Assembly (NCBI RefSeq): GCF_037042905.1
Contig: NC_087251.1
Span: forward strand, 27,964,001 to 28,028,000
Source of the DNA: Lytechinus pictus
Lineage: Eukaryota
Length of the DNA: 64,000 bases
Reading direction: 5' to 3'
In this document: piece by piece, positions 1-64,000 of the stretch
How positions within the stretch are numbered: the stretch's first letter is position 1
Layout: every line of letters starts with the position of its first letter
Position numbers and translations under genes: made by a program
Notes under the pieces: generated by a model
What the model saw: only the letters and a program-made list of their open reading frames with translations
Databases searched by the model: none
What the model was told of the DNA's origin: nothing

Positions 1-209
1 TAGAATATCCTGGTGACATAAATGTTTTGTTTTGCTTTATCCATGATCATTAGGCCTTCTTCACCCTTCATATGATGTACCATGAGGCCACAGCTTGCCA
101 TGTAGCGTGTGAGCTGGTTGAATTACTCTCAACAACAAATGCTGTCTTGAGAGTGGCCATTCAACAACAAGACTTGAAAGGTAAATTATATTGAGGATTG
201 GCCATGATT

Positions 210-410
210 GTAGTGATAATTGTAGCACTTCTAGTAATAACAGTGTTAGTAGTTGTAGTATTAGGAGCAGCAAATGTAGTTGTTGTAGTAGTAGCAGCAA
301 ATGTAGTTGTTGTAGTAGTAAATATTAGGACCGGTAGAAGTGGTAGAGATAGGAGTATTATTGTTATTTTGTTGTGAAGTAGTAATAATGAAGTTGATGA
401 TGCTGACAAT
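210..410. repeat. Degenerate (GTA/GTT)n simple repeat
   Basis: gtagttgttgtagtagta units, intronic. Confidence 0.7.
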
Positions 411-529
411 TGGGATGATGAAGATTATTTCAGCAGTTCAATTGAATTTTTTGTAATTCTTTTGCACTAACCATGCTATACCAGTAGAATGTAGATTCCT
501 ATTTCTCCCATTCTCTGTTGTTATTACAG

Positions 530-637
530 AAGTGAAGCAGTCACTACTTCAGTTTCCCGAGAGGATGGACTTTGCACACAAGCTTCTCACGTTACTCAAC
601 TCATACACCCCAGATAATGTCAGGGCTGAGTGTGTCG
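530..637 (+). CDS. USP34: USP34 exon (VKQSLLQFPERMDFAHKLLTLLNSYTPDNVRAECV)
   Basis: ttacag| ... |gtaagt. Confidence 0.9.
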
Positions 638-2616
638 GTAAGTCGGCTTCCAAGTCTGGTGTTTAACACTGGTGTGGCAGGCTGGTAAGATCATTGTAGA
701 GCAGAGTTTGTTAGGAAGTGAGACTTGTCAGGGGACCTACATGCAGTGTTTCAAAAGAAATCAAAGGAATCACAATGTATGGCATTCTGTGTTTCACTCT
801 TTCAATGTGATCATTTATCTAATGTAGGTCTACACTTGTAAAATTTCAACCATTACCCTATTCTTTTAATAAAACATTGATAATATGTAATGCATACTGA
901 CTTGTATTTCCATATTTTTATATTTTATGATCAAGCATTGAGTAAATGATAATTTTTCTGACTTCTGTGGGCAGCAGTGTTGTCATTACAGTGGTCAATG
1001 CCAGTCAGAATATTCCACTACTTAAAAATTCTAACCGGCACTCAGTGCAATATAACAACTGCCGCTTGGCACTGATTTCCCCACTTAAGTAAAAAAAAAA
1101 AATGTTAAATGGCAACCCTGATTGGCAGTACCTTCAAGATGTATATCTATATAGACAATAACTGTAGCATGTGTATCATATTTGCTCATGTTCCTCTCCT
1201 GTATTTGACTTTCAGGTGTCCTTCACAGCATGGTGACCTTGTACCCACATGACTTTGTTCAGAGGGTAGTACCACTGATGCACCATGCTCATCGCCAGTT
1301 CCAACAGCAGTCTAACATTTCAGGTCAGATATTCATGCTTTACTATCAAAATATGTAGTCCTGTTAGAAATCATCTCAATCTTGCTTTCTTAATATTACT
1401 CTACCCATTGTAAGAATAAATATCTCTCCAAATAAATCATTTCCAGCAAGAATATTTTATAATAGAATAACAAATTTGTGTTATTGATCAAAACAATGAT
1501 CAAAAGTGCATTATCACAGTGGACCTATGACACGCTTCTACTTTACTAGAATTATGATGCATTGAATTGAAAAAATCTAAATGTAAGAAAGCCTGGGGTA
1601 ATGGCAGATGAAATCAAGGTAAATTTTGCCCTATTGAAGTAGTCCTCTTCTTTTGGCTACAACAGGTATGTTTCTGAAGAATTAATATGCTGTGTACTTC
1701 AGTGTTGCCCTTTCTATCTAGTTTTCAATGGAATGCATGATTTATTCTGATTTTTCTCTCTTTATAATTTAGTTGTATCATCTGGGCCCTACTTTCCAAG
1801 AAGGATGCCCAAACCGCTCTTGAACAAGGCAACGTTGAGGGCGCCCCGTCCTGAGCTGCAGATGTTCCTTCATCCGAGTCAGCTGGAAACATCACATGTA
1901 AGATGTCAACCCTCCATATACCATTTATGATATACATTAATTATGAAGCTTTCTCACAACTTTCATCCACTCCTGTGTTTTTTGTCAAGAACAGTGATTG
2001 TTAACTTAATTTTCTCTAAATTGCTTTCAATAATTAACCCCCCCCCCCCCAAGTGACAATGGACACCTTGGGTACTGTATTCTATGATTCCAATAGGCTT
2101 TGTACATGTATTATCCTCTATCCATATTGACTCTTGAAATAGAGAATGATGTTAATGATAATAATAATAATAATAATAGTACTAATAATGATAATAATTA
2201 TAATCATAATGATAATATATTATTATACCTATTCACAAATGGTAATCACTTTCATTTTCCCTGCATAACATACAGGTTAATAATGCAGATATTAATAACC
2301 GTCTATATTGTAATGACTATACAGTGTACATATCCAATCCAGATATATTGAGGGAAAAATATTAAGATTTTGGATCAAGAGGTAAAAATGTTATGCTATT
2401 AAGTAACTTTAGACAAAAAAACACTTCCTTTTATGTTTCCTTGACAGGGAGCTGATCTGGAGTACGATAAGACACTACTAGATTTCTTTGGTCCTTATCA
2501 CAACCTTGTTGAGACGTTATGCTATGCAGCCATGCATAACAAGATGCTCACGGAGGAGATCATAGGGCTTAGTAAGTATGGTTTCTTATTGATGATGATG
2601 ATGATGATGATGATGT

Positions 2617-2672
<56 letters not shown>

Positions 2673-2901
2673 GTGATGGGGATGATGATAATGATAATGA
2701 TGATGATGATGATGATGGTGATGGGGATGATGATGATGATAATGATGATGGTGATGGTGATGGGGATGATGATGATGATAATGATGATGATGATAATGAT
2801 GATGGTGATGGGGATGATGATGATGATGGTGATGGGGATGATGATAATGATGATGATGGGGATGATGATAATGATGATGATGGGGATGATGATGATGATG
2901 G

Positions 2902-2992
<91 letters not shown>

Positions 2993-3134
2993 AATGATAA
3001 TGATAATGATAATGATAATGATAATGATAATGATAATGATAATGATAATGATAATGATAATGATAATGATAATGATAATGATAATGATGATGGTGATGGG
3101 GATGATGATGATGATGGTGATGGGGATGATGATA

Positions 3135-3167
<33 letters not shown>

Positions 3168-6100
3168 GGGATAATGATGGTGATGGGGTTGATGATGATG
3201 ATGATGATGGTGGTGATGGGGATAATGATGATGATGATGGGGATGATGATGATGAAAAGCATTTGTATAGCACCATTTATCTGTAACTACCGAGGGTTTG
3301 GCGAAGAAGAAGAGTAGTTGGTTTCATGGTACACCATGCATCTTTTGTGGGCAATTGGTCCTGTAAAGGGCCACCCAAACTCAATGTTTTGACAAGTGTG
3401 TACTTGTCGTCTTCAGGAGAATGGGCAAAGTTTGTAAAAGCCATTTATCTGTGAATAACATTCAAAGGTGCTGAATCCCACAATATTTCGCATATTATTC
3501 ACACAGTCACTGGAAAAGTTAGGTCTTTATTTATGATTTGAAGGTCTAAGATTTTGAACAATTATGAAGTTGAAGCACTCTGTTTTCAATTAGAGATTTG
3601 TGTGTCGAATCTTAGTCATGACTTCGATGAAGGCAATAAAACATTGCTTGTCTAAAAATTCATGTATGAATTTACCGTGGGATTATGCACTTTTTTGTAT
3701 CTCCTGATTTGAGGGAGTGAAATAAATAGTTCATCTTTAAATGCTTGTGGTCTGAATAAATGCTGGACTAAAGCAAGGGTAGCAATGACAATTACCCCCT
3801 CAAACACTTTGCAGATTGGGAAATAAATTCCATTATCATCATCATCACCACCATCATTATCATCATAATCATCATTATTATTATCATCATCATCACCATC
3901 ATCAGCAGCAACATAATTACTGGTATATTCTTTGTTCTGTTTCAGGTGTACTGGTAGCATATGAAGGTATCCCACTGCAGCTGGACTGGTTTGCCAAATT
4001 TTGGAAGACCATCTATCATACACAGGTAGGTAATTTTCACCAAGCTCCATGCCTGGGTTTTTCTTTACAACATATCAAAAGGGAAGTTCTATCTGATATC
4101 AAGATGGGCTTTAAAAAAGGTAAAAAATAATAGATAAACGTTATAATAATAATGATAAAGGTATATTTACCCAGGGAAGCCACTTCAGTTCTGAAAACTG
4201 TTCTCCCAACAGGCCCTGCTATTATTATTACCCTGGCTTTAGCTGGGCTGCCTAGGCGCTCAAGCATTCAAGGAATTTCTTCCTACCGGATAACCATTCA
4301 CCTCACCTGGGTTGAGTGCAGCAACAATGTGGATAAATTTCTTGCTGAAGGAAATTACGCCATGGCTGGGATTTGAACCCACAACCCTCCGTTTCAAAGT
4401 CAGAAGACTAATCCACTGGGCCACAACGCTCTTGTTAGTGAAGGCTTATTTAATATATTTCAAGGGATAACAGTTCTCTGAAGTTCAAATTCTGTTATAT
4501 AATCATCACAACATAAACAGTGTAGCCATGAGACAGAAATTAATGATTTGTGTGCAAATGTTTATTTTCATTCCTGTATTATTCTGTATATTTTTCATGT
4601 TTTGCCTGGCATCAAGAGACTGAGTTGAATTTGTTAAAAGAAGATGAAAAAAATAACATTATATTCCTATGCTGTATGTTTGTGTTACAGGGTAGCGAGA
4701 GGGACTCTATTCAGCTGCTATGTAGCTTACAGTCCTTCCATGACTATGTAGAGAGTGTACTCCTAGATGAACGAACATTCCTCAACAATGTACATGTCAC
4801 TTCATTTTTCTGTATATTCTTCCCCAGGGTAAGTAAAATGTCAGAGATATATAAATGAAGGAAAAATTTAGTAATATCCTTTACATTTTTAGAAGTAGTA
4901 GTGGTAGAAGTGTTGTTAGTAGTAGTAGTACTAGTAGTATTAGTAGTGGTAGTGGTAGTGGTGGTGGTGGTGGTGGTGGTGGTAGTAGTTGTAGTGGTGG
5001 TGGTGGTAGTAGTAGTAGTGGTGGTGGTGGTGGTAGTCGTAGTAGTAGTAGAAGTAGGAGGAGGAGTAGAAGTAGTAGTAGAATGAGGTGGAGAAATAAA
5101 TAACATTGAGTAATTCAAAATATATTTTGTTTTTACGAACTACAATCATATCTCACTCGAAATCATCTTTGAAAAATATTTATACTGGAATGTTTCTGTG
5201 TTATTAATGTATGCATGTTATATGTCAATTGGTTGTTTTCAAGTTGAAAAATAAAGAGATGCTGAATCAAGATTGATTCAGTGTACCTTTTATCAAATTT
5301 TCTCATTCCTCATGGATTCTCTTGAGTTTTTAATTTCTACACTTTTAGAGTTTAAATCATTTATTCGTCCTTAAACATGACTGCAAAACAATGAGATCTA
5401 TGTGGAGTCCAGAGAGAGAGACTTAAATTAACATGTTAAAACTAAATCATTCTGCTTGTTACTATGTCAGGTGTATCAACATATTCTGTGCAATAACTGG
5501 GACACGGTGGTCAAGACTATATGCAACAATGTGTTAGCAGAACAAGAAGATATAGCTGGTTATGACAGACATCAGCTAGCCATCGCAGCTTACAAGCTCA
5601 ATGGGGTAAGAATTTTAGAGATTACTTATTTGATTGATGTCTATTCAGAGATTTCACCATTGCCACTTGAGTGAACATCATAATGCTGTCATAATGTCAT
5701 GTATTAGTGTTTGGTCACAATGATACGTACATATATGGTGCAAGACAATTGTATTGATTATATTTTTCCCTCTATATGTTCTAGGAAATGAAAAAATGCT
5801 AAAACTTCATGTTTTATACCCCTTGCATGTTAATGTTGCATAATTGTGCATTCATATCCAGTAACAGGTGCTTTACATTATCCAGAGTGGAATCTGATTT
5901 TTTATGACATATAATATTTGTTTTGTAATGGACTGTATATTCCACCGATCGCCTCGTATGGTTTTGTCAGTATCTCGTCTTCGTTACAATGCTGGTAGTA
6001 GACCAAGGAATGTCTGGTGGGACTGCTTATTTAGGTATATTACAGCATTTCCAATGTTTTCTTGGTTATTGCAAGAATTGCAAGTCAAAGTTAGTTCCAA

Positions 6101-7701
6101 AAATCAATCATAAGATTTGTAATTGATTGCTGGGGAGCGTTTCATCAACATTTTTGTCCGACAAGTTACCAGATCTGACACTCTTCTTTGAAGTTGATTG
6201 GCTGAGAGGCACTGTTACTATGGTAACAGATAAAACAGGACTCGTCGGATAAAACATTTGACAAGTCCTTTCATGAAATGCCCCCCAGGTCTGCTTCTTG
6301 CATCAGAAAGTTTAAATTAATCTGCTGTTCATTAATCAATTGTAAATTTGCAGTTGATTGCGAATATTTTCTTGCATTACCCTTTTAGTGTAGCGTTAGC
6401 AAATTATAATCCACTTCCAGTACAAGCCCAAAACAGATTGCCTATAATTTAATTTACGTAAGGCTAATGTATGTGGGTTTGGGGCAATATTTTCTCCTTG
6501 AGTATATATAAGTTATTTAATGGCTTGATGGTAATTTTGCTGTTGCTCTCTTTTGTATGTTCCTGCAGGACTTGAGAGCTCTCCTGCAGATGTTCTCTGT
6601 GGTACTTCCTGTGCAGCACAACCCAGCCCTATTACCCTCCCTCAAGCACATTCTTGAAGTTTGTAAGAGACATCAACCCACCCCAACTCTTAAGCAGACA
6701 CGTCCTCTTGTCAAGAAACACAGGTCGTCCTCCTCCACGTCGTCATCCTCATCGTCTTCGAGCTCGTCATCGGATGAGTTTGAAGTGGAGGAGCCATCGC
6801 CAAAGGGTGAGAGCTCTGAGGCGGGGATGGCCAAGGAGAACTCTTGTGGAGAAGATGAGAAATCGTCCAAGAGGAAGGGAAGTAATGATGGAAAGAAGGA
6901 GATTAGAGCGGAAGAAGAGAAAGAGAAGAAAGATGCCAAACAAACCCAGAGTACTTCAGGTAATTCATTCATTCATTTCAAGAGATATTTCAGTGTTAAT
7001 GCTGCTCCAAGGTGCGGAAGTTAAACACACTGAATCAAGGATGTCACTTTCATATGATGTAGGAATTTCTTCTTTCCAACATATTTTGGAATTTTTTGCG
7101 TACAAAAGGGACCATATATATTGTTACCTTTGTCATTCATCATTATTCTAAAATATTAACAGTCAATTCTGTATGTTTCCTAGATGACAGTATACCAAGC
7201 AAGAGGCGGCGTCTCAGCCAAGACTTGAAACATCCACCAAAGGACCAAAAAGGAGACTTAAAAACCTTGAAACCAGGAGTTCTTAAAGTTCCAAAGAAGG
7301 AAAGTGACATCAAAGACTCGGACAATACCGAGAGCAGGAAAGCCCCAGTGGTCAAGGACGTTAAAAATAGCAAAAAGAGAACTGCAAGTGAATCGCTTGA
7401 CCAGAAAGTTGAGGAAGATGGGGAGGATGACGCTAAAGTACCGCAATCACCCGATATGCCATCAGCAAGTCCTCAACCTCCATTGCTGTCACCGCGATCA
7501 CCCACAGAGGCTCCAGGACAGAGTTCTTCAGCTGCTTCACCCACGGGTCAAAGCGCTGGCCCATCGACGCCTCCAGAGGTTGGAGAACCAAGACTAGTAG
7601 GACCTAAATCAAGGAAACAGGATCCTGTTGGTACTTTCATCAAGAGTTTAGAAATGCTTATTAATTTTCTCAAAGATCGCAATGCCAGTTCACCGACTTG
7701 A
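530..7701 (+). CDS. USP34: Ubiquitin carboxyl-terminal hydrolase 34, C-terminal 9 coding exons (5' part of gene lies upstream of window)
   Basis: Exons 530-637, 1216-1323, 1773-1897, 2448-2571, 3946-4025, 4691-4828, 5471-5605, 6569-6959, 7184-7701(TGA). All are GT-AG with consistent phases (1,1,0,1,0,0,0,1). Joined peptide FAHKLLTLLNSYTP..PHDF..GPYFP..RAPRPELQM..YDKTLLDFF..SVLVAYEGIPL..LLDERTFLNN..LNGDLRAL..NPALLPSL..PSKRRRLS matches the recalled human USP34 C-terminus (HKLLTLLNSYSP, GPYFP, RPPRPEL, VLVAYEGLPL, DERTFLNN, NGDLRAL, KRRRVS). Confidence 0.95.
1216..1323 (+). CDS. USP34: USP34 exon (VLHSMVTLYPHDFVQRVVPLMHH...)
   Basis: tttcag| ... |gtcaga; phase 1-1. Confidence 0.9.
1773..1897 (+). 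CDS. USP34: USP34 exon (SSGPYFPRRMPK...RAPRPELQMFLHPSQLETSH)
   Basis: atttag| ... |gtaaga. Confidence 0.9.
2144..2220. repeat. (AAT)n microsatellite
   Basis: aataataataat with gat interruptions. Confidence 0.85.
2448..2571 (+). CDS. USP34: USP34 exon (GADLEYDKTLLDFFGPYHNL...EEIIGL)
   Basis: tgacag| ... |gtaagt. Confidence 0.9.
2591..3254. repeat. Compound (GAT)n/(GATAAT)n microsatellite with GGTGATGGG interruptions
   Basis: About 660 bp read directly. Confidence 0.97.
3832..3905. repeat. (ATC/CAT)n microsatellite near USP34 acceptor
   Basis: cattatcatcatcatcaccaccatcat... Confidence 0.9.
3946..4025 (+). CDS. USP34: USP34 exon (VLVAYEGIPLQLDWFAKFWKTIYHTQ)
   Basis: tttcag| ... |gtaggt. Confidence 0.92.
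4141..4431 (-). mobile_element. tRNA-derived SINE
   Basis: Minus strand begins GAGCGTTGTGGCCCAGTGG (A box) ... GGTTCAAATCC (B box); body contains ACCCAGGTGAGGTGAATGG; (TAT)n tail. Confidence 0.85.
4691..4828 (+). CDS. USP34: USP34 exon (GSERDSIQLLC...LDERTFLNNVHV...FFPR)
   Basis: ttacag| ... |gtaagt. Confidence 0.92.
4893..5082. repeat. (GTA)n/(GTG)n compound microsatellite
   Basis: Read directly. Confidence 0.93.
5471..5605 (+). CDS. USP34: USP34 exon (VYQHILCNNWD...AAYKLNG)
   Basis: tgtcag| ... |gtaaga. Confidence 0.88.
6132..6285. mobile_element. Short Harbinger-like MITE
   Basis: Imperfect TIRs GGGGAGCGTTTCAT / ATGAAATGCCCCC; CWG-type flanks. Confidence 0.6.
6569..6959 (+). CDS. USP34: USP34 exon (DLRALLQMFSVV...poly-Ser, charged region)
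   Basis: ctgcag| ... |gtaatt. Confidence 0.9.
7184..7701 (+). CDS. USP34: USP34 terminal coding exon (DSIPSKRRRLS...NASSPT*)
   Basis: tcctag| acceptor, phase 1; TGA at 7699-7701. Confidence 0.88.
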
Positions 7702-9071
7702 GGTCTGTCAGGTGATGTCGGAGGTTCAGTTTTACAGTTTGCCTTGACCCGTAGGGCAATCAGGTGATGTGTCCTATGAAATTGGTATATACTATCATGA
7801 TTGGCCTACCTGGTAATCCGATGTATCTCTTTCCATGGAAAGATCAACCTTTTGTTTAACAATTCCATGTACTATGGCAATGGAGAAGACTTGTGAGCAA
7901 TCACTGCCTTCTAGATGTGAAGTCGCTCTGTATTACAGTCCAGTAGACAAAAATGAGGGGAGACTGGTCGTTTTTAACTAGCCATTTTAAAAAGATGCAC
8001 ATGATTTATTATAGAGTCCTGTGTATGATTTTTTTTTAAACTAATATTTTTGTTGTGTCAGAAGAATTGTAAGTTTTTTTTATTGTTGTGAGAGAATGGT
8101 TTTTGATCCCCGTGCTGAACATGCAAAGCTGGCATCACAAAGAATAGGTCAGACTGGATGATCATACATGAAGATTAAGAAAATATCCAAACATGTTCAA
8201 TTGGCCGTAAGTGGTGTGTGATTACTTGCCCAAGAGTTATGCAGAAGTTAATTGCAGACTATTCTGAGTTCAGAGTACTCTGATTATTTATCGACATCTC
8301 TTTTTTCCGATCACACAGATTGCCTTTGTTGCGGAGAAAGATACATAAATCAAGGAAGCCCGAATATTTTCTGGACGGTAAATAGTTCTTACTTCATATG
8401 AAAGAAATTATTCTCTAATGGAAGTACATTCCATTTTTTTCCCCTCTTAGATAAGGATTACAGGACGCATCTTTGAATTCTTTATTTATGACACGAGATG
8501 AAGTCGTAAATTCCGATTTGGGTTAGACGCAGTGGCAAGTTATTTTATTCAATACGTTGGTGTAGTTTATTTTTATGTCCTTGTATAGATAGAAAATGAC
8601 AAATCCCATATAAGTGTCATTTAGGGGAGTGCTTCAAGAAAAGTTTGTTAGCGATTTTTATGAGCTACTGTAAATCCTAGCGTATGATTGGCCGGAAGCA
8701 AATAAGTCAGCTGGTGAAAGTGTAGTCTTCGTAATGGTAAAAATTGCATTTGTGTCAGAGGAGACGTGTCAAAAGGCTACAGATATCCTTGAAAATTTAG
8801 CAACCAATTCATCGGTGTAACTTGTATTTATTTTCAGGTCTGTAGTGTGTTGTTGATATGACTGGTATGAGTAAGTTACATATTCATTGTAGCCTTCCCA
8901 GGGTAACAAAAAAGGCTGCCTATCTGAAAATATCCACATAATGTAGACAAGGTTTTTTCAGAATGTATAATCAAAGTGCATTTTGCCTTCAAATTGTTTC
9001 ATAAAACTGTTGATTCTGATATGTTAAATTGCCTAATGAATTCTGATCATAGTATTTGATTCTATTTTCTA

Positions 9072-10059
9072 TTTTTTGTCTCACCTGCATAGCAGAGTGA
9101 GACTATAGGCGCCGCTTTTCCGACGGCAACGTCAACACCAAATCTTAACCGAAGGTTAAGTTTTTGAAGCATAACTGAGAAAACATATGGACCTAGTTCA
9201 TGAAACTTGGCCATAAGGTTAATCAAGTATTACTGAACATCCTGCTTGAGCTTCAGGTCACATGACCAAGGTCAAAGGTCATTTAGGGTCAATAAACTTT
9301 GGCCAAATTGAGGGTATCTGTTGAATTACTATCATAACTTTGAAAGTTTATGGATCTGATTCATGAAACTTGGACATAAGAGTAATCAAGTATCACTGAA
9401 CATTCTGTGCGAGTTTCAGGTCACATGATCAAGATCAAAGGTCATTTAAGGTCAATGAACTTTGGCCAAATTGGGGGTATTTGTTGAATTACCATCATAA
9501 CTTTGAAAGTTTATTGGTCTAGTTCATACAACTTAGACATAAGATTAATCAAGTATCATTAAACATCCTGTGCGAATTTCAGGTCACATGACAAAGGTTA
9601 ATGAACTTTGTCCATTTTTGGGGGTATCTGTTGAATTACCATCATAACTTTGAAAGTTTATGGAACTGATTCATGAAACTTGGATATAAGAGTAATCAAG
9701 TATCATTGAACATCTCTTGCGATTTTCAGTTCACATGACCAAAGTCAAAGGTCTTTTAAGGTCATTGAACTTTGGCCATTTTGAAGGTTATTATTAGATT
9801 GCTGTCATAACTTTCAAAGTTTATAGATATTGTTTATGAAATGTGGATATAGGGGTAATCAAGTATCACTGACAAGTCTTGGGTCGCATGATCAAGGTCC
9901 AATGTCATTTATTGTCAATGAACGTAGTACTGTATCATTATATGAATGGTGTTTTTTGTGAAAAATTATTTTATAAATTTAGTAGTTTTCAAAGTCAGCA
10001 CTGCTGCTATATTGAATCGCGTGATGCAGGTGAGACTGCCAGAGGCGCTCCACTTGTTT
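9072..10059 (+). mobile_element. Helentron-associated / DINE-1-like (Tsp/pearl-type) non-autonomous element, family A
   Basis: T-rich ends; subterminal IRs GTCTCACCTGCAT / ATGCAGGTGAGAC; 5' mini-hairpin GTCTCAC..GTGAGAC; about 6 internal ~120-bp tandem units (GAAACTTGGACATAAG..GGTCAAAGGTCA); same family at 38483-40246. Confidence 0.8.
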
Positions 10060-11890
10060 GTTGGGGGTGACACATGTTACATAATGACTATCCATGTGAC
10101 TAACATACATTTTGAATTATCATGAGATATCTATTTGGTTTTCATTATGTTCATAAATCAACTAGAAAGTTTTGAACTAATGTTTATGTCCAAAAAGGGG
10201 CAATTAGTAAAATGTCAGAAGACCTCTTGAAACAAGTCTTTATGGTGAAAACGGTTGTTTTTCACAATGTTTGTTCACTGGAAGGTTAAAAGCTACTGAA
10301 AATGTGCCATTCTATTGGCTGAATGCATTTCAAATTTTATGAAAACTGGCCCTTATCATCTCTGCCGCTTTCTAGCCCCTTTATCGTTAAAATTTAGTAT
10401 TAATATGTATTAAAAAATCACAGAACTGTACTACTGATATGTATTTAATACTCCTGAAGTTTGTTAAGAAACTGATAGGAAAGTCTTTGTAGATGTAACT
10501 GTAATGTTATACCTTGAATATGGCATGTTGATATCACATAATATTTAAATTGTTTTGTTCTTTGTGCCAAGAAATGCTAATGTAGTGAGCATGTAAAATT
10601 AATCTTGATGTTGGAATATCTTGCAATTCCGTAAATAATCAAATCCTGGTGCTAACTTATGTTCTGTTCATCTCACCCCTCTCCTCTTTAAAGATTAATT
10701 TCACTTTTAGTAATGGTAATGCTAGATGTAGAGTCCACTACTGCTAATGTGATCTCATATTTTTTTATTATTTTAATTAGATTTGTTTTATCATTTAAAG
10801 GATTAAAAAAGTACAATTTTCTTTCTTTCCGTCCATATCGTTATGAAAAGGCCACAAACTACAGGAAAGAAGGCTGTTTGCGTGTTAAGCATTTCTGCCT
10901 ACATTTCAAATTTCCACTTTTCAAATTTCTCGAGGTCAAATATTGATCGATCAGTGAAAAAAACTTGTAGCCTTAGCTCAGAAGATATTATTTATGCTGA
11001 ATGAATAATAATTTTTTTTATTTCTTGATGATTATGTTGATATATTGGTAAGTTGGCATCTGTATGTTTATGTGCCTTAAAATGTTTTGAAAGAAAAGAG
11101 TGAAGTCAATGTATTGTAAAATGTTTTCTTGGGATGATAAAGTGATGTACACTTGGTCTGTTCTGCATCATGTGAAACGTCTATGCATTATATGAACCGT
11201 AAAATATTAATTATAATGATTAATTATTTGTGAAGAGCAGAATAGGAAAGCGTCAAGTGGATATAAAGTGACTAAAATGTTTCAAGTTATGTTCAGCAAT
11301 TGACTTAAGCGATTCTTTTCAAAGCTTTTTAGTGCTTCCAGCCATCTGCATTGTTTAGAACCAATTTTGAATTACAAAACGTCCATATCTTACTCAACTC
11401 TGAATCAGCTTCTCTGGGTTTAGGTGGAGGCAGGTTCTTTGCATTTCACTTCAACTAGAAATGGATCAAGTCTTCAGTTTTCCTTGTAGTCAACCTGGTC
11501 TCAAATGTAAGAATTTTTAATGAATAAGTAGAATAGATGTTGGTGGAGTCTTGGATTTAAGATATTTTATCACTATTGCTAAGCATGGTTGGGAACACTA
11601 TAATCATTCTTACATGAGACAATACACTTTGCAAAAATTTTGATTTCTCTAATCATTCCCAAATATGAAAGGCCAACTTCATTTTCATCTGATAGGCTTT
11701 AATGCTGCTTTTGTTTTTTTCATTTTTCTCCTTCACAATATTAATTTGTTAGTTTTCATCATAATTTGTTAGTTTGCATCATAATTATAAAGAGGTTACT
11801 TTGATAATATGCTTTCTATTTATACAATACATACCAGGCATTGCTGGCTTTCCATAGTTTACATTAATTCCATCAATTGCAACTCTTTGT

Positions 11891-12047
11891 GGCCCGTTTC
11901 ATAAAAGACTTTCAACTGTTGTAACTTTGCCATTATGGCAACTACCATGGTAACATGGCTCATCAGCCTATCAGAATCAAGGTTACCATTGTAGTTGCTA
12001 TAATGGCATAGTTACAACAGTTGCAAGTCCTTTATGAAACAGGCCCC
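11891..12047. mobile_element. Palindromic Harbinger-like MITE
   Basis: GGCCCGTTTCATAAAAGACTTTCAACTGTTGTAACT ... AGTTACAACAGTTGCAAGTCCTTTATGAAACAGGCC. Confidence 0.75.
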
Positions 12048-13023
12048 ACTATAGATCTCTACTTAATGACTAGTTCAATATTAATTGACATATGGAAAGC
12101 CAATTTAGGTTCACATCAACTTTTATCCTTACACTTGCTATAGGATTATATCTCTGATTAACTTAAATGACAATGATGGGGGGAAAATAATCATCTATTA
12201 CAATTTCTCATGACATTTTCCAGATTCCTTTTCACTCATGATTCATGTCTTGAATTTAAGAAGTTGACTGAAATTCGTTGGTTTCCCCATTTTGTTTTCT
12301 CTTAAACAGCCATGTAGTTTTAGAAGTCTTATCTTGGAGTTAATTTTTAATTAATTTTTCCCCTATGAATTTTGTGTCATGATTTATAAGAAGTCTATGT
12401 TCTATAGGAAATTATAACAGGTCTTGCTACAACCTTTTCCCATTATTTTTTTAGAACATTCCAAGTAACAATCTAAGTTATCTTTTTAAGAAATTTTCAC
12501 CTCTTGTTAAAAGAATATCAAAATAGTTCATGAAATAGTGAATAATAAACTGCCATGTAATTGATTTATGATGTGCTAGATTTTCACCAAAGTTTGCATA
12601 CATGTATGAAAATTAACCAGAATTTGAATATTAGATCAAAAGCTTAGTTGTGTAAAAGTTAATTTCACGCAATAACTATTTGGCTGAACAATTTCTTAAA
12701 CATTTCTCATATATTGACATATATCGACCCATTATTTCTTAGCGTCGGTATGGCTTATATTAAGTCTTGTCCATTGTAAAAGGTTTAAAGCAGCCAAAAT
12801 GAATGTTGTGATATTTATGTTGTATTTTTCTGCCACTTAAACTTTCCTAGCTACTTTCGTTTAATGTGTATAAAAGGCCTCTATTATTGAATTATATGTC
12901 TTTGGTAATCATTATTAATTTCATGTGAAACAGTACATTGCTTTTCGTGATTTCAGTGCTATTACAGTGGAATTTTGATTGTTTTGTGCTGAGCCCAATA
13001 CTTTCCACCAAATATTATTAAAA

Positions 13024-13584
13024 AGGGAATTTCATCCTGACCTAAAGATGGTTCAAATACTAAAATCAGACAAACAAAAGACACATATTGGCAAAGAATG
13101 AGAACAAAAATATATGGACAGAGTTATGGATGTTTAAAGTTTTGATTTTAAGACATGTGAACAGCTTCCTCTTGTCTCATGTGTTATAAATTCCTTAAAA
13201 TGACTTCTCAGAAAATTGAAAGTGATTTTCTACATCATTTCATAAACCATAAAAAAGATGGGAAATTATGGAATTTGTATCATGTGCCTTATTGGGTAGC
13301 AACTCGCATATGTCAAAAATTAAAAACTTTAATTCATAATTCTCATATTTGATAGATATATGTCAAATTTTCACCATTATGTTTTGTATGTGTTTCTCCT
13401 TTTACTCAAACCAACTTTACATCACGGAAAACTTCCCGCTTAATGCTTTTGCCAGTGGCGTTAAATTTCAGGCTAAATATAATATGATCCACTTTCCACT
13501 GTAGTAGCACCGAGTTTGCCGATATCTTTCTAAACTTCTCTTGCTCATGTTGAAACACCTCAGTTGTCAGGGTGAATGTTCCCT
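13024..13584. mobile_element. Degenerate TTAA-flanked (Kolobok-like) non-autonomous DNA element
   Basis: TIRs AGGGAATTTCATCCTGAC / GTCAGGGTGAATGTTCCCT, then TTAA. Confidence 0.5.
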
Positions 13585-14139
13585 TTAACACGAGTGGGAC
13601 AAATACTATGAAGCTAAGAGTAATGCATTGAGTAACTTGACAAAACGCTTGGTTAGGTGAAGCTTTGGAATTTTTCAGGAATCCTGCTCATTTTCTTCCC
13701 TTCTCATTATCGATAGACAAAACAATGCAGGATTCAAGAAAGCAGCAATGACATCACACATGTGGCAAAGGGACACGACTTTTGTGGGCATACCTTTATA
13801 GTTTGTGGTGCTACTTGAAAATAATAACTTGCTTGTGTTTACATCTTGCCTCTTACACAATGTAACAGGATTGCTACTGTCAACGTGGTATTTCAGTGGT
13901 CTCAAGATTGCTAAAATACTTGGAATGCAAAGCTGTCAATGACTTATAGAACGGTATTCTCATTAATTAATTAATCGGGTCTCCTAAGTTCAGAGAATTA
14001 GTCCAAACTTCTACAGAATTCTTGGTTTTGCCTTCCATAGCTGTTTTTCACGCCAGAATGCACTTAATGATTCTTTTCACTTCAGAATTAAATAAATCTG
14101 TACTATTTTTTAACTTGGCAACTAGCACTCCACAAAGCA

Positions 14140-14267
14140 GGGGCCCATTTCATAAAACTTGTCATAATAACAAATTCTAATAACAGTTCAAGCTACTGAA
14201 TTGGCTGGTGGTGAATTTGTTATAGAAATTGTGCATTTGTTTTAACAAATGTTTTTAAAAGGGATCC
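14140..14267. mobile_element. Degraded Harbinger-like MITE
   Basis: CAG-GGGCCCATTTCATAAAAC left end; decayed right end. Confidence 0.45.
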
Positions 14268-16150
14268 TAGTCTTAAGTTAATTTGGGTTAACTTAATCCT
14301 CTAAGAATACATATTGATTATGCTCAAACAAGTAATTATTACGAAGTGGTATTAAAATAAAGGGTATTCTTATAAGTTACTCAGTGCCAGTGTGCTGTAT
14401 GTGAAATGAAAACTTCATTAAAATGCAAAATTTCAATTTGAAATACTCTGTTATTAAAAAGATGGTACATTTGTATGACATAGGTATCATATAGGTATCA
14501 TGATCACATTGCTGACATACCCATATCAGCAACTTTCAAGTTATATACAAATGTGCTTGTTCTTGCTTCTGTAGTACTTTATTAATGTATTTTGTAAGGG
14601 GATTGGGCAACATTTATAGTATCGAGTAAATACATGGTGCTAACCATACATGTAGTTATGTAAAAGGAGAATCTTAAAAAGTACCAACATTCTTGCAAAC
14701 CAGATATGCCCATGGTTAACATTTTGTATCTTTCTCATTAACATAGTTTAGTGATTTGGACTTTACATACAAGACTCATTAATGTTTTATGTTGACTGAA
14801 AGTCTTGTATAATTCACTGAACATGAATGGAGATTTGATATGCATTGGAATCGTTCTTTCATTTTGATCCTTTTATGACGAGAGAAGAGTAGGTTGTTAG
14901 AGAATTGAGACGTCCTATACATCTTATTGTCTTGATTAATTTTTTGTTTTTACTTTTCCTCAATACAACACTGCAATCTGCATATTCTTGTACAGTTCTG
15001 CCTGCGTATTTAAAGTAATATGGATGTTGATGGTGAGAGGCGAGAGTTGTTCATACATTATGCACTGCACTCAACTTGTGGCTCTCTCAAAAATGTTTTA
15101 ACAAATGAAATGTGTCTATTGAATAAACTCGCTTTATTGCAACAATTAATTGACAGTTTCAACAGATTATGCTGTTTTGTTTTGCATGTTGTGGTCATTA
15201 CTAATGAGTTTGTGATTTACTGAAGTAAATGTATTGAGATTTTGATGTTTGTCTTGCAATTAAGTAATTACTGTAGTGAGCCATTTTGTGGTTACTTTGG
15301 AAAGTTGTATAGTTCATTGCGTGTGGCATATTCATGGGGCATGTGCCCTGGGTGCCTCTTCAGGGGAATGGACCCAGAAGAAGAAAATGATATGTAAAAA
15401 AGAAAGAAACAATATGATAGTTAATTGCAATAACAACAAAGAACAACCCAGGTAGGGTGTTGGAAAGGGGCACCTTTCATAGTGCTTTAAAGATTCCTTG
15501 TTGGGTTTGGTAGAAATTAAGTTGAAAGATCAGAGATGAAATTGAAAAGTGAGGAGAAGAGTATCATTCCTTGAAATAATGTGAAGTCGTGAAACATTGT
15601 TTACCAGGTGAGTTGTGGAGGCTTTACTTTCACCACTTACCTAATATGAAAATGAAGAAAAATCACACAAAAAGGCATAATTTTTACGGTTAGATAACAT
15701 TTTCTTTTGGTAAAAATCTGTACATATATTCACATATTTACACCAAAGCCATCAACTACACACATGTATAATAACTGATGGCTAAAGCTACCATTTTGTT
15801 GTTCATAATCCAAACAGTTGGTGTACTAGCAGTTAAATTTCATTCACACTTTTGAGGTAGTGCTTGACATTGTCATGTGGACTATATGCTGAATATATTT
15901 CAAATACAACTTGATTAGTTGAATATTCACTCAAGTCTCATAATTTCTTTTAGACCAAATTATGCATAACAGATTTCTCTTGTCCTAAACTAATTGACTT
16001 TTGGCAAAACAACATGTATTTTAGTTCATCGATAACACAACATGGCACATTGAGTCCCATGAAATAACAAAAAATAAAATCATTCATTAAACAGTTCTTG
16101 AAAGATGAATTCATTCATAATCAGATCATATTGTGCATGATATAAAGCTG

Positions 16151-16311
16151 GGTGGGTGTTTCATAAAGCTGTTTGTAAAGTTATGCACGACTATTACATG
16201 TTTTTAGGTCCTACATAAATTACATAAGGATATATCGCTTAGCACAAGAAAGGGTCAGGAGTTGTGCGTGAAGTCATTTTAAACTTACGAACAGCTTTAT
16301 GAAACAGCCCA
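16151..16311. mobile_element. Harbinger-like MITE
   Basis: TIRs GGGTGTTTCATAAAGCTGTT / AACAGCTTTATGAAACAGCCC; CTG on both flanks. Confidence 0.7.
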
Positions 16312-18336
16312 CTGTATGTACATGTTTCTTATGTAGGTAGTAACTAATGGCCACCACACTGTTTATGATTGGTCTATGACCTGATTTGATATGAACACTT
16401 AACATGGGATGTACTACAGTCCAAATTCTGAATCATATGAACACTTCAGGCTTAATTAATGCCTTTTCTTTTCTTCTCATAGCTATAAAAGTGAAATGTG
16501 ACTCATAATATTGTAATGATTATGACGTCATAGCAATGGTAAAATTGACTACAATTTTCAAACGATTGCCATTTATAATGATTTTTATAATATTCTTATT
16601 CTGAATCTCGGATAATATCATTCTTTTTATTATATTATTAGAAATATACAAAATGCCGGGGGGGGGGGGGCGAATCAATCATAATTATGCTAAAATCAAA
16701 TTAAAAATAATCATATCTTTATGAATAAGGTGAGAAAACTCAATTTACATTGACTTTGTACATAAAATTTTTGGTCTGACATGCACTTACGTAATGTTGC
16801 GTACTTATCAAAAAAAATTTCACGCAGAGGAATGGTCCCAGAAATGTCGAGGGGGGTGCTGATTCAACCCCCCCCCCCCCCCATTAGCATGTTTTAATGA
16901 ATGGACTAATATACTTAACACTACTGTCTGTATCTAAACTGTGCTGCATTAAACCCAGGTCTTAATTTACAACAATTTATTTATTAGGTAAAAATTATGG
17001 GAGGAAATATTTACATCATAAAATGTCAGCATCAAACACCCTAGAAAAGCCAGTGGCTTGAAATTTACAAGGATTAATAGCATATAATGACAATGTAGTG
17101 ATACAATTAATACCAATATAAGAACATCAAATGAAATCTGTTAAATAAGTGGCAAGAAGATATCTATGGAGTAACAATGGTCATAGTGGATCAAGGTTCC
17201 ATTATTTCAGGATGAAGTCACTTAATGTTCTATTAAATTCATCTGTGGCAGTTTCAAACACGAATATGGCACCAATTTCTTCATATGAGGAGAATGGGTA
17301 CCTGGCATGATTATTTGTTTAATGTACTAAGCTATTTTCCAGAATTGATTTTCACAACAGATAAAATGGATTTAATTTTTAATGATGCAATTTGGTTTTC
17401 TTGTGGCAAAAGGGCAAGTTATCTGCACAAAGGCCTTTTCATAAATGTTGGCAGTGTGAATTTTTGCACTAGTTCGTTGTGGATAGTTTTACAATAATTT
17501 GCAATGAATGCTGGCAAATTAAGCCTACTGGCATGTACAACAGATCATGTGACTAAAGTTTAAAGATGAGAAACTCTTTAAATTGTGTTGAAATTGACAG
17601 AATGTGAATTTTTTTCTTTCTTTTGGGGCCAATGAACAGGGCAGTATCAATTGACACATTCACGTATGACTCTATTGCAACATTTTTAATTTCTAAGGAT
17701 GACAAGATGTTTTATGATGATGAAAATTTACAATTTCATACAGAATGATGATGATCTTCACATTGGCAATTTCATGTGGACTGCTTTATCAAGAAAACCA
17801 ATCTTACTATATTAAACTTGATATTCATTATTCATGGGAGAATGTATTAAGAATTTGTATCACGTGCAAACATTTTGACAGAGGTAATTGTCAGGAAAAT
17901 ATTGGCAAAATTTGGTAGTGCCTTAATAATTTTTTATTATTATCATTAAGACATCCAGACAAATTAAGGGCCAATTTTTCCAAACTATAAGATTATTGCC
18001 TAGGATAAGCAATAATTAACCACAATGAATTACAGTGAAGCCTTTAAAAGGACGCAAAAGGCAAGGGTGGGTGGTTCTTATGAAGGCTCTTGTGATACAT
18101 TTTCAATGATGAATACTTTAAATCTTGAGGCCTTCATAGACATTACACTGATGATCACTAACAAAGGTTACAACTCCCATTTCTATAAGTTGTCATCAGA
18201 CTTCTAGAAAAGTCCTCTGCACTCAGAAGATATGACAGTTCTGTTATCAATATGACATTACATGAGATCCTGCTTACATATAAAGCACTTTCATCTCTCA
18301 CCTTGAGTAGCAAAAAGGCATTTACAAAACTGGACA

Positions 18337-18443
18337 TCATGTTTTTGATTGATGTGTAATATTTGAGACAGAGCGATGGTGAAGGCTTCCTGATGTGTGT
18401 GTTGATGAGTCTGTCCTTCCTGCATATTGAGGCTCATTACATT
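18337..18443 (-). CDS. CATSPERG: CATSPERG terminal coding exon (ECNEPQY...THQSKT*)
   Basis: ttcag| acceptor, TGA at 18339-18337. Confidence 0.65.
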
Positions 18444-21400
18444 CTGAAATGAACAGGACAAAGAAGGGAAATAATTTCTTTAAGCTGTAAATGCCCTGTA
18501 TCATAAAATCATGGAGTCGATTGGTGTACTTGCTGCCAGTCGGGCAGGACATGCACACATCTGCTGATGTCACTTCTAACAGCAGCCGAAGCATATGTGA
18601 GTTCCAGCATTCAATAATGGCATCAGTGTAAGCGTTGTATAACGTTGGTATCAATGGGCAGCTGGCACTGTCTGCAGCTTGTACATAATTGAATACACAC
18701 AGGTACTTCTGCCTGTTGATTAATACCAAAAACTTGACAAATGTTCTTATTATTACTGTCAATTTAATATGTTTTTGAAATAATTGATTCTCTTTTTGAA
18801 AGAACATGATATAACTTACCATCTGGAGGAAATCCATGATAATCTTCATCATTCCTTACTAAGCTTTCAATGACAGTACTTGTTGTGGAAAAACCTGAAT
18901 AATAAGAGATACAGATACAACAAGTATTTAAGATGCCAGTTCACAACAAGACTATAATACTTATTACTCAATCATAAAGTTGCAGGGATTTTCAATCTCT
19001 TTTCTTTCACTAAAAAAAACCCCTGTCCACTTTCATTAAATTTGACATTTGATCAAGACATATATATTCACATATTATTCACTCCGCATTTTCCTCTCAC
19101 AGTTTCATATACACATATACAAAATTGCTATTACTTTTGAAGATAAAGCTTGCTTGTGTGAGCTCTATTCAACATAGAAATGTTCACTTAAATATTGTTC
19201 TTGACAACCTGAAAGCTTTTCCTTACAAAAGAAACTAACAATGTACATACCTTGCTTTGTAAAGCAGTAATTGAAAAGGTCTGTAGATATATTGGGGGTC
19301 AAGTTACTAAGATGAAAAGCAATACTCACTTTATCACCATTTGATTTCAAAGTATGAACTCACCAGTTGGCCTTTCTTCTGAACCTTCTTGATAGTGGAC
19401 CGCTAGTTCAACCTCCTCTGAGGAATCACTGCTGACTGGTACCACCTTGCTTGGGTGTTCATGCCCAGTGCAGGGTGATGTCAAGCTATGCCACAACCAC
19501 CTTTCATTGAAGTTGCATGCAATGAAAACACCCACCGCCAGTATAGTTCCTACGAAGGACCACTGTATGATGATGATAAAAATAATAGGCTTATATATAG
19601 CGTCATCAATCTAGATACATTAAATTAGTTTGAGGCGCACGATTATTATTAATACCCCAGCTTTAGTTTGAGCTGCTGCTTCCAGCGCTCAGTACTTGCA
19701 AGGCTGGGTATCCATTCATTTCTTCTGGGTTGAGTGCAGCACATTGTACATAAATTTATTAAATAAGGAAAACTTGATATGGCTGGGATTTAACCTATAA
19801 CTCAGATTGAAAGACAAGTCAGAACTATATGCATCAGACCCACAAACAGATACTGATATGGTAATATGAAATGACTCTCAAGACAAATAAATGTATATAT
19901 CCTCTGTGACCTTTGACCTCCTGATCCCAAATTCTAATCATATCACTGTCCTTCCAATATACTTTTTAAAAAAGTTTCAAACGTTTCTTCGGAGATAACA
20001 AGAATAAGTTATAGCAACAATATATTTTTTTCTTCAACATCAAACACCATGGATTGCAGATTAAGTCCAGCTTTGTTATTCTTTATCAATAAGGACAGGT
20101 GATCCACAATTTAATGTTTTGGTTCTATTCAACTTGATTCTATAGTGCAGCCACTGCTCCAGACTCCATTGTTCAGTAGCAGGCAAGAATTCATTCATGA
20201 ACTTTATTGCAGCCATGCAAGGAATGCCAAACTCCTGTTCCTCCTGCTACTTTAACCAGAATAAGGCATGAGAGAAATCCCACTATTACCATACTTCCTT
20301 GCACTCAGTACAAGCTTTTCTCCTACAGTGAGAACATGTATAATTTCATCTACAGTAGTTATCTTATTTTCTCTCCACTCATCAAGAAGCCTTTAAACAT
20401 GGATTATTACACTTGGATTTTCTACAGTCATTTTTTCCATCTGGAGAACCAGCTTTTAGTTACATCCTTTTGATTTCCATTTGCTTCTATAAATATCCGT
20501 CACCAGCACCATCCAATTTAGAGATGTGCAATATATTATTATTTTGGAGAACTCTTTGCTCAAACTCATCATGACATATTTTGCTGAGCCATTGCGAGTG
20601 TGTTCTTTATTGAAGCATGACCTGCATATTTACATATATTCTACGCTTCTATTTTCAATTGACAACATGTCATCATGCCGAAATTTGAATACTATTAACC
20701 AATTCTTCATCAAGCGCTCGGAGGCTGGTGAGTTTACTCAAAATATTCTTACATATATAACAACCTCTGTGATCTTTGAACTCTAACCTCATGTCCCCTA
20801 AATCTAATTAGATCTAGTCATATTTGCAAGGGGGAAATTTGAATTTTATTCAAACAGTTCTTTCAGTTGTAGCAAGAACCACTCACACTAGTACGAGGTT
20901 AGTATATATAATATATACTAACCTCGTACACCGAACCGTGTTTGACCCTTGATTTCGAAGTAGTCGGCAAACATCGCTTCATTGCTGAAGTAATATTTGC
21001 CGAAACTCCTTCTCGCTACTCACCGGGGCTCTTTCCGGTAAGTAGCAATACATTAAAAAATTAAAAATGTAATTTGAATATAATAATCGGTCAAAAAGAG
21101 CAAATTTCGCTTACCTCGGCCTGGAAAGTAACTTCGCTTGTCTCTTCTACGGAAATACAAGGAGGCCCGTTGGTGGCGCTAATAAATTTCACAACCTTGA
21201 TTCAGCTCCTTGGTAATTTTATAACTGTGTCTAAATTCTTTGAATGCGCAATTCTTATGATTAATTTACTAATTATGGGCACCAATAAATGAAATACCTT
21301 CAAACATGTCAAAAACTAAAAAAAAACTCACCAATTCAAGATTATTATTGGCGATGATAACACTTTTCTGCAATTAAATTAAAACGATGACTAATAAAGA

Positions 21401-24400
21401 AAAATTGAAAAAAATATACGTGCCTGGAACGAAACCAGCAGTACAGGCTTTAACGAACATCAATAATACGGTATACCAAAGTCTTTACAATGAAAAGATT
21501 GGACACTTCACGGACTTTGCGTAATGACCTGCGTCAATTTGCGTGTAAAATAGTGTAGGTGCCTAGTCTTTCCCTTGTCGTGTCTTTGATATGAATATAA
21601 ATCGTGTGCCCTCTTTAGACGAAAATTGATATCGGCGCTGACCAAATTTTATCTCCGTGAAATCTTCACTAAAGATCAAGAAAATATACATATTTTTTAT
21701 AAGAAACTTCAAGGAGAAGTCACAGAAGGATCTAAATGATTGGGTAAGTATCATAGCAGAATGTGAAATCCCTAATTATGTGTGATGTTTTATGTGGGCG
21801 AAAGCCCAGTAGTATATGGATGTGTCGTGTGTGTCACGTTATTATGAATGATATTCCTTCGCACGCGAGATGATATGAGCCCATGGGTGAGCAAGAACAA
21901 GATACTTCAATGTACATAACAACCTCTGTGATCTTTTAGCTGCATGTAGGAAATGCATCTTTTGAACATGAACATTTTTTTTAAAACATGTTTATTTGGT
22001 ATAAAAACCTGTGTGATCTTTGCCCTGATACTCCAACACTAATCAGGGGCCGATAGTATGAAAGGGTCTCTGAAAAACAGTGTTTTGTTATGATGCATCA
22101 TACAATGTACCTTTATTATACCCCTGCCAAAGTCTGAAGGGGGTATATAGGAATCAGCATACGGTCGGGCAACCTGTCTGTTGCTAATCTTGTGCTTCGA
22201 ACTACTTCATCAATTTTCAACCAATTTTCATGAAATTCAGAACTGACATTGGTCTTGGGGTAGCCAGGAGGCTCCTAACAGAGTAAAAATCATTCACTAA
22301 CATGTGCTTACTCTCCAAGGAGCCAGGGGCCTGTTGCATAAAACTTTTTACCTGAGAAAACTCTGGTAAAAACTGAAAACTAAGGTTAGTCTGATTTCTG
22401 CCATTGACTTTAACACTGGGCAAAAACTCCGGTTAAATCCACCTGAGTTTTCTCAGGTAAAAAGTTTTATGCAACGGGCCCCAGGGGTTGCGTCCCATTT
22501 ATGTGCGTGTACCGCAAAAAAACTGAAATTTTCGCCGCCGAGATTACTTTCCTTCTAAAAGATCTAGCCCTAAATCATGTAAATAGGATACAGCTTCATT
22601 TCTGACATTTATACGACATTGATTTCATTTTTAAACGAAAATTCATTAAATAAACATGAAAAATATTTTGAGAAGATGGGGAAAAACTTGCCGATGTTAA
22701 CGTCGCCATCTCGCCAAGCTACAAGACGCATATCCTCTGAAGCAATTTATTTGCTAGCACTGATGTCTGCCTGCCAGGGTTGGGTTCAATTACAAGGTAA
22801 TTGATCAATTACGTAATTAATTACATTTTTTGAGTAATTGTAATTGTAATTGAAGTTTCAAAATGGAAATTGTCATTGTAATTGAGAAAAATGTAATTGA
22901 CTTCAATTACTGTCAATTATTTTTAATTACATTCAATTACTTTAAACCTATCTAATTCATGATTTAATTTCATGACCTTTTTCATGTCAACTGCTTCAGC
23001 ATCAAAGAGAGTAACAGGCAGAATCCATACTTTTTAACCTTAACCCTTCATCTTGTCAGTTTGTCTGTAACTCAGAAATACGTAAATAGGTGGTACTATG
23101 TACAGAATAAAATTGGGTTTCATTTAAGACTTTCCTAGAAAGTAATTAATTGACAAAAGTAATTGGTATTGTAATTGAAAAAAAATGTAATTTACTTGAA
23201 AAGTATTTGTAATTGAACATTTCTTCAATTACATGTCAGCTTTTTAGCACTGTGAGGGTTTGATTTCTCTGATAAATTAATTCTTGACTTGATTCATGGA
23301 TTAAATACCTGTAATATAAATCTCATAACATGTAGGCCTTCAACTGAAATATCTGAAGAAGTAAACGAATGGTGATGAAAACAAACAATCTTAGTGTGAC
23401 TGAAAATAAATTGTAAATATTAATTACTTCAATGTACAGAAACAGGAATAAATAATTATTTGAACAGTATATGCTCCATGAAACTGCTGTCAATATTTCG
23501 CCTTTTACGCAATATATCAATATAAAAATTCATTTATATCACCAGAGCTTAAATCGGCCCCAGATCATCATTGTCACTTCTAACTTATACCAAGTTTGAA
23601 GTTGATTCATCAAATGGCTTTTTTGTTACTTATAGCAAGAATGACAATAGGATGGATGGAAGGACAACCCCAAAACATATTGCAATGGCATCCACATACA
23701 GTGGACGGAGGCATATCAAGTAAACAAAATGAATTTTTTTTTTCAATAGCACTAAGTACTTACCACAACAATAATAACTGCACTCTTGCTACCAATAGCC
23801 ATGCCATGTACATGCACAACAAACTGCAGATCATACTGGCAGTAGGTGGAATCCGTATCGACTCTATAATTGGTCATCTCAATGAGAAAGTAATACTCAG
23901 GACTGTAAAGACGTTTGCTGGAAGGGAACACATCAGAGCAAGGTGATCCCCTTTGGCAGATCCACTGTATAGAGTTACTTTGATGAGAGTACACAGGGGT
24001 AGAGTCGTTTATTATGCTCTCCATGTCCACTGGCTGCCATATGCGTGCTCCGTTTCTAGATGGAACAAAAAGACAGAAGCTGCATGGGTCTTTCGGAAAA
24101 AAGTTTGCTTGTTGGCAAAAAGATTGTGACTTTTTAACCTAATCATGAAAGTTTGTTTTAAAGGGATGTGTGTGGTTTGGCATTTTTGCTGATGGTTTGT
24201 TACAAATATCGCATTGAAAACATTTTAATTTCCTTTCAAGATGGCTGCAGTACATTAATAGCATAAGGTACTGGTAGCTTGCTCTGCAGATTAATCATGA
24301 TTATAAATACTACATGAGATTTGTATAGTGCACCTTCCATCTTGATTAGATGCTCACGGCGGTTCAGAGCAGAACAAAAACTATTTACATATAATACATG

Positions 24401-27400
24401 TCTGAACAATAAGTCAATGTCTATCAAAAAGCACTCTTATACAGGGGTTTTTCAGGCTGCCCTGAAAAATGTGATATATTATACATTAAGGACGTTCCAC
24501 AGTTATATTTGTGCGCATTATGATCTGCGCATAGTTTACACTCTGCGCGCTGACGTCACAATGGATGAACAGGTATTAATTAGCTGCGGGTATGAGCTGA
24601 TTTTTCTCGTCTTCTGCACTTTAACTGCAGATCCGATGCGTTATTTCATGAAGCTAAAAAATTGAATTATTCCATGGACCATTCAAAAAAATATTCTCTA
24701 CAATTTCAAAATACTTTACTCTGCAGTGCTGCCAAGAATCACGAATATTAGCCCGAGTTTGAATAAATGGTAGAGTGGTTTTGATTTTTTCTTCACATAG
24801 ATACTAAGCATTCGGCCCATTTTTGGTGTTTTAAAAAGCACATTTGCTCTAATAAAAATGCTGATAGTTTAAAAACAAGCACATGAACCCCTATTTTTTA
24901 ATGTTTCTACCTCTTAGGTGTACCTTCCTCTACAACTCTGCAAATTTTGGTGAAAATGACATGGATTTTGAATAAAGTGCAGCATTTATTGTACGTTTGT
25001 ATTTTGTTACTGAAATTTTACATTTTTCAGATTGGGATTTTGTTATCTTTTACGCCATTTTTAAGAACTGACAGTGCTGTTAAACTTAAAATTGCAAACA
25101 AATAGCACTATTAATAGATTCTCCATTCTCACGATACAATTATTAACTCTCTTGCGAAATTTGATGACTTTTTCATGTATTTTGAATGAGTAATGGAGGT
25201 TTAAACTCATTGTAGTAATCTTGGGCGGTCTAAAAATACCAAATTCTTTTGAATGCGCAATTCTTAAGAACATCAATTTGGGTGAACTTTGAAGCTCTAT
25301 AGCAAAAAATCAAGCACATGGACCTATGTTAATTTTTGCATATTTCGAATATTAAGGTTCTAAAGTATCTATGTGCAAAGTTTGGTGAAAATGACATGGA
25401 TTTCACTTTAACTGTGGAACGTCCTTAAGCTGTTCTTTACTGGAACCTAAATGAAGACATGAGCCCTATCACGAATGAATCAAGAGAGAAAGAAAAGGAG
25501 AATATCATACCGATGGCAATGCATGAGCATAAATCTACCCCTTCTGACATGCCATTTAGAAATGGCAATAGGTGCAGTATTTGGATATTACTGGGCCATT
25601 TAAAAAAATGCTGCCCTGAAAAATGTGATATATTATACATTAAGCTGTTCTTTACTGGAACCTAAATGAAGACATGAGCCCTATCACGAATGAATCAAGA
25701 GAGAAAGAAAAGGAGAATATCATACCAATGGCAATGCATGAGCATAAATCTACCCCTTCTGACATGCCATTTAGAAATGGCAATAGGTGCAGTATTTGGA
25801 TATTACTGGGCCATTTTAAAAAATGCTTCGCAATTGTTCATAATTCATACAGTTGACTTAATATTTAATCATAATCATGTGATGATTAATGCAGTTCATC
25901 AAAAAAAATCAGACCGAAGTTAAATTGCTTGGCTTTGTTAAATATAAACAGATTGTTGAAATTCATCAATATCTGGTGCAGAGAACCATGGACATAATAG
26001 CATGTTAAAAGCAACACAATAATTCATAAGAAGCAAATGCAATGTTCTGAAAACAGATAAAACAAGAAAAAACAAGCCTAGCTACTTACATGTCTAAGTC
26101 ATTAAATTTTTGCTGCTGCTCCGGTGTAAATAAAACAATATCCTTTTCACTTAGATCACTCCCACCCAGCACTTTCAGTGTGTATTGACCGGTGAAGAGA
26201 CTAGCTTCTCCTGTTGTGAAATCCACTACCTTGAACATTGGTCGGAATACTGGTAAATGAATTGCAGATATAACATTGGTAATTAAAATAATAATTGGTT
26301 TTTATTGAACACTATTACAGAAAAGCTGATCAGAGCAACAGGACTGATAGAAAAAAAAACCATACAAATAATGCAAAATGACATTAAGAATTATAGGAGG
26401 GAAGAGTTAGGTGTGAAGGATTTTTGCCAATTGTCTTCTGTGTTTATAATCATTAAAACAATATCAAACATATCATTTCAAGTTCTTTCAAGTGAAGTCT
26501 GATATATGGAGCTTGTCCTTTTCTCTCCTTCTTTAAAGCATGAATGAAGGACAGGAAGAAAATAAGGGAGAAGAATAAGTATTTTCAAAAGTTACCTGCA
26601 ATGTTCAGGCCTTGATTGTACATATTAATTTACAGATTATATCATAAATGACCATTAAACTATTTCAAAATCCTTTTTCAATTTTTTTCTAATTATCAAG
26701 CTCAAGCATGTGAACATCTTGTCAGTATAAGCTATTACATGCCAAATTAATTGAAATTTAATGAAAACTGCGATGAAGATTTTGAGATGACATTCAAAGT
26801 ACGATATGAAATTCACATAGTTGTCTTTATCATTACTGTTTTACATCATCATGAACATTTTTAATACCAGCATCACAATAATCAAATCAAATTTAGAATC
26901 TCTTATTTCTTCAGTTACTCAGTCAAATTATATAACTGACAGCTTAGAATATCCTTACCATCATGATAATGGAGACAAGGTCTGTTTTCAGTGGTGATGG
27001 GACAGTCATAATAAAATCGCTTCTCAAGAATGTCAATGCTGGTTTGAAGATCGAAGACTAGCTTTCTCCCTGGTGGGCAACCAAGCATTACATCCATTGT
27101 ATAGATACCCTTTACAGAGATACAGAGATATTTGTGAGACTTCCATGATTAAACCTCAATTAATAATTATTATCATAAAAATTACAACTACAAGGATAGG
27201 CATTTTCTACCTTCATCTTTCTACAAATAATCCTTTCTAAGGTGTACTTTATAAGAATGGCTTCCGCTCAAACGTCCATTTGGGTATGTAATAATTTGAT
27301 ACAAGAAAAATTGTATGGAAGTACTGATTCAAGAATGTAATAAGCGAGAAAAAAAATAAAAATTATACACTGTTTTATAAGAGCCATTAATTGTGCTCTT

Positions 27401-30400
27401 TTTTCAGGGTTGAAAATGAGCAGGTGCATTTTTATGCTTCTGGTGCATGTATAACTTGATATTTTCTGCATCTAAGTAATGAACGTTAATTATGCATGAT
27501 TGAAATCGACACGTAAATGAATTTCCCATATTTTATTAGTTTTAAAAGGCCTAAAGGTCTTAACGCTGTTCAAGCATCAGCTTTAGTTGAAAAAGAAAGT
27601 GGAGTGATTTCTTAAATGTCATCTGAAATTTTTTTTTTAATTTCTATTTCCTTTTTCTTTCTTTCTCTCTGATGAAAATTAGCACTATTCTTACCTGTAG
27701 CCTATCCCACCAAATAAGGAAAAATTTCAAGCAATTCTGAATGAGGTTGTTCAAAATTGAATGCATGGTTACAGAAACAAAATGATTGCCATCTTTGTAC
27801 ATGTTTCAAATAAAATGTTTGTATTTCTTTAAAAAAAAAAACAAGTGGAGCGCCTCTGGCAGTCTTGCCTAAATAATGCAATTCAATATAGCAGCAGTGC
27901 TGACTTTGAAAACAACTATCAAATAATTTTCACAAAAAAACACAACTAATATAGTATGATACTGGGTTCATTGACCCTAAATGACATTTGACCTCGATTA
28001 TGTGACCTAATGCTTGTGTTGTCGGAAAGGTACTGACAACAGCAAGGGGAGTGAAAATGATGAAGTGATAGAATGGAAGGGGAAAAAGGGAGAGGGAGTG
28101 GGATGATAAAGAGAGAGAGGAAAGAAGGACGAGAGGAGGGAGCAGAAGTGATCTAAAAATGATTCTAATAAAATCAACAATTGCATATACCCAGTAGCAA
28201 CATGTCTTTGATGCAAGCCACTTGTAATAATCATTATGTAGATAGATTGAAACAAAATTGCAACAATAAAAGGACAAAAATTCAATTGCTACCTTTCATG
28301 CATTTTATCCACTGTCGAAATCTTATCGAGATGTGAATGTGCTGACAAACAGCAGGGGGGGTCAAAAGGATGAAGGGATTAAAGGGAAGAGGATATTAAT
28401 AGGAGGTAGTGGAAGGATGAAGAGATTGAAGAAAGGAATGGAGGGGGGGGGGGAGAGGAAGTGATCTAATGAAGATGTGAATGTACTGATAAACAGCAAG
28501 AGGAGTGAAAACAAAATAAGTAATGAGTCTTTTAATTGTTTGTATTTTTTATACATAACCAATTCAGCCATTTGGCTAACTCTTGTTTTTAATTAACCTT
28601 AAATCAAATTGAATTGAATCAAAATTGAAGGGATAGAAAGGAAGAGGAAAGAAAGGAGAATGAGTGGAAGGATGAAGAGAGTGAAGAGGGAAGTATGTGA
28701 AGTGATCTAATGAAGATATGAATGTACTGATAAACAAAAACAAAAACAAGAGGGAGAAAAAAGATTGAAGGAAAAAGGAAAGAAAGGAGTGAAAGGATGA
28801 AGAGAGTGAAGAGGAAAGGAGGTGAAGTGATCTAATGAAGATATGAATGTACTGATAAACAGCAAGATGGAGAAAAAAGGATAAAGGGATTGAAGGAATG
28901 AAGAAAGAAAGGAGTGGAAGGATGAAGAGAGTGGAGAGGGAAGGAGGTGAAGTGATCTAATGAAGATATGAATGTACTGATAAACAGCAAGGGGGAGAAA
29001 AAAATATGAAGGGATTGAAGGAAAATGGAATTAAAGGAGTGGAAGGATGAAAAAAGTGAGAGAGAAGGAACGAAGGATGGGAGGATAGAGAGGAAGTGAT
29101 ATGATGAAGAAGTGAATGTACTGACAACAGCAAGGGGAGTGAAAAGGATGAAGTGATAGAACGGAAGGAGAAAAGGGGAAAGGGAGTGGGATGATAAAGA
29201 GAGTGAAGGAAGAAGGAATGAAGGACGGTAGGAGGGAGCAGAAGTGATCTAATGAAGATGTGAATGTACTGACAAACAGCAGGAGGGAGGAGTGAAAAGG
29301 ATTAAGGGATAGATGGGAAGGGGAAATACGGAAGAGGGAGTGGAAGGATGAAGAGAGTGAAGACAGAAGGAAGGAGATGAAGTGATCTAATGAATATATG
29401 AATATACTGATAAACAGCAAGAGGGAATAGTGAAAAGAATGAAGGGATTGAATGGAAGATGAAAGAAAGGATGAAGAGAGTGAAGAGATAAGGAATGTAG
29501 GGATGATGGAAAGTGACCTAATGAAGATATTAATGTTTTTTTGTAAAATCAATTTTTTATTTGGGGGTTTCAAGAAGGAAATTGGCACTGGCGTAAATTC
29601 AAATGGTGAACCTATCATTCAAGTGGGGGGTGGGATGATCTATCGTTTCATTCCCCCATGTGAATAGTATGACATCAGTTTTACGCCAATGGAAATAGGG
29701 AAAGAAGAGGAATGAAAACAGAAAAAGGTAATTATAGGGTGGAGATAATGGGAAGGTAAGATATAAGGAAGAGTGAGCAGAGTGGGGACAGAAAGCAATG
29801 ATGTTGAGGGAGGTAGATGGAGGGAAGAATCATGAAGAGTGTATCCAAAATTTTGAAAATGTAGAAAGGAGATAGAGGGGGATAGCAAACAACTATTAAT
29901 ACCAGGAATGTAAAGGACGGATACAGAGAATCAATAATAAACAAGAAAGACAACAAAGGGATAATGAGGTGGTTAAATTAACAAGTAAAGGGATATGAAG
30001 GGTAGAAAGACAACTTTTTACCTCTGGTTTGAAGATATCCCCTTCCTTGATAAAACATGAGAATGTTGAATGCCATACATGTATAAGCATGGAGGCTGGG
30101 TAGAGATCTACACCTGGCCCTGCCTGAAACTCCAAGGCACCCTTATCATACAAAGTTACCTTTGAATACACAAAAACAGAAGAAAAAAAACTATCATGTT
30201 ATTGTTTTTAATGAAAGTATTGATTATAGTGATATAATTTTCAAAGGCAAATGCAAAAAGAAAATTGTGGTTGAGAAAAAAACACTCTAAAAGAAATTTA
30301 GGAAGTTCTTTTTCCCCCAAATGAGTAATTAGTGCAAAACAAAGTGTCATGATTGAATAAAAGTAGTTAAAAATAGAGACACTGATATCCACTAATTCAA

Positions 30401-33400
30401 GAAAATGATATAGAATTAGAATGTTCAGGCATTTCCAAGTGTACTAGCAACCATGATCTCCTACCATAATGAAAGAATCACTATACCCTCTAGAATGCAA
30501 ATAATAATAACTGTTGGTCAAAGATATTTATGTGTGTGCATTGGTAATGTATACACTTGGTTATTGCATTTATGGGAAAGGAAAGAGCAAACAATTTATA
30601 TCTAAGATAGTACATGTTGGAAAACACTTTTATTTGGTGCATACACCGGATACTGATAAAGTTCATTCTGACTTTGACAGTTTGAAGTATCATCAACGAT
30701 GAAAATTTGAGGGCTCATCACATGATTCAATTTTTGCCAATCAAACAATTACTGTATGAGGAATTTAAGGCATTATATCATTCCACTCTTCATGTTAAAA
30801 TATAGAAATACTTAATTGAATATAATTAATTGTAACAAACAATGAGTAGCAAGATTTCATTCACAGTAAAGGATACAACTAATTTCAGTGTAATAAACCC
30901 CTAAAAAAAATCTGCAACTCAATTTTGAGGGATGATATTTTTTTGTTACTGAGATATAAAAGATGAAACTGGTATCATTGAAAAGCTCAATTATTCCTCT
31001 TTACAATGATGTGCCATCTGTTGTGTGATTAAGTAATCATGGAATGGGCAGTTATCCTGTATATCGGGAAAAGTCAGAAGTGGAATGTTGCAAAATGCAT
31101 TGTTATCTAACCAGTCTCCATTTCTACAGAATTTTGACCATGCAGGCGGGTGGCAGCGGATGTTTTACAAAAGTGTCAGTGGCAAATGGTGCTTTTAAAT
31201 GAATGAAATGTGCTTGAATGCTATTCAGGTAGTCATTGATGAAGGCTAAAGACTTGAATTGTGCATATTATGCTCTTTCATTTTAAAGATTTTAGTGTGT
31301 GTTTGAGGTAAAAGTGTCATTTTCTGAGTGGTGGTTTGTAACATGTTTCAAGATGCCTCGCTTATCAAATCTCCTCAAGGCTCAAATAATCGGACAGCTC
31401 CAAGCAGGTGTACCCCAAAAAGATGTTGCAATTTGGTTTGGGGTGAGCAAAAGTACCATTTCAAGATTGCGTTCAAATTCCTTGAATTAGGGGAAGTTAA
31501 AGACAGGCCAAGAAGTGGGTGTCCAGGGGAAGACAACTCTGCAAGAAGATCGGTGCATCGCACTCTCACATTGCTGCATGTTTATCATGTCTGCGCATTC
31601 CATGATAACATTAACATTACAAATGACACATTCATGCTTTCCAATGATACCACTTTTACATATGATGATGGCACACTACGAAATTTATTACTGCTCAAAC
31701 TTGAGTTGCAGAACTTTTTTGAGGGGTTTATGTACAGTAGATTACAAATTAAGTGATTATTTTTAATTGGCTAATGCACTACAGGATACGTTAGCAAGGA
31801 AAAAAATACCTCTCACAAATCTCTTTATTCAATTAATATTGCATGATTTTTAGTAAAAAAGAAATTACTGAAAAAACTAGAAATCTTTAAACTATTCAAT
31901 GATTAGCATTTGTACCTCATATCTGATTGTGTTGTTTAATTTATACTTGAAGAAATGTGCATCAATTCCAAGAAGTTCATCATTGGACACTTCAACAAGA
32001 GCTTGTAGGTTCTCAATATCTACACTGCCATGACTGATACTAATTTCCAAAGAGATGGCAAATTCAAAAATTTCATTTTTGTCGAGGTAAATGGTAGATG
32101 GAAGTGTTTTGGTGTCCTCTGGAGTGTTTCCATATGGCTGTGAGGTAAAGAAAAACAGATATATACACATTCACATGTAGTTGGAAAACACTTAACGGAT
32201 AGATAAGAAATGGAAATTCTTGAAAATCCCGAATTGCTAACCATAAGATGTCAATCACACAAAAGAATACAGTTCATATAATTCACTATTAATACAATAA
32301 ATATGTTTCTTATCGTTGTGACGTTGTGACGTTACGGACGCGAGCGTCGCGTAACGTTGGGGAAGTACAATAAGAAACAAGATGGCGGCGTAAACATCGG
32401 GCAAGTCTCTTCCGTCTTTTCACAATATTTTTTTGATGAATTCTTGTTTTAAAAATAACAACGAGAGCGTAGAAATGTCGGAAATGAAGTTTTATCCCAT
32501 GTACATGATTTAGAGCTAGATCTTTTAGAAGGAAAGTAGAAATCTCGGGGGTGAAAGTTTCAGGTTTTGGCTTCCATTGTGTGGGTCTATGGGATAGAAG
32601 CCTGGCTTCATGAGAGTGACCTTACGTTAGTAAATGATTTTTACTCTCTAGAAGCCACCTGGCTACCCTAGACCTTGTAGTTCAAAGTCCAGAGACTTAT
32701 CAATTGAGCATCAAACCTTTACGTTTCCCTCAACAATATTGACCTATTACTAAAGCTTTAGACAGGCTTTGGTGCTCATGGGAAAAAACTATTCTATTTT
32801 CATAGATTTCAGAGTCCTGCTTATCATGAAGGCTCTGTGATTTTAAATCAAACAATAGGCTAAATCAAGTAAAAAGGCAATATTTACACGTAGGATCTAC
32901 TCATTATTATCATTCTTAAGAATTTACAACTAACCTGCAAGTGGTAAGCATAAGGATCAATATGGATGCTTGATTCCATGTCTTTATTTCGGAAAAGATA
33001 CTGATGAAAGTCACGATATGTGTCTGTTTCTCCATACCACCTGCGAAAGGGATTGTGGGAGACTTCAGCAATTTCCTGAAAAAAATAGAAAGATGTATTC
33101 CTCAGCAATGATTTTTCTCAAATAATGATCAGTCAGGATAAGTTTCTTTTGTAACAAGCAATACATTTGATTTTCTTTGAAATCTGACTTAACAATGCAA
33201 TGGTTTTACAATTTAACTAAGAAATGGATAAATAAAGCAAGTGGTAAAAGTTCAAGTTCAATAATGGTTGATCCAAAAGCATAGTGATATCCAGGCAGCA
33301 ATCAGGAGATAAAATGTGTTACATCGTGTTATGTGTTACAGGTGTATAATGAATTGATAGGCCTATTATAAAATAACCATTAGAAAATTTCCATGGTAGG

Positions 33401-36400
33401 GAATCCGAAAGCTATGTACACCAAATTGCATGCCAATTTTAATGAAAAAAATAAATATTTATGGGAAAGTGACTACAGTGTGATGAACGATTCCTCTTGA
33501 TAACATCCATGGAGACTATAATAAGTCACAAAAAGAATAGAAATCCTGAAAAGCATAGAAAATCTGCAATAAGGAGTTCTATTTTATTGAAATCCTTTTT
33601 TTCCTACAATTTCATTAGTACTCAAGTGGGTAGCATAATTAGGATCACTTCAAAATCCAGTAAGTTCACAGCATTAACAAGTTCACTAATTTTTTAAGAC
33701 ATTCTTTATATATTTATCTTTGTTATACATCAAATTTCTTTTAAATTCAGCAATGAAAAAAATTCCCATGTTGCTAATTTGAAGATTCAAAGTGATCAAT
33801 AAATACTTAAGATAATTCTTAATCTAAATGGGGTATTGTCAAATGTCTTACATTGTCCTTGACTGTCTGAAGGTCATCTTTTTGTTCCAGCAGGTGATGC
33901 ACAATAACTTGGTAGATCATTAGTGATTTCTCTGTATGCCTGTTGCTCTCTGCCAACTGGGGTGCAGCGAGATAATATCTTTCTCTACGCTCAAATAGAA
34001 AGCTTCCCAGATTTTCAAAGTTGACTTGACTGTATGGGCATTCATATTCTAATAAAGGTGACATTCTCCTGTGGGATAGGCATGAATATCAAGACTTAAT
34101 TTTGCTTGACACTGTAATCTGACCACTGATTTAAGTCTGTTTTCACTTCAGTTTTTACTTCTGCTGCAAACCCATAATGAAGCATCATAAAAATTACCTG
34201 ATTATCATAGTTTTATGAAAATGTCTTTATTTGTATGCAGAATTATGATTATAGCTATCTTATTCATCAACTTAATAATCTACCAACGTATTATCTCATA
34301 CCAATTATTTCAACTGAGTTCACCGAAAATACTACTAACCTATTTGTAAGATTTCTAATTGGGATTTTTGAACATTCGCCTTCCTCTAATTTTCAAAATG
34401 CCAAATCATTGATCTTTGTCATTTTACAGTAATTGAGGCAAAGGCCAATTTAAAAAAAGGATGAACTTTAACTCGATAACTAAACACTGTCATTATTTCA
34501 TATTAAGCAATTTTAACATATGGACTAACTAAAGCTGTCATTTTTTTCTTGAGGACAGAAATCAGCATTTAGGGAAACAAAAAGAAGGGTAGCAGGGTAA
34601 AAAATACATTTTTGGTAAAGTGGCTGTTTTTCTTCAACTTTTCATGTCAAACTACATTTTGTATTGAAGCTTTTAACAGGGCTCTATTGCAAAGATTTTA
34701 ATTTTTAGCAGGGATGAATTTTTTCTGAGTGCTAAAAATGATTTTTCTCACCCCTCATCGTCTCCTTCATCATGACCCTCCTCCTCTTCATGACCTCCCT
34801 CTTCTTCTCCATGATGATCCTCCTCCTCTTCCTCCTCTTCTCCATGATGATCCTCCTCTTCTTCCTCTTCTTCCTCTCCATGATGATCCTCTTCTTCTTC
34901 CTCTTCTTCCTCTCCATGATGATCCTCCTCTTCTTCTTCCTCCTCTTCTTCTCCATGATGTTCCTCCTCCTCCTCTTCTTCTTCTTCTCCATGATGTTCC
35001 TCCCCCTCTTCTTCTTCCTCCTCTTCTTCTCCATGATGTTCCTCCTCCTCTTCTTCTTCCTCCTCTTCTTCTCCATGATGTTCCTCATCTTCTTCTTCTT
35101 CCTCCTCTTCTTCTCCATGATGTTCCTCTTCTTCTTCTTCCTCCTCTTCTTCTCCATGATGTCCCTCCTCCTCTTCTTCTTCCTCTTCTCCATGTTCCTC
35201 CCCCTCTTCTTCTTCCTCCTCTTCTCCATGATGTTCCTCCTCCTCTTCTTCTTCCTCCTCTTCTTCTCCATGATGTTCCTCTTCTTCTTCTTCCTCCTCT
35301 TCTTCTCCATGATGTTCCTCCTCCTCCTCTTCCTCTTCTCCATGATGATCCCCCTCTTCTTCTTCCTCTTCTCCATGATGATCTCCCTCTTCTTCTTCTT
35401 CTTCTTCTCCATGACCACCACCATGACCTCCTCCACCATGATCTCCTCCACCACCGTGACCTCCTCCTCCGCCCTCGTGATCATGCTCTAGCTCTACCGC
35501 AGCATACGCATACATACTGTTTGCAAGTATTTCACCAGGATCAATTCTCCTTCTCATTAGGTCCGTCTCATTTGAGCTCCTATAGGCAATGAACTATAAA
35601 GTAAAATATATAAAAGGGAAGCTTAAGAACTGTTGTGAGCAAGTTTTTAAATGCTATGATGACATATATATACATGTACATATATATAAAATAACCTTGG
35701 GTTAGAATTTAAAATGATAGTTCTAATGTTGTGCCTGTACGTGTCTTGCCTGTGCTATGCAGGCATGGCAAACAAAGAAACATATATTTCAACATTTCGG
35801 CGCAAGAAGGCTGTTTATAATCCCTAATCAGTTAAGTCTTTTTGGCTGTTCTATGGCCGGAGGTTAAATCAACCTCCCCTGAGGTCTTGCTTATGCTTAT
35901 TTAATTGTAAATCATACTTTCTGCTCTTATACACTAAATAAAGCGTCTAGAATGCAGATTTTTTTTGTGTGCAAATAAATTCTTTGCAGCATTCTTACAA
36001 CTTTGATTAAAGAAAATTATTTTATCCATCACTTGATAAATTTCTTATACAGATCTTTGTATTTAGATATGTTTTCTCCTTGGGGTGCCAAATTAATTGC
36101 ACAAAATTTTTAAGCATAAATATGCTAAAATCAATTAATTTCAGCCAATGGCCATGAAACGATCACAAAGTATAGAAATCTCCATTTGCATAAACAAAAT
36201 CATGTTTTGAAGCATCTTTGGGTCTGATATGTTTTACAAAAATGCTGCGTAATTTCAGAACCACATACCCAGGCCTCACAAAAGAAAGTCAGTGACAAGC
36301 CCAGTAACAAAAATTTGCATGGCAGAATGGTTGCAGAAAATGTTGAGGGGTGGTTGGATCCAATCCACCCCCCCCCCCTCTTACCCTCCCATCTCCCGGA

Positions 36401-39400
36401 GTTTTTAAAGTCATATTTACCCTTCAATATATTTCATTTTTATGGTTGAAAATGGTTATTTTGAGGTGATTTTAGTTTCTGCAAATTTCACTGGTCACTC
36501 ATTGCTAACTTTTACAATATGTAATTTGGTAGTTAAAAACATTAATGAAATCAAACTGAATACTTAGAAATTTCCTATCCGATACCAAATCATTGAAATA
36601 CACAATATAAAAGGCATAATCATTTTCACTGAGTGATTAATGCAAAATAATAATTATATATATAAATGTCAATATATGAATACAGATGAAGTTTTATTTA
36701 TTAAAGTATTGCTAATTACTTGTTTTCCCATTTCCATATGAAAATAACAAATAGTTTCAAAACATGATATCCCTTTCATAATACAAGTTTTAAAATGTGG
36801 TCGTTCACTTCAATCTCTATACTCAAGCATTTTTGCTCGTCATAACTGATCCCAACATTTAGAAATATATACCTCATAAAGAGTACCCCACGCATCATAG
36901 TAGACAGAGATTGTGACAAACACGTCATGAGAGGGGTCTGCAAGCTGTTGGCCAGTGAGTCGAAGCATTCTACCCCAGCCAGGAGACGGCCTCAGCTTCT
37001 TAAGATAAACATTGTCTCCAATCTCACCATACCAGATCTAACATTTCAACACATGAAAACACCTTACTGATATTCAATATTTTATGTTAAATATCCTTTA
37101 TGAAAGATTATGTTTTACAGGTGTCAAAGATAATCTCAAAAAATCTGTAGCTACCAATCTCCTCTGATATCATCAATATTTGGTACATGTTCTTATTTCC
37201 GTGTCATAAATTATGAATATTCTATCTATAATTTAGCTTCATATATATATGCAATTATACAAGTGAAAATCAATTAATAGTATCAGTAATAATAAAAACA
37301 ACCTGAGGGAAGAATTCAAATTTATATTTACTCCAAAAAGGGACAAACTTAATTAAAATTTGTTTTCTGCAAATATAAATTAGAATGAAACTTATGTTTA
37401 TACAAAGAACCAATCAAATAAATTTGAAAGTAAAGCATCAGTTGCATTAAACCACCCAGTCAATTAACATTTCAATCATTTTTTTTAATGACATCCCCTC
37501 CCGTCTCTCCTATTCCTGACCTGCAATTACTAGTAAAAAAAGCTTTACCTCCTGATCTTCGTTGAGTAAAGCAAATGAAGGATCTTTGCCAACTACAAAG
37601 ATTGAGATTGCAGAATCAGATGTGTATTCCAGCAGGACATATACTGTCTTTCCATTGTCAGGACTAGATAAGTGTATTGGTAAAAAATACAAAGAAAAAT
37701 AAAACTTCTAGAGAGAATTTGATAGAGAATTAATTAATCACCACTGTACGTCTGCAACCATAAAAAAATGTTTAGATTCGGCATGATATACAGTAGCCAT
37801 CACAACTGAAGAAAGAAGGAAGTACATGTACAGTATCATAAATGCTATTTGAGATATAATTATATCATGCGTATTTCACTTGAGAAAACATTTGATGAAT
37901 TTGTAATTTCTCTTGTAATATTTTGGCATGTACAATTTTTCATGTAAAAAAATATGCTCTAAATGTACCTTTATTTGTTGTTAATTTATCATGATAAAAT
38001 GAAAGTCATCAATATATTTACAGATGGAATTTTACAACCTTATAGAACCTTTATTTCTGGTCATAAAATTGCAGTGTGTATGAAACTGTCTGATAGTAAT
38101 TGGAAAAGGCTGATCATAATGCCCCTCAAAAATAGATTTGCCCTAAGATATTGAACGGGCTACAACAACAACTTGATGCAATCCTGTCATTGGTGAATAC
38201 AAAAAAGAATGTATATAGATAATAATAAGAAATTTATTAATCGCATAATAGAAAAAGCTCTCTCTATGTGCTGTCCAGTGTAAGAAATAAATATATATTA
38301 ACATAGTATAAAACAAACTGTAAGAATGCAAACTAGCAAAAGGATAGAAATTACTGATATGAGAGATTACCTGCAAACAGATAATTTAAGAAAACAATTT
38401 TAGCTGATTTTTCATCATTCACCATGATATGAGAACATTAAACCTGTTGCAGTGCCACACTTTTCCCACATAATCTAAAAAAAAACAAGTGGAATGCCTC
38501 TGGCGGTCTCACCTGCATCACGCGATTCAATATAGCAGCAGTGCTGACTTTGAAAACTACTATAACTCGCATAAGATGTTCAGTGATACTTGGTTACTCT
38601 TATTTCCATGTTTTATGAACTAGACCAATACACTTACAGAGATATGATGGTAATTCAACAAATACCCCCAACGTGGCCAAAGTTCATTGACCTTTGACCT
38701 TGGTCATGTGACCTTAAATGCGCACAGGATGCTCAGTGATACTTGATTACTTTTATGTCCAAGTTTTATGAACTAGACCAACATACTTTCAAAGTTATGA
38801 TGGTAATTCAACAGATACCCCCAATTCGGCCAAAGTTCATTGACCCTAAATGACCTTTGACCTTGGTCATGTGACGTGAAACTCATGCAGGATGTTCAGC
38901 GATACTTGATTAACCTTATTTCCAAGTTTCATGAACTAGGTCTATATACTTTTTAAGTTATGCTGACATTTCAAAAACTTAACCTTAGGTTAAGATTTTG
39001 ATGTTGATTCCCCCAACATGGTCTAAGTTCATTGACCCTAAATGACCTTTGACCTTGGTCATGTGACATGAAACTCAGGCAGGATGTTCAGTAATACTTG
39101 ATTAACCTTATGGCCAAGTTTCATGAACTAGGTCCACATACTTTCTAAGTTATGCTGTCATTTCAAAAACTTAACCTTAGGTTAAGATTTGGTGTTGACG
39201 CCGCTGCCGCCGTCAGAAAAGCGGCGCCTATAGTCTCACTCTGCTATGCAGGTGAGACAAAAATGAAAGTTCACTTATTTTATTAAACAAGTGGAATGCC
39301 TCTGGCCGTCTCACCTGCATCACGCGATTCAATATAGCAGCGGTGCTGATTTTGAAAACTACTATAACTCGCACAAGATGTTCAGTGATACTTGGTTACT

Positions 39401-42400
39401 CGTATTTCCACGTTTTATGAACTAGACCAATACACTTATAGAGATATGATGGCAATTCAACAAATACCCCTAACGTGGCCAAAGTTCTTTGACCTTACAT
39501 GACCTTTGACCTTGATCATGTGACCTGAAACTCGCACAGGATGTTCAGTGATACTTGATTACTCTAATGTCCAAGTTTTATGAACTAGACCAACACACTT
39601 TCAAATTTATGGCTGTAATTCAACAAATACCCCAATTTGGCCAAAGTTCATTGACCCTAAATGACCTTTGACCTTGATCATGTGACCTGAAACTTGCACA
39701 GGATGTTCAGTAATACTTGATTACTATTATGTCCAAGTTTCATGAATCAGATCCATAAACTTTCAAAGTTATGATGGTAATTCAACAGATACCCCCAATT
39801 CGGCCAAAGTTCATTGACCCTAAATGACCTTTGACCTTGGTCATGTGACGTGAAACTCATGCAGGATGTTCAGTGATACTTGATTAACTTTATGTATAAG
39901 TTTCATGAACTAGGTTCATATATTTTCTAAGTTATGATGACATTTCAAAAACTTAACCTTAGGTTAAGATTTTGATGTTGATTCCCCCAACATGGTCTAA
40001 GTTCATTGACCCTAAATGACCTTTGACCTTGGTCATGTGACATGAAACTCAGGCAGGATGTTCAGTAATACTTGATTAACCTTATGGCCAAGTTTCATGA
40101 ACTAGGTCCATATACTTTCTAAGTTATGCTGTCATTTCAAAAACTTAACCTCAGGTTAAGATTTGGTGTTGACGCCGCCGCCGCCGCCGTCGCCGTCGGA
40201 AAAGCGGCGCCTATAGTCTCACTCTGCTATGCAGGTGAGACAAAAACTAGAGATGCTCGGCGGGTTGCGCGGCCAAGCACATGTATCCCCCGAACCCACC
40301 GCGTCATCCGTCATTGCGATATATAGAGCTCACACAGATATTTGACAAATAAATACAATTGTTTTCCCTGTGGGTACCAAATTTGATGACAATAATATGA
40401 CGTAGCAGCATGACTCTGCAGAACCTAAAATATTGGACCTTCATGACAAATCAGAAGATAATTGGAGAAGAAATGCAGCCAGTAGAGCACTCACAAGGAA
40501 ATCTCTGCTATTTCCACAAAAACTCTTGTTACCATGGCAATGATGTCTCCGCCCACACCAAAATCAATAGGCGGCTTTGCTTTACCATAACGGACCTTCA
40601 TGTTACATTTGAAGATGAGCAGAGAAGAAATGCAGCTGGCAGAGCGCACACAAGGACATCTCTGCTATTTCCACAAAAACTCTTGTTACCATGGCAACGA
40701 TGTCTCTGCCCACACCAAAATCAATAGGCTTCTTTGCTATACCATACTCAACCTTCATGCCAAATTTGAAGATGATCGGAGAAGAAATGCAGCTGATAGA
40801 GCGCTCACAAGGAAATCTCTGCAGCGGACGCAGCGGCGGCACGACGAGGCCAAATCCATAGTATCCTCCGAACTCTGTCCGGGGGATACAATAATGTTCC
40901 CACTACTTGATATCATTATAACTAAAGTACCATTAAATGAAAGCACAGTGAAATAATACCTGTGTAAAATGCTGTTCCCCCAAAAGAAGAGATGCTTAGA
41001 GACATAGCCACTGAAGGTCAATCCAGTTAGGCTTACAGTCATACAGGTACCATCATGCTCGTCATGGTGAATATCACATTTGCTCAGCCCACCAACATCA
41101 ATCCATTCTCTGTCTATTCCTGACACAGCTGGAAAAGAAAGTCAAGAAATTATCAATTAAAAAATGTAGTGAAATGCTACATTCAGTGTTCTATGATAAA
41201 AGAATTATAGGAGCTAAGATAGCAGAAAAGGGTGCATTTGAATACATCTCAGAAGATCACAGTACTTCCAAAATGATATGATGAAAAATATTGAATTTAC
41301 CTTAAGTGCTACATGTCGATGGCATTGAAGCATATATTCTTTTAGTATAAAATCTAATGACAATGTTTATAGTTAGTTACTTTGTATATTAGGTGATGCA
41401 CATTATATAATCAGATTTGAATAAGATTTGATAGGCAGGTCTGTACAACTAATTGCAATTTATGGTAGGTTCTTAGAATGCATGTTTAAAACAAGGCGGT
41501 TCATGAATGACAAGTCTCGCCTGATTTTGCGATCGATAAAATATGCAATATGATCTCTTGACCCCTAGATGACCTTTGACCCATCATCCTCAACAACACA
41601 CATGTGGCATTACGCAATGATAATTTGAACCAAGTGTGATCAAAATTCATGCAGAAATAATGAGAGCAATTTGAACAAGAACTTGACCTTTTGACCCTTA
41701 GATGACCATTGACCCCATCATCTTCAACAACACACATATTACCCAAGAATCATTTGTACCAAGTGTGAACATAACTGATGCAGAAATAAAGAAATAAGAG
41801 TAATTTGAACAAAAACTTGATGTTTTGACCCTTAGATGACATTTGACCCCATCATCTTCAACAAGACACATGTGGTATTACCCAACGATCATTTTAACTA
41901 AGTTTGAAGTGTGATCAAAATTGAAGCAAAAATAACAAAAAGAAAAAAGGATGAACATGATCTCATATCATTTGAACTCTTGACCTCTAGATGAACTTTG
42001 TCCCCATTATCCTCATGGACACACATGGGGTACCCAAGGATCATATGTACCATCTGTGAACATAATTGATGCAGAAATGAAGAAATATGAACAAGACCTT
42101 TGACCCCACCTTCCTCAACAACACAAATGTGGTATTACCCAAGGATCATTTTAACCAAGTGTGATCAAAATTGATGCAGAAATAAAGAAATGAGTGCGAG
42201 TTGAACAAAAACTGTTTGAAAAAATATAATTTGACCTTTTGACCCTAGATGACCTTTGAACAAAACTTCAACATTATTGAATAGACTAACGGACCAACAG
42301 ACTAACAGACCAACAGGATCAGCGATAACTTGGTCTTTGACAAACATCGTTCAGGCGAGACAAAATATGAATATCAAACATTTTTTTTCTAAATTCAAGA

Positions 42401-45400
42401 GCATCTTATTCGAATCCGTAGAAGTCCTACATGTATGAATCTAATTGAAATATATATTTGCTTTTTCCAGCTATTTGATATTGATATTATTTCATTTCCA
42501 AGCTGGGAATTAAACAAACCTATCCAAAGGGAATGAAAATAAATTGATCTTACCATGTGGAATTGTAAGGTTAGCATCCAATGATCGAACCAGATTCCAT
42601 TTGCCATACCCTGGATAATACAATGATAATCACATATTTCAATTACAATGTTTAACCAAACACATCTCTTAATTCAAAATAGATATTTTGGACAAAAGTT
42701 ATACATGTATAATTTCAAAATATAAAATGAAAACCGTCTAGCTTTAACCAGGCTCGGATCCAGCCAGAAAAGACAATAGTTTTGAGAGGCCGACAATATG
42801 GCCCCTAAAATGGTATTGTGTCTAGTCTGGCCAGATCTGCGCCTGGCCTTCACCTCTGGTGAATAAGACAGTAATGAATGATGAATGAATTAAACACATT
42901 CCTGTTTCCAAATGACACTTACCAGACAGTTTGAGTAAATGATACTCTGTAGTCATTTCTTGTTCCACAATCTTTACCAAAACATAAGTCGATTCCATAT
43001 CAATATTTCCAAATGCAGCATCAATAATAAAACAAGATGATTGACCTGATGCTGAAAAAGAAATGAAATAAACAATTGGCATTTGAGAATAACATTACAA
43101 AAAGTGAAACAATGTCACAATATTTCAACTGAATAGTAATGTATCAAACTATATTAAACTATGAATAATTCTAAATTTTATAACTTATGATGGATTCATA
43201 AGATTTTGTATGTAAAGGATATTTCTTTTAAGAAATCATGTTGTTTTTTCCAAAAGTTTCATAGGTCTGAGCTGGATGATTTCGAGCTCTATTGATATTG
43301 CAGAGAGAAAATACAGCTACAAAGAGAGTAACACTTTGGAAGAATTTAAATATATGCAATTCCTTCTACCCACTGTACCAAATTTGGTTGAAGCTTTTTA
43401 TATTGTAGAAAACTTGAATACATCAAATGTCAGAACATTTCCACTGCTTGCATTGAATGCGTACATGCTAGCTAAACCTTAAATTTTCATGGGCTGGGTT
43501 GATCTTGCTGGACTTCAATTGCCTTTTTGCCCACTTTAGGCATTATGAAAGTGTTATTTGGGATAGAGAAAAGGGTTGCTGAAAGTATCATGAGGAATGC
43601 TGGTTAATAATTCCTGCTTGCGGAAGTGCATGTTACAATATCACTAATTTCCAACACAGTCTAATGCTTACAATGAACATGTTAAAGTGCCCCCCACCAA
43701 ATTTTTGTTAAGATATTTCAAATAGGAGTTATCCTTTGTTCATCTTAAAGCAACTACATCTACTTAAGATCTAGCAAAGTGGAGTCAAACATGTTTGAAA
43801 CTTTTGTAGTTTTTGTGTAACATAGGCCAGGGAGAGTGAGCTAAAGAGTCTAATCTCTCAATGCATTTCTCTTTCAAATGTGATGAAGATTTGAATTATT
43901 TTCATATCTTCTCTAGATGTAGCTTATGTACACATGATAATACATACATTTATTATCATTAATGATGATAATGTTGATAATAAAAGTGCTACTAATAATA
44001 CTAATTATAATTACAATGATAGACATTTATGAATATTTGTACTCAGATTTGTTTATACAGGTGCAGAATCATTTTTTGCAGTAGCTTTAGCACAAGTTAT
44101 CATTTCTAACACTGAAAAGATTACCTAAAACAATATTACTAGCTTTTTTATTGTCATGTACTTGTTAATTGTCAGCTAGCTTATAATTTTATCAAACCTT
44201 AATAAATTTTTGTCAAATCAAGCTCATTTTCTTAGTAAGTCGACATCTACTTTAGATAATGAGAACAAAATATTGTACAAAAAATACACCTTTCAATAAA
44301 GAAAACTAAATATTAAAAATGGTAAATCAGTAGAATATTGGTGAGGGAACATGTCATAATTCCCTATTTGGCTTGTCATAACACTAAACCTAAAGGTTAC
44401 AAGAGTCCCCATGATATGTTTAGTTCATTCATTGAGCTCTGCAGTGCCATGACATAAATCATACATGGATCTAGTATGAGCATAAAACAAAGAAATATCT
44501 TCATGTGCTCACTTTCATTGCATTACTATTGGGTTTTTGTTGTTTTTTAGTTTTCCCCATTCTCAAATTGGCAAATTTGGAAGTATTATTCATACTTTTT
44601 GTCAATCAATGTTAACTGGACGTACACAAACATCTAAAGAAAAATAGCGCAATTAAATAAAATCAATGACATTAGCAATTCAAAGAGGAAAGCTGTTCAA
44701 GTAAGATGAATTCAATTAATTCTTGAATGGGTTAAGACAAAAATCTTGTTTGACATAGATTACAAAGAACACAATTCAAAGCACAAAATATTTTGACATT
44801 GCCCTTTATAGTTCTGAGATTAAAGTTTTTGGTATTCATAAATTGACTGATAATTTTCAATAAGTTTGATTTCACCTTAATACCTGCTGAATATTCTACA
44901 TTCTAGAGTACCTCAAATATTACCCGATTTGTATATTTTATGTTTTTTGTTGTCATCCATTTGAATCTTTTGATGAGGTTTTGTTTTTTGTTCTTGTTTT
45001 TGTTTCTAAAAACAGAAATTAGGCAGTTTCTTTATGAATCTTATTGTACAAATTATCGAAATCAATAACCGTTTTTCCAAATCTACATATACATTAAACA
45101 TATATGTATCTTGATAAAAGTGTTTTAGGAAAATAATGCAGTGTCTTACCAATCTGATCACATGCACTGTTACCACTGGAATCTACCAGTTGTTCTAGTT
45201 GTGTACGAGCACCTGTAGTAATAACAACACTAAAAAGTATTACACATTGAAAGATACAGAGAATACCTAATTGTGTTTTCTTACCAATAAGTTGCAATGG
45301 AAATTTCGATGAAAGGAAACAAAATAAGGAGCAGAAGTGAAATAGCAGCTTGAAAGTTTGTACTCTCTGAAAAGTAACGAGTTAATCTATCATACGTCTA

Positions 45401-48392
45401 TATTCTTCTCACTGCTTCCACCTTAATCTTTTTTTTTCACTGCACTTGCCTGCCCCAATAATCTATCTTTCTTTATCATGTGGTTTCATAGTGTGCAACA
45501 TTGTAATTCATGTGACTCATTATATGCATTGCTCCATGTCTTTTCATGATTGTATTATTTAAAACTTGTAAACTGAATTGTACACTGAACGTAATTCAGG
45601 CTGCTATGTTCAATGAAAGCAACAAAAATAAAGTGTTTTGTAAACCTGGAACACTACTCACCAAATTCAAGATTAGAACTGTAAAGCTTTTTGCCATCGT
45701 TACCAACAGACAAAAACCTTGGTCCTTGCCTACCATGTGAGGGCACTATCAGGTGGTGTATACACTGATCAAGTTGGATGGGATGATAGATACCAATATC
45801 TGCCTTGTTGGTGGCATAGTGCGCTGCAAACATTTCAAAGAGTCCCCAAGCAGTGCTAAGGACGATTTTGTCAGGGAAGGTGGCAGATTCTTTGATGGGT
45901 GGTCCTATGAGACAAGTTGGTGCTTCATCACCCAGGGCAACCTATAGGTTATCCAAAATCAGTTTATATTAGCACTATCACAAACTATTCATTCCCCAAT
46001 GACATTGTATTTATACCTGTAGAAAATGTTTAAAGGGTAATTCTTTATCAACGTCAGCATTTTTGTCTTATGAAGCAATGGCAACATATTATTAATAAGA
46101 AACCTAATATATAATTCAGCAGCTATATGCATGAAAGATACATTGAAAAAAAGATTCATTTAAGAGTTCAGACAACATCCTTGAATAGGTTGTGTAAAAT
46201 GAAACACTTCATGCAGATATTTCCCTTCCCCTTCAACTATACAGGTAAAAAGCACAAGCTTTTTGATACAAGCACGTTCTTCACTTACTTCTACTACCCC
46301 ATAATGTCGGAAGAAGTCAGAGCTCTTTAGAGTGATTGGTCTCTTAACAAATCCTGCCATGGATTGTATAGGTGTGACACCTCTGACAGTGTGAACTGGA
46401 AGTATCTGGTGGATCTCATTTTCAAAAAATCCCAACCCTGATAGATCTGTATCAGCTCCAATTCTAGTCTGGACGTATGAAGAGTTTTCTGACACACGCT
46501 CACTGTATCCATCTAATGTTATCGTCCGCCTGTCCAAATAAAGACATGATGATTTAATAAATAATGTAATTAATAATGAGAATGACCATGATATTGCATA
46601 TATCAAAGCTACAAATGAAGTTTGACGGTTAACTGGATAAATTTTTACAGAACAAAGCTATAATTATGTGCTCTATAAAAAAATATATAAGTATATCATT
46701 TTCACACTTACAGTGTAATAGCTGTAGTTTTCTCTTCCTTGTAATATTTCATATTTCCCCAGTAGAACTTCAATATTACACTCCGAGAAAATTTCCAATA
46801 AATTTCAAATGTTAAAATTGTCTTGATAATTTCTGTAATGGAAGTTTTGGTAACACACAGGATGTTCCTATATTCGTTTTTCATATTTGTTTTTCATTTA
46901 TGATATTAGAATGTACTTTGTTAAATTTGGAATTTTATTCCTTATAATTAAGAAGTAAATATACAGTACAAAATCTGAGCCTTTAACATTCCCAATGATG
47001 TTTTTACCATGGCACGTAAAAAATCTGAACATAAAGGAGTAATCATTAACATATAAAATTTCATCCATATATTTCAAGGAAAATTCACATGTCTCATAAA
47101 TACATGAGAACTAATACTCCATTATATCAAAAAAATATTACTCTCATACTCTGAGAAATATTATCAATTATACTTTGAGAGATATTCACCAGGGTATCAA
47201 TTGAATAAAACTAGTGTCCCCCTTTTCTGTAAGAACTGAAGAAACCAATTAAATCAGAAAATTTATAACTTGCCGAGATGTGGCGACAGCTTTGACAGAG
47301 CCTACAGTTTCTACACGGACATGTATTATCAGGTACTTGTCATTTGTTGGCAAGGGAACCAGCCAAACGGGTCTGCAAAATCCAACATCACAATCTGGAT
47401 CCATGTCAACAAGGGCACCCTCAAATACATAATCAGTCCAGGTGTGGTACGAGAGACTCTGATCTTGTAGGGAATCGAATGATAACTTGATTCGAGGATA
47501 GGATCCAGCTGACAGTAAAGCCTCTATTGTACTCGAACTGGTTACTCCATTACACTCAATTTGTACTCGCACAAAATATGGGTACATGTGTGGCTCCACC
47601 TACAAATGGTCAAATGATATAGAAAATATATTTACTTGAACATTTTCTTTCATGTCTGTGTCAAAATGAATTTTGACAGCTCATCCAGAAATACAACTTT
47701 GATTTTTTTTTTTTGGGGGGGGAGGAATACCTGTGCCCTGGTACATATAGGATACAATCAGTTGTACAAGTGTAACTGTAATAGTGAGGCAAACTCTGTA
47801 CAAGGTTTACCATTATTAAGTGTATACTGTATCTCTTTACATTAACATCCCCTTCAAATGTTGTGTGCTGTGATTTTAGCTATAAATTACAAATGGTTTG
47901 AAAATGCTTTATGGTGAATGAAAGAACTTGTATTTTGGGTTTTGTCCTACGTCGATAAGGAATTATAGACTGTTACCTCGTAAAATTTGGATCTTTAAAC
48001 AAGGCACTGATGGCTTGTTTGATGTCAAAGAATTCTCTTGAGAATATTCAACTCATTCAACATACAGAAAAGGGAAGAATTTTTTTTCCATAAATCCTCT
48101 GTTATAATTCAAAAACTGTAACCATACAATAAATCATACAGTATCTCAATGATGAGATGACATCAATACATACCTCTTCTGCTGAAAAGCTTCTTATTTG
48201 TACTTCTTGATAATCCACTACTATATGAGTTAATTTCTTTTGAACTATTGGTTCAAATATATATGGGAACTCTGATCGTACAACATCTATGTGCCAGGAG
48301 CATGACCCACAGGCATAAGTTATCAAGGCAGCCAGGCCAGTTAAGACAGCAGTCCATTGATGAAATGGTGACATACTTGACTTTGAAGGCAT
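18337..48392 (-). CDS. CATSPERG: Cation channel sperm-associated auxiliary subunit gamma (CatSper-gamma), complete CDS, 21 coding exons, 1435 aa predicted
   Basis: Coding exons 5'->3': 48392-48174, 47599-47274, 46529-46289, 45941-45662, 45212-45150, 43051-42923, 42610-42554, 41128-40960, 37663-37549, 37037-36873, 35593-34752, 34068-33852, 33075-32935, 32137-31916, 30159-30022, 27109-26959, 26249-26090, 24055-23764, 19562-19364, 18894-18820, 18443-18337. They sum to 4308 nt with all phases compatible and no internal stop seen. The protein has a signal peptide then CSW, YPYF..C, CPYS..ERRERY..SLMIYQ, LPSTIYLDK..FAI, LGCPPGRKLVFD, FRPMF..TG..F.G.Y.L.V.GG, IQWIC..SPC, PEYYF..N..VD..STYC.Y.L.F..HVHG and a single C-terminal TM. 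These are colinear with recalled human CATSPERG motifs (GCPPGKRLAFD, LPERIFLDK, IEWLC, STYCNYQLTFLLHIHG). Confidence 0.93.
18820..18894 (-). CDS. CATSPERG: CATSPERG exon (FSTTSTVIESLVRNDEDYHGFPPD)
   Basis: ttcag| ... |gtaagt; phase 1-1. Confidence 0.65.
19364..19562 (-). CDS. CATSPERG: CATSPERG exon (TM second half WSFVGTILAVGVFIAC + cytoplasmic tail)
   Basis: tacag| ... |gtgagt. Confidence 0.83.
19570..19825 (-). mobile_element. Degraded SINE related to 4141-4431
   Basis: Shares ATTATTATT..CCC.GCTTTAG, CTGGGTTGAGTGCAGCAC and ATGGCTGGGATTT. Confidence 0.65.
22115..22260 (+). mobile_element. 5' fragment of DINE-1/Helentron-like element
   Basis: TTATACCCC...GGGGGTATAT terminal stem-loop followed by a typical ccaattttcatgaaatt core. 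Confidence 0.5.
22257..22745 (+). repeat. Unclassified dispersed repeat (inverted homologue at 32380-32671), interrupted by a MITE
   Basis: GGGTAGCCAGG.GGCT..AGAGTAAAAATCATT.ACTAAC and TTTCCTTCTAAAAGATCTAGC.CTAAATCATGTA recur reverse-complemented at 32.5-32.67 kb. Confidence 0.7.
22327..22481. mobile_element. Harbinger-like MITE with CAG target duplication
   Basis: TIRs GGGCCTGTTGCATAAAACTTTTTACCTGAGAAAACTC / GAGTTTTCTCAGGTAAAAAGTTTTATGCAACGGGCCC; CAG on both sides. Confidence 0.85.
22774..23235. mobile_element. hAT-like fragment with (CAATTAC/GTAATTG)n subterminal repeats
   Basis: CAGGGTTGGGTTCAATTAC left end, many GTAATTG motifs; right end not found. Confidence 0.45.
23764..24055 (-). CDS. 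CATSPERG: CATSPERG exon (IWQP...IQWICQRGSPC...STYCQYDLQFVVHVHG...VIIVV)
   Basis: tctag| ... |gtaagt. Confidence 0.92.
24490..25424. mobile_element. Kolobok-like non-autonomous DNA transposon (TTAA TSD)
   Basis: Perfect 16-bp TIRs GGACGTTCCACAGTTA / TAACTGTGGAACGTCC; TTAA both sides; empty site at 25640-25643; longer copy at 56824-59495. Confidence 0.88.
25425..25826. repeat. 215-bp tandem duplication (first copy begins at 24456 and is split by the transposon)
   Basis: Near-identical copies offset by 215 bp. Confidence 0.92.
26090..26249 (-). CDS. CATSPERG: CATSPERG exon (FRPMFKVVDFTTGE...YTLKVLGG...KFNDLD)
   Basis: accag| ... |gtaagt. Confidence 0.9.
26959..27109 (-). CDS. CATSPERG: CATSPERG exon (GIYTMDVMLGCPPGRKLVFD...PCLHYHD)
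   Basis: taaag| ... |gtaagg; GCPPG motif. Confidence 0.92.
27838..28015 (-). mobile_element. 3' end fragment of Helentron-like family A
   Basis: AAACAAGTGGAGCGCCTCTGGCAGTC...CAATATAGCAGCAGTGCTGACTTTGAAAAC is the reverse complement of 9990-10059. Confidence 0.75.
28030..29535. repeat. Purine-rich ~120-bp degenerate minisatellite
   Basis: Unit GAAGTGATCTAATGAAGATATGAATGTACTGATAAACAGCAAG...GGAAGGATGAAGAGAGTGAAG repeated about 10 times. Confidence 0.85.
30022..30159 (-). CDS. CATSPERG: CATSPERG exon (VTLYDKG...FSCFIKEGDIFKPE)
   Basis: caaag| ... |gtaaaa. Confidence 0.85.
30886..31737 (+). mobile_element. Internally deleted Tc1/mariner element with decayed transposase N-terminus
   Basis: Long imperfect TIRs CAGTGTAATAAACCCCTAAAAAAAATCTGCAACTCAA / TTGAGTTGCAGAACTTTTTTGAGGGGTTTATGTACAG then TA. 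31353-31562 encodes, across frameshifts, MPRLS..AQIIGQLQAG.PQKDVA..FGVSKSTISRL..GEVKDRPRSG.P.KTT..EDR (Tc1 paired-like HTH and GRPR-type linker). Confidence 0.85.
31916..32137 (-). CDS. CATSPERG: CATSPERG exon (PYGNT..LPSTIYLDKNEIFEFAISL...TIRYE)
   Basis: cacag| ... |gtacaa. Confidence 0.9.
32380..32671 (-). repeat. Unclassified dispersed repeat, homologue of 22257-22745
   Basis: Reverse-complement similarity; CpG-rich with AAGATGGCGGCG. Confidence 0.65.
32935..33075 (-). CDS. CATSPERG: CATSPERG exon (EIAEVSHNPFRRWY...IDPYAYHLQ)
   Basis: ttcag| ... |gttagt. Confidence 0.9.
33852..34068 (-). CDS. CATSPERG: CATSPERG exon (RMSPLLEYECPYS...ERRERY...SLMIYQ...KDN)
   Basis: cacag| ... |gtaaga. 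Confidence 0.9.
34752..35593 (-). CDS. CATSPERG: CATSPERG exon carrying ~246-aa His/Gly/Glu repeat (FIAYRSSNETDLMRRRIDPGEIL...(HHG-En)n...DEG)
   Basis: tttatag| acceptor in phase 0 after LYE; GAG GG|gtgaga donor in phase 2 joins G-AGA-ATG-TCA of the next exon; 842 nt. Confidence 0.82.
36873..37037 (-). CDS. CATSPERG: CATSPERG exon (IWYGEIG..LRPSPGW...YYDAWGTLYE)
   Basis: gttag| ... |gtatat; resembles recalled human IWYLL..LFPSKGW. Confidence 0.87.
37549..37663 (-). CDS. CATSPERG: CATSPERG exon (PDNGKTVYVLL...LLNEDQE)
   Basis: tctag| ... |gtaaag. Confidence 0.85.
38483..39263 (-). mobile_element. Helentron-like family A copy
   Basis: Both ends intact (AACAAGTGGAATGCCTCTGGCGGTCTCACCTGCAT ... 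ATGCAGGTGAGACAAAAA); internal tandem units. Confidence 0.82.
39285..40246 (-). mobile_element. Helentron-like family A copy (tandem with previous)
   Basis: Same termini, more internal units, (GCC)n microsatellite near the 5' end. Confidence 0.82.
40247..40893 (-). mobile_element. Helentron-like family B
   Basis: Subterminal IRs TGTATCCCCCG / CGGGGGATACA; ~170-bp internal tandem units (GAAGAAATGCAGC..ACAAGGAAATCTCTGC). Confidence 0.7.
40960..41128 (-). CDS. CATSPERG: CATSPERG exon (VSGIDREW...LFFWGNSILH)
   Basis: tccag| ... AG|gtatta. Confidence 0.85.
41488..42365 (-). mobile_element. Helentron-like family C
   Basis: Subterminal IRs GTCTCGCCTGA / TCAGGCGAGAC; internal tandem units (GACCTTTGACCCCATCATCCTCAACAACACACATG); (GACCAACA)n microsatellite. 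Confidence 0.72.
42554..42610 (-). CDS. CATSPERG: CATSPERG exon (GYGKWNLVRSLDANLTIPH)
   Basis: tccag| ... |gtaaga; phase 1-1. Confidence 0.7.
42923..43051 (-). CDS. CATSPERG: CATSPERG exon (SGQSSCFIIDAAFG...HLLKLS)
   Basis: ttcag| ... |gtaagt; an alternative in-frame acceptor lies 6 nt downstream. Confidence 0.78.
45150..45212 (-). CDS. CATSPERG: CATSPERG exon (ARTQLEQLVDSSGNSACDQI)
   Basis: tacag| ... |gtaaga; phase 1-1. Confidence 0.75.
45662..45941 (-). CDS. CATSPERG: CATSPERG exon (VALGDEAPTCLIG...YSSNLEF)
   Basis: tatag| ... |gtgagt; open 280 nt, phase 0-1. Confidence 0.85.
46289..46529 (-). CDS. CATSPERG: CATSPERG exon (RTITLDGY...LKSSDFFRHYGVVE)
   Basis: gacag| ... |gtaagt. Confidence 0.87.
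47274..47599 (-). CDS. CATSPERG: CATSPERG exon (VEPHMYPYFVRVQIEC...AVATSR), GC donor
   Basis: tgtag| acceptor; CG|gcaagt donor required for phase 2. Confidence 0.85.
48174..48392 (-). CDS. CATSPERG: CATSPERG first coding exon (signal peptide + CSWHIDVV)
   Basis: In-frame upstream stop; acceptor just before 48411; donor GAG|gtatgt. Start could be the second Met (MSPFHQW). Confidence 0.85.
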
Positions 48393-48715
48393 TGCTCTAC
48401 AACAAAGTCATCTGCAAGGTAAAAAAAATTTAATCATAATCAAATCAACTGATTTCTTAACCTTCCTATAAATACAAAGCATGTGATACTAATCAACTTG
48501 CTTGTTTCACTGGTTTGGTGAGATGTGCATACATGTATGATGTAGCTGATGAAACTTTTTTTTTTCATCCAAGAACCGACAAATTTCAAAGCTTTTAAGG
48601 GCGTCTCCATTCAAAATATTCCTCAGACTATCACTTAAATCCCAAACATTCACACTTCACTCATGATCATTTTTCTCCATAAATCTATGTTTTAAGTGGG
48701 GTTGTCCTCAATACA

Positions 48716-49447
48716 ATTCTCGCTACCCCAAATAGGAACAAAAATCTCATAATGCGCGAGACGAGATAATTTTCACTCCGTCGGGTCGTCATCACCACTT
48801 CCGGTTTAGAGTCATGCTCGCGCGAGGTTCGCGATACTGAGTTTTCCACCACGCTGAAATCGATGCCAATCAGCGTAATATGTACAGAGTATAATACTTT
48901 TTATTACATTTGGTCAGTTTTGATTCCATTTGAATTATAAAAAAATATATTTCACGTGAGTATAATTTTTATTCATGTTTTTATTTGGTTATAAAAAAAT
49001 CAAACAAATAATGAATATCTTAAAATTTTGAATTTAGCGACCGGCCTGACATCACGATCGTATTCAACTAGACACTAAATATATTCAGCATTCATTTCGT
49101 TCAATTTTTCGTCGACCACAAAATGGATAAAAATCAGTTTCGGAACTTAAAAAAATCTTAACTGACAGATGAATACCGTGCAATGGAAAGCGTCAGGCAG
49201 AATTAGTGACTTTAGCAGAAAAGGCTGTAAAACTGTTAGTGAAAGAGAGGGTTGTGATCACGAACTTTCCGAGCGAAAGCTACGTTGTGTTGTTGTGCAT
49301 GACGGCACTGTTGATCTAAATGGCAAAACAGTGCGTTGGACTTCCGAACAGGAAGTTGTAATACCGAAAAAGCTATCCCATAATGCAATGCACGTTACAG
49401 GGATTTTCCCGGATCTCGGCGAAATCGCTATTTGGGGTAGCGAGAAT
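48716..49447. mobile_element. Unclassified non-autonomous DNA element with 4-bp TSD
   Basis: Perfect 20-bp TIRs ATTCTCGCTACCCCAAATAG / CTATTTGGGGTAGCGAGAAT; TACA on both sides. Confidence 0.8.
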
Positions 49448-51334
49448 TACATGTCACGTTCAACCTAATCACATAGTTTGGCATATAATTTCACACGACT
49501 GGATATAATTTTAGGTAACGCAATTTATTCTTCATTTATTTGATATTACATTATTTCTAATTTGAATATCTTGTTTCTTACACAATGCGTATATTTAAAA
49601 ACCTCATGCAACTAGAATAAGGAATCATAATGGCAAAAAAGGTTGAATTTCCAGCAAAAACAGGAATTCGTTGAGACAAACTTTAAAACCAGACCTGCCA
49701 ACCTCTGGGATCAAGACATTGTAATCTGTGATCCCCAAAATTGTATTTTGAAACATTGACCCCCAAATGACCTTTGACCTTGGACAAGTAATTACTTTCA
49801 TCCAATTACCTTTACTTGGGTAATTTCTCTGAAATAGAGACATATAGAGACAATTTCCTTTAATCAAAAATTTACGACTCATAAAGAAAAAATGTAATGC
49901 CATTCAGGAAATAATTTTGCTTACCGAATTTGATTACCGGTAAAGCATTTTTTAAATCATACAAGAGAAGCTCACAACTAAGTGCCGTACAGTCCTATGT
50001 AAAATCTGCTTTTCTAAAGATGTGGAGCAAGCTGCAATGCAAAAACTTAAAGGTTGGCACCTGAAAGGCATCCACCTTTTACAACTTTTTCAGATCTTTT
50101 TAGTTTTATATGTAAGAGCTCAGGCAAATAATTGTACAAAATGAGTCTGAAAAAGAAAAAATATATCTCTTTGTATAAACTATATTGATAAAATAACGTG
50201 ACTGATTATCCTATTTCAAAATAAATGTTTACGTCTACACTCTATTGTTAATCATTTGACAGTGGCACCTGTGTATCTTAATGATGCCATTGCCAGAAAA
50301 ATATACACCATCCCATTATCTCCATTACCATAACATAGCTAAGCATTCCTTCTTGCTTTCAAAATTTGAAAACTTACCCTTTTCCTCCGTAAAATTCTTA
50401 TTGAAGTTTTCACTTTTTTTGTGAACTTAAAAACTTCATCTTCAGTTTTCATTCTGTCATCAAACTATGATTTTAGGCAAAAAAAATATATGATTTTGCT
50501 CTGGGACTAGATCTGTTTTACTTCCAGTGGCAGGAGTAATATGCAAAATCAGATCTGAACCACTCTTGCACATTTTTGTCTGTGATAGAAACCAAGTAAT
50601 GCTAATTCTTAAAAAGTACTTTAACATCTTGCCTAGATTTTAAAATTCAAGCATTTCTTTGCGTTCATTTCATATATCATTTTCATTTCATTGTTTGTTT
50701 TATCATGTATAATTTAATTTATTGTTTTAAGAGTATGCTGGGAAATCATCAACTTTTCAACAACAGTAATACCACAGAATTAATTTCAATTTTCTTAAAC
50801 TGGCATTACATTTGTTTCATCTCATATTTTTGGCTGTGAACTTTTCATTCAAATGATGCAAAGTGAATAAAAATGAAGAAATTCTACCCTCAAAATAGTG
50901 TCAAATGTTAAAGTCAAATGATGGATTCCATAAAACAAAGCAAATCGTGTGACTTAACAAAAAAAAAACACTTTTAAGTTACACATGCAACTTAAAAAAG
51001 ATGTGTTAACTTCGGCATAATTTGGGGATCAGATAATTATACAAGTATGTAAAATTTTTCAAAAATGTTTATGCTGCAGCTATATGGAATATGGATCTAC
51101 ATGGATTGTGCATAATGGTGGGACAAATTCGCGTATGCGCCCTACACCCTCGGTACCGGTCTCGATCGGCCATTTTGCTATGAATTTTGAAAGGAGAGGT
51201 ATCGCGACAGAACTTTTCGCTTTGTTGAGGTTTCAGTCTATGCCTCATTGTCAGGAACTCAGGATGCTGTCACATTACGGGAATCCTGTGTTTAAAAAAT
51301 ACCCCACCAGCTTATAACACAGGAACTCCATTGC

Positions 51335-51570
51335 CTTGCGTGTTGTGTCAATGGGAGCTCAGGTGGGGTATTTGAAACCCCAATTTCAGATTTTGGGAGA
51401 GCTTCATTTCTCTCATTTAAACTGGGATGGGGTTCATCTCACTGCTGATAATGTCTTGCGTGTTAGTCAATGGGAGCTCAAGTGGGGTATTGACACCCCA
51501 CTTTCAGTTTTTGGGAAAGTTTCATTTCTCTCGTTTAAACTGGGGTGGGGTCGATTTAGTGACTGCAGCT
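51335..51570. repeat. Two ~120-bp tandem copies
   Basis: CTTGCGTGTT.GTCAATGGGAGCTCA.GTGGGGTATT..A.CCC repeated. Confidence 0.75.
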
Positions 51571-52082
51571 GCTGATAAGAGCTGATAAAACACTGTGCAT
51601 GCCACCACATCAGGCTGATGAACGGCATGGAGTGGGATTGCAGCTGTCCTTGTTACGTAATAGTATAAACAAACTCTTCAGAGCTTCCTGGCTGACAGTA
51701 ATCTTGAAAGAATATATTTGTATTCTATTTGTTTTAGGACATTAGCATGTCTAAAAACGATTCAAAATTTAGATGGAGATCGAACTGAAATTTTGAACCA
51801 TGCAAAATGACCCACAATTGCCGAAATAAAAATAAGTTTTAAAAAAATCACCCCCAGTTAACTCCCCCTCTCTCTCTCTCTCTCTCTGCCAGGCCTTATG
51901 AAGGTCACTTCTCCTTGGGGGAAGGTGGATTAGCTGGGAGAGTGCGTGGTTGTTTACTTAAGGATAACCATTCCTTGTTGATATTGGGATGGGGGGGGGG
52001 GCGAGTGAAAGTAGCCTGGAATTTGAAATTGGGGTGTCAGAGGAGATCCATTTTTAAACACAAAGTTTCGTAATGCACACGA

Positions 52083-53050
52083 TAGACCTTCATCCACACA
52101 ATCGTGGTAAGTGCATAATTTCTGTTTTCACATTAAAAAAAAAAGTTATTGAGACCCCAATCTACCCCAGTCCCATGTCTTGAGTCTAAATGCACAGTGG
52201 ACTCCGGCCCACCGGGCTGGAGCTCCCTGGGTTACCGTAGGCCTAACTGCGCCCGCGTTAGACTAACTTAAACTAACCCAGGGAGCTCGGGCCCACTTTG
52301 CGGGCGGGAGCTGGAGTCGACCATGCAAAACGAGGTCGAGGGGTAGATTGGGGTCTCAATAGTAATCTTAATAAAATGTGGGAACAGATATTATGCACTT
52401 ACCACGATTATATGGATGAAGGTCTATTGTGACACACAAATCCTAACATCGTGGCACAGACTGGAACCTCAAAAATGAAACGAAACGTTCTGGCTGCAGT
52501 TTCAAAATTCAAAACAAAATGGCCAATCCCGATTGAGGCTATATTTTTTTTTTTTTGAGGTTCCAGTCTGTGCCTTGATGTCAGGATTTGTGTCACAATA
52601 GACCTTCATCCATATAATCGTGGTAAGTGCATAATTTCTATTTCCACATTTTATTAAGATTACTTTTGAGACCCCATCTACCCCTCGACCTCGTTTTGCA
52701 TGGTCGACTCCAGCTACCACCCGCAAAGCGAGCCGGAGCTCCCTGGGTTACCGTAGCGTAGGCCTAACTGCGCCGGCGTTAGACTAACTTAAACTAACCC
52801 AGGGAGCTCCGGGGCAGGAGCTGGACATCGAGGCACAGACTGGAACCTCAAAAAAACAAAATATAGCCTCGATCGCGATCGGCCATTTGATTTTTGTTTT
52901 GAATTTTGAAACAGAAGCCAGAACGTTTCGTTTTTTTGAGGTTCCAGTCTGTGCCTCGATGTTAGGATTTGTGTGTCAAGATAGACCTTCATCCATATAA
53001 TCTACCCCAGGCCAAGTGCATGTCTCCCTCGTTTTGCACGGTCGACTCCT
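52083..53050. repeat. Complex direct/inverted repeat cluster including ~200-bp-arm palindrome 52274-52750
   Basis: Arms GGAGTCGACCATGCAAAACGAGGTCGAGGGGTAGA... and ...TCTACCCCTCGACCTCGTTTTGCATGGTCGACTCC. Confidence 0.85.
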
Positions 53051-53419
53051 GGGGCGGTATTCTGAAAACGTTCTTATCTTAATTTTGTTCTTATCTACGT
53101 CACGATCTCAAATTGGTATTCTGAAAACGTTCTTATCTTTTTCTTATCTTTTTCTTATCTTGCTAAACATCCTATGCTGAGCGCGTAAATGTATTACTCG
53201 CGCATATAATACAAAAGCGCGCTAAAAAGATAAGAACAAAATGAAGAAAAGTGGTATTCTGAAAACGTTCTTATCTTTTCTCTTTCTTATCTTTCACGAT
53301 ATTTATGATAATATTTAAGATAGCTAGAGGGTTATCACATCTCACGATGTCCGCGTTCTTTCTTGCTCAAACTCGATGGTCACTAGTAGTAACAAGTACC
53401 CCCAAGTATTCCTCCCATG

Positions 53420-55010
53420 CACCCTTTCTTTCATCCACCCTTTATCTCTTTTCTATCCCTTTTTTCTTTCTTTATTTATTTATTTTCTCTTTTTCTTCCT
53501 TTCTATTTGTCTGTCTTTCTTCCTTTCTATGTGTCTGTCATTCTTCCTTTCTTTCATTCTTCATTTATATCTTTTGTTTAATTCTTTTTTTAATCTTTTA
53601 ATTTCTTTAATTTTCTTTTGCTTTCTTTCATTTATTCTTCATCTTTCTTCTTTTTTTATTTTCCCTTTGTGCTTTTTTTTCTTTGCCCATTTCTCTCTTC
53701 CTTTCCTTTTCTTTTTTTTCATTTTTTATTCTACCTTCACTTTTTGTTATCTTTTTATTTCTTCCTTATTTTTTTCTTTCGTCTTTATATATGCTTTTCC
53801 TTTCCCCTTTCCCCTTTTTCTTACTTTCTTCCTTCCCTTACTTTGTATTTTCCCTTATTTTATTTTTTTCTTTTTATTTTGGGGTTCTTTTTTCTGTTTT
53901 TGTTCGTTCAATTGTTCTTTCTTTCATTTTGTTTATTTCTCCTTCCTGATGCTCTTGTGTCTTATTTACTTTCTTTCTTTTATTTTATTTTTTATTTCGC
54001 TCATTCTTTTTTTGTTCATTCTTTATTTACCCTCTATCTTTACTTTCTTTTCTGTGTCTTTCTTCTATTAATAAAAAAAAATCTTTTTCTTTATTCTTTC
54101 CATTAATAGTTTTTGGGGGTTTTTTTATTCATTCTTCACTTTTCCTGACTTTTTATTGTTCCTTTTCGTTCCTTTTCTATCTTTGATTTTACCTTTCTTT
54201 CCTTTCATCTTTCTGTAGTCTTTATTTTTGCTTTAATTTTCCTTTATTTTTTTGTTTCATTTTCCTTTTTTCTCTTTTCCTTCAATTTTTACATTTTTAT
54301 TCCTTTTTCTCTTTCTTTCTTACTGTCTTTTATTCGTTTTTTCTATCTTTTTTCTTTTTCGGTCCTTTATTACTTCCTTTTATCCTTTTTTAATCTTTTT
54401 ATTTTGTCCTTTTACTTTTTTCCTTTGAGTTTCTTTCCTTTCTTTATTTTTCCATTAATAGTTTTCGTTTTTTTTTATTCATTCTTCACTTTTCCTGACT
54501 TTTTATTGTTCCTTTTCGTTCCTTTTCTATCTTTGATTTTACCTTTCTTTCCTTTCATCTTTCTGTAGTCTTTATTTTTGCTTTAATTTTCCTTTATTTT
54601 CTTCTCTCTAATCCTTATTTTTTTGTTTCATTTTCCTTTTTTCTCTTTTCCTTCAATTTTTACATTTCTATTCCTTTTTCTCTTTCTTTCTTACTGTCTT
54701 TCATTCGTTTTTTCTATCTTTTTTCTTTTTCGGTTCTTTATTACGGTACTTCCTTTTATCCTTTCTTAATCTTTTTATTTTGTCCTTTTACTTTTTTCCT
54801 TTAAGTTTCTTTCCTTTCTTTATTTTTTCTTCCTCACTTAATCATTGATAATCGATCTAGGTCCCCTATTTCTTTTTCCTTCTTTAATTCATTCTGTTTT
54901 CTTTCTTTATTTATAAGTTGTTTTTTCTTGTTTACTTTCGTTTACTCTTTATTTCTTTCACTATTTTCTGCTTTGTTCCTTTCATTGTTTTTTTTTTTTT
55001 CTGCTTCATT
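53420..55010. repeat. T/C-rich low-complexity tract with internal ~350-bp duplication (54101-54450 / 54452-54830)
   Basis: Read directly. Confidence 0.9.
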
Positions 55011-55415
55011 CTGACACTTTTATGTCTTCTCACTTACTAGACCAAAAGCTTCAGTCTCTGTATTTTGGTTGTTCCACTGAACTACGTTGGCTCCACTCAC
55101 CATTACAGTAAAATGTCAGAAATTGTTGAATAAATCCCCAGAAACGACGGTTATTCCTGTCTACTCACTTACCTACTTACTTTCTTTTCTTCATATTTTA
55201 TTCTTTATTCGTACCTGCTTTATTTGGGTTTTTTCTAACTTTCTTTCTTTATTTCATGCACGTGTCTCGAAATAATAATCAGTAATTGCGTATAAATTGC
55301 CTATTTCGCACAATGCGCCAGAAACAGTGTAAGCGCAGTGCCCATGATATTCTCTTGACATAAGGGCCGCTTCTATTACTTATTTTATGTATTGGTTAAA
55401 GTGCCAATATAAAGC

Positions 55416-56110
55416 TAGGGTGTCTGAAGCCACACTGAGAAGTGTCAGCATAAGACAGGCTGATTTAGGGGAAAATATGGCACATTTTTTTCGGGAAGTT
55501 CAGGCTACTAGAAAAATGTGATCTGAATTTATTATTAACTTGTGTTTGGCATGTATGGAAAGAGAAAATTCAGGGGCTTCTTTTGACAGTAAGGACAAGT
55601 TTATATGATCATTTTAAATAAGGATTTAGAGATAAATTGCAAACCCTTATTTTTGTGTGTGTTGAGATTGCCATTTCCCCATGCGTTTTCTATGGGAAAA
55701 TGAAATTTCTGTTTTGCACAATTTTTTCACTTTGTCGCAATTTTTCATTGTGATCTGGTTTCCAAATCTTTATAAAAATCATACCATCAGAAAGAGCATA
55801 AAAAATCCTATTGGACTCTTTATGGACAAGTTTTTGGCATTAATAATAAATTTATAACAGCTCTCGGAAGCAAAAAATTTGGATTTGTGTGTGTCCATTT
55901 CTTAACTAGGGCCTACACAGTCTATGGCAGAGAAATGCTGAAAATTGACCTAATTTCATTCTTCTTTTTTGCAGCCAATAATCAGATTTTTTTCAAAAAT
56001 GTTACATTTCTGTCAGTCTGAAGGTCATTTCTCTTCAAATTCACAAAGAAAATGTGATATTTTCTTGAAATAAGAAAAATAATATTTTTCTCCAGAGACC
56101 AGACACCCTA
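55416..56110. mobile_element. Nested hAT-like non-autonomous element with 7-bp TSD
   Basis: TIRs TAGGGTGTCTG / CAGACACCCTA; ATAAAGC on both sides. Confidence 0.72.
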
Positions 56111-56612
56111 ATAAAGCGCATTTTGATTGGTAATATCCTAAAAATGGGCGTGTTGAAGATAAGAAGGAGGCAGTCCTTACAAAGATAAGAACGCGTTAAG
56201 AAGATTTTCAGAATAATGATTTGCAATGATTTTAGCGTCTTCTTATCTCAATGAGATAAGATAAAAGTCTAATATAAGAACAAAGATAAGAACGTTTTCA
56301 CTCAGAATACCACCCCTGGGCTCCACCTCCGCCGCCGGCTCCGGCCCGCTTCCGCTTCGCGGGCCGGAGCTCCCTGGGCCTTGGTTAAACTTAAACTAAA
56401 GTAAAGTTTATTTATTTTTAGGCCTAGGCCTAGGCTAGATTATAGATAGGGCCTAACTTGTTAATGTTAGGCCTAACTTAGTCTTAGATCTAACTAGGGC
56501 CTACGCCTACGGCTACGTTAACGTCGTAGGCCTAGCCTACTGCCTAGATCTACTTTAGATGTTGACTTATTTGGTCTAACGTTAAACTATAAGACTATTG
56601 CCGGTATATTAC

Positions 56613-56735
56613 CTTAGACTAGGATCTGTGCCTGATAATCCTTGTGAGTAACTCGGGCTAAAAGTTAAAATTGTATTTTATAAGATAATTTCGTCTGATA
56701 ACATGAAGTAGATTCACAAATTGCAGTTCCACACG
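56613..56735 (-). other. Putative non-coding first exon (5' UTR) of CATSPERG; 5' boundary approximate
   Basis: Donor CTAAG|gtaata at 56613/56612. This is a short unique stretch between repeats, with CpG- and TAGGCCTA-rich sequence downstream and an NRF1 motif just upstream. The first coding exon has an acceptor 19 nt before its ATG, so an upstream exon is expected. Confidence 0.5.
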
Positions 56736-56752
56736 ATCGCAAAGTACGCATA

Positions 56753-56763
56753 GCGCATGCGCA
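56753..56763. promoter_or_regulatory. NRF1 (sea-urchin P3A2)-type site GCGCATGCGCA in putative CATSPERG promoter
   Basis: Near-perfect match to the NRF1 palindrome TGCGCATGCGCA just upstream of the putative exon 1. Confidence 0.5.
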
Positions 56764-56823
56764 GCATGCAACTAGCACGCTAGTTACAATCGATTCCATA
56801 TCGATCAATCGAAAGAAAATTAA

Positions 56824-59495
56824 GGACGTTCCACAGTTATGTTTGTGCGCATTATGATCTGCGCATATTTTACACTCGCGCTGACGTCACAATGGATGAA
56901 CTGGTGATTTAATCAGCTGTAGGTAATGTGAGCTGATTTTTCTCCTTATCTGCACTAACTGCAGATGTGTTATTTTATGAAGCTAATAAACTGGAATTAT
57001 TACATGGACCAATTTTTTCTATTCCTCTACAATTTCAAAATAGTTTCTCTGTAGTGCTGCAAAGTATGATGATTATGACCCCGAGTAAACGGAAAAGTGG
57101 TTCGGAATTTTTCTTCACATATAGATACTGCTTTTTGGCGCGTTTTCGGGTGTTATAAGAAGCAAATTTGCTCTAATAAGAGTGCTGATAGTTTGAAAAC
57201 AAGCACATGAACCCATATTTTTTTATGTTTGCACCTCTTAAGGCGACCGCACACCTTACGACTGGTCTGCGACCCGATTTAGGAACAAATCGCATTTTGC
57301 TCATTTTCTGAAGATGTGAATGGAACATATCATTTTATTTGAGGTTGAAATTAATTGAAATAATAATATTATAACAATTTTGAAAGATTGCAAGCCCTTA
57401 TTTTGGAGTAAAGTCCAAATTAGGTTCAAATCGTAGCCAATCGTAAGACTGCTATGACGTCATTACGACTAGATATTAAATTCGCTTTTATTCTAAGAAG
57501 GATGATAGCATAGTCACAAATTTGATCATAGGTATTCGTACGATGATTTCGAACATTACACAGTAAGATATTCCAAGTCTCAATATTAGCATCAAATTCT
57601 ATTACATTTTATTCTGAAATCGGGTCGCAGACCAGTCGTAAGGTGTGCGGTGGCCTTTAGGTATACCTTCCTCTACAACTTTGCAAAGTTTGGTGAGAAC
57701 GACATGGGTTTTGAATAAAGTGCAGCATTATATTTCTTTTACTTCTCAAGTTTGTTATTGAAATTTCTAAGAACTGAGAGTGTTGTTAGACTTAAATGAG
57801 AAAATATTTGACAGTAATATAGGTAGATTATCCATCTTACGGATACAATTATTAATCATATTGCAAAACTTGATGAAATTTGTATGGATTTTGACTGAGT
57901 AATAGGGCTTTAAACTCATTGTTGCGATCCCGTGAGGTCTAAAAATGCCAAATTCTTTTGGATGCGCAATTCTTAAGAACATCATCCATTTGGATTAACT
58001 TTGAAGCTCTATAGCAAAAAATCATGCACATGGACCCATGTTATTTTTTGCATATTTGGAATATTCAGGTGCTAAAGTATCTATGTGCAAAGTATGATGA
58101 AAATGACATGGATTTTAAATGTTTGGGAGCAAGACCACGGAACCATTCGCATTTTAAACCGTATATATTAACAGACTTTTGCTAGTTTTCGACGCATTTT
58201 GGGCTGTTTCAAGCCAACTCGCCATACTATGGACACTGATAATTTGAAAACGAGCACATGGACCCCGTAGTTTAAATGTCTTAACTTCTTCAGAATATAT
58301 TCCTCTACAAATCTAGAGAGTATGATGAAAATGACATGGATTTTGAATGTTTGGGAGCAGGACTAAGGAACCATTCGTATTTTAGACATTTTGGACATGC
58401 AGTATTAGACTTTTGCCCGTTTAGGCGCATTATAAACTGTTTCAAGCCAACTCACAACACTTTAGACACTGATAGTTTAAAAACGATTACATGGACCCCA
58501 TATTTTCAATATTTTAACGTCATCAGAATATATTTCTCTGCAAATCTAGAGAGTATGATGAAATTGACATGGATTTTGAATGTTTGGGAGCGAAATATGA
58601 AACCATTTGCATTTTAGACGGTATTATCGTACTTTTTGCTTGTTTTCGACGCACTTTAGGTGGATTTCATTATTTTCAAGCCAACTCGCAACACTTTGGA
58701 TACTGATAGTTTAAAAACGAGCACACGGACCCCATATTTTTAATTTTTTTTAATGTCTTCAGAATATATTCTTCTACAAGTCTGGAGAGCATGATGAAAA
58801 TGACATGGATTTTGAATGTTTGGGGGCAAAACTACCAAATCATTCGCATTTTAGACGGCATTATTAGACTTTTGCACGTTTTGGGCGCATTTTGGGCGAT
58901 TTTCATGCCAACTCGCATCACTTTGGACACTCATAATTAAAAAACGAGCACATGGACCCCATATTTTTAACTTCCCTACACCTTCTTTATGCATTCCTCT
59001 ACAATTTAGCCGAATTTGATGAAAATGACATCGATTTTGAAAAAAAGTGAAGCTTACTAAAACCTTTTTTAAATTTTTGAGTAGATTCACGTCTTTGAAG
59101 ATTTGTTTTTTTCCGAGTTTTTGCACCATTCTTGCCAAATGAGGGCGCTGCTGACTTCAAATAGATATAGTTTTACCAATTAAAAGACTTTCTCTTACTT
59201 TGGTATACAGTTTGTTATATATCTTGAAAATTTGATTAAGTTTGATGCGGTATCCACTGAGTAAAGATGATTTAAACTCATTTGGTGAATTCGTGAGGTC
59301 TAAGAGAGGCATAATTCTCTTGATTGCGCAAGATTGCATATCATTCAAATACGGCGAATTTGAAGACCCGTAGAAAAAAAATAAGCACATGAACCTATAT
59401 TACTTTTTGCATTTTCATAATGCATAGATACCAAAGTAACTCTTTACATAATTTGGTGAAAATGACATGAACTTAATTTTAACTGTGGAACGTCC
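56824..59495. mobile_element. Kolobok-like element (same family as 24490-25424), expanded by ~240-bp internal tandem units
   Basis: Identical TIRs and TTAA flanks; repeated ATGAAAATGACATGGATTTTGAATGTTTGGGAGC units. Confidence 0.88.
57241..57656. mobile_element. Nested Tourist/Harbinger-like MITE (TTA TSD)
   Basis: 40-bp TIRs AGGCGACCGCACACCTTACGACTGGTCTGCGACCCGATTT / reverse; TTA duplicated; the copy at 24.9 kb shows the empty site CCTCTTAGGT. Confidence 0.87.
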
Positions 59496-59700
59496 TTAAG
59501 TCGGTCAAAGATCTAAGGTCAGTGGCAACAATTCTATAATGTATACAAATGCTGATGGACCCCCCCCCCCCTCCCCATAAAAAGTGGGTAATGGTAGTAA
59601 CAGCAATCATTTGTTAAGAAAACTAACAGAAAGAATAAATTATTTTTAAATGATCCAAATCATCCATATACGAGACCAATGTTCACAATCTATTAATCAG

Positions 59701-60600
59701 CAGTGGCGTATCTAGCGGGGGCAAGGGGGCACGTGCCCCTGGTGCCACTTTCAGGGGGCGCAAAAAGGGGAGAGGGGCGCAACTAAAGAAAAGGAAAAAC
59801 ACAAAATGAAGAGAGAGGGCAAAGGAAAGAAGGCGCAGAAAGGGACTTCCACTGAAGGTGATTAATACCTCCGTCCTTTGCTATTACCATGGTATTGCAG
59901 TTTCGAACACATTTAGAAAATGAATCTTGCATGTCTTTACCCAGTGATGAATATTCGTGCCAACTATATTGATTAGTGATATCTTTAAGAATTCCAACTA
60001 AACTCCTTTTATACATATTTTTTCTAGTTTAATTGTCAAAGCTTTTCATCACGCGCTGATTTAATAAGGAAGATACAAACCCTCTTCATTAATTTTACTA
60101 ATAATCATTAAAATGACCCTTTTTACGTGAGGATGTATTTTTTTTTAATAGCTCGCTCTTCTCGCTCGCGTAACGCCGATGAGATACGTATTCTTTTCAT
60201 GAATTCCTACAAATAGTCGGCCTCAAAATTTTCCCTTTTCTGGTAAGTATGTAAAAAATTTCAGCTCACCCATCCTTAATTGCTTAGTTAGATACGCATC
60301 GTGAAATTACTTCTCCCGAAAATGTCACGATTTCAGGTCTCAATATCAATAATATTCAGCTCGCGCTTCGCGCTCGCATTAATTGTTTATGCATCATGCT
60401 TAGAATAGTGCTTAGAATATTTATTCTTTAGATCTTAATTTTAAAAAATCGATTTATTTACTGAGACACCTATCGTCTCTTTTCTAAAACTTGTCTTTTT
60501 ACAAGTTCATTTTTCAGGTCTGAACATCAATAATTTTCAGGTCGCGCCTATATAGCGCTTGCATTCATTGTTTACGTTAGATATGCATCACGTTCATGAT
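59701..60600. mobile_element. hAT-like fragment (CAGTGGCGTA left end) with AATTTTCAGCTCGCGCTTCGCGCTCGC motifs
   Basis: Terminal motif and recurring internal motif; right end not found. Confidence 0.4.
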
Positions 60601-61304
60601 TAAAAAAAACAACTTAGAATATTCCGTCTTAACACTGAAAAAACAAAGTTTATTTCCAAGTAGTCTATTTTCCAAATTTTCAACGCAAACCTTATGCCCT
60701 CGTCAGGGATACAAAGTTCACAGTGACAAGATAAAAGAAAAGTAGTCTACAGTGACATTGTCGTATCATAAAACTCATATTTTTTGGTCAGATTCCGTTA
60801 CTGCTTTTTAGTTTATTATTCGTACATTAAAGTGATGCAAAACAATATGTACGATCCATGATAACAGGTTCGGTTTTAAGGGGGAACTTTGGGGACTGAA
60901 GCGCCCACCAAAAAATCGCTCAACCCCCCCCCCCCCCCCCAAGAAAAATTCAACCACAAAGAAAATATAGATATATATATATTCGTATAATAATGTATAT
61001 TGAATAATGCAGTATTCCATTTATGTCTTCAAGTGCTCTAAAATCAAAGCTTTTCCTATACAAATTCGAAAATTTTCTCGCTCTGTCGCTACACGCTCCC
61101 TCGCAAACTCCTAACATTTAAACACAGAATACCTTACCATAATGCTCTCTAAACATGCGATTAAAGTGAGTCCATGATTATAGAATAGAATGCTTTGCAT
61201 CTTTTTATCAAATTGACCTCCCTAACTTGTTTTTATTTGTCTATATTTTCAAACGCGATCCGAATTTTGTCATTTTTTAATAATATATTAGATCTACATA
61301 ATTA

Positions 61305-61591
61305 TAATTCAATTCAATTCAATTCAATTCAATTCAATTCAATTATTCACATCCATTAAAAAAATACAACATACAATATTATATGAACAATAAGAAACAA
61401 TCAATACATAAACAAATCAATATAATTACAAATAGAAAGAGTAGCACCAACATGCGGTGGATGTAGGGGATTGGCAAAGGCCAAAGACCTATCGAGGCCA
61501 ATCCCCCTTGGTTCCGCGCATTGGTTAAAATATAACAAATTAATGGTGATTAAACAGTTATAACATCAACATAAACAAACAAAAGAAAAAC

Positions 61592-61628
<37 letters not shown>

Positions 61629-62425
61629 ACAAGGCTCCATTTTACTTAAAAACTGATGGTGAATTGGCAAGATATGATTTATATTTACGTTTAAAAGTGA
61701 TTAGTGAGGGGCAAGTTTTAATTTCAGATGGCAAATCATTCCAGATGACAGGTCCTTCGTATCCAATAACAGTTCTAGAAAAATTATATGTATATTTTGG
61801 AAGATAAAAGTTATTGATATTTCTTGTTGAATACATATTTATACTACTATTAAGGGTGAAAAAATCATTAAAAATATCAGGTAAAGTCCTTTTAGAATAA
61901 GAATACATAAAACAAGCAACAAAATAGCAATGTAAATCATATATATTAAAAATTGAAAGCTTCCGAAACAATGGGTCTGTATGGGCAAGAAATGTTGAAT
62001 TGGTGATTATTCTTATTGCACGTTTTTGTATTAAAAATATTTTTTTTAATAAATAAGATGCGGTGCTTCCCCATATTATATTGCAATAGGTTATATAAGG
62101 CAAGATCATTGTATTATATAAATTAGTGAGAATAAAAGGTGGCAATGTGAACTTTAGTCTACTTATGACACCAACAGCACATGACATTTTATACGATATT
62201 TCATTAATATGATCTTTCCACGTAAGGTTATTATCAATTTTAACACCAAGAAATTTTAATGAAGTTACCTTATTTATTTCTTTGTTATTGATATGCAATT
62301 TAATCAAGTCTTCGTTAATTTTCCTGTTTTTTGTTTTAAAAATTATATAATTAGTTTTTTTCAAGATTTATCAATAATTTATTGGCAAGAAACCAGGAAT
62401 GCAATTTACTTAGTTCAGAGTTGAG
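61305..62425 (-). mobile_element. 5'-truncated CR1/L2-group LINE (RT C-terminus + 3' UTR + (TTGAA)n tail)
   Basis: LNSELSKLHSWFLANKLLIN [frameshift in A-run] KTNYIIF..KFLGVKIDNNLTWKDHI..LYNTMILPYITYCNIIWG..QKRAIRII..HTDPLFRKL..WNDLP..FKRKYK; (ATTCA)n at 61307-61345. Confidence 0.9.
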
Positions 62426-62877
62426 AAAATAGTTCGATCGCTATATTCTCCCTGACCGAGTCTGGGGTTATTCAAAATATTTATTTTATAGTTTGGGTTG
62501 TCGTTCCATACTTCAGATTGTGGGTGGGGACGTGAGGTGAAAACATATCTAAAATTTTCGGAGCGCTCAATCTGCGCGCCAATTTTTCAGGGCCCTGGGA
62601 ACGATTTTTTGACTGATGACTGATGGGGTGCTGATGTAAAATAAATGATTTTAAAAGCAAAACAAACAAAAAAGTTTTTACTAAGAAATGGAGGTCATTT
62701 TGGATACATTTTTCCATGTTTACACATCTTCCATTAAGGGGGTGCTGCCTATGCAGCTATACCCTAAGGAAAATCCCCGCTTCCCAAGCAGGGTCATGCA
62801 AATTTTAACAGAATTTTGCACATGAATTAAGAGCTCCGAAAAATTGACAATTTTCTATGTATAATAGTATTTTAATC

Positions 62878-63493
62878 ACTGGCGTAAATCCGAGCAGTGG
62901 GGGTGACAGCAATGATTATAATGATCTGAAAATCCAAAATTTTGAGGAAAAAGAAATATAAAGAGTAAACAAGTATTAAACAGTCCATATTTTGTTCGAT
63001 AAAAACTCATTTGCTCACTGGCCAAAGGTGAGATGAGAATGAAAAATCATAATTATCGGGATTAATTAAGGGTGCTTATAATGATTGTAGGTCATCAGGC
63101 CACAATACAAACTTCCAAAAACGTGGAAATAGTACAATGATGCAAATATTAAAAGAAAAATATTGCAGAAAGGAAAGATTTTGAATAATTAATCGTTAAG
63201 ATTATATTAGGAGATGATTCAACATTCAAAATTTGGAACAAACTTCATATTTAAAATATTTATTAGATTGTGATGGAAGATTTAAAGTCTCTTATAAACG
63301 GATGAAATTGTAAAGTGAGTGAGAAATATTGCTGTCCTCTTTTGCCTCTGTGTTTCAGTAACGGCATTGATTTGGTCAACCATCAGTAACTATTCGTACT
63401 CTTATAACTAGACGTATAGCTTATATACCTATATTTTTGTAAAAATTATCCCCCGCTTCCACAAAGATGCCCCCCCCCCCATTCACGCCAGTG
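62878..63493. mobile_element. Non-autonomous hAT-like element; small relative at 29586-29690
   Basis: TIRs CACTGGCGTAAAT / ATTCACGCCAGTG with G/C runs; no clean TSD. Confidence 0.5.
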
Positions 63494-63609
63494 TATTCAA
63501 AGGATGTTTTTATTTATTTATGATCAAAGTTATATAATGAGTAATTGGTATCATGCAATTCATAAATGGACGTAATACTACTATTAAAACCATACTCTCA
63601 TGATGGAGG

Positions 63610-64000
63610 CCCGGGGGGTGGCCACTTACTTTGACGAGTTGATACCATGCGCGAACCAAAAAACACGTAAAAATGATGTCTTTTCAAGATAGGGCGTGTT
63701 ACGTACATAACGTAATAATGGTGTCATAAAACAGTAAAATAATGTAAAAAGGGTATCTATTCGCTAGGAAAGCTGTACGTGTTTAGGGTCAAATTTGCGG
63801 GGGTATAAAAATTAAGACTAAAAGTTTTATTAAGGATGTACTTTTTGCCCCAACACTACGTGTTTAGAGTCCAATTTGCACGAGGTGGAGCCGTAATAAA
63901 CCCAATGTATATAGGTAAAGGTAAACCGACGACCGACGTCCGTGATATAACAATTAAAATATCACTGTACTTGTTTAGGGGTCAATTCAGGAAATACTTG
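63610..64000. mobile_element. Left end of probable DNA transposon (CCCGGGGGG terminus), runs off window
   Basis: CCCGGGGGGTGGCCACTT followed by recurring TACGTGTTTAGGGTC motifs. Confidence 0.4.

Follow-up and report, generated by a model that had tools for sequence, protein, structure and literature searches.

CatSper is the Ca2+ entry channel by which sea-urchin sperm are steered. Loops of ZnuA and of ZIP-family proteins, which are flexible and rich in His and Asp/Glu, bind Zn2+; they are tens of residues long and non-periodic. HRC of the sarcoplasmic reticulum is built of tandem units in which a short His cluster is joined to about 10 acidic residues; the unit has 29 residues with HRHRGH (thus containing Arg), and the protein is soluble, luminal and carries a Cys-rich tail (PMC6171002). 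It is >30% acidic with 13% His. As a Ca2+ binder it has a high capacity but a low affinity, and it is found on that side of a Ca2+ channel complex where Ca2+ is high; Zn2+ sites of HRC are named in the title of a paper cited in the same source (PMC6171002). Within CatSper itself, the N-terminus of mammalian CatSper1 is a His-rich, disordered segment whose length changes from species to species. Its proposed roles are the sensing of pH and temperature and the coupling of adjacent channels; it is intracellular, belongs to the pore subunit and is not poly-acidic (PMC13674862). The auxiliary subunits are regarded as largely conserved (PMC13674862). In mouse the roof of the channel canopy is formed by beta-propellers, the dimer interface being beta-beta and the inter-dimer interface gamma-gamma (PMC9205950).

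Here we analyzed a long acidic and His-rich insert in the CatSper-gamma gene of Lytechinus pictus, within a window of 64,000 nucleotides (the whole stretch of DNA that was analysed; all features of the window given below are on the minus strand). The gene occupies 18340..48380, with about 21 exon-sized protein matches in the window (tblastn with P0001 and P0004). The repeat exon lies at 34752..35593, begins in phase 0 and ends 2 nt into a codon. Its translation is identical with residues 589-868 of the L. pictus protein P0007 (XP_054758511.2), which is mapped there by tblastn, and the minus-strand frame is open across 34748-35593. Recounting from the sequence gave the same coordinates, strand, frame and unit counts as an earlier note on this exon, and agreed with it that the length is 842 nt (3 x 280 + 2), so that skipping would lead to a frameshift, and that the exon opens in phase 0 with conserved sequence (FIAY...DPGEIL) and closes at a GTGAGA donor.

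The same note had assigned the gene to CatSper-gamma, and this is borne out by Pfam CATSPERG domains and by the match to the mouse gamma chain. In P0007 the CATSPERG_C (6.3e-37), Ig-like (7e-10) and beta-propeller (7.3e-10) families were found above their cut-offs, and the CATSPERG NTD was found at 7.5e-5 and 23.1 bits, which is under the 27-bit cut-off; the NTD of the S. purpuratus gamma model scored 27.9 bits, above it. Mouse CATSPERG2 was matched with E-values of 1.3e-60 (7eeb_F) and 9.7e-61 (9ubw_F), in two collinear stretches on either side of the insert; individual exons gave no match against Pfam or PDB, being too short. The stretch 34752..35593 is thereby confirmed as an exon of the L. 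pictus CatSper-gamma orthologue. A simple hydropathy scan (no dedicated predictor) of the 1435 residues of P0007 gave peaks at residues 14-32 and 1305-1323, a type-I layout with an N-terminal signal, a large ectodomain and a single C-terminal membrane helix. In mouse CATSPERG2 (chain F of 7EEB and 9UBW) the NTD, beta-propeller, Ig-like and C-terminal domains are arranged in the same order, and there is likewise one membrane helix. The insert, which the note had called extracellular, sits between the hydrophobic signal and the sole membrane helix and is by this homology predicted to lie outside the cell. A His-rich N-terminus of the mammalian CatSper1 type was ruled out, as the insert belongs to gamma and falls in this putatively extracellular position.

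The first 36 residues of the exon (35486..35593, FIAY...VELE) are the final matched part of the beta-propeller domain. They align with mouse CATSPERG2 as far as residue 609 of 7eeb_F, and the Pfam CATSPERG_beta-prop match stops at profile position 407 of 442. The upstream exon (36873..37037, EIWYGEIGDN...TLYE, 100% identity in tblastn) also encodes beta-propeller sequence, and the homology with mouse gamma restarts at residue 631 in the downstream exon (33852..34068). The next conserved exon had been expected to open with ECPYS; it is indeed joined to the repeat exon, and it begins at 34068 with RMSPLLEYECPYS..., ECPYS not being first. These alignments place the insert at the C-terminal edge of the predicted extracellular beta-propeller domain, which is the canopy roof.

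The core of the insert, which follows the conserved residues, has 244 residues made solely of E (151), G (42), H (39) and D (12). It starts with a Gly/His block (35414..35485) of HDHE and four H-Gly(3-5) units, in which Tandem Repeats Finder gave periods of 15 and 18 over 35415-35467. Thereafter comes the array proper (34779..35413), an (HHG-Glu 6-11)n arrangement of 15 HHG and 2 HG units with a 39-nt period, where every unit precedes a Glu run; Tandem Repeats Finder reported for 34779-35414 a period of 39, 16.9 copies, 82% matches and 10% indels between units. A degenerate acidic/His tail (34752..34778) reaches the splice donor. The net charge of the insert is about -163, and the His residues (16% density) are found mainly as HH pairs spaced 11-14 residues apart. 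GAA (86) and GAG (65) codons are well mixed, and the 244 codons include no Lys, Arg, Gln, Val, Ala or stop; lacking Lys and Arg, the array would yield no tryptic peptides. As this GAR-rich stretch is open in five of its six reading frames, an open frame is no evidence of coding here, and the coding status of the exon follows from its splicing and from the homology of its flanks. An insert of such low complexity is probably disordered; a feature search of the ESM Atlas with the array gave no usable match.

Splicing of the exon was followed in transcript contigs of two RNA runs, X1 (study P1) and X16 (study P8). Both junctions proposed for the repeat exon are used, by GT..AG joints whose plus-strand ends are CT..AC and which are carried by one contig in each run. 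At the AG acceptor (35594..35595) the contigs are spliced from the upstream exon to 35593 (joint 35593/36873), and at the GT donor (GTGAGA, 34750..34751) the joint is 34067/34751 (cut +1), with a contig piece 34751-34799 joined to the downstream exon. An upstream donor at 35502-35513, which the note had feared might remove the repeat, was checked, and the contigs continue past it to 35439. Unique intron sequence has no coverage in them, their loose ends continue into the adjoining exons in both directions, and they reach 175 and 87 nt beyond their placed parts into the array. The repeat exon is constitutively included in L. pictus CatSper-gamma. No single contig of X1 or X16 spans the central ~376 nt of the array, which is entered from both sides, and in this unbridged part internal cryptic splicing may occur. 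The two runs contain 0.49-0.55 of the sampled words of the exon, of which just 24% is non-repetitive. In two further RNA runs under the same organism label (X20 and X21, ~6% of each read) the exons had no reads and only an intronic repeat was covered. An assembly artefact was set aside, as two RefSeq versions carry the array and transcript contigs enter it at both ends.

The short linker claimed for the mammalian protein was recovered in mouse gamma. Query residues 373 and 649 align with mouse residues 609 and 631, between which mouse has 21 residues and L. pictus 275, 244 of them being E/G/H/D only. Thirty-one homologue models include both of a pair of fixed profile anchors, and the segment between these measures 8-50 residues in 27 of them; S. 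purpuratus (P0002) has 69, and the two L. pictus versions have 265 and 276. Diadema has an acidic/His linker of about 20 residues here and no array, S. purpuratus has about 50 residues and L. pictus 244-257, so that two camarodont urchins differ fivefold. The comparison shows an insert that is lineage-specific and that, judged from these alignments, has grown out of a short acidic/His linker. The CatSper channel works without the array, because Diadema lacks it and the camarodonts vary fivefold. Further urchin orthologues were sought by word-index searches, which added none to the proteins already known from L. pictus, S. purpuratus and Diadema (4 of 3448 and 4 of 393 candidates), and L. variegatus is represented in the comparison by one model that begins right after the repeat exon. 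Six indels (one unit and small ones) separate the two L. pictus RefSeq versions, with the frame kept in both; length variability, as the note had suspected, is hinted at by these two protein versions, and a difference between assemblies explains them equally well.

A second array was found when HHGEEEEEE was back-translated and searched in the genome (812 Mb): there were 29 matches at two loci only, and 0 with the reversed-pattern control. Fourteen are in the gamma exon, all with codons CAT-CAT-GGA, and the remaining 15 fall within a single splice-flanked exon on C15, with codons CAC-CAT-GGT. This confinement of HHG-Glu6 to the gamma exon and to the C15 exon near CATSPERB_C is new here. The C15 exon (G000:C15:28944925-28945853, equal to L005:1078-2006; plus strand, 929 nt) has an AG acceptor, an in-frame GTGAGT donor and a core of 266 residues with 39 His and a charge of about -205. 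Both arrays have the HHG/DHHG-polyGlu peptide period, 39 His, a phase-0 start and an end 2 nt into a codon; the C15 array differs in its chromosome and His/Gly codons, in having no Gly/His leader and in having Asp before almost every HH. Among seven other GAR-rich loci examined, L005 was the sole one with HHG units (19).

The C15 exon shares its strand with the genome's only CATSPERB_C (PF15149) matches (C15:28962129-28967317), which lie 16.3 kb downstream of it. The first CATSPERB_C exon aligns with mouse CATSPERB residues 869-905 of 1109, and therefore about 870 residues of CatSper-beta must be encoded upstream. By our own arithmetic, the chance that a random site falls within 40 kb upstream and on the same strand of these exons is ~2.5e-5. 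From this position and from the sequence likeness, the C15 exon is very probably an exon of CatSper-beta. Pfam was run on 244 of the 363 plus-strand ORFs around it (those of L012, L009, L010 and L013, the 119 of L011 and L014 being left out and ORFs with one residue above 30% prefiltered), and three CATSPERB_C exons and no other CATSPERB match were obtained. No CATSPERB was found in PDB with either of two candidate ORFs or with the C15 exon's 29-residue flank, and the collected protein set (n=155; blastp, tblastn) holds no beta orthologue. Genome profile searches with PF22841, PF22843 and PF22849 (epsilon families) and with PF22845, PF22847 and PF22848 (unrelated) gave no match at C15, the search with PF15020 (delta beta-propeller) gave zero matches, and a codon-usage score trained on gamma exons gave no useful separation of exon from intron. 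At the candidate delta/epsilon loci, no HHG-type ORF was found in 50 kb each around the CATSPERD-E_C and CATSPERE_NTD2 matches.

It may be held that the arrays are tolerated junk, a (GAR)n coding micro- or minisatellite that slippage has lengthened within a surface loop, where additional disordered residues are harmless, and that has no function. The 39-nt tandem period with its inter-unit indels is what slippage produces, GAR-rich tracts are many elsewhere in the genome (46 among 370 first-look candidates), and the frame stays open regardless of changes in GAR sequence. The fivefold difference in length between urchin genera, the lack of an array in Diadema and the differing L. pictus versions speak for it as well. 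Against it, HHG-polyGlu occurs at just two loci in 812 Mb, both of them CatSper auxiliary-subunit loci, at the chance given above; the two arrays differ at synonymous His/Gly positions with the peptide unchanged; and the gamma array is free of Lys, Gln, Val, Ala and stop codons, whereas Glu-frame GAR loci elsewhere do contain Lys (22 in L003, 16 in L007). We therefore consider this explanation unlikely. A selected function is made more likely by the presence of the sister array at the CatSper-beta locus; which function it is, the array does not tell. The pair of arrays suggests that the channel's outer surface bears a module which is purpose-built to respond to metal or pH.

Sea water contains about 10 mM Ca2+ and 50 mM Mg2+ and has a high ionic strength. 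A role in concentrating Ca2+ would be physically weak, because a polyanion in sea water is screened and loaded with counter-ions. The favoured explanation, to which we give a probability of roughly 0.4, is that the two arrays make up a polyglutamate brush, punctuated by His, which binds divalent metals in the manner of HRC on the subunits that link the channels. In such a brush, HH pairs with carboxylates on either side would be the sites for Zn2+ or other trace metals and would titrate as the pH changes, and Ca2+/Mg2+ would be bound by the Glu runs at high capacity but low affinity, as in HRC. The loading of the arrays with metal or protons could then change the ions around the channel, or the way in which channels are spaced and coupled within putative flagellar rows, and the change would occur as sperm go from semen into sea water. 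An effect on surroundings or coupling would be expected because in mouse it is through beta and gamma that channels touch one another at roof level. The gamma array has units of 11-14 residues of HHG and Glu, lacks the Arg and Cys of HRC and lies inside the ectodomain of a plasma-membrane channel. On this comparison it does not appear to belong to the HRC family, and the resemblance would be one of design only, no homology being claimed. With the ZnuA/ZIP loops there is no homology either.

Published observations on sperm are consistent with a metal-binding brush. 65Zn in sea water is concentrated by L. pictus sperm, and within 5 min EDTA strips off half of this zinc; when their motility is blocked by a chelator, free Zn2+ at 0.1 uM restores it (PMC2113594, 1985). 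In human CatSper, Zn2+ at or above 10 uM suppresses ligand-evoked Ca2+ influx (PMC8350739). Sperm flagella of Arbacia contain CatSper beta, gamma and delta proteins, at ~1,700 channels per flagellum, and gamma of Arbacia punctulata was found in the sperm flagellum by mass spectrometry (PMC7024835). A more specific form, which we regard as doubtful, is that the beta and gamma arrays (~250 residues each; ~78 His and a charge of about -370 per channel) may make a metal/proton-switchable extracellular layer, which would be the long-sought EDTA-accessible Zn2+ site of sea-urchin sperm, would gate or couple CatSper on dilution of semen into sea water and would be an outside counterpart of the CatSper1 N-terminus.

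The arrays may instead act mainly by bulk and charge and so space or couple the channels of the lattice, through repulsion or His-metal-His bridges and not by conditioning ions at the pore. They are found at exactly the beta and gamma loci and at neither of the 50-kb candidate delta/epsilon regions; roof-level contacts between complexes in mouse are beta-beta and gamma-gamma, and the gamma insert is predicted to project from the roof beta-propeller domain, but the mouse gamma contact D280 is distant in sequence from residues 609-631 (PMC9205950). Neither a structure of echinoderm CatSper nor rows in sea-urchin flagella were found in the literature examined, and this explanation is judged improbable.

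The pH of semen differs from that of sea water. His residues embedded in polyGlu, with raised pKa, could be titrated in the passage from one to the other and switch the conformation of the brush, so that the array would serve as an extracellular pH sensor for spawning. The 39 His give a density of 16%, near the value of 17.2% in the N-terminus of mouse CatSper1, the proposed pH/temperature module, and the CatSper1 N-terminus of sea urchin is short and His-poor, with 7 His in 120 residues (PMC13674862). The known control of CatSper by pH is however from the inside (PMC7024835), and such a sensor is considered quite unlikely. A region of gamete recognition or sperm competition, in which length variation is itself selected, as proposed for indels of the His-rich N-terminus of rodent CatSper1 in relation to sperm competition (PMC4041144), would fit the variation in length between species and between the two L. 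pictus versions, but it is very unlikely, as the composition is invariant and simple without the diversity typical of recognition proteins and the channel is flagellar (PMC7024835), away from the egg-binding tip.

Such an insert is undescribed in the CatSper full-text literature that was searched, Seifert et al. 2015 excepted, which is reportedly the first description of sea-urchin CatSper subunits; PMC6660944 says nothing about the sequences of the auxiliary subunits. No molecular site for the zinc effect in L. pictus is named in the literature examined, which included no dedicated search on this point, and the array, taken as a metal-binding brush, is a candidate molecule for the trace-zinc dependence of sperm activation in this species (PMC2113594). 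The insert would extend His-rich regulatory low-complexity regions in CatSper beyond the cytoplasmic CatSper1 N-terminus, and it counters the view of the auxiliary subunits as conserved (PMC13674862). It would be a natural, lineage-specific add-on to the canopy, with paired His and polyGlu chemistry, which apparently exists in duplicate, one copy on each of the two subunits in contact with adjacent channels.

The repeat exon at window 35593-34752 (minus strand) lies in a gene which spans window 48380-18340 on the same strand as traced by tblastn. The exon downstream of it is 100% identical to the L. pictus NCBI protein LOC129264628, a pipeline prediction labelled 'uncharacterized', and residues 589-868 of the newer version of that protein (XP_054758511.2, 1435 aa) are the window exon letter for letter. 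Pfam matches above cut-off were obtained for CATSPERG_C (6e-37), the Ig-like domain (7e-10) and the beta-propeller (7e-10), with CATSPERG NTD falling just short of cut-off, and mouse CATSPERG2 of the solved complexes 7EEB and 9UBW was matched at E 1e-60. The three domains and the mouse match bear out the CatSper-gamma identity given in an earlier note from sequence alone. Two peaks of hydropathy, one at residues 14-32 and one at 1305-1323, are consistent with a type-I protein and, along with the mouse-structure homology, they uphold the extracellular placement of the insert (residues 625-868). The CatSper gene family itself is already known, and its beta, gamma and delta proteins are reported as detected in sea-urchin flagella (PMC7024835).

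The exon was read again as a single open frame of 281 codons (window 34748-35593, minus strand), and the coordinates and unit counts noted earlier were right. It starts with 36 ordinary residues (FIAY...VELE), followed by a Gly/His block, by 15 HHG and 2 HG units having 6-11 mostly Glu residues after each, and by a short degenerate acidic/His tail which runs to the GTGAGA donor. Tandem Repeats Finder gave a period of 39 nt at 34779-35414 (16.9 copies, 82% matches, 10% indels). The 244-residue core is composed of only four residue types (E151, G42, H39, D12), with a net charge of about -163 and 16% His. Since the exon is 842 nt long, a transcript without it would be frameshifted. The purine-rich tract is open in five of the six frames, so an open frame here is no proof of coding; the core is without any basic or hydrophobic codon, its GAA and GAG codons are well mixed, and the frame and composition of the array are preserved.

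Simple repeats were also seen elsewhere in the window. A 670-nt (GAT)n/(GATAAT)n microsatellite at 2583-3254 (plus strand) stands immediately 3' of the GTAAGT donor closing a plus-strand coding stretch at ~2450-2575, and it looks like an intronic, non-coding counterpart of similar size. Near it, the His/Tyr-rich open frames at 3789-4127 (plus) and 4943-5152 (minus), made from CAT/TAT-type simple repeats, are probably low-complexity, non-coding sequence.

Transcript contigs of two studies (runs X1 and X16, with the organism label of the runs that best match the window) confirm the splicing of the repeat exon in this gene. The joints 36873|35593 and 34752|34068 were present with GT..AG on the minus strand, unique intron sequence had zero depth, and to either side the loose contig ends continue into the neighbouring exons, their letters translating to the adjoining protein parts. 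An internal donor at ~35502-35513, which the earlier note had feared would drop the repeat, is passed by the contig from the 5' side, which runs to 35439 and 175 letters more; the contig from the 3' side gives 87 further letters within the array. The repeat itself is skipped in contig placement, the central ~376 nt being bridged by no single contig, and 0.49-0.55 of the sampled words of the exon were found in these runs, its non-repetitive share being just 24%. The examined ~6% of each of two rRNA-depleted RNA runs with the same organism label (X20, X21) gave zero exon reads. Short pieces of the intron between gamma exons at 36040-36390 show very high summed depth in X16 (up to 620) and draw raw reads with many loose ends from X20 and X21; they look like a dispersed repeat transcribed elsewhere.

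The position of the insert was fixed by alignment, in which residues 373 and 649 of the L. pictus model P0001 pair with mouse gamma 609 and 631, giving 275 residues in L. pictus against 21 in mouse. The Pfam beta-propeller match stops at profile position 407 of 442, directly ahead of the insert, and the Ig-like domain starts about 130 residues past it, so the insert is a loop, placed where the roof-forming propeller reaches its C-terminal edge. Searching 1.84 billion representatives with a profile yielded 216 homologues at E<=0.001, and segment length was measured between fixed profile positions in the 31 of 155 proteins which span both anchors, the other 124 being left out as partial. The two L. 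pictus RefSeq versions have 265 and 276 residues, the MetaClust sequence P0002 of S. purpuratus has 69 with a run of ~50 H/E/D residues lacking the HHG period, and the 27 other models have 8-50, with 40 in each of two Diadema species and 37 in an S. purpuratus model. The two L. pictus versions are set apart by one complete unit and five short in-frame indels (cores of 244 and 257 residues); allelic variation may account for this, or else a difference between assemblies. Gene annotation evidently stumbles at this exon in related urchins (models P0008, P0003 and P0004): the first residue of the L. variegatus model is the first one after the repeat exon, and one S. purpuratus model skips the exon while another exits via an internal donor.

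The genome-wide DNA search with the gamma exon gave 46 matches with many GAR-rich tracts, and one of the seven other fetched loci encodes a second array, of 19 DHHG-Glu(8-13) units. This exon (L005:1078-2006, G000:C15:28944925-28945853, plus strand, 929 nt, 39 His) is bordered by ...TTTCAG| and |GTGAGT and has the phases of the gamma exon, starting in phase 0 and ending 2 nt into a codon; its 266-residue core (E183, H39, D23, G20, K1) has a charge of about -205. A degenerate pattern of HHG plus six Glu matched 29 times in the 812-Mb genome, 14 in the gamma exon and 15 in the C15 exon and nowhere else, and the reversed control gave 0. Codons are CAT-CAT-GGA in all gamma units and CAC-CAT-GGT in all C15 units; the arrays share the peptide, but their DNA is no recent copy. 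At L003 (G000:C21:2716946-2717613, plus strand) an open frame has His/Glu periodicity of another kind (GEHEEE.. units, 8 His) and then a stretch rich in Lys/Arg.

The second array is very probably an exon of CatSper-beta. The sole genome matches of Pfam CATSPERB_C lie at C15:28962129-28967317, 16.3 kb downstream on the same strand, and the first of these exons pairs with residues 869-905 of the 1109 in mouse CATSPERB, so that about 870 beta residues must come from upstream sequence. Packed as densely as in the gamma gene (36-46 aa per kb in the tblastn layout), these would take up ~19-24 kb, and with that length the array exon falls within the expected body of the beta gene. The chance that a random site falls within 40 kb upstream of the CATSPERB_C exons on their strand is ~2.5e-5, which favours the assignment; among 244 neighbouring ORFs scanned, only those exons matched a CATSPERB family. 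The regions with the CATSPERD-E_C and CATSPERE_NTD2 hits, 50 kb each, were free of acidic/His-rich ORFs. Weak matches to these two domains mark candidate CatSper epsilon and delta loci at C7:17361471-17376645 (plus) and C16:2254313-2265751 (minus). Just downstream of the CATSPERB_C exons stands a ~2.9 kb tandem repeat (L014:4227-7104, G000:C15:28969527-28972404), open in all three plus-strand frames with Thr/Pro/His/Ser/Leu-rich translations.

The full-text literature search turned up no earlier account of such a His/Glu array on a CatSper auxiliary subunit, an earlier mention being possible; a 2026 comparative study treats these subunits as largely conserved (PMC13674862).

The His/polyGlu array in L. 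pictus CatSper-gamma is confirmed as an observation. The segment is extracellular and strongly polyanionic with HH pairs at regular spacing, it is expected to be disordered, and it sits on the roof domain of gamma, with a twin at the beta locus. We favour a metal- and proton-binding brush, in which the HH pairs would take up Zn2+ and the Glu runs Ca2+/Mg2+. This reading is favoured because of the likeness to HRC, the beta/gamma roof contacts, the zinc data of sperm, the zinc effect on human CatSper and the His-poor urchin CatSper1. HRC, the Ca2+-binding, histidine-rich protein of sarcoplasmic reticulum, pairs in its own repeats a cluster of His residues with 10-11 acidic ones; its Ca2+ binding, low in affinity and high in capacity, takes place beside a Ca2+ release channel (PMC6171002). 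In mouse sperm, beta-propellers make up the roof of the canopy and the inter-channel contacts are beta-beta and gamma-gamma (PMC9205950), exactly the two subunits at issue here. L. pictus sperm accumulate sea-water 65Zn, of which EDTA strips half in 5 min, and free Zn2+ at 0.1 uM undoes the block that chelators place on motility and the acrosome reaction (PMC2113594). Ligand activation of human CatSper is suppressed by Zn2+ at 10 uM or more (PMC8350739), and sea-urchin CatSper1 is described as lacking the long mammalian N-terminus rich in His (PMC13674862).

Rival readings take the array as a microsatellite that is tolerated, as a lattice spacer of purely steric or electrostatic action, as a sensor of external pH, or as a reproductive trait that evolves fast. 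Within the brush reading, the 'Ca2+ concentrator' is the weakest version, since Ca2+ and Mg2+ are abundant in sea water anyway and charge is strongly screened there. A selected function of the array is more likely given that a twin array exists, and in the favoured brush the ion loading would tune the surroundings of the channel, or its coupling to neighbouring channels.
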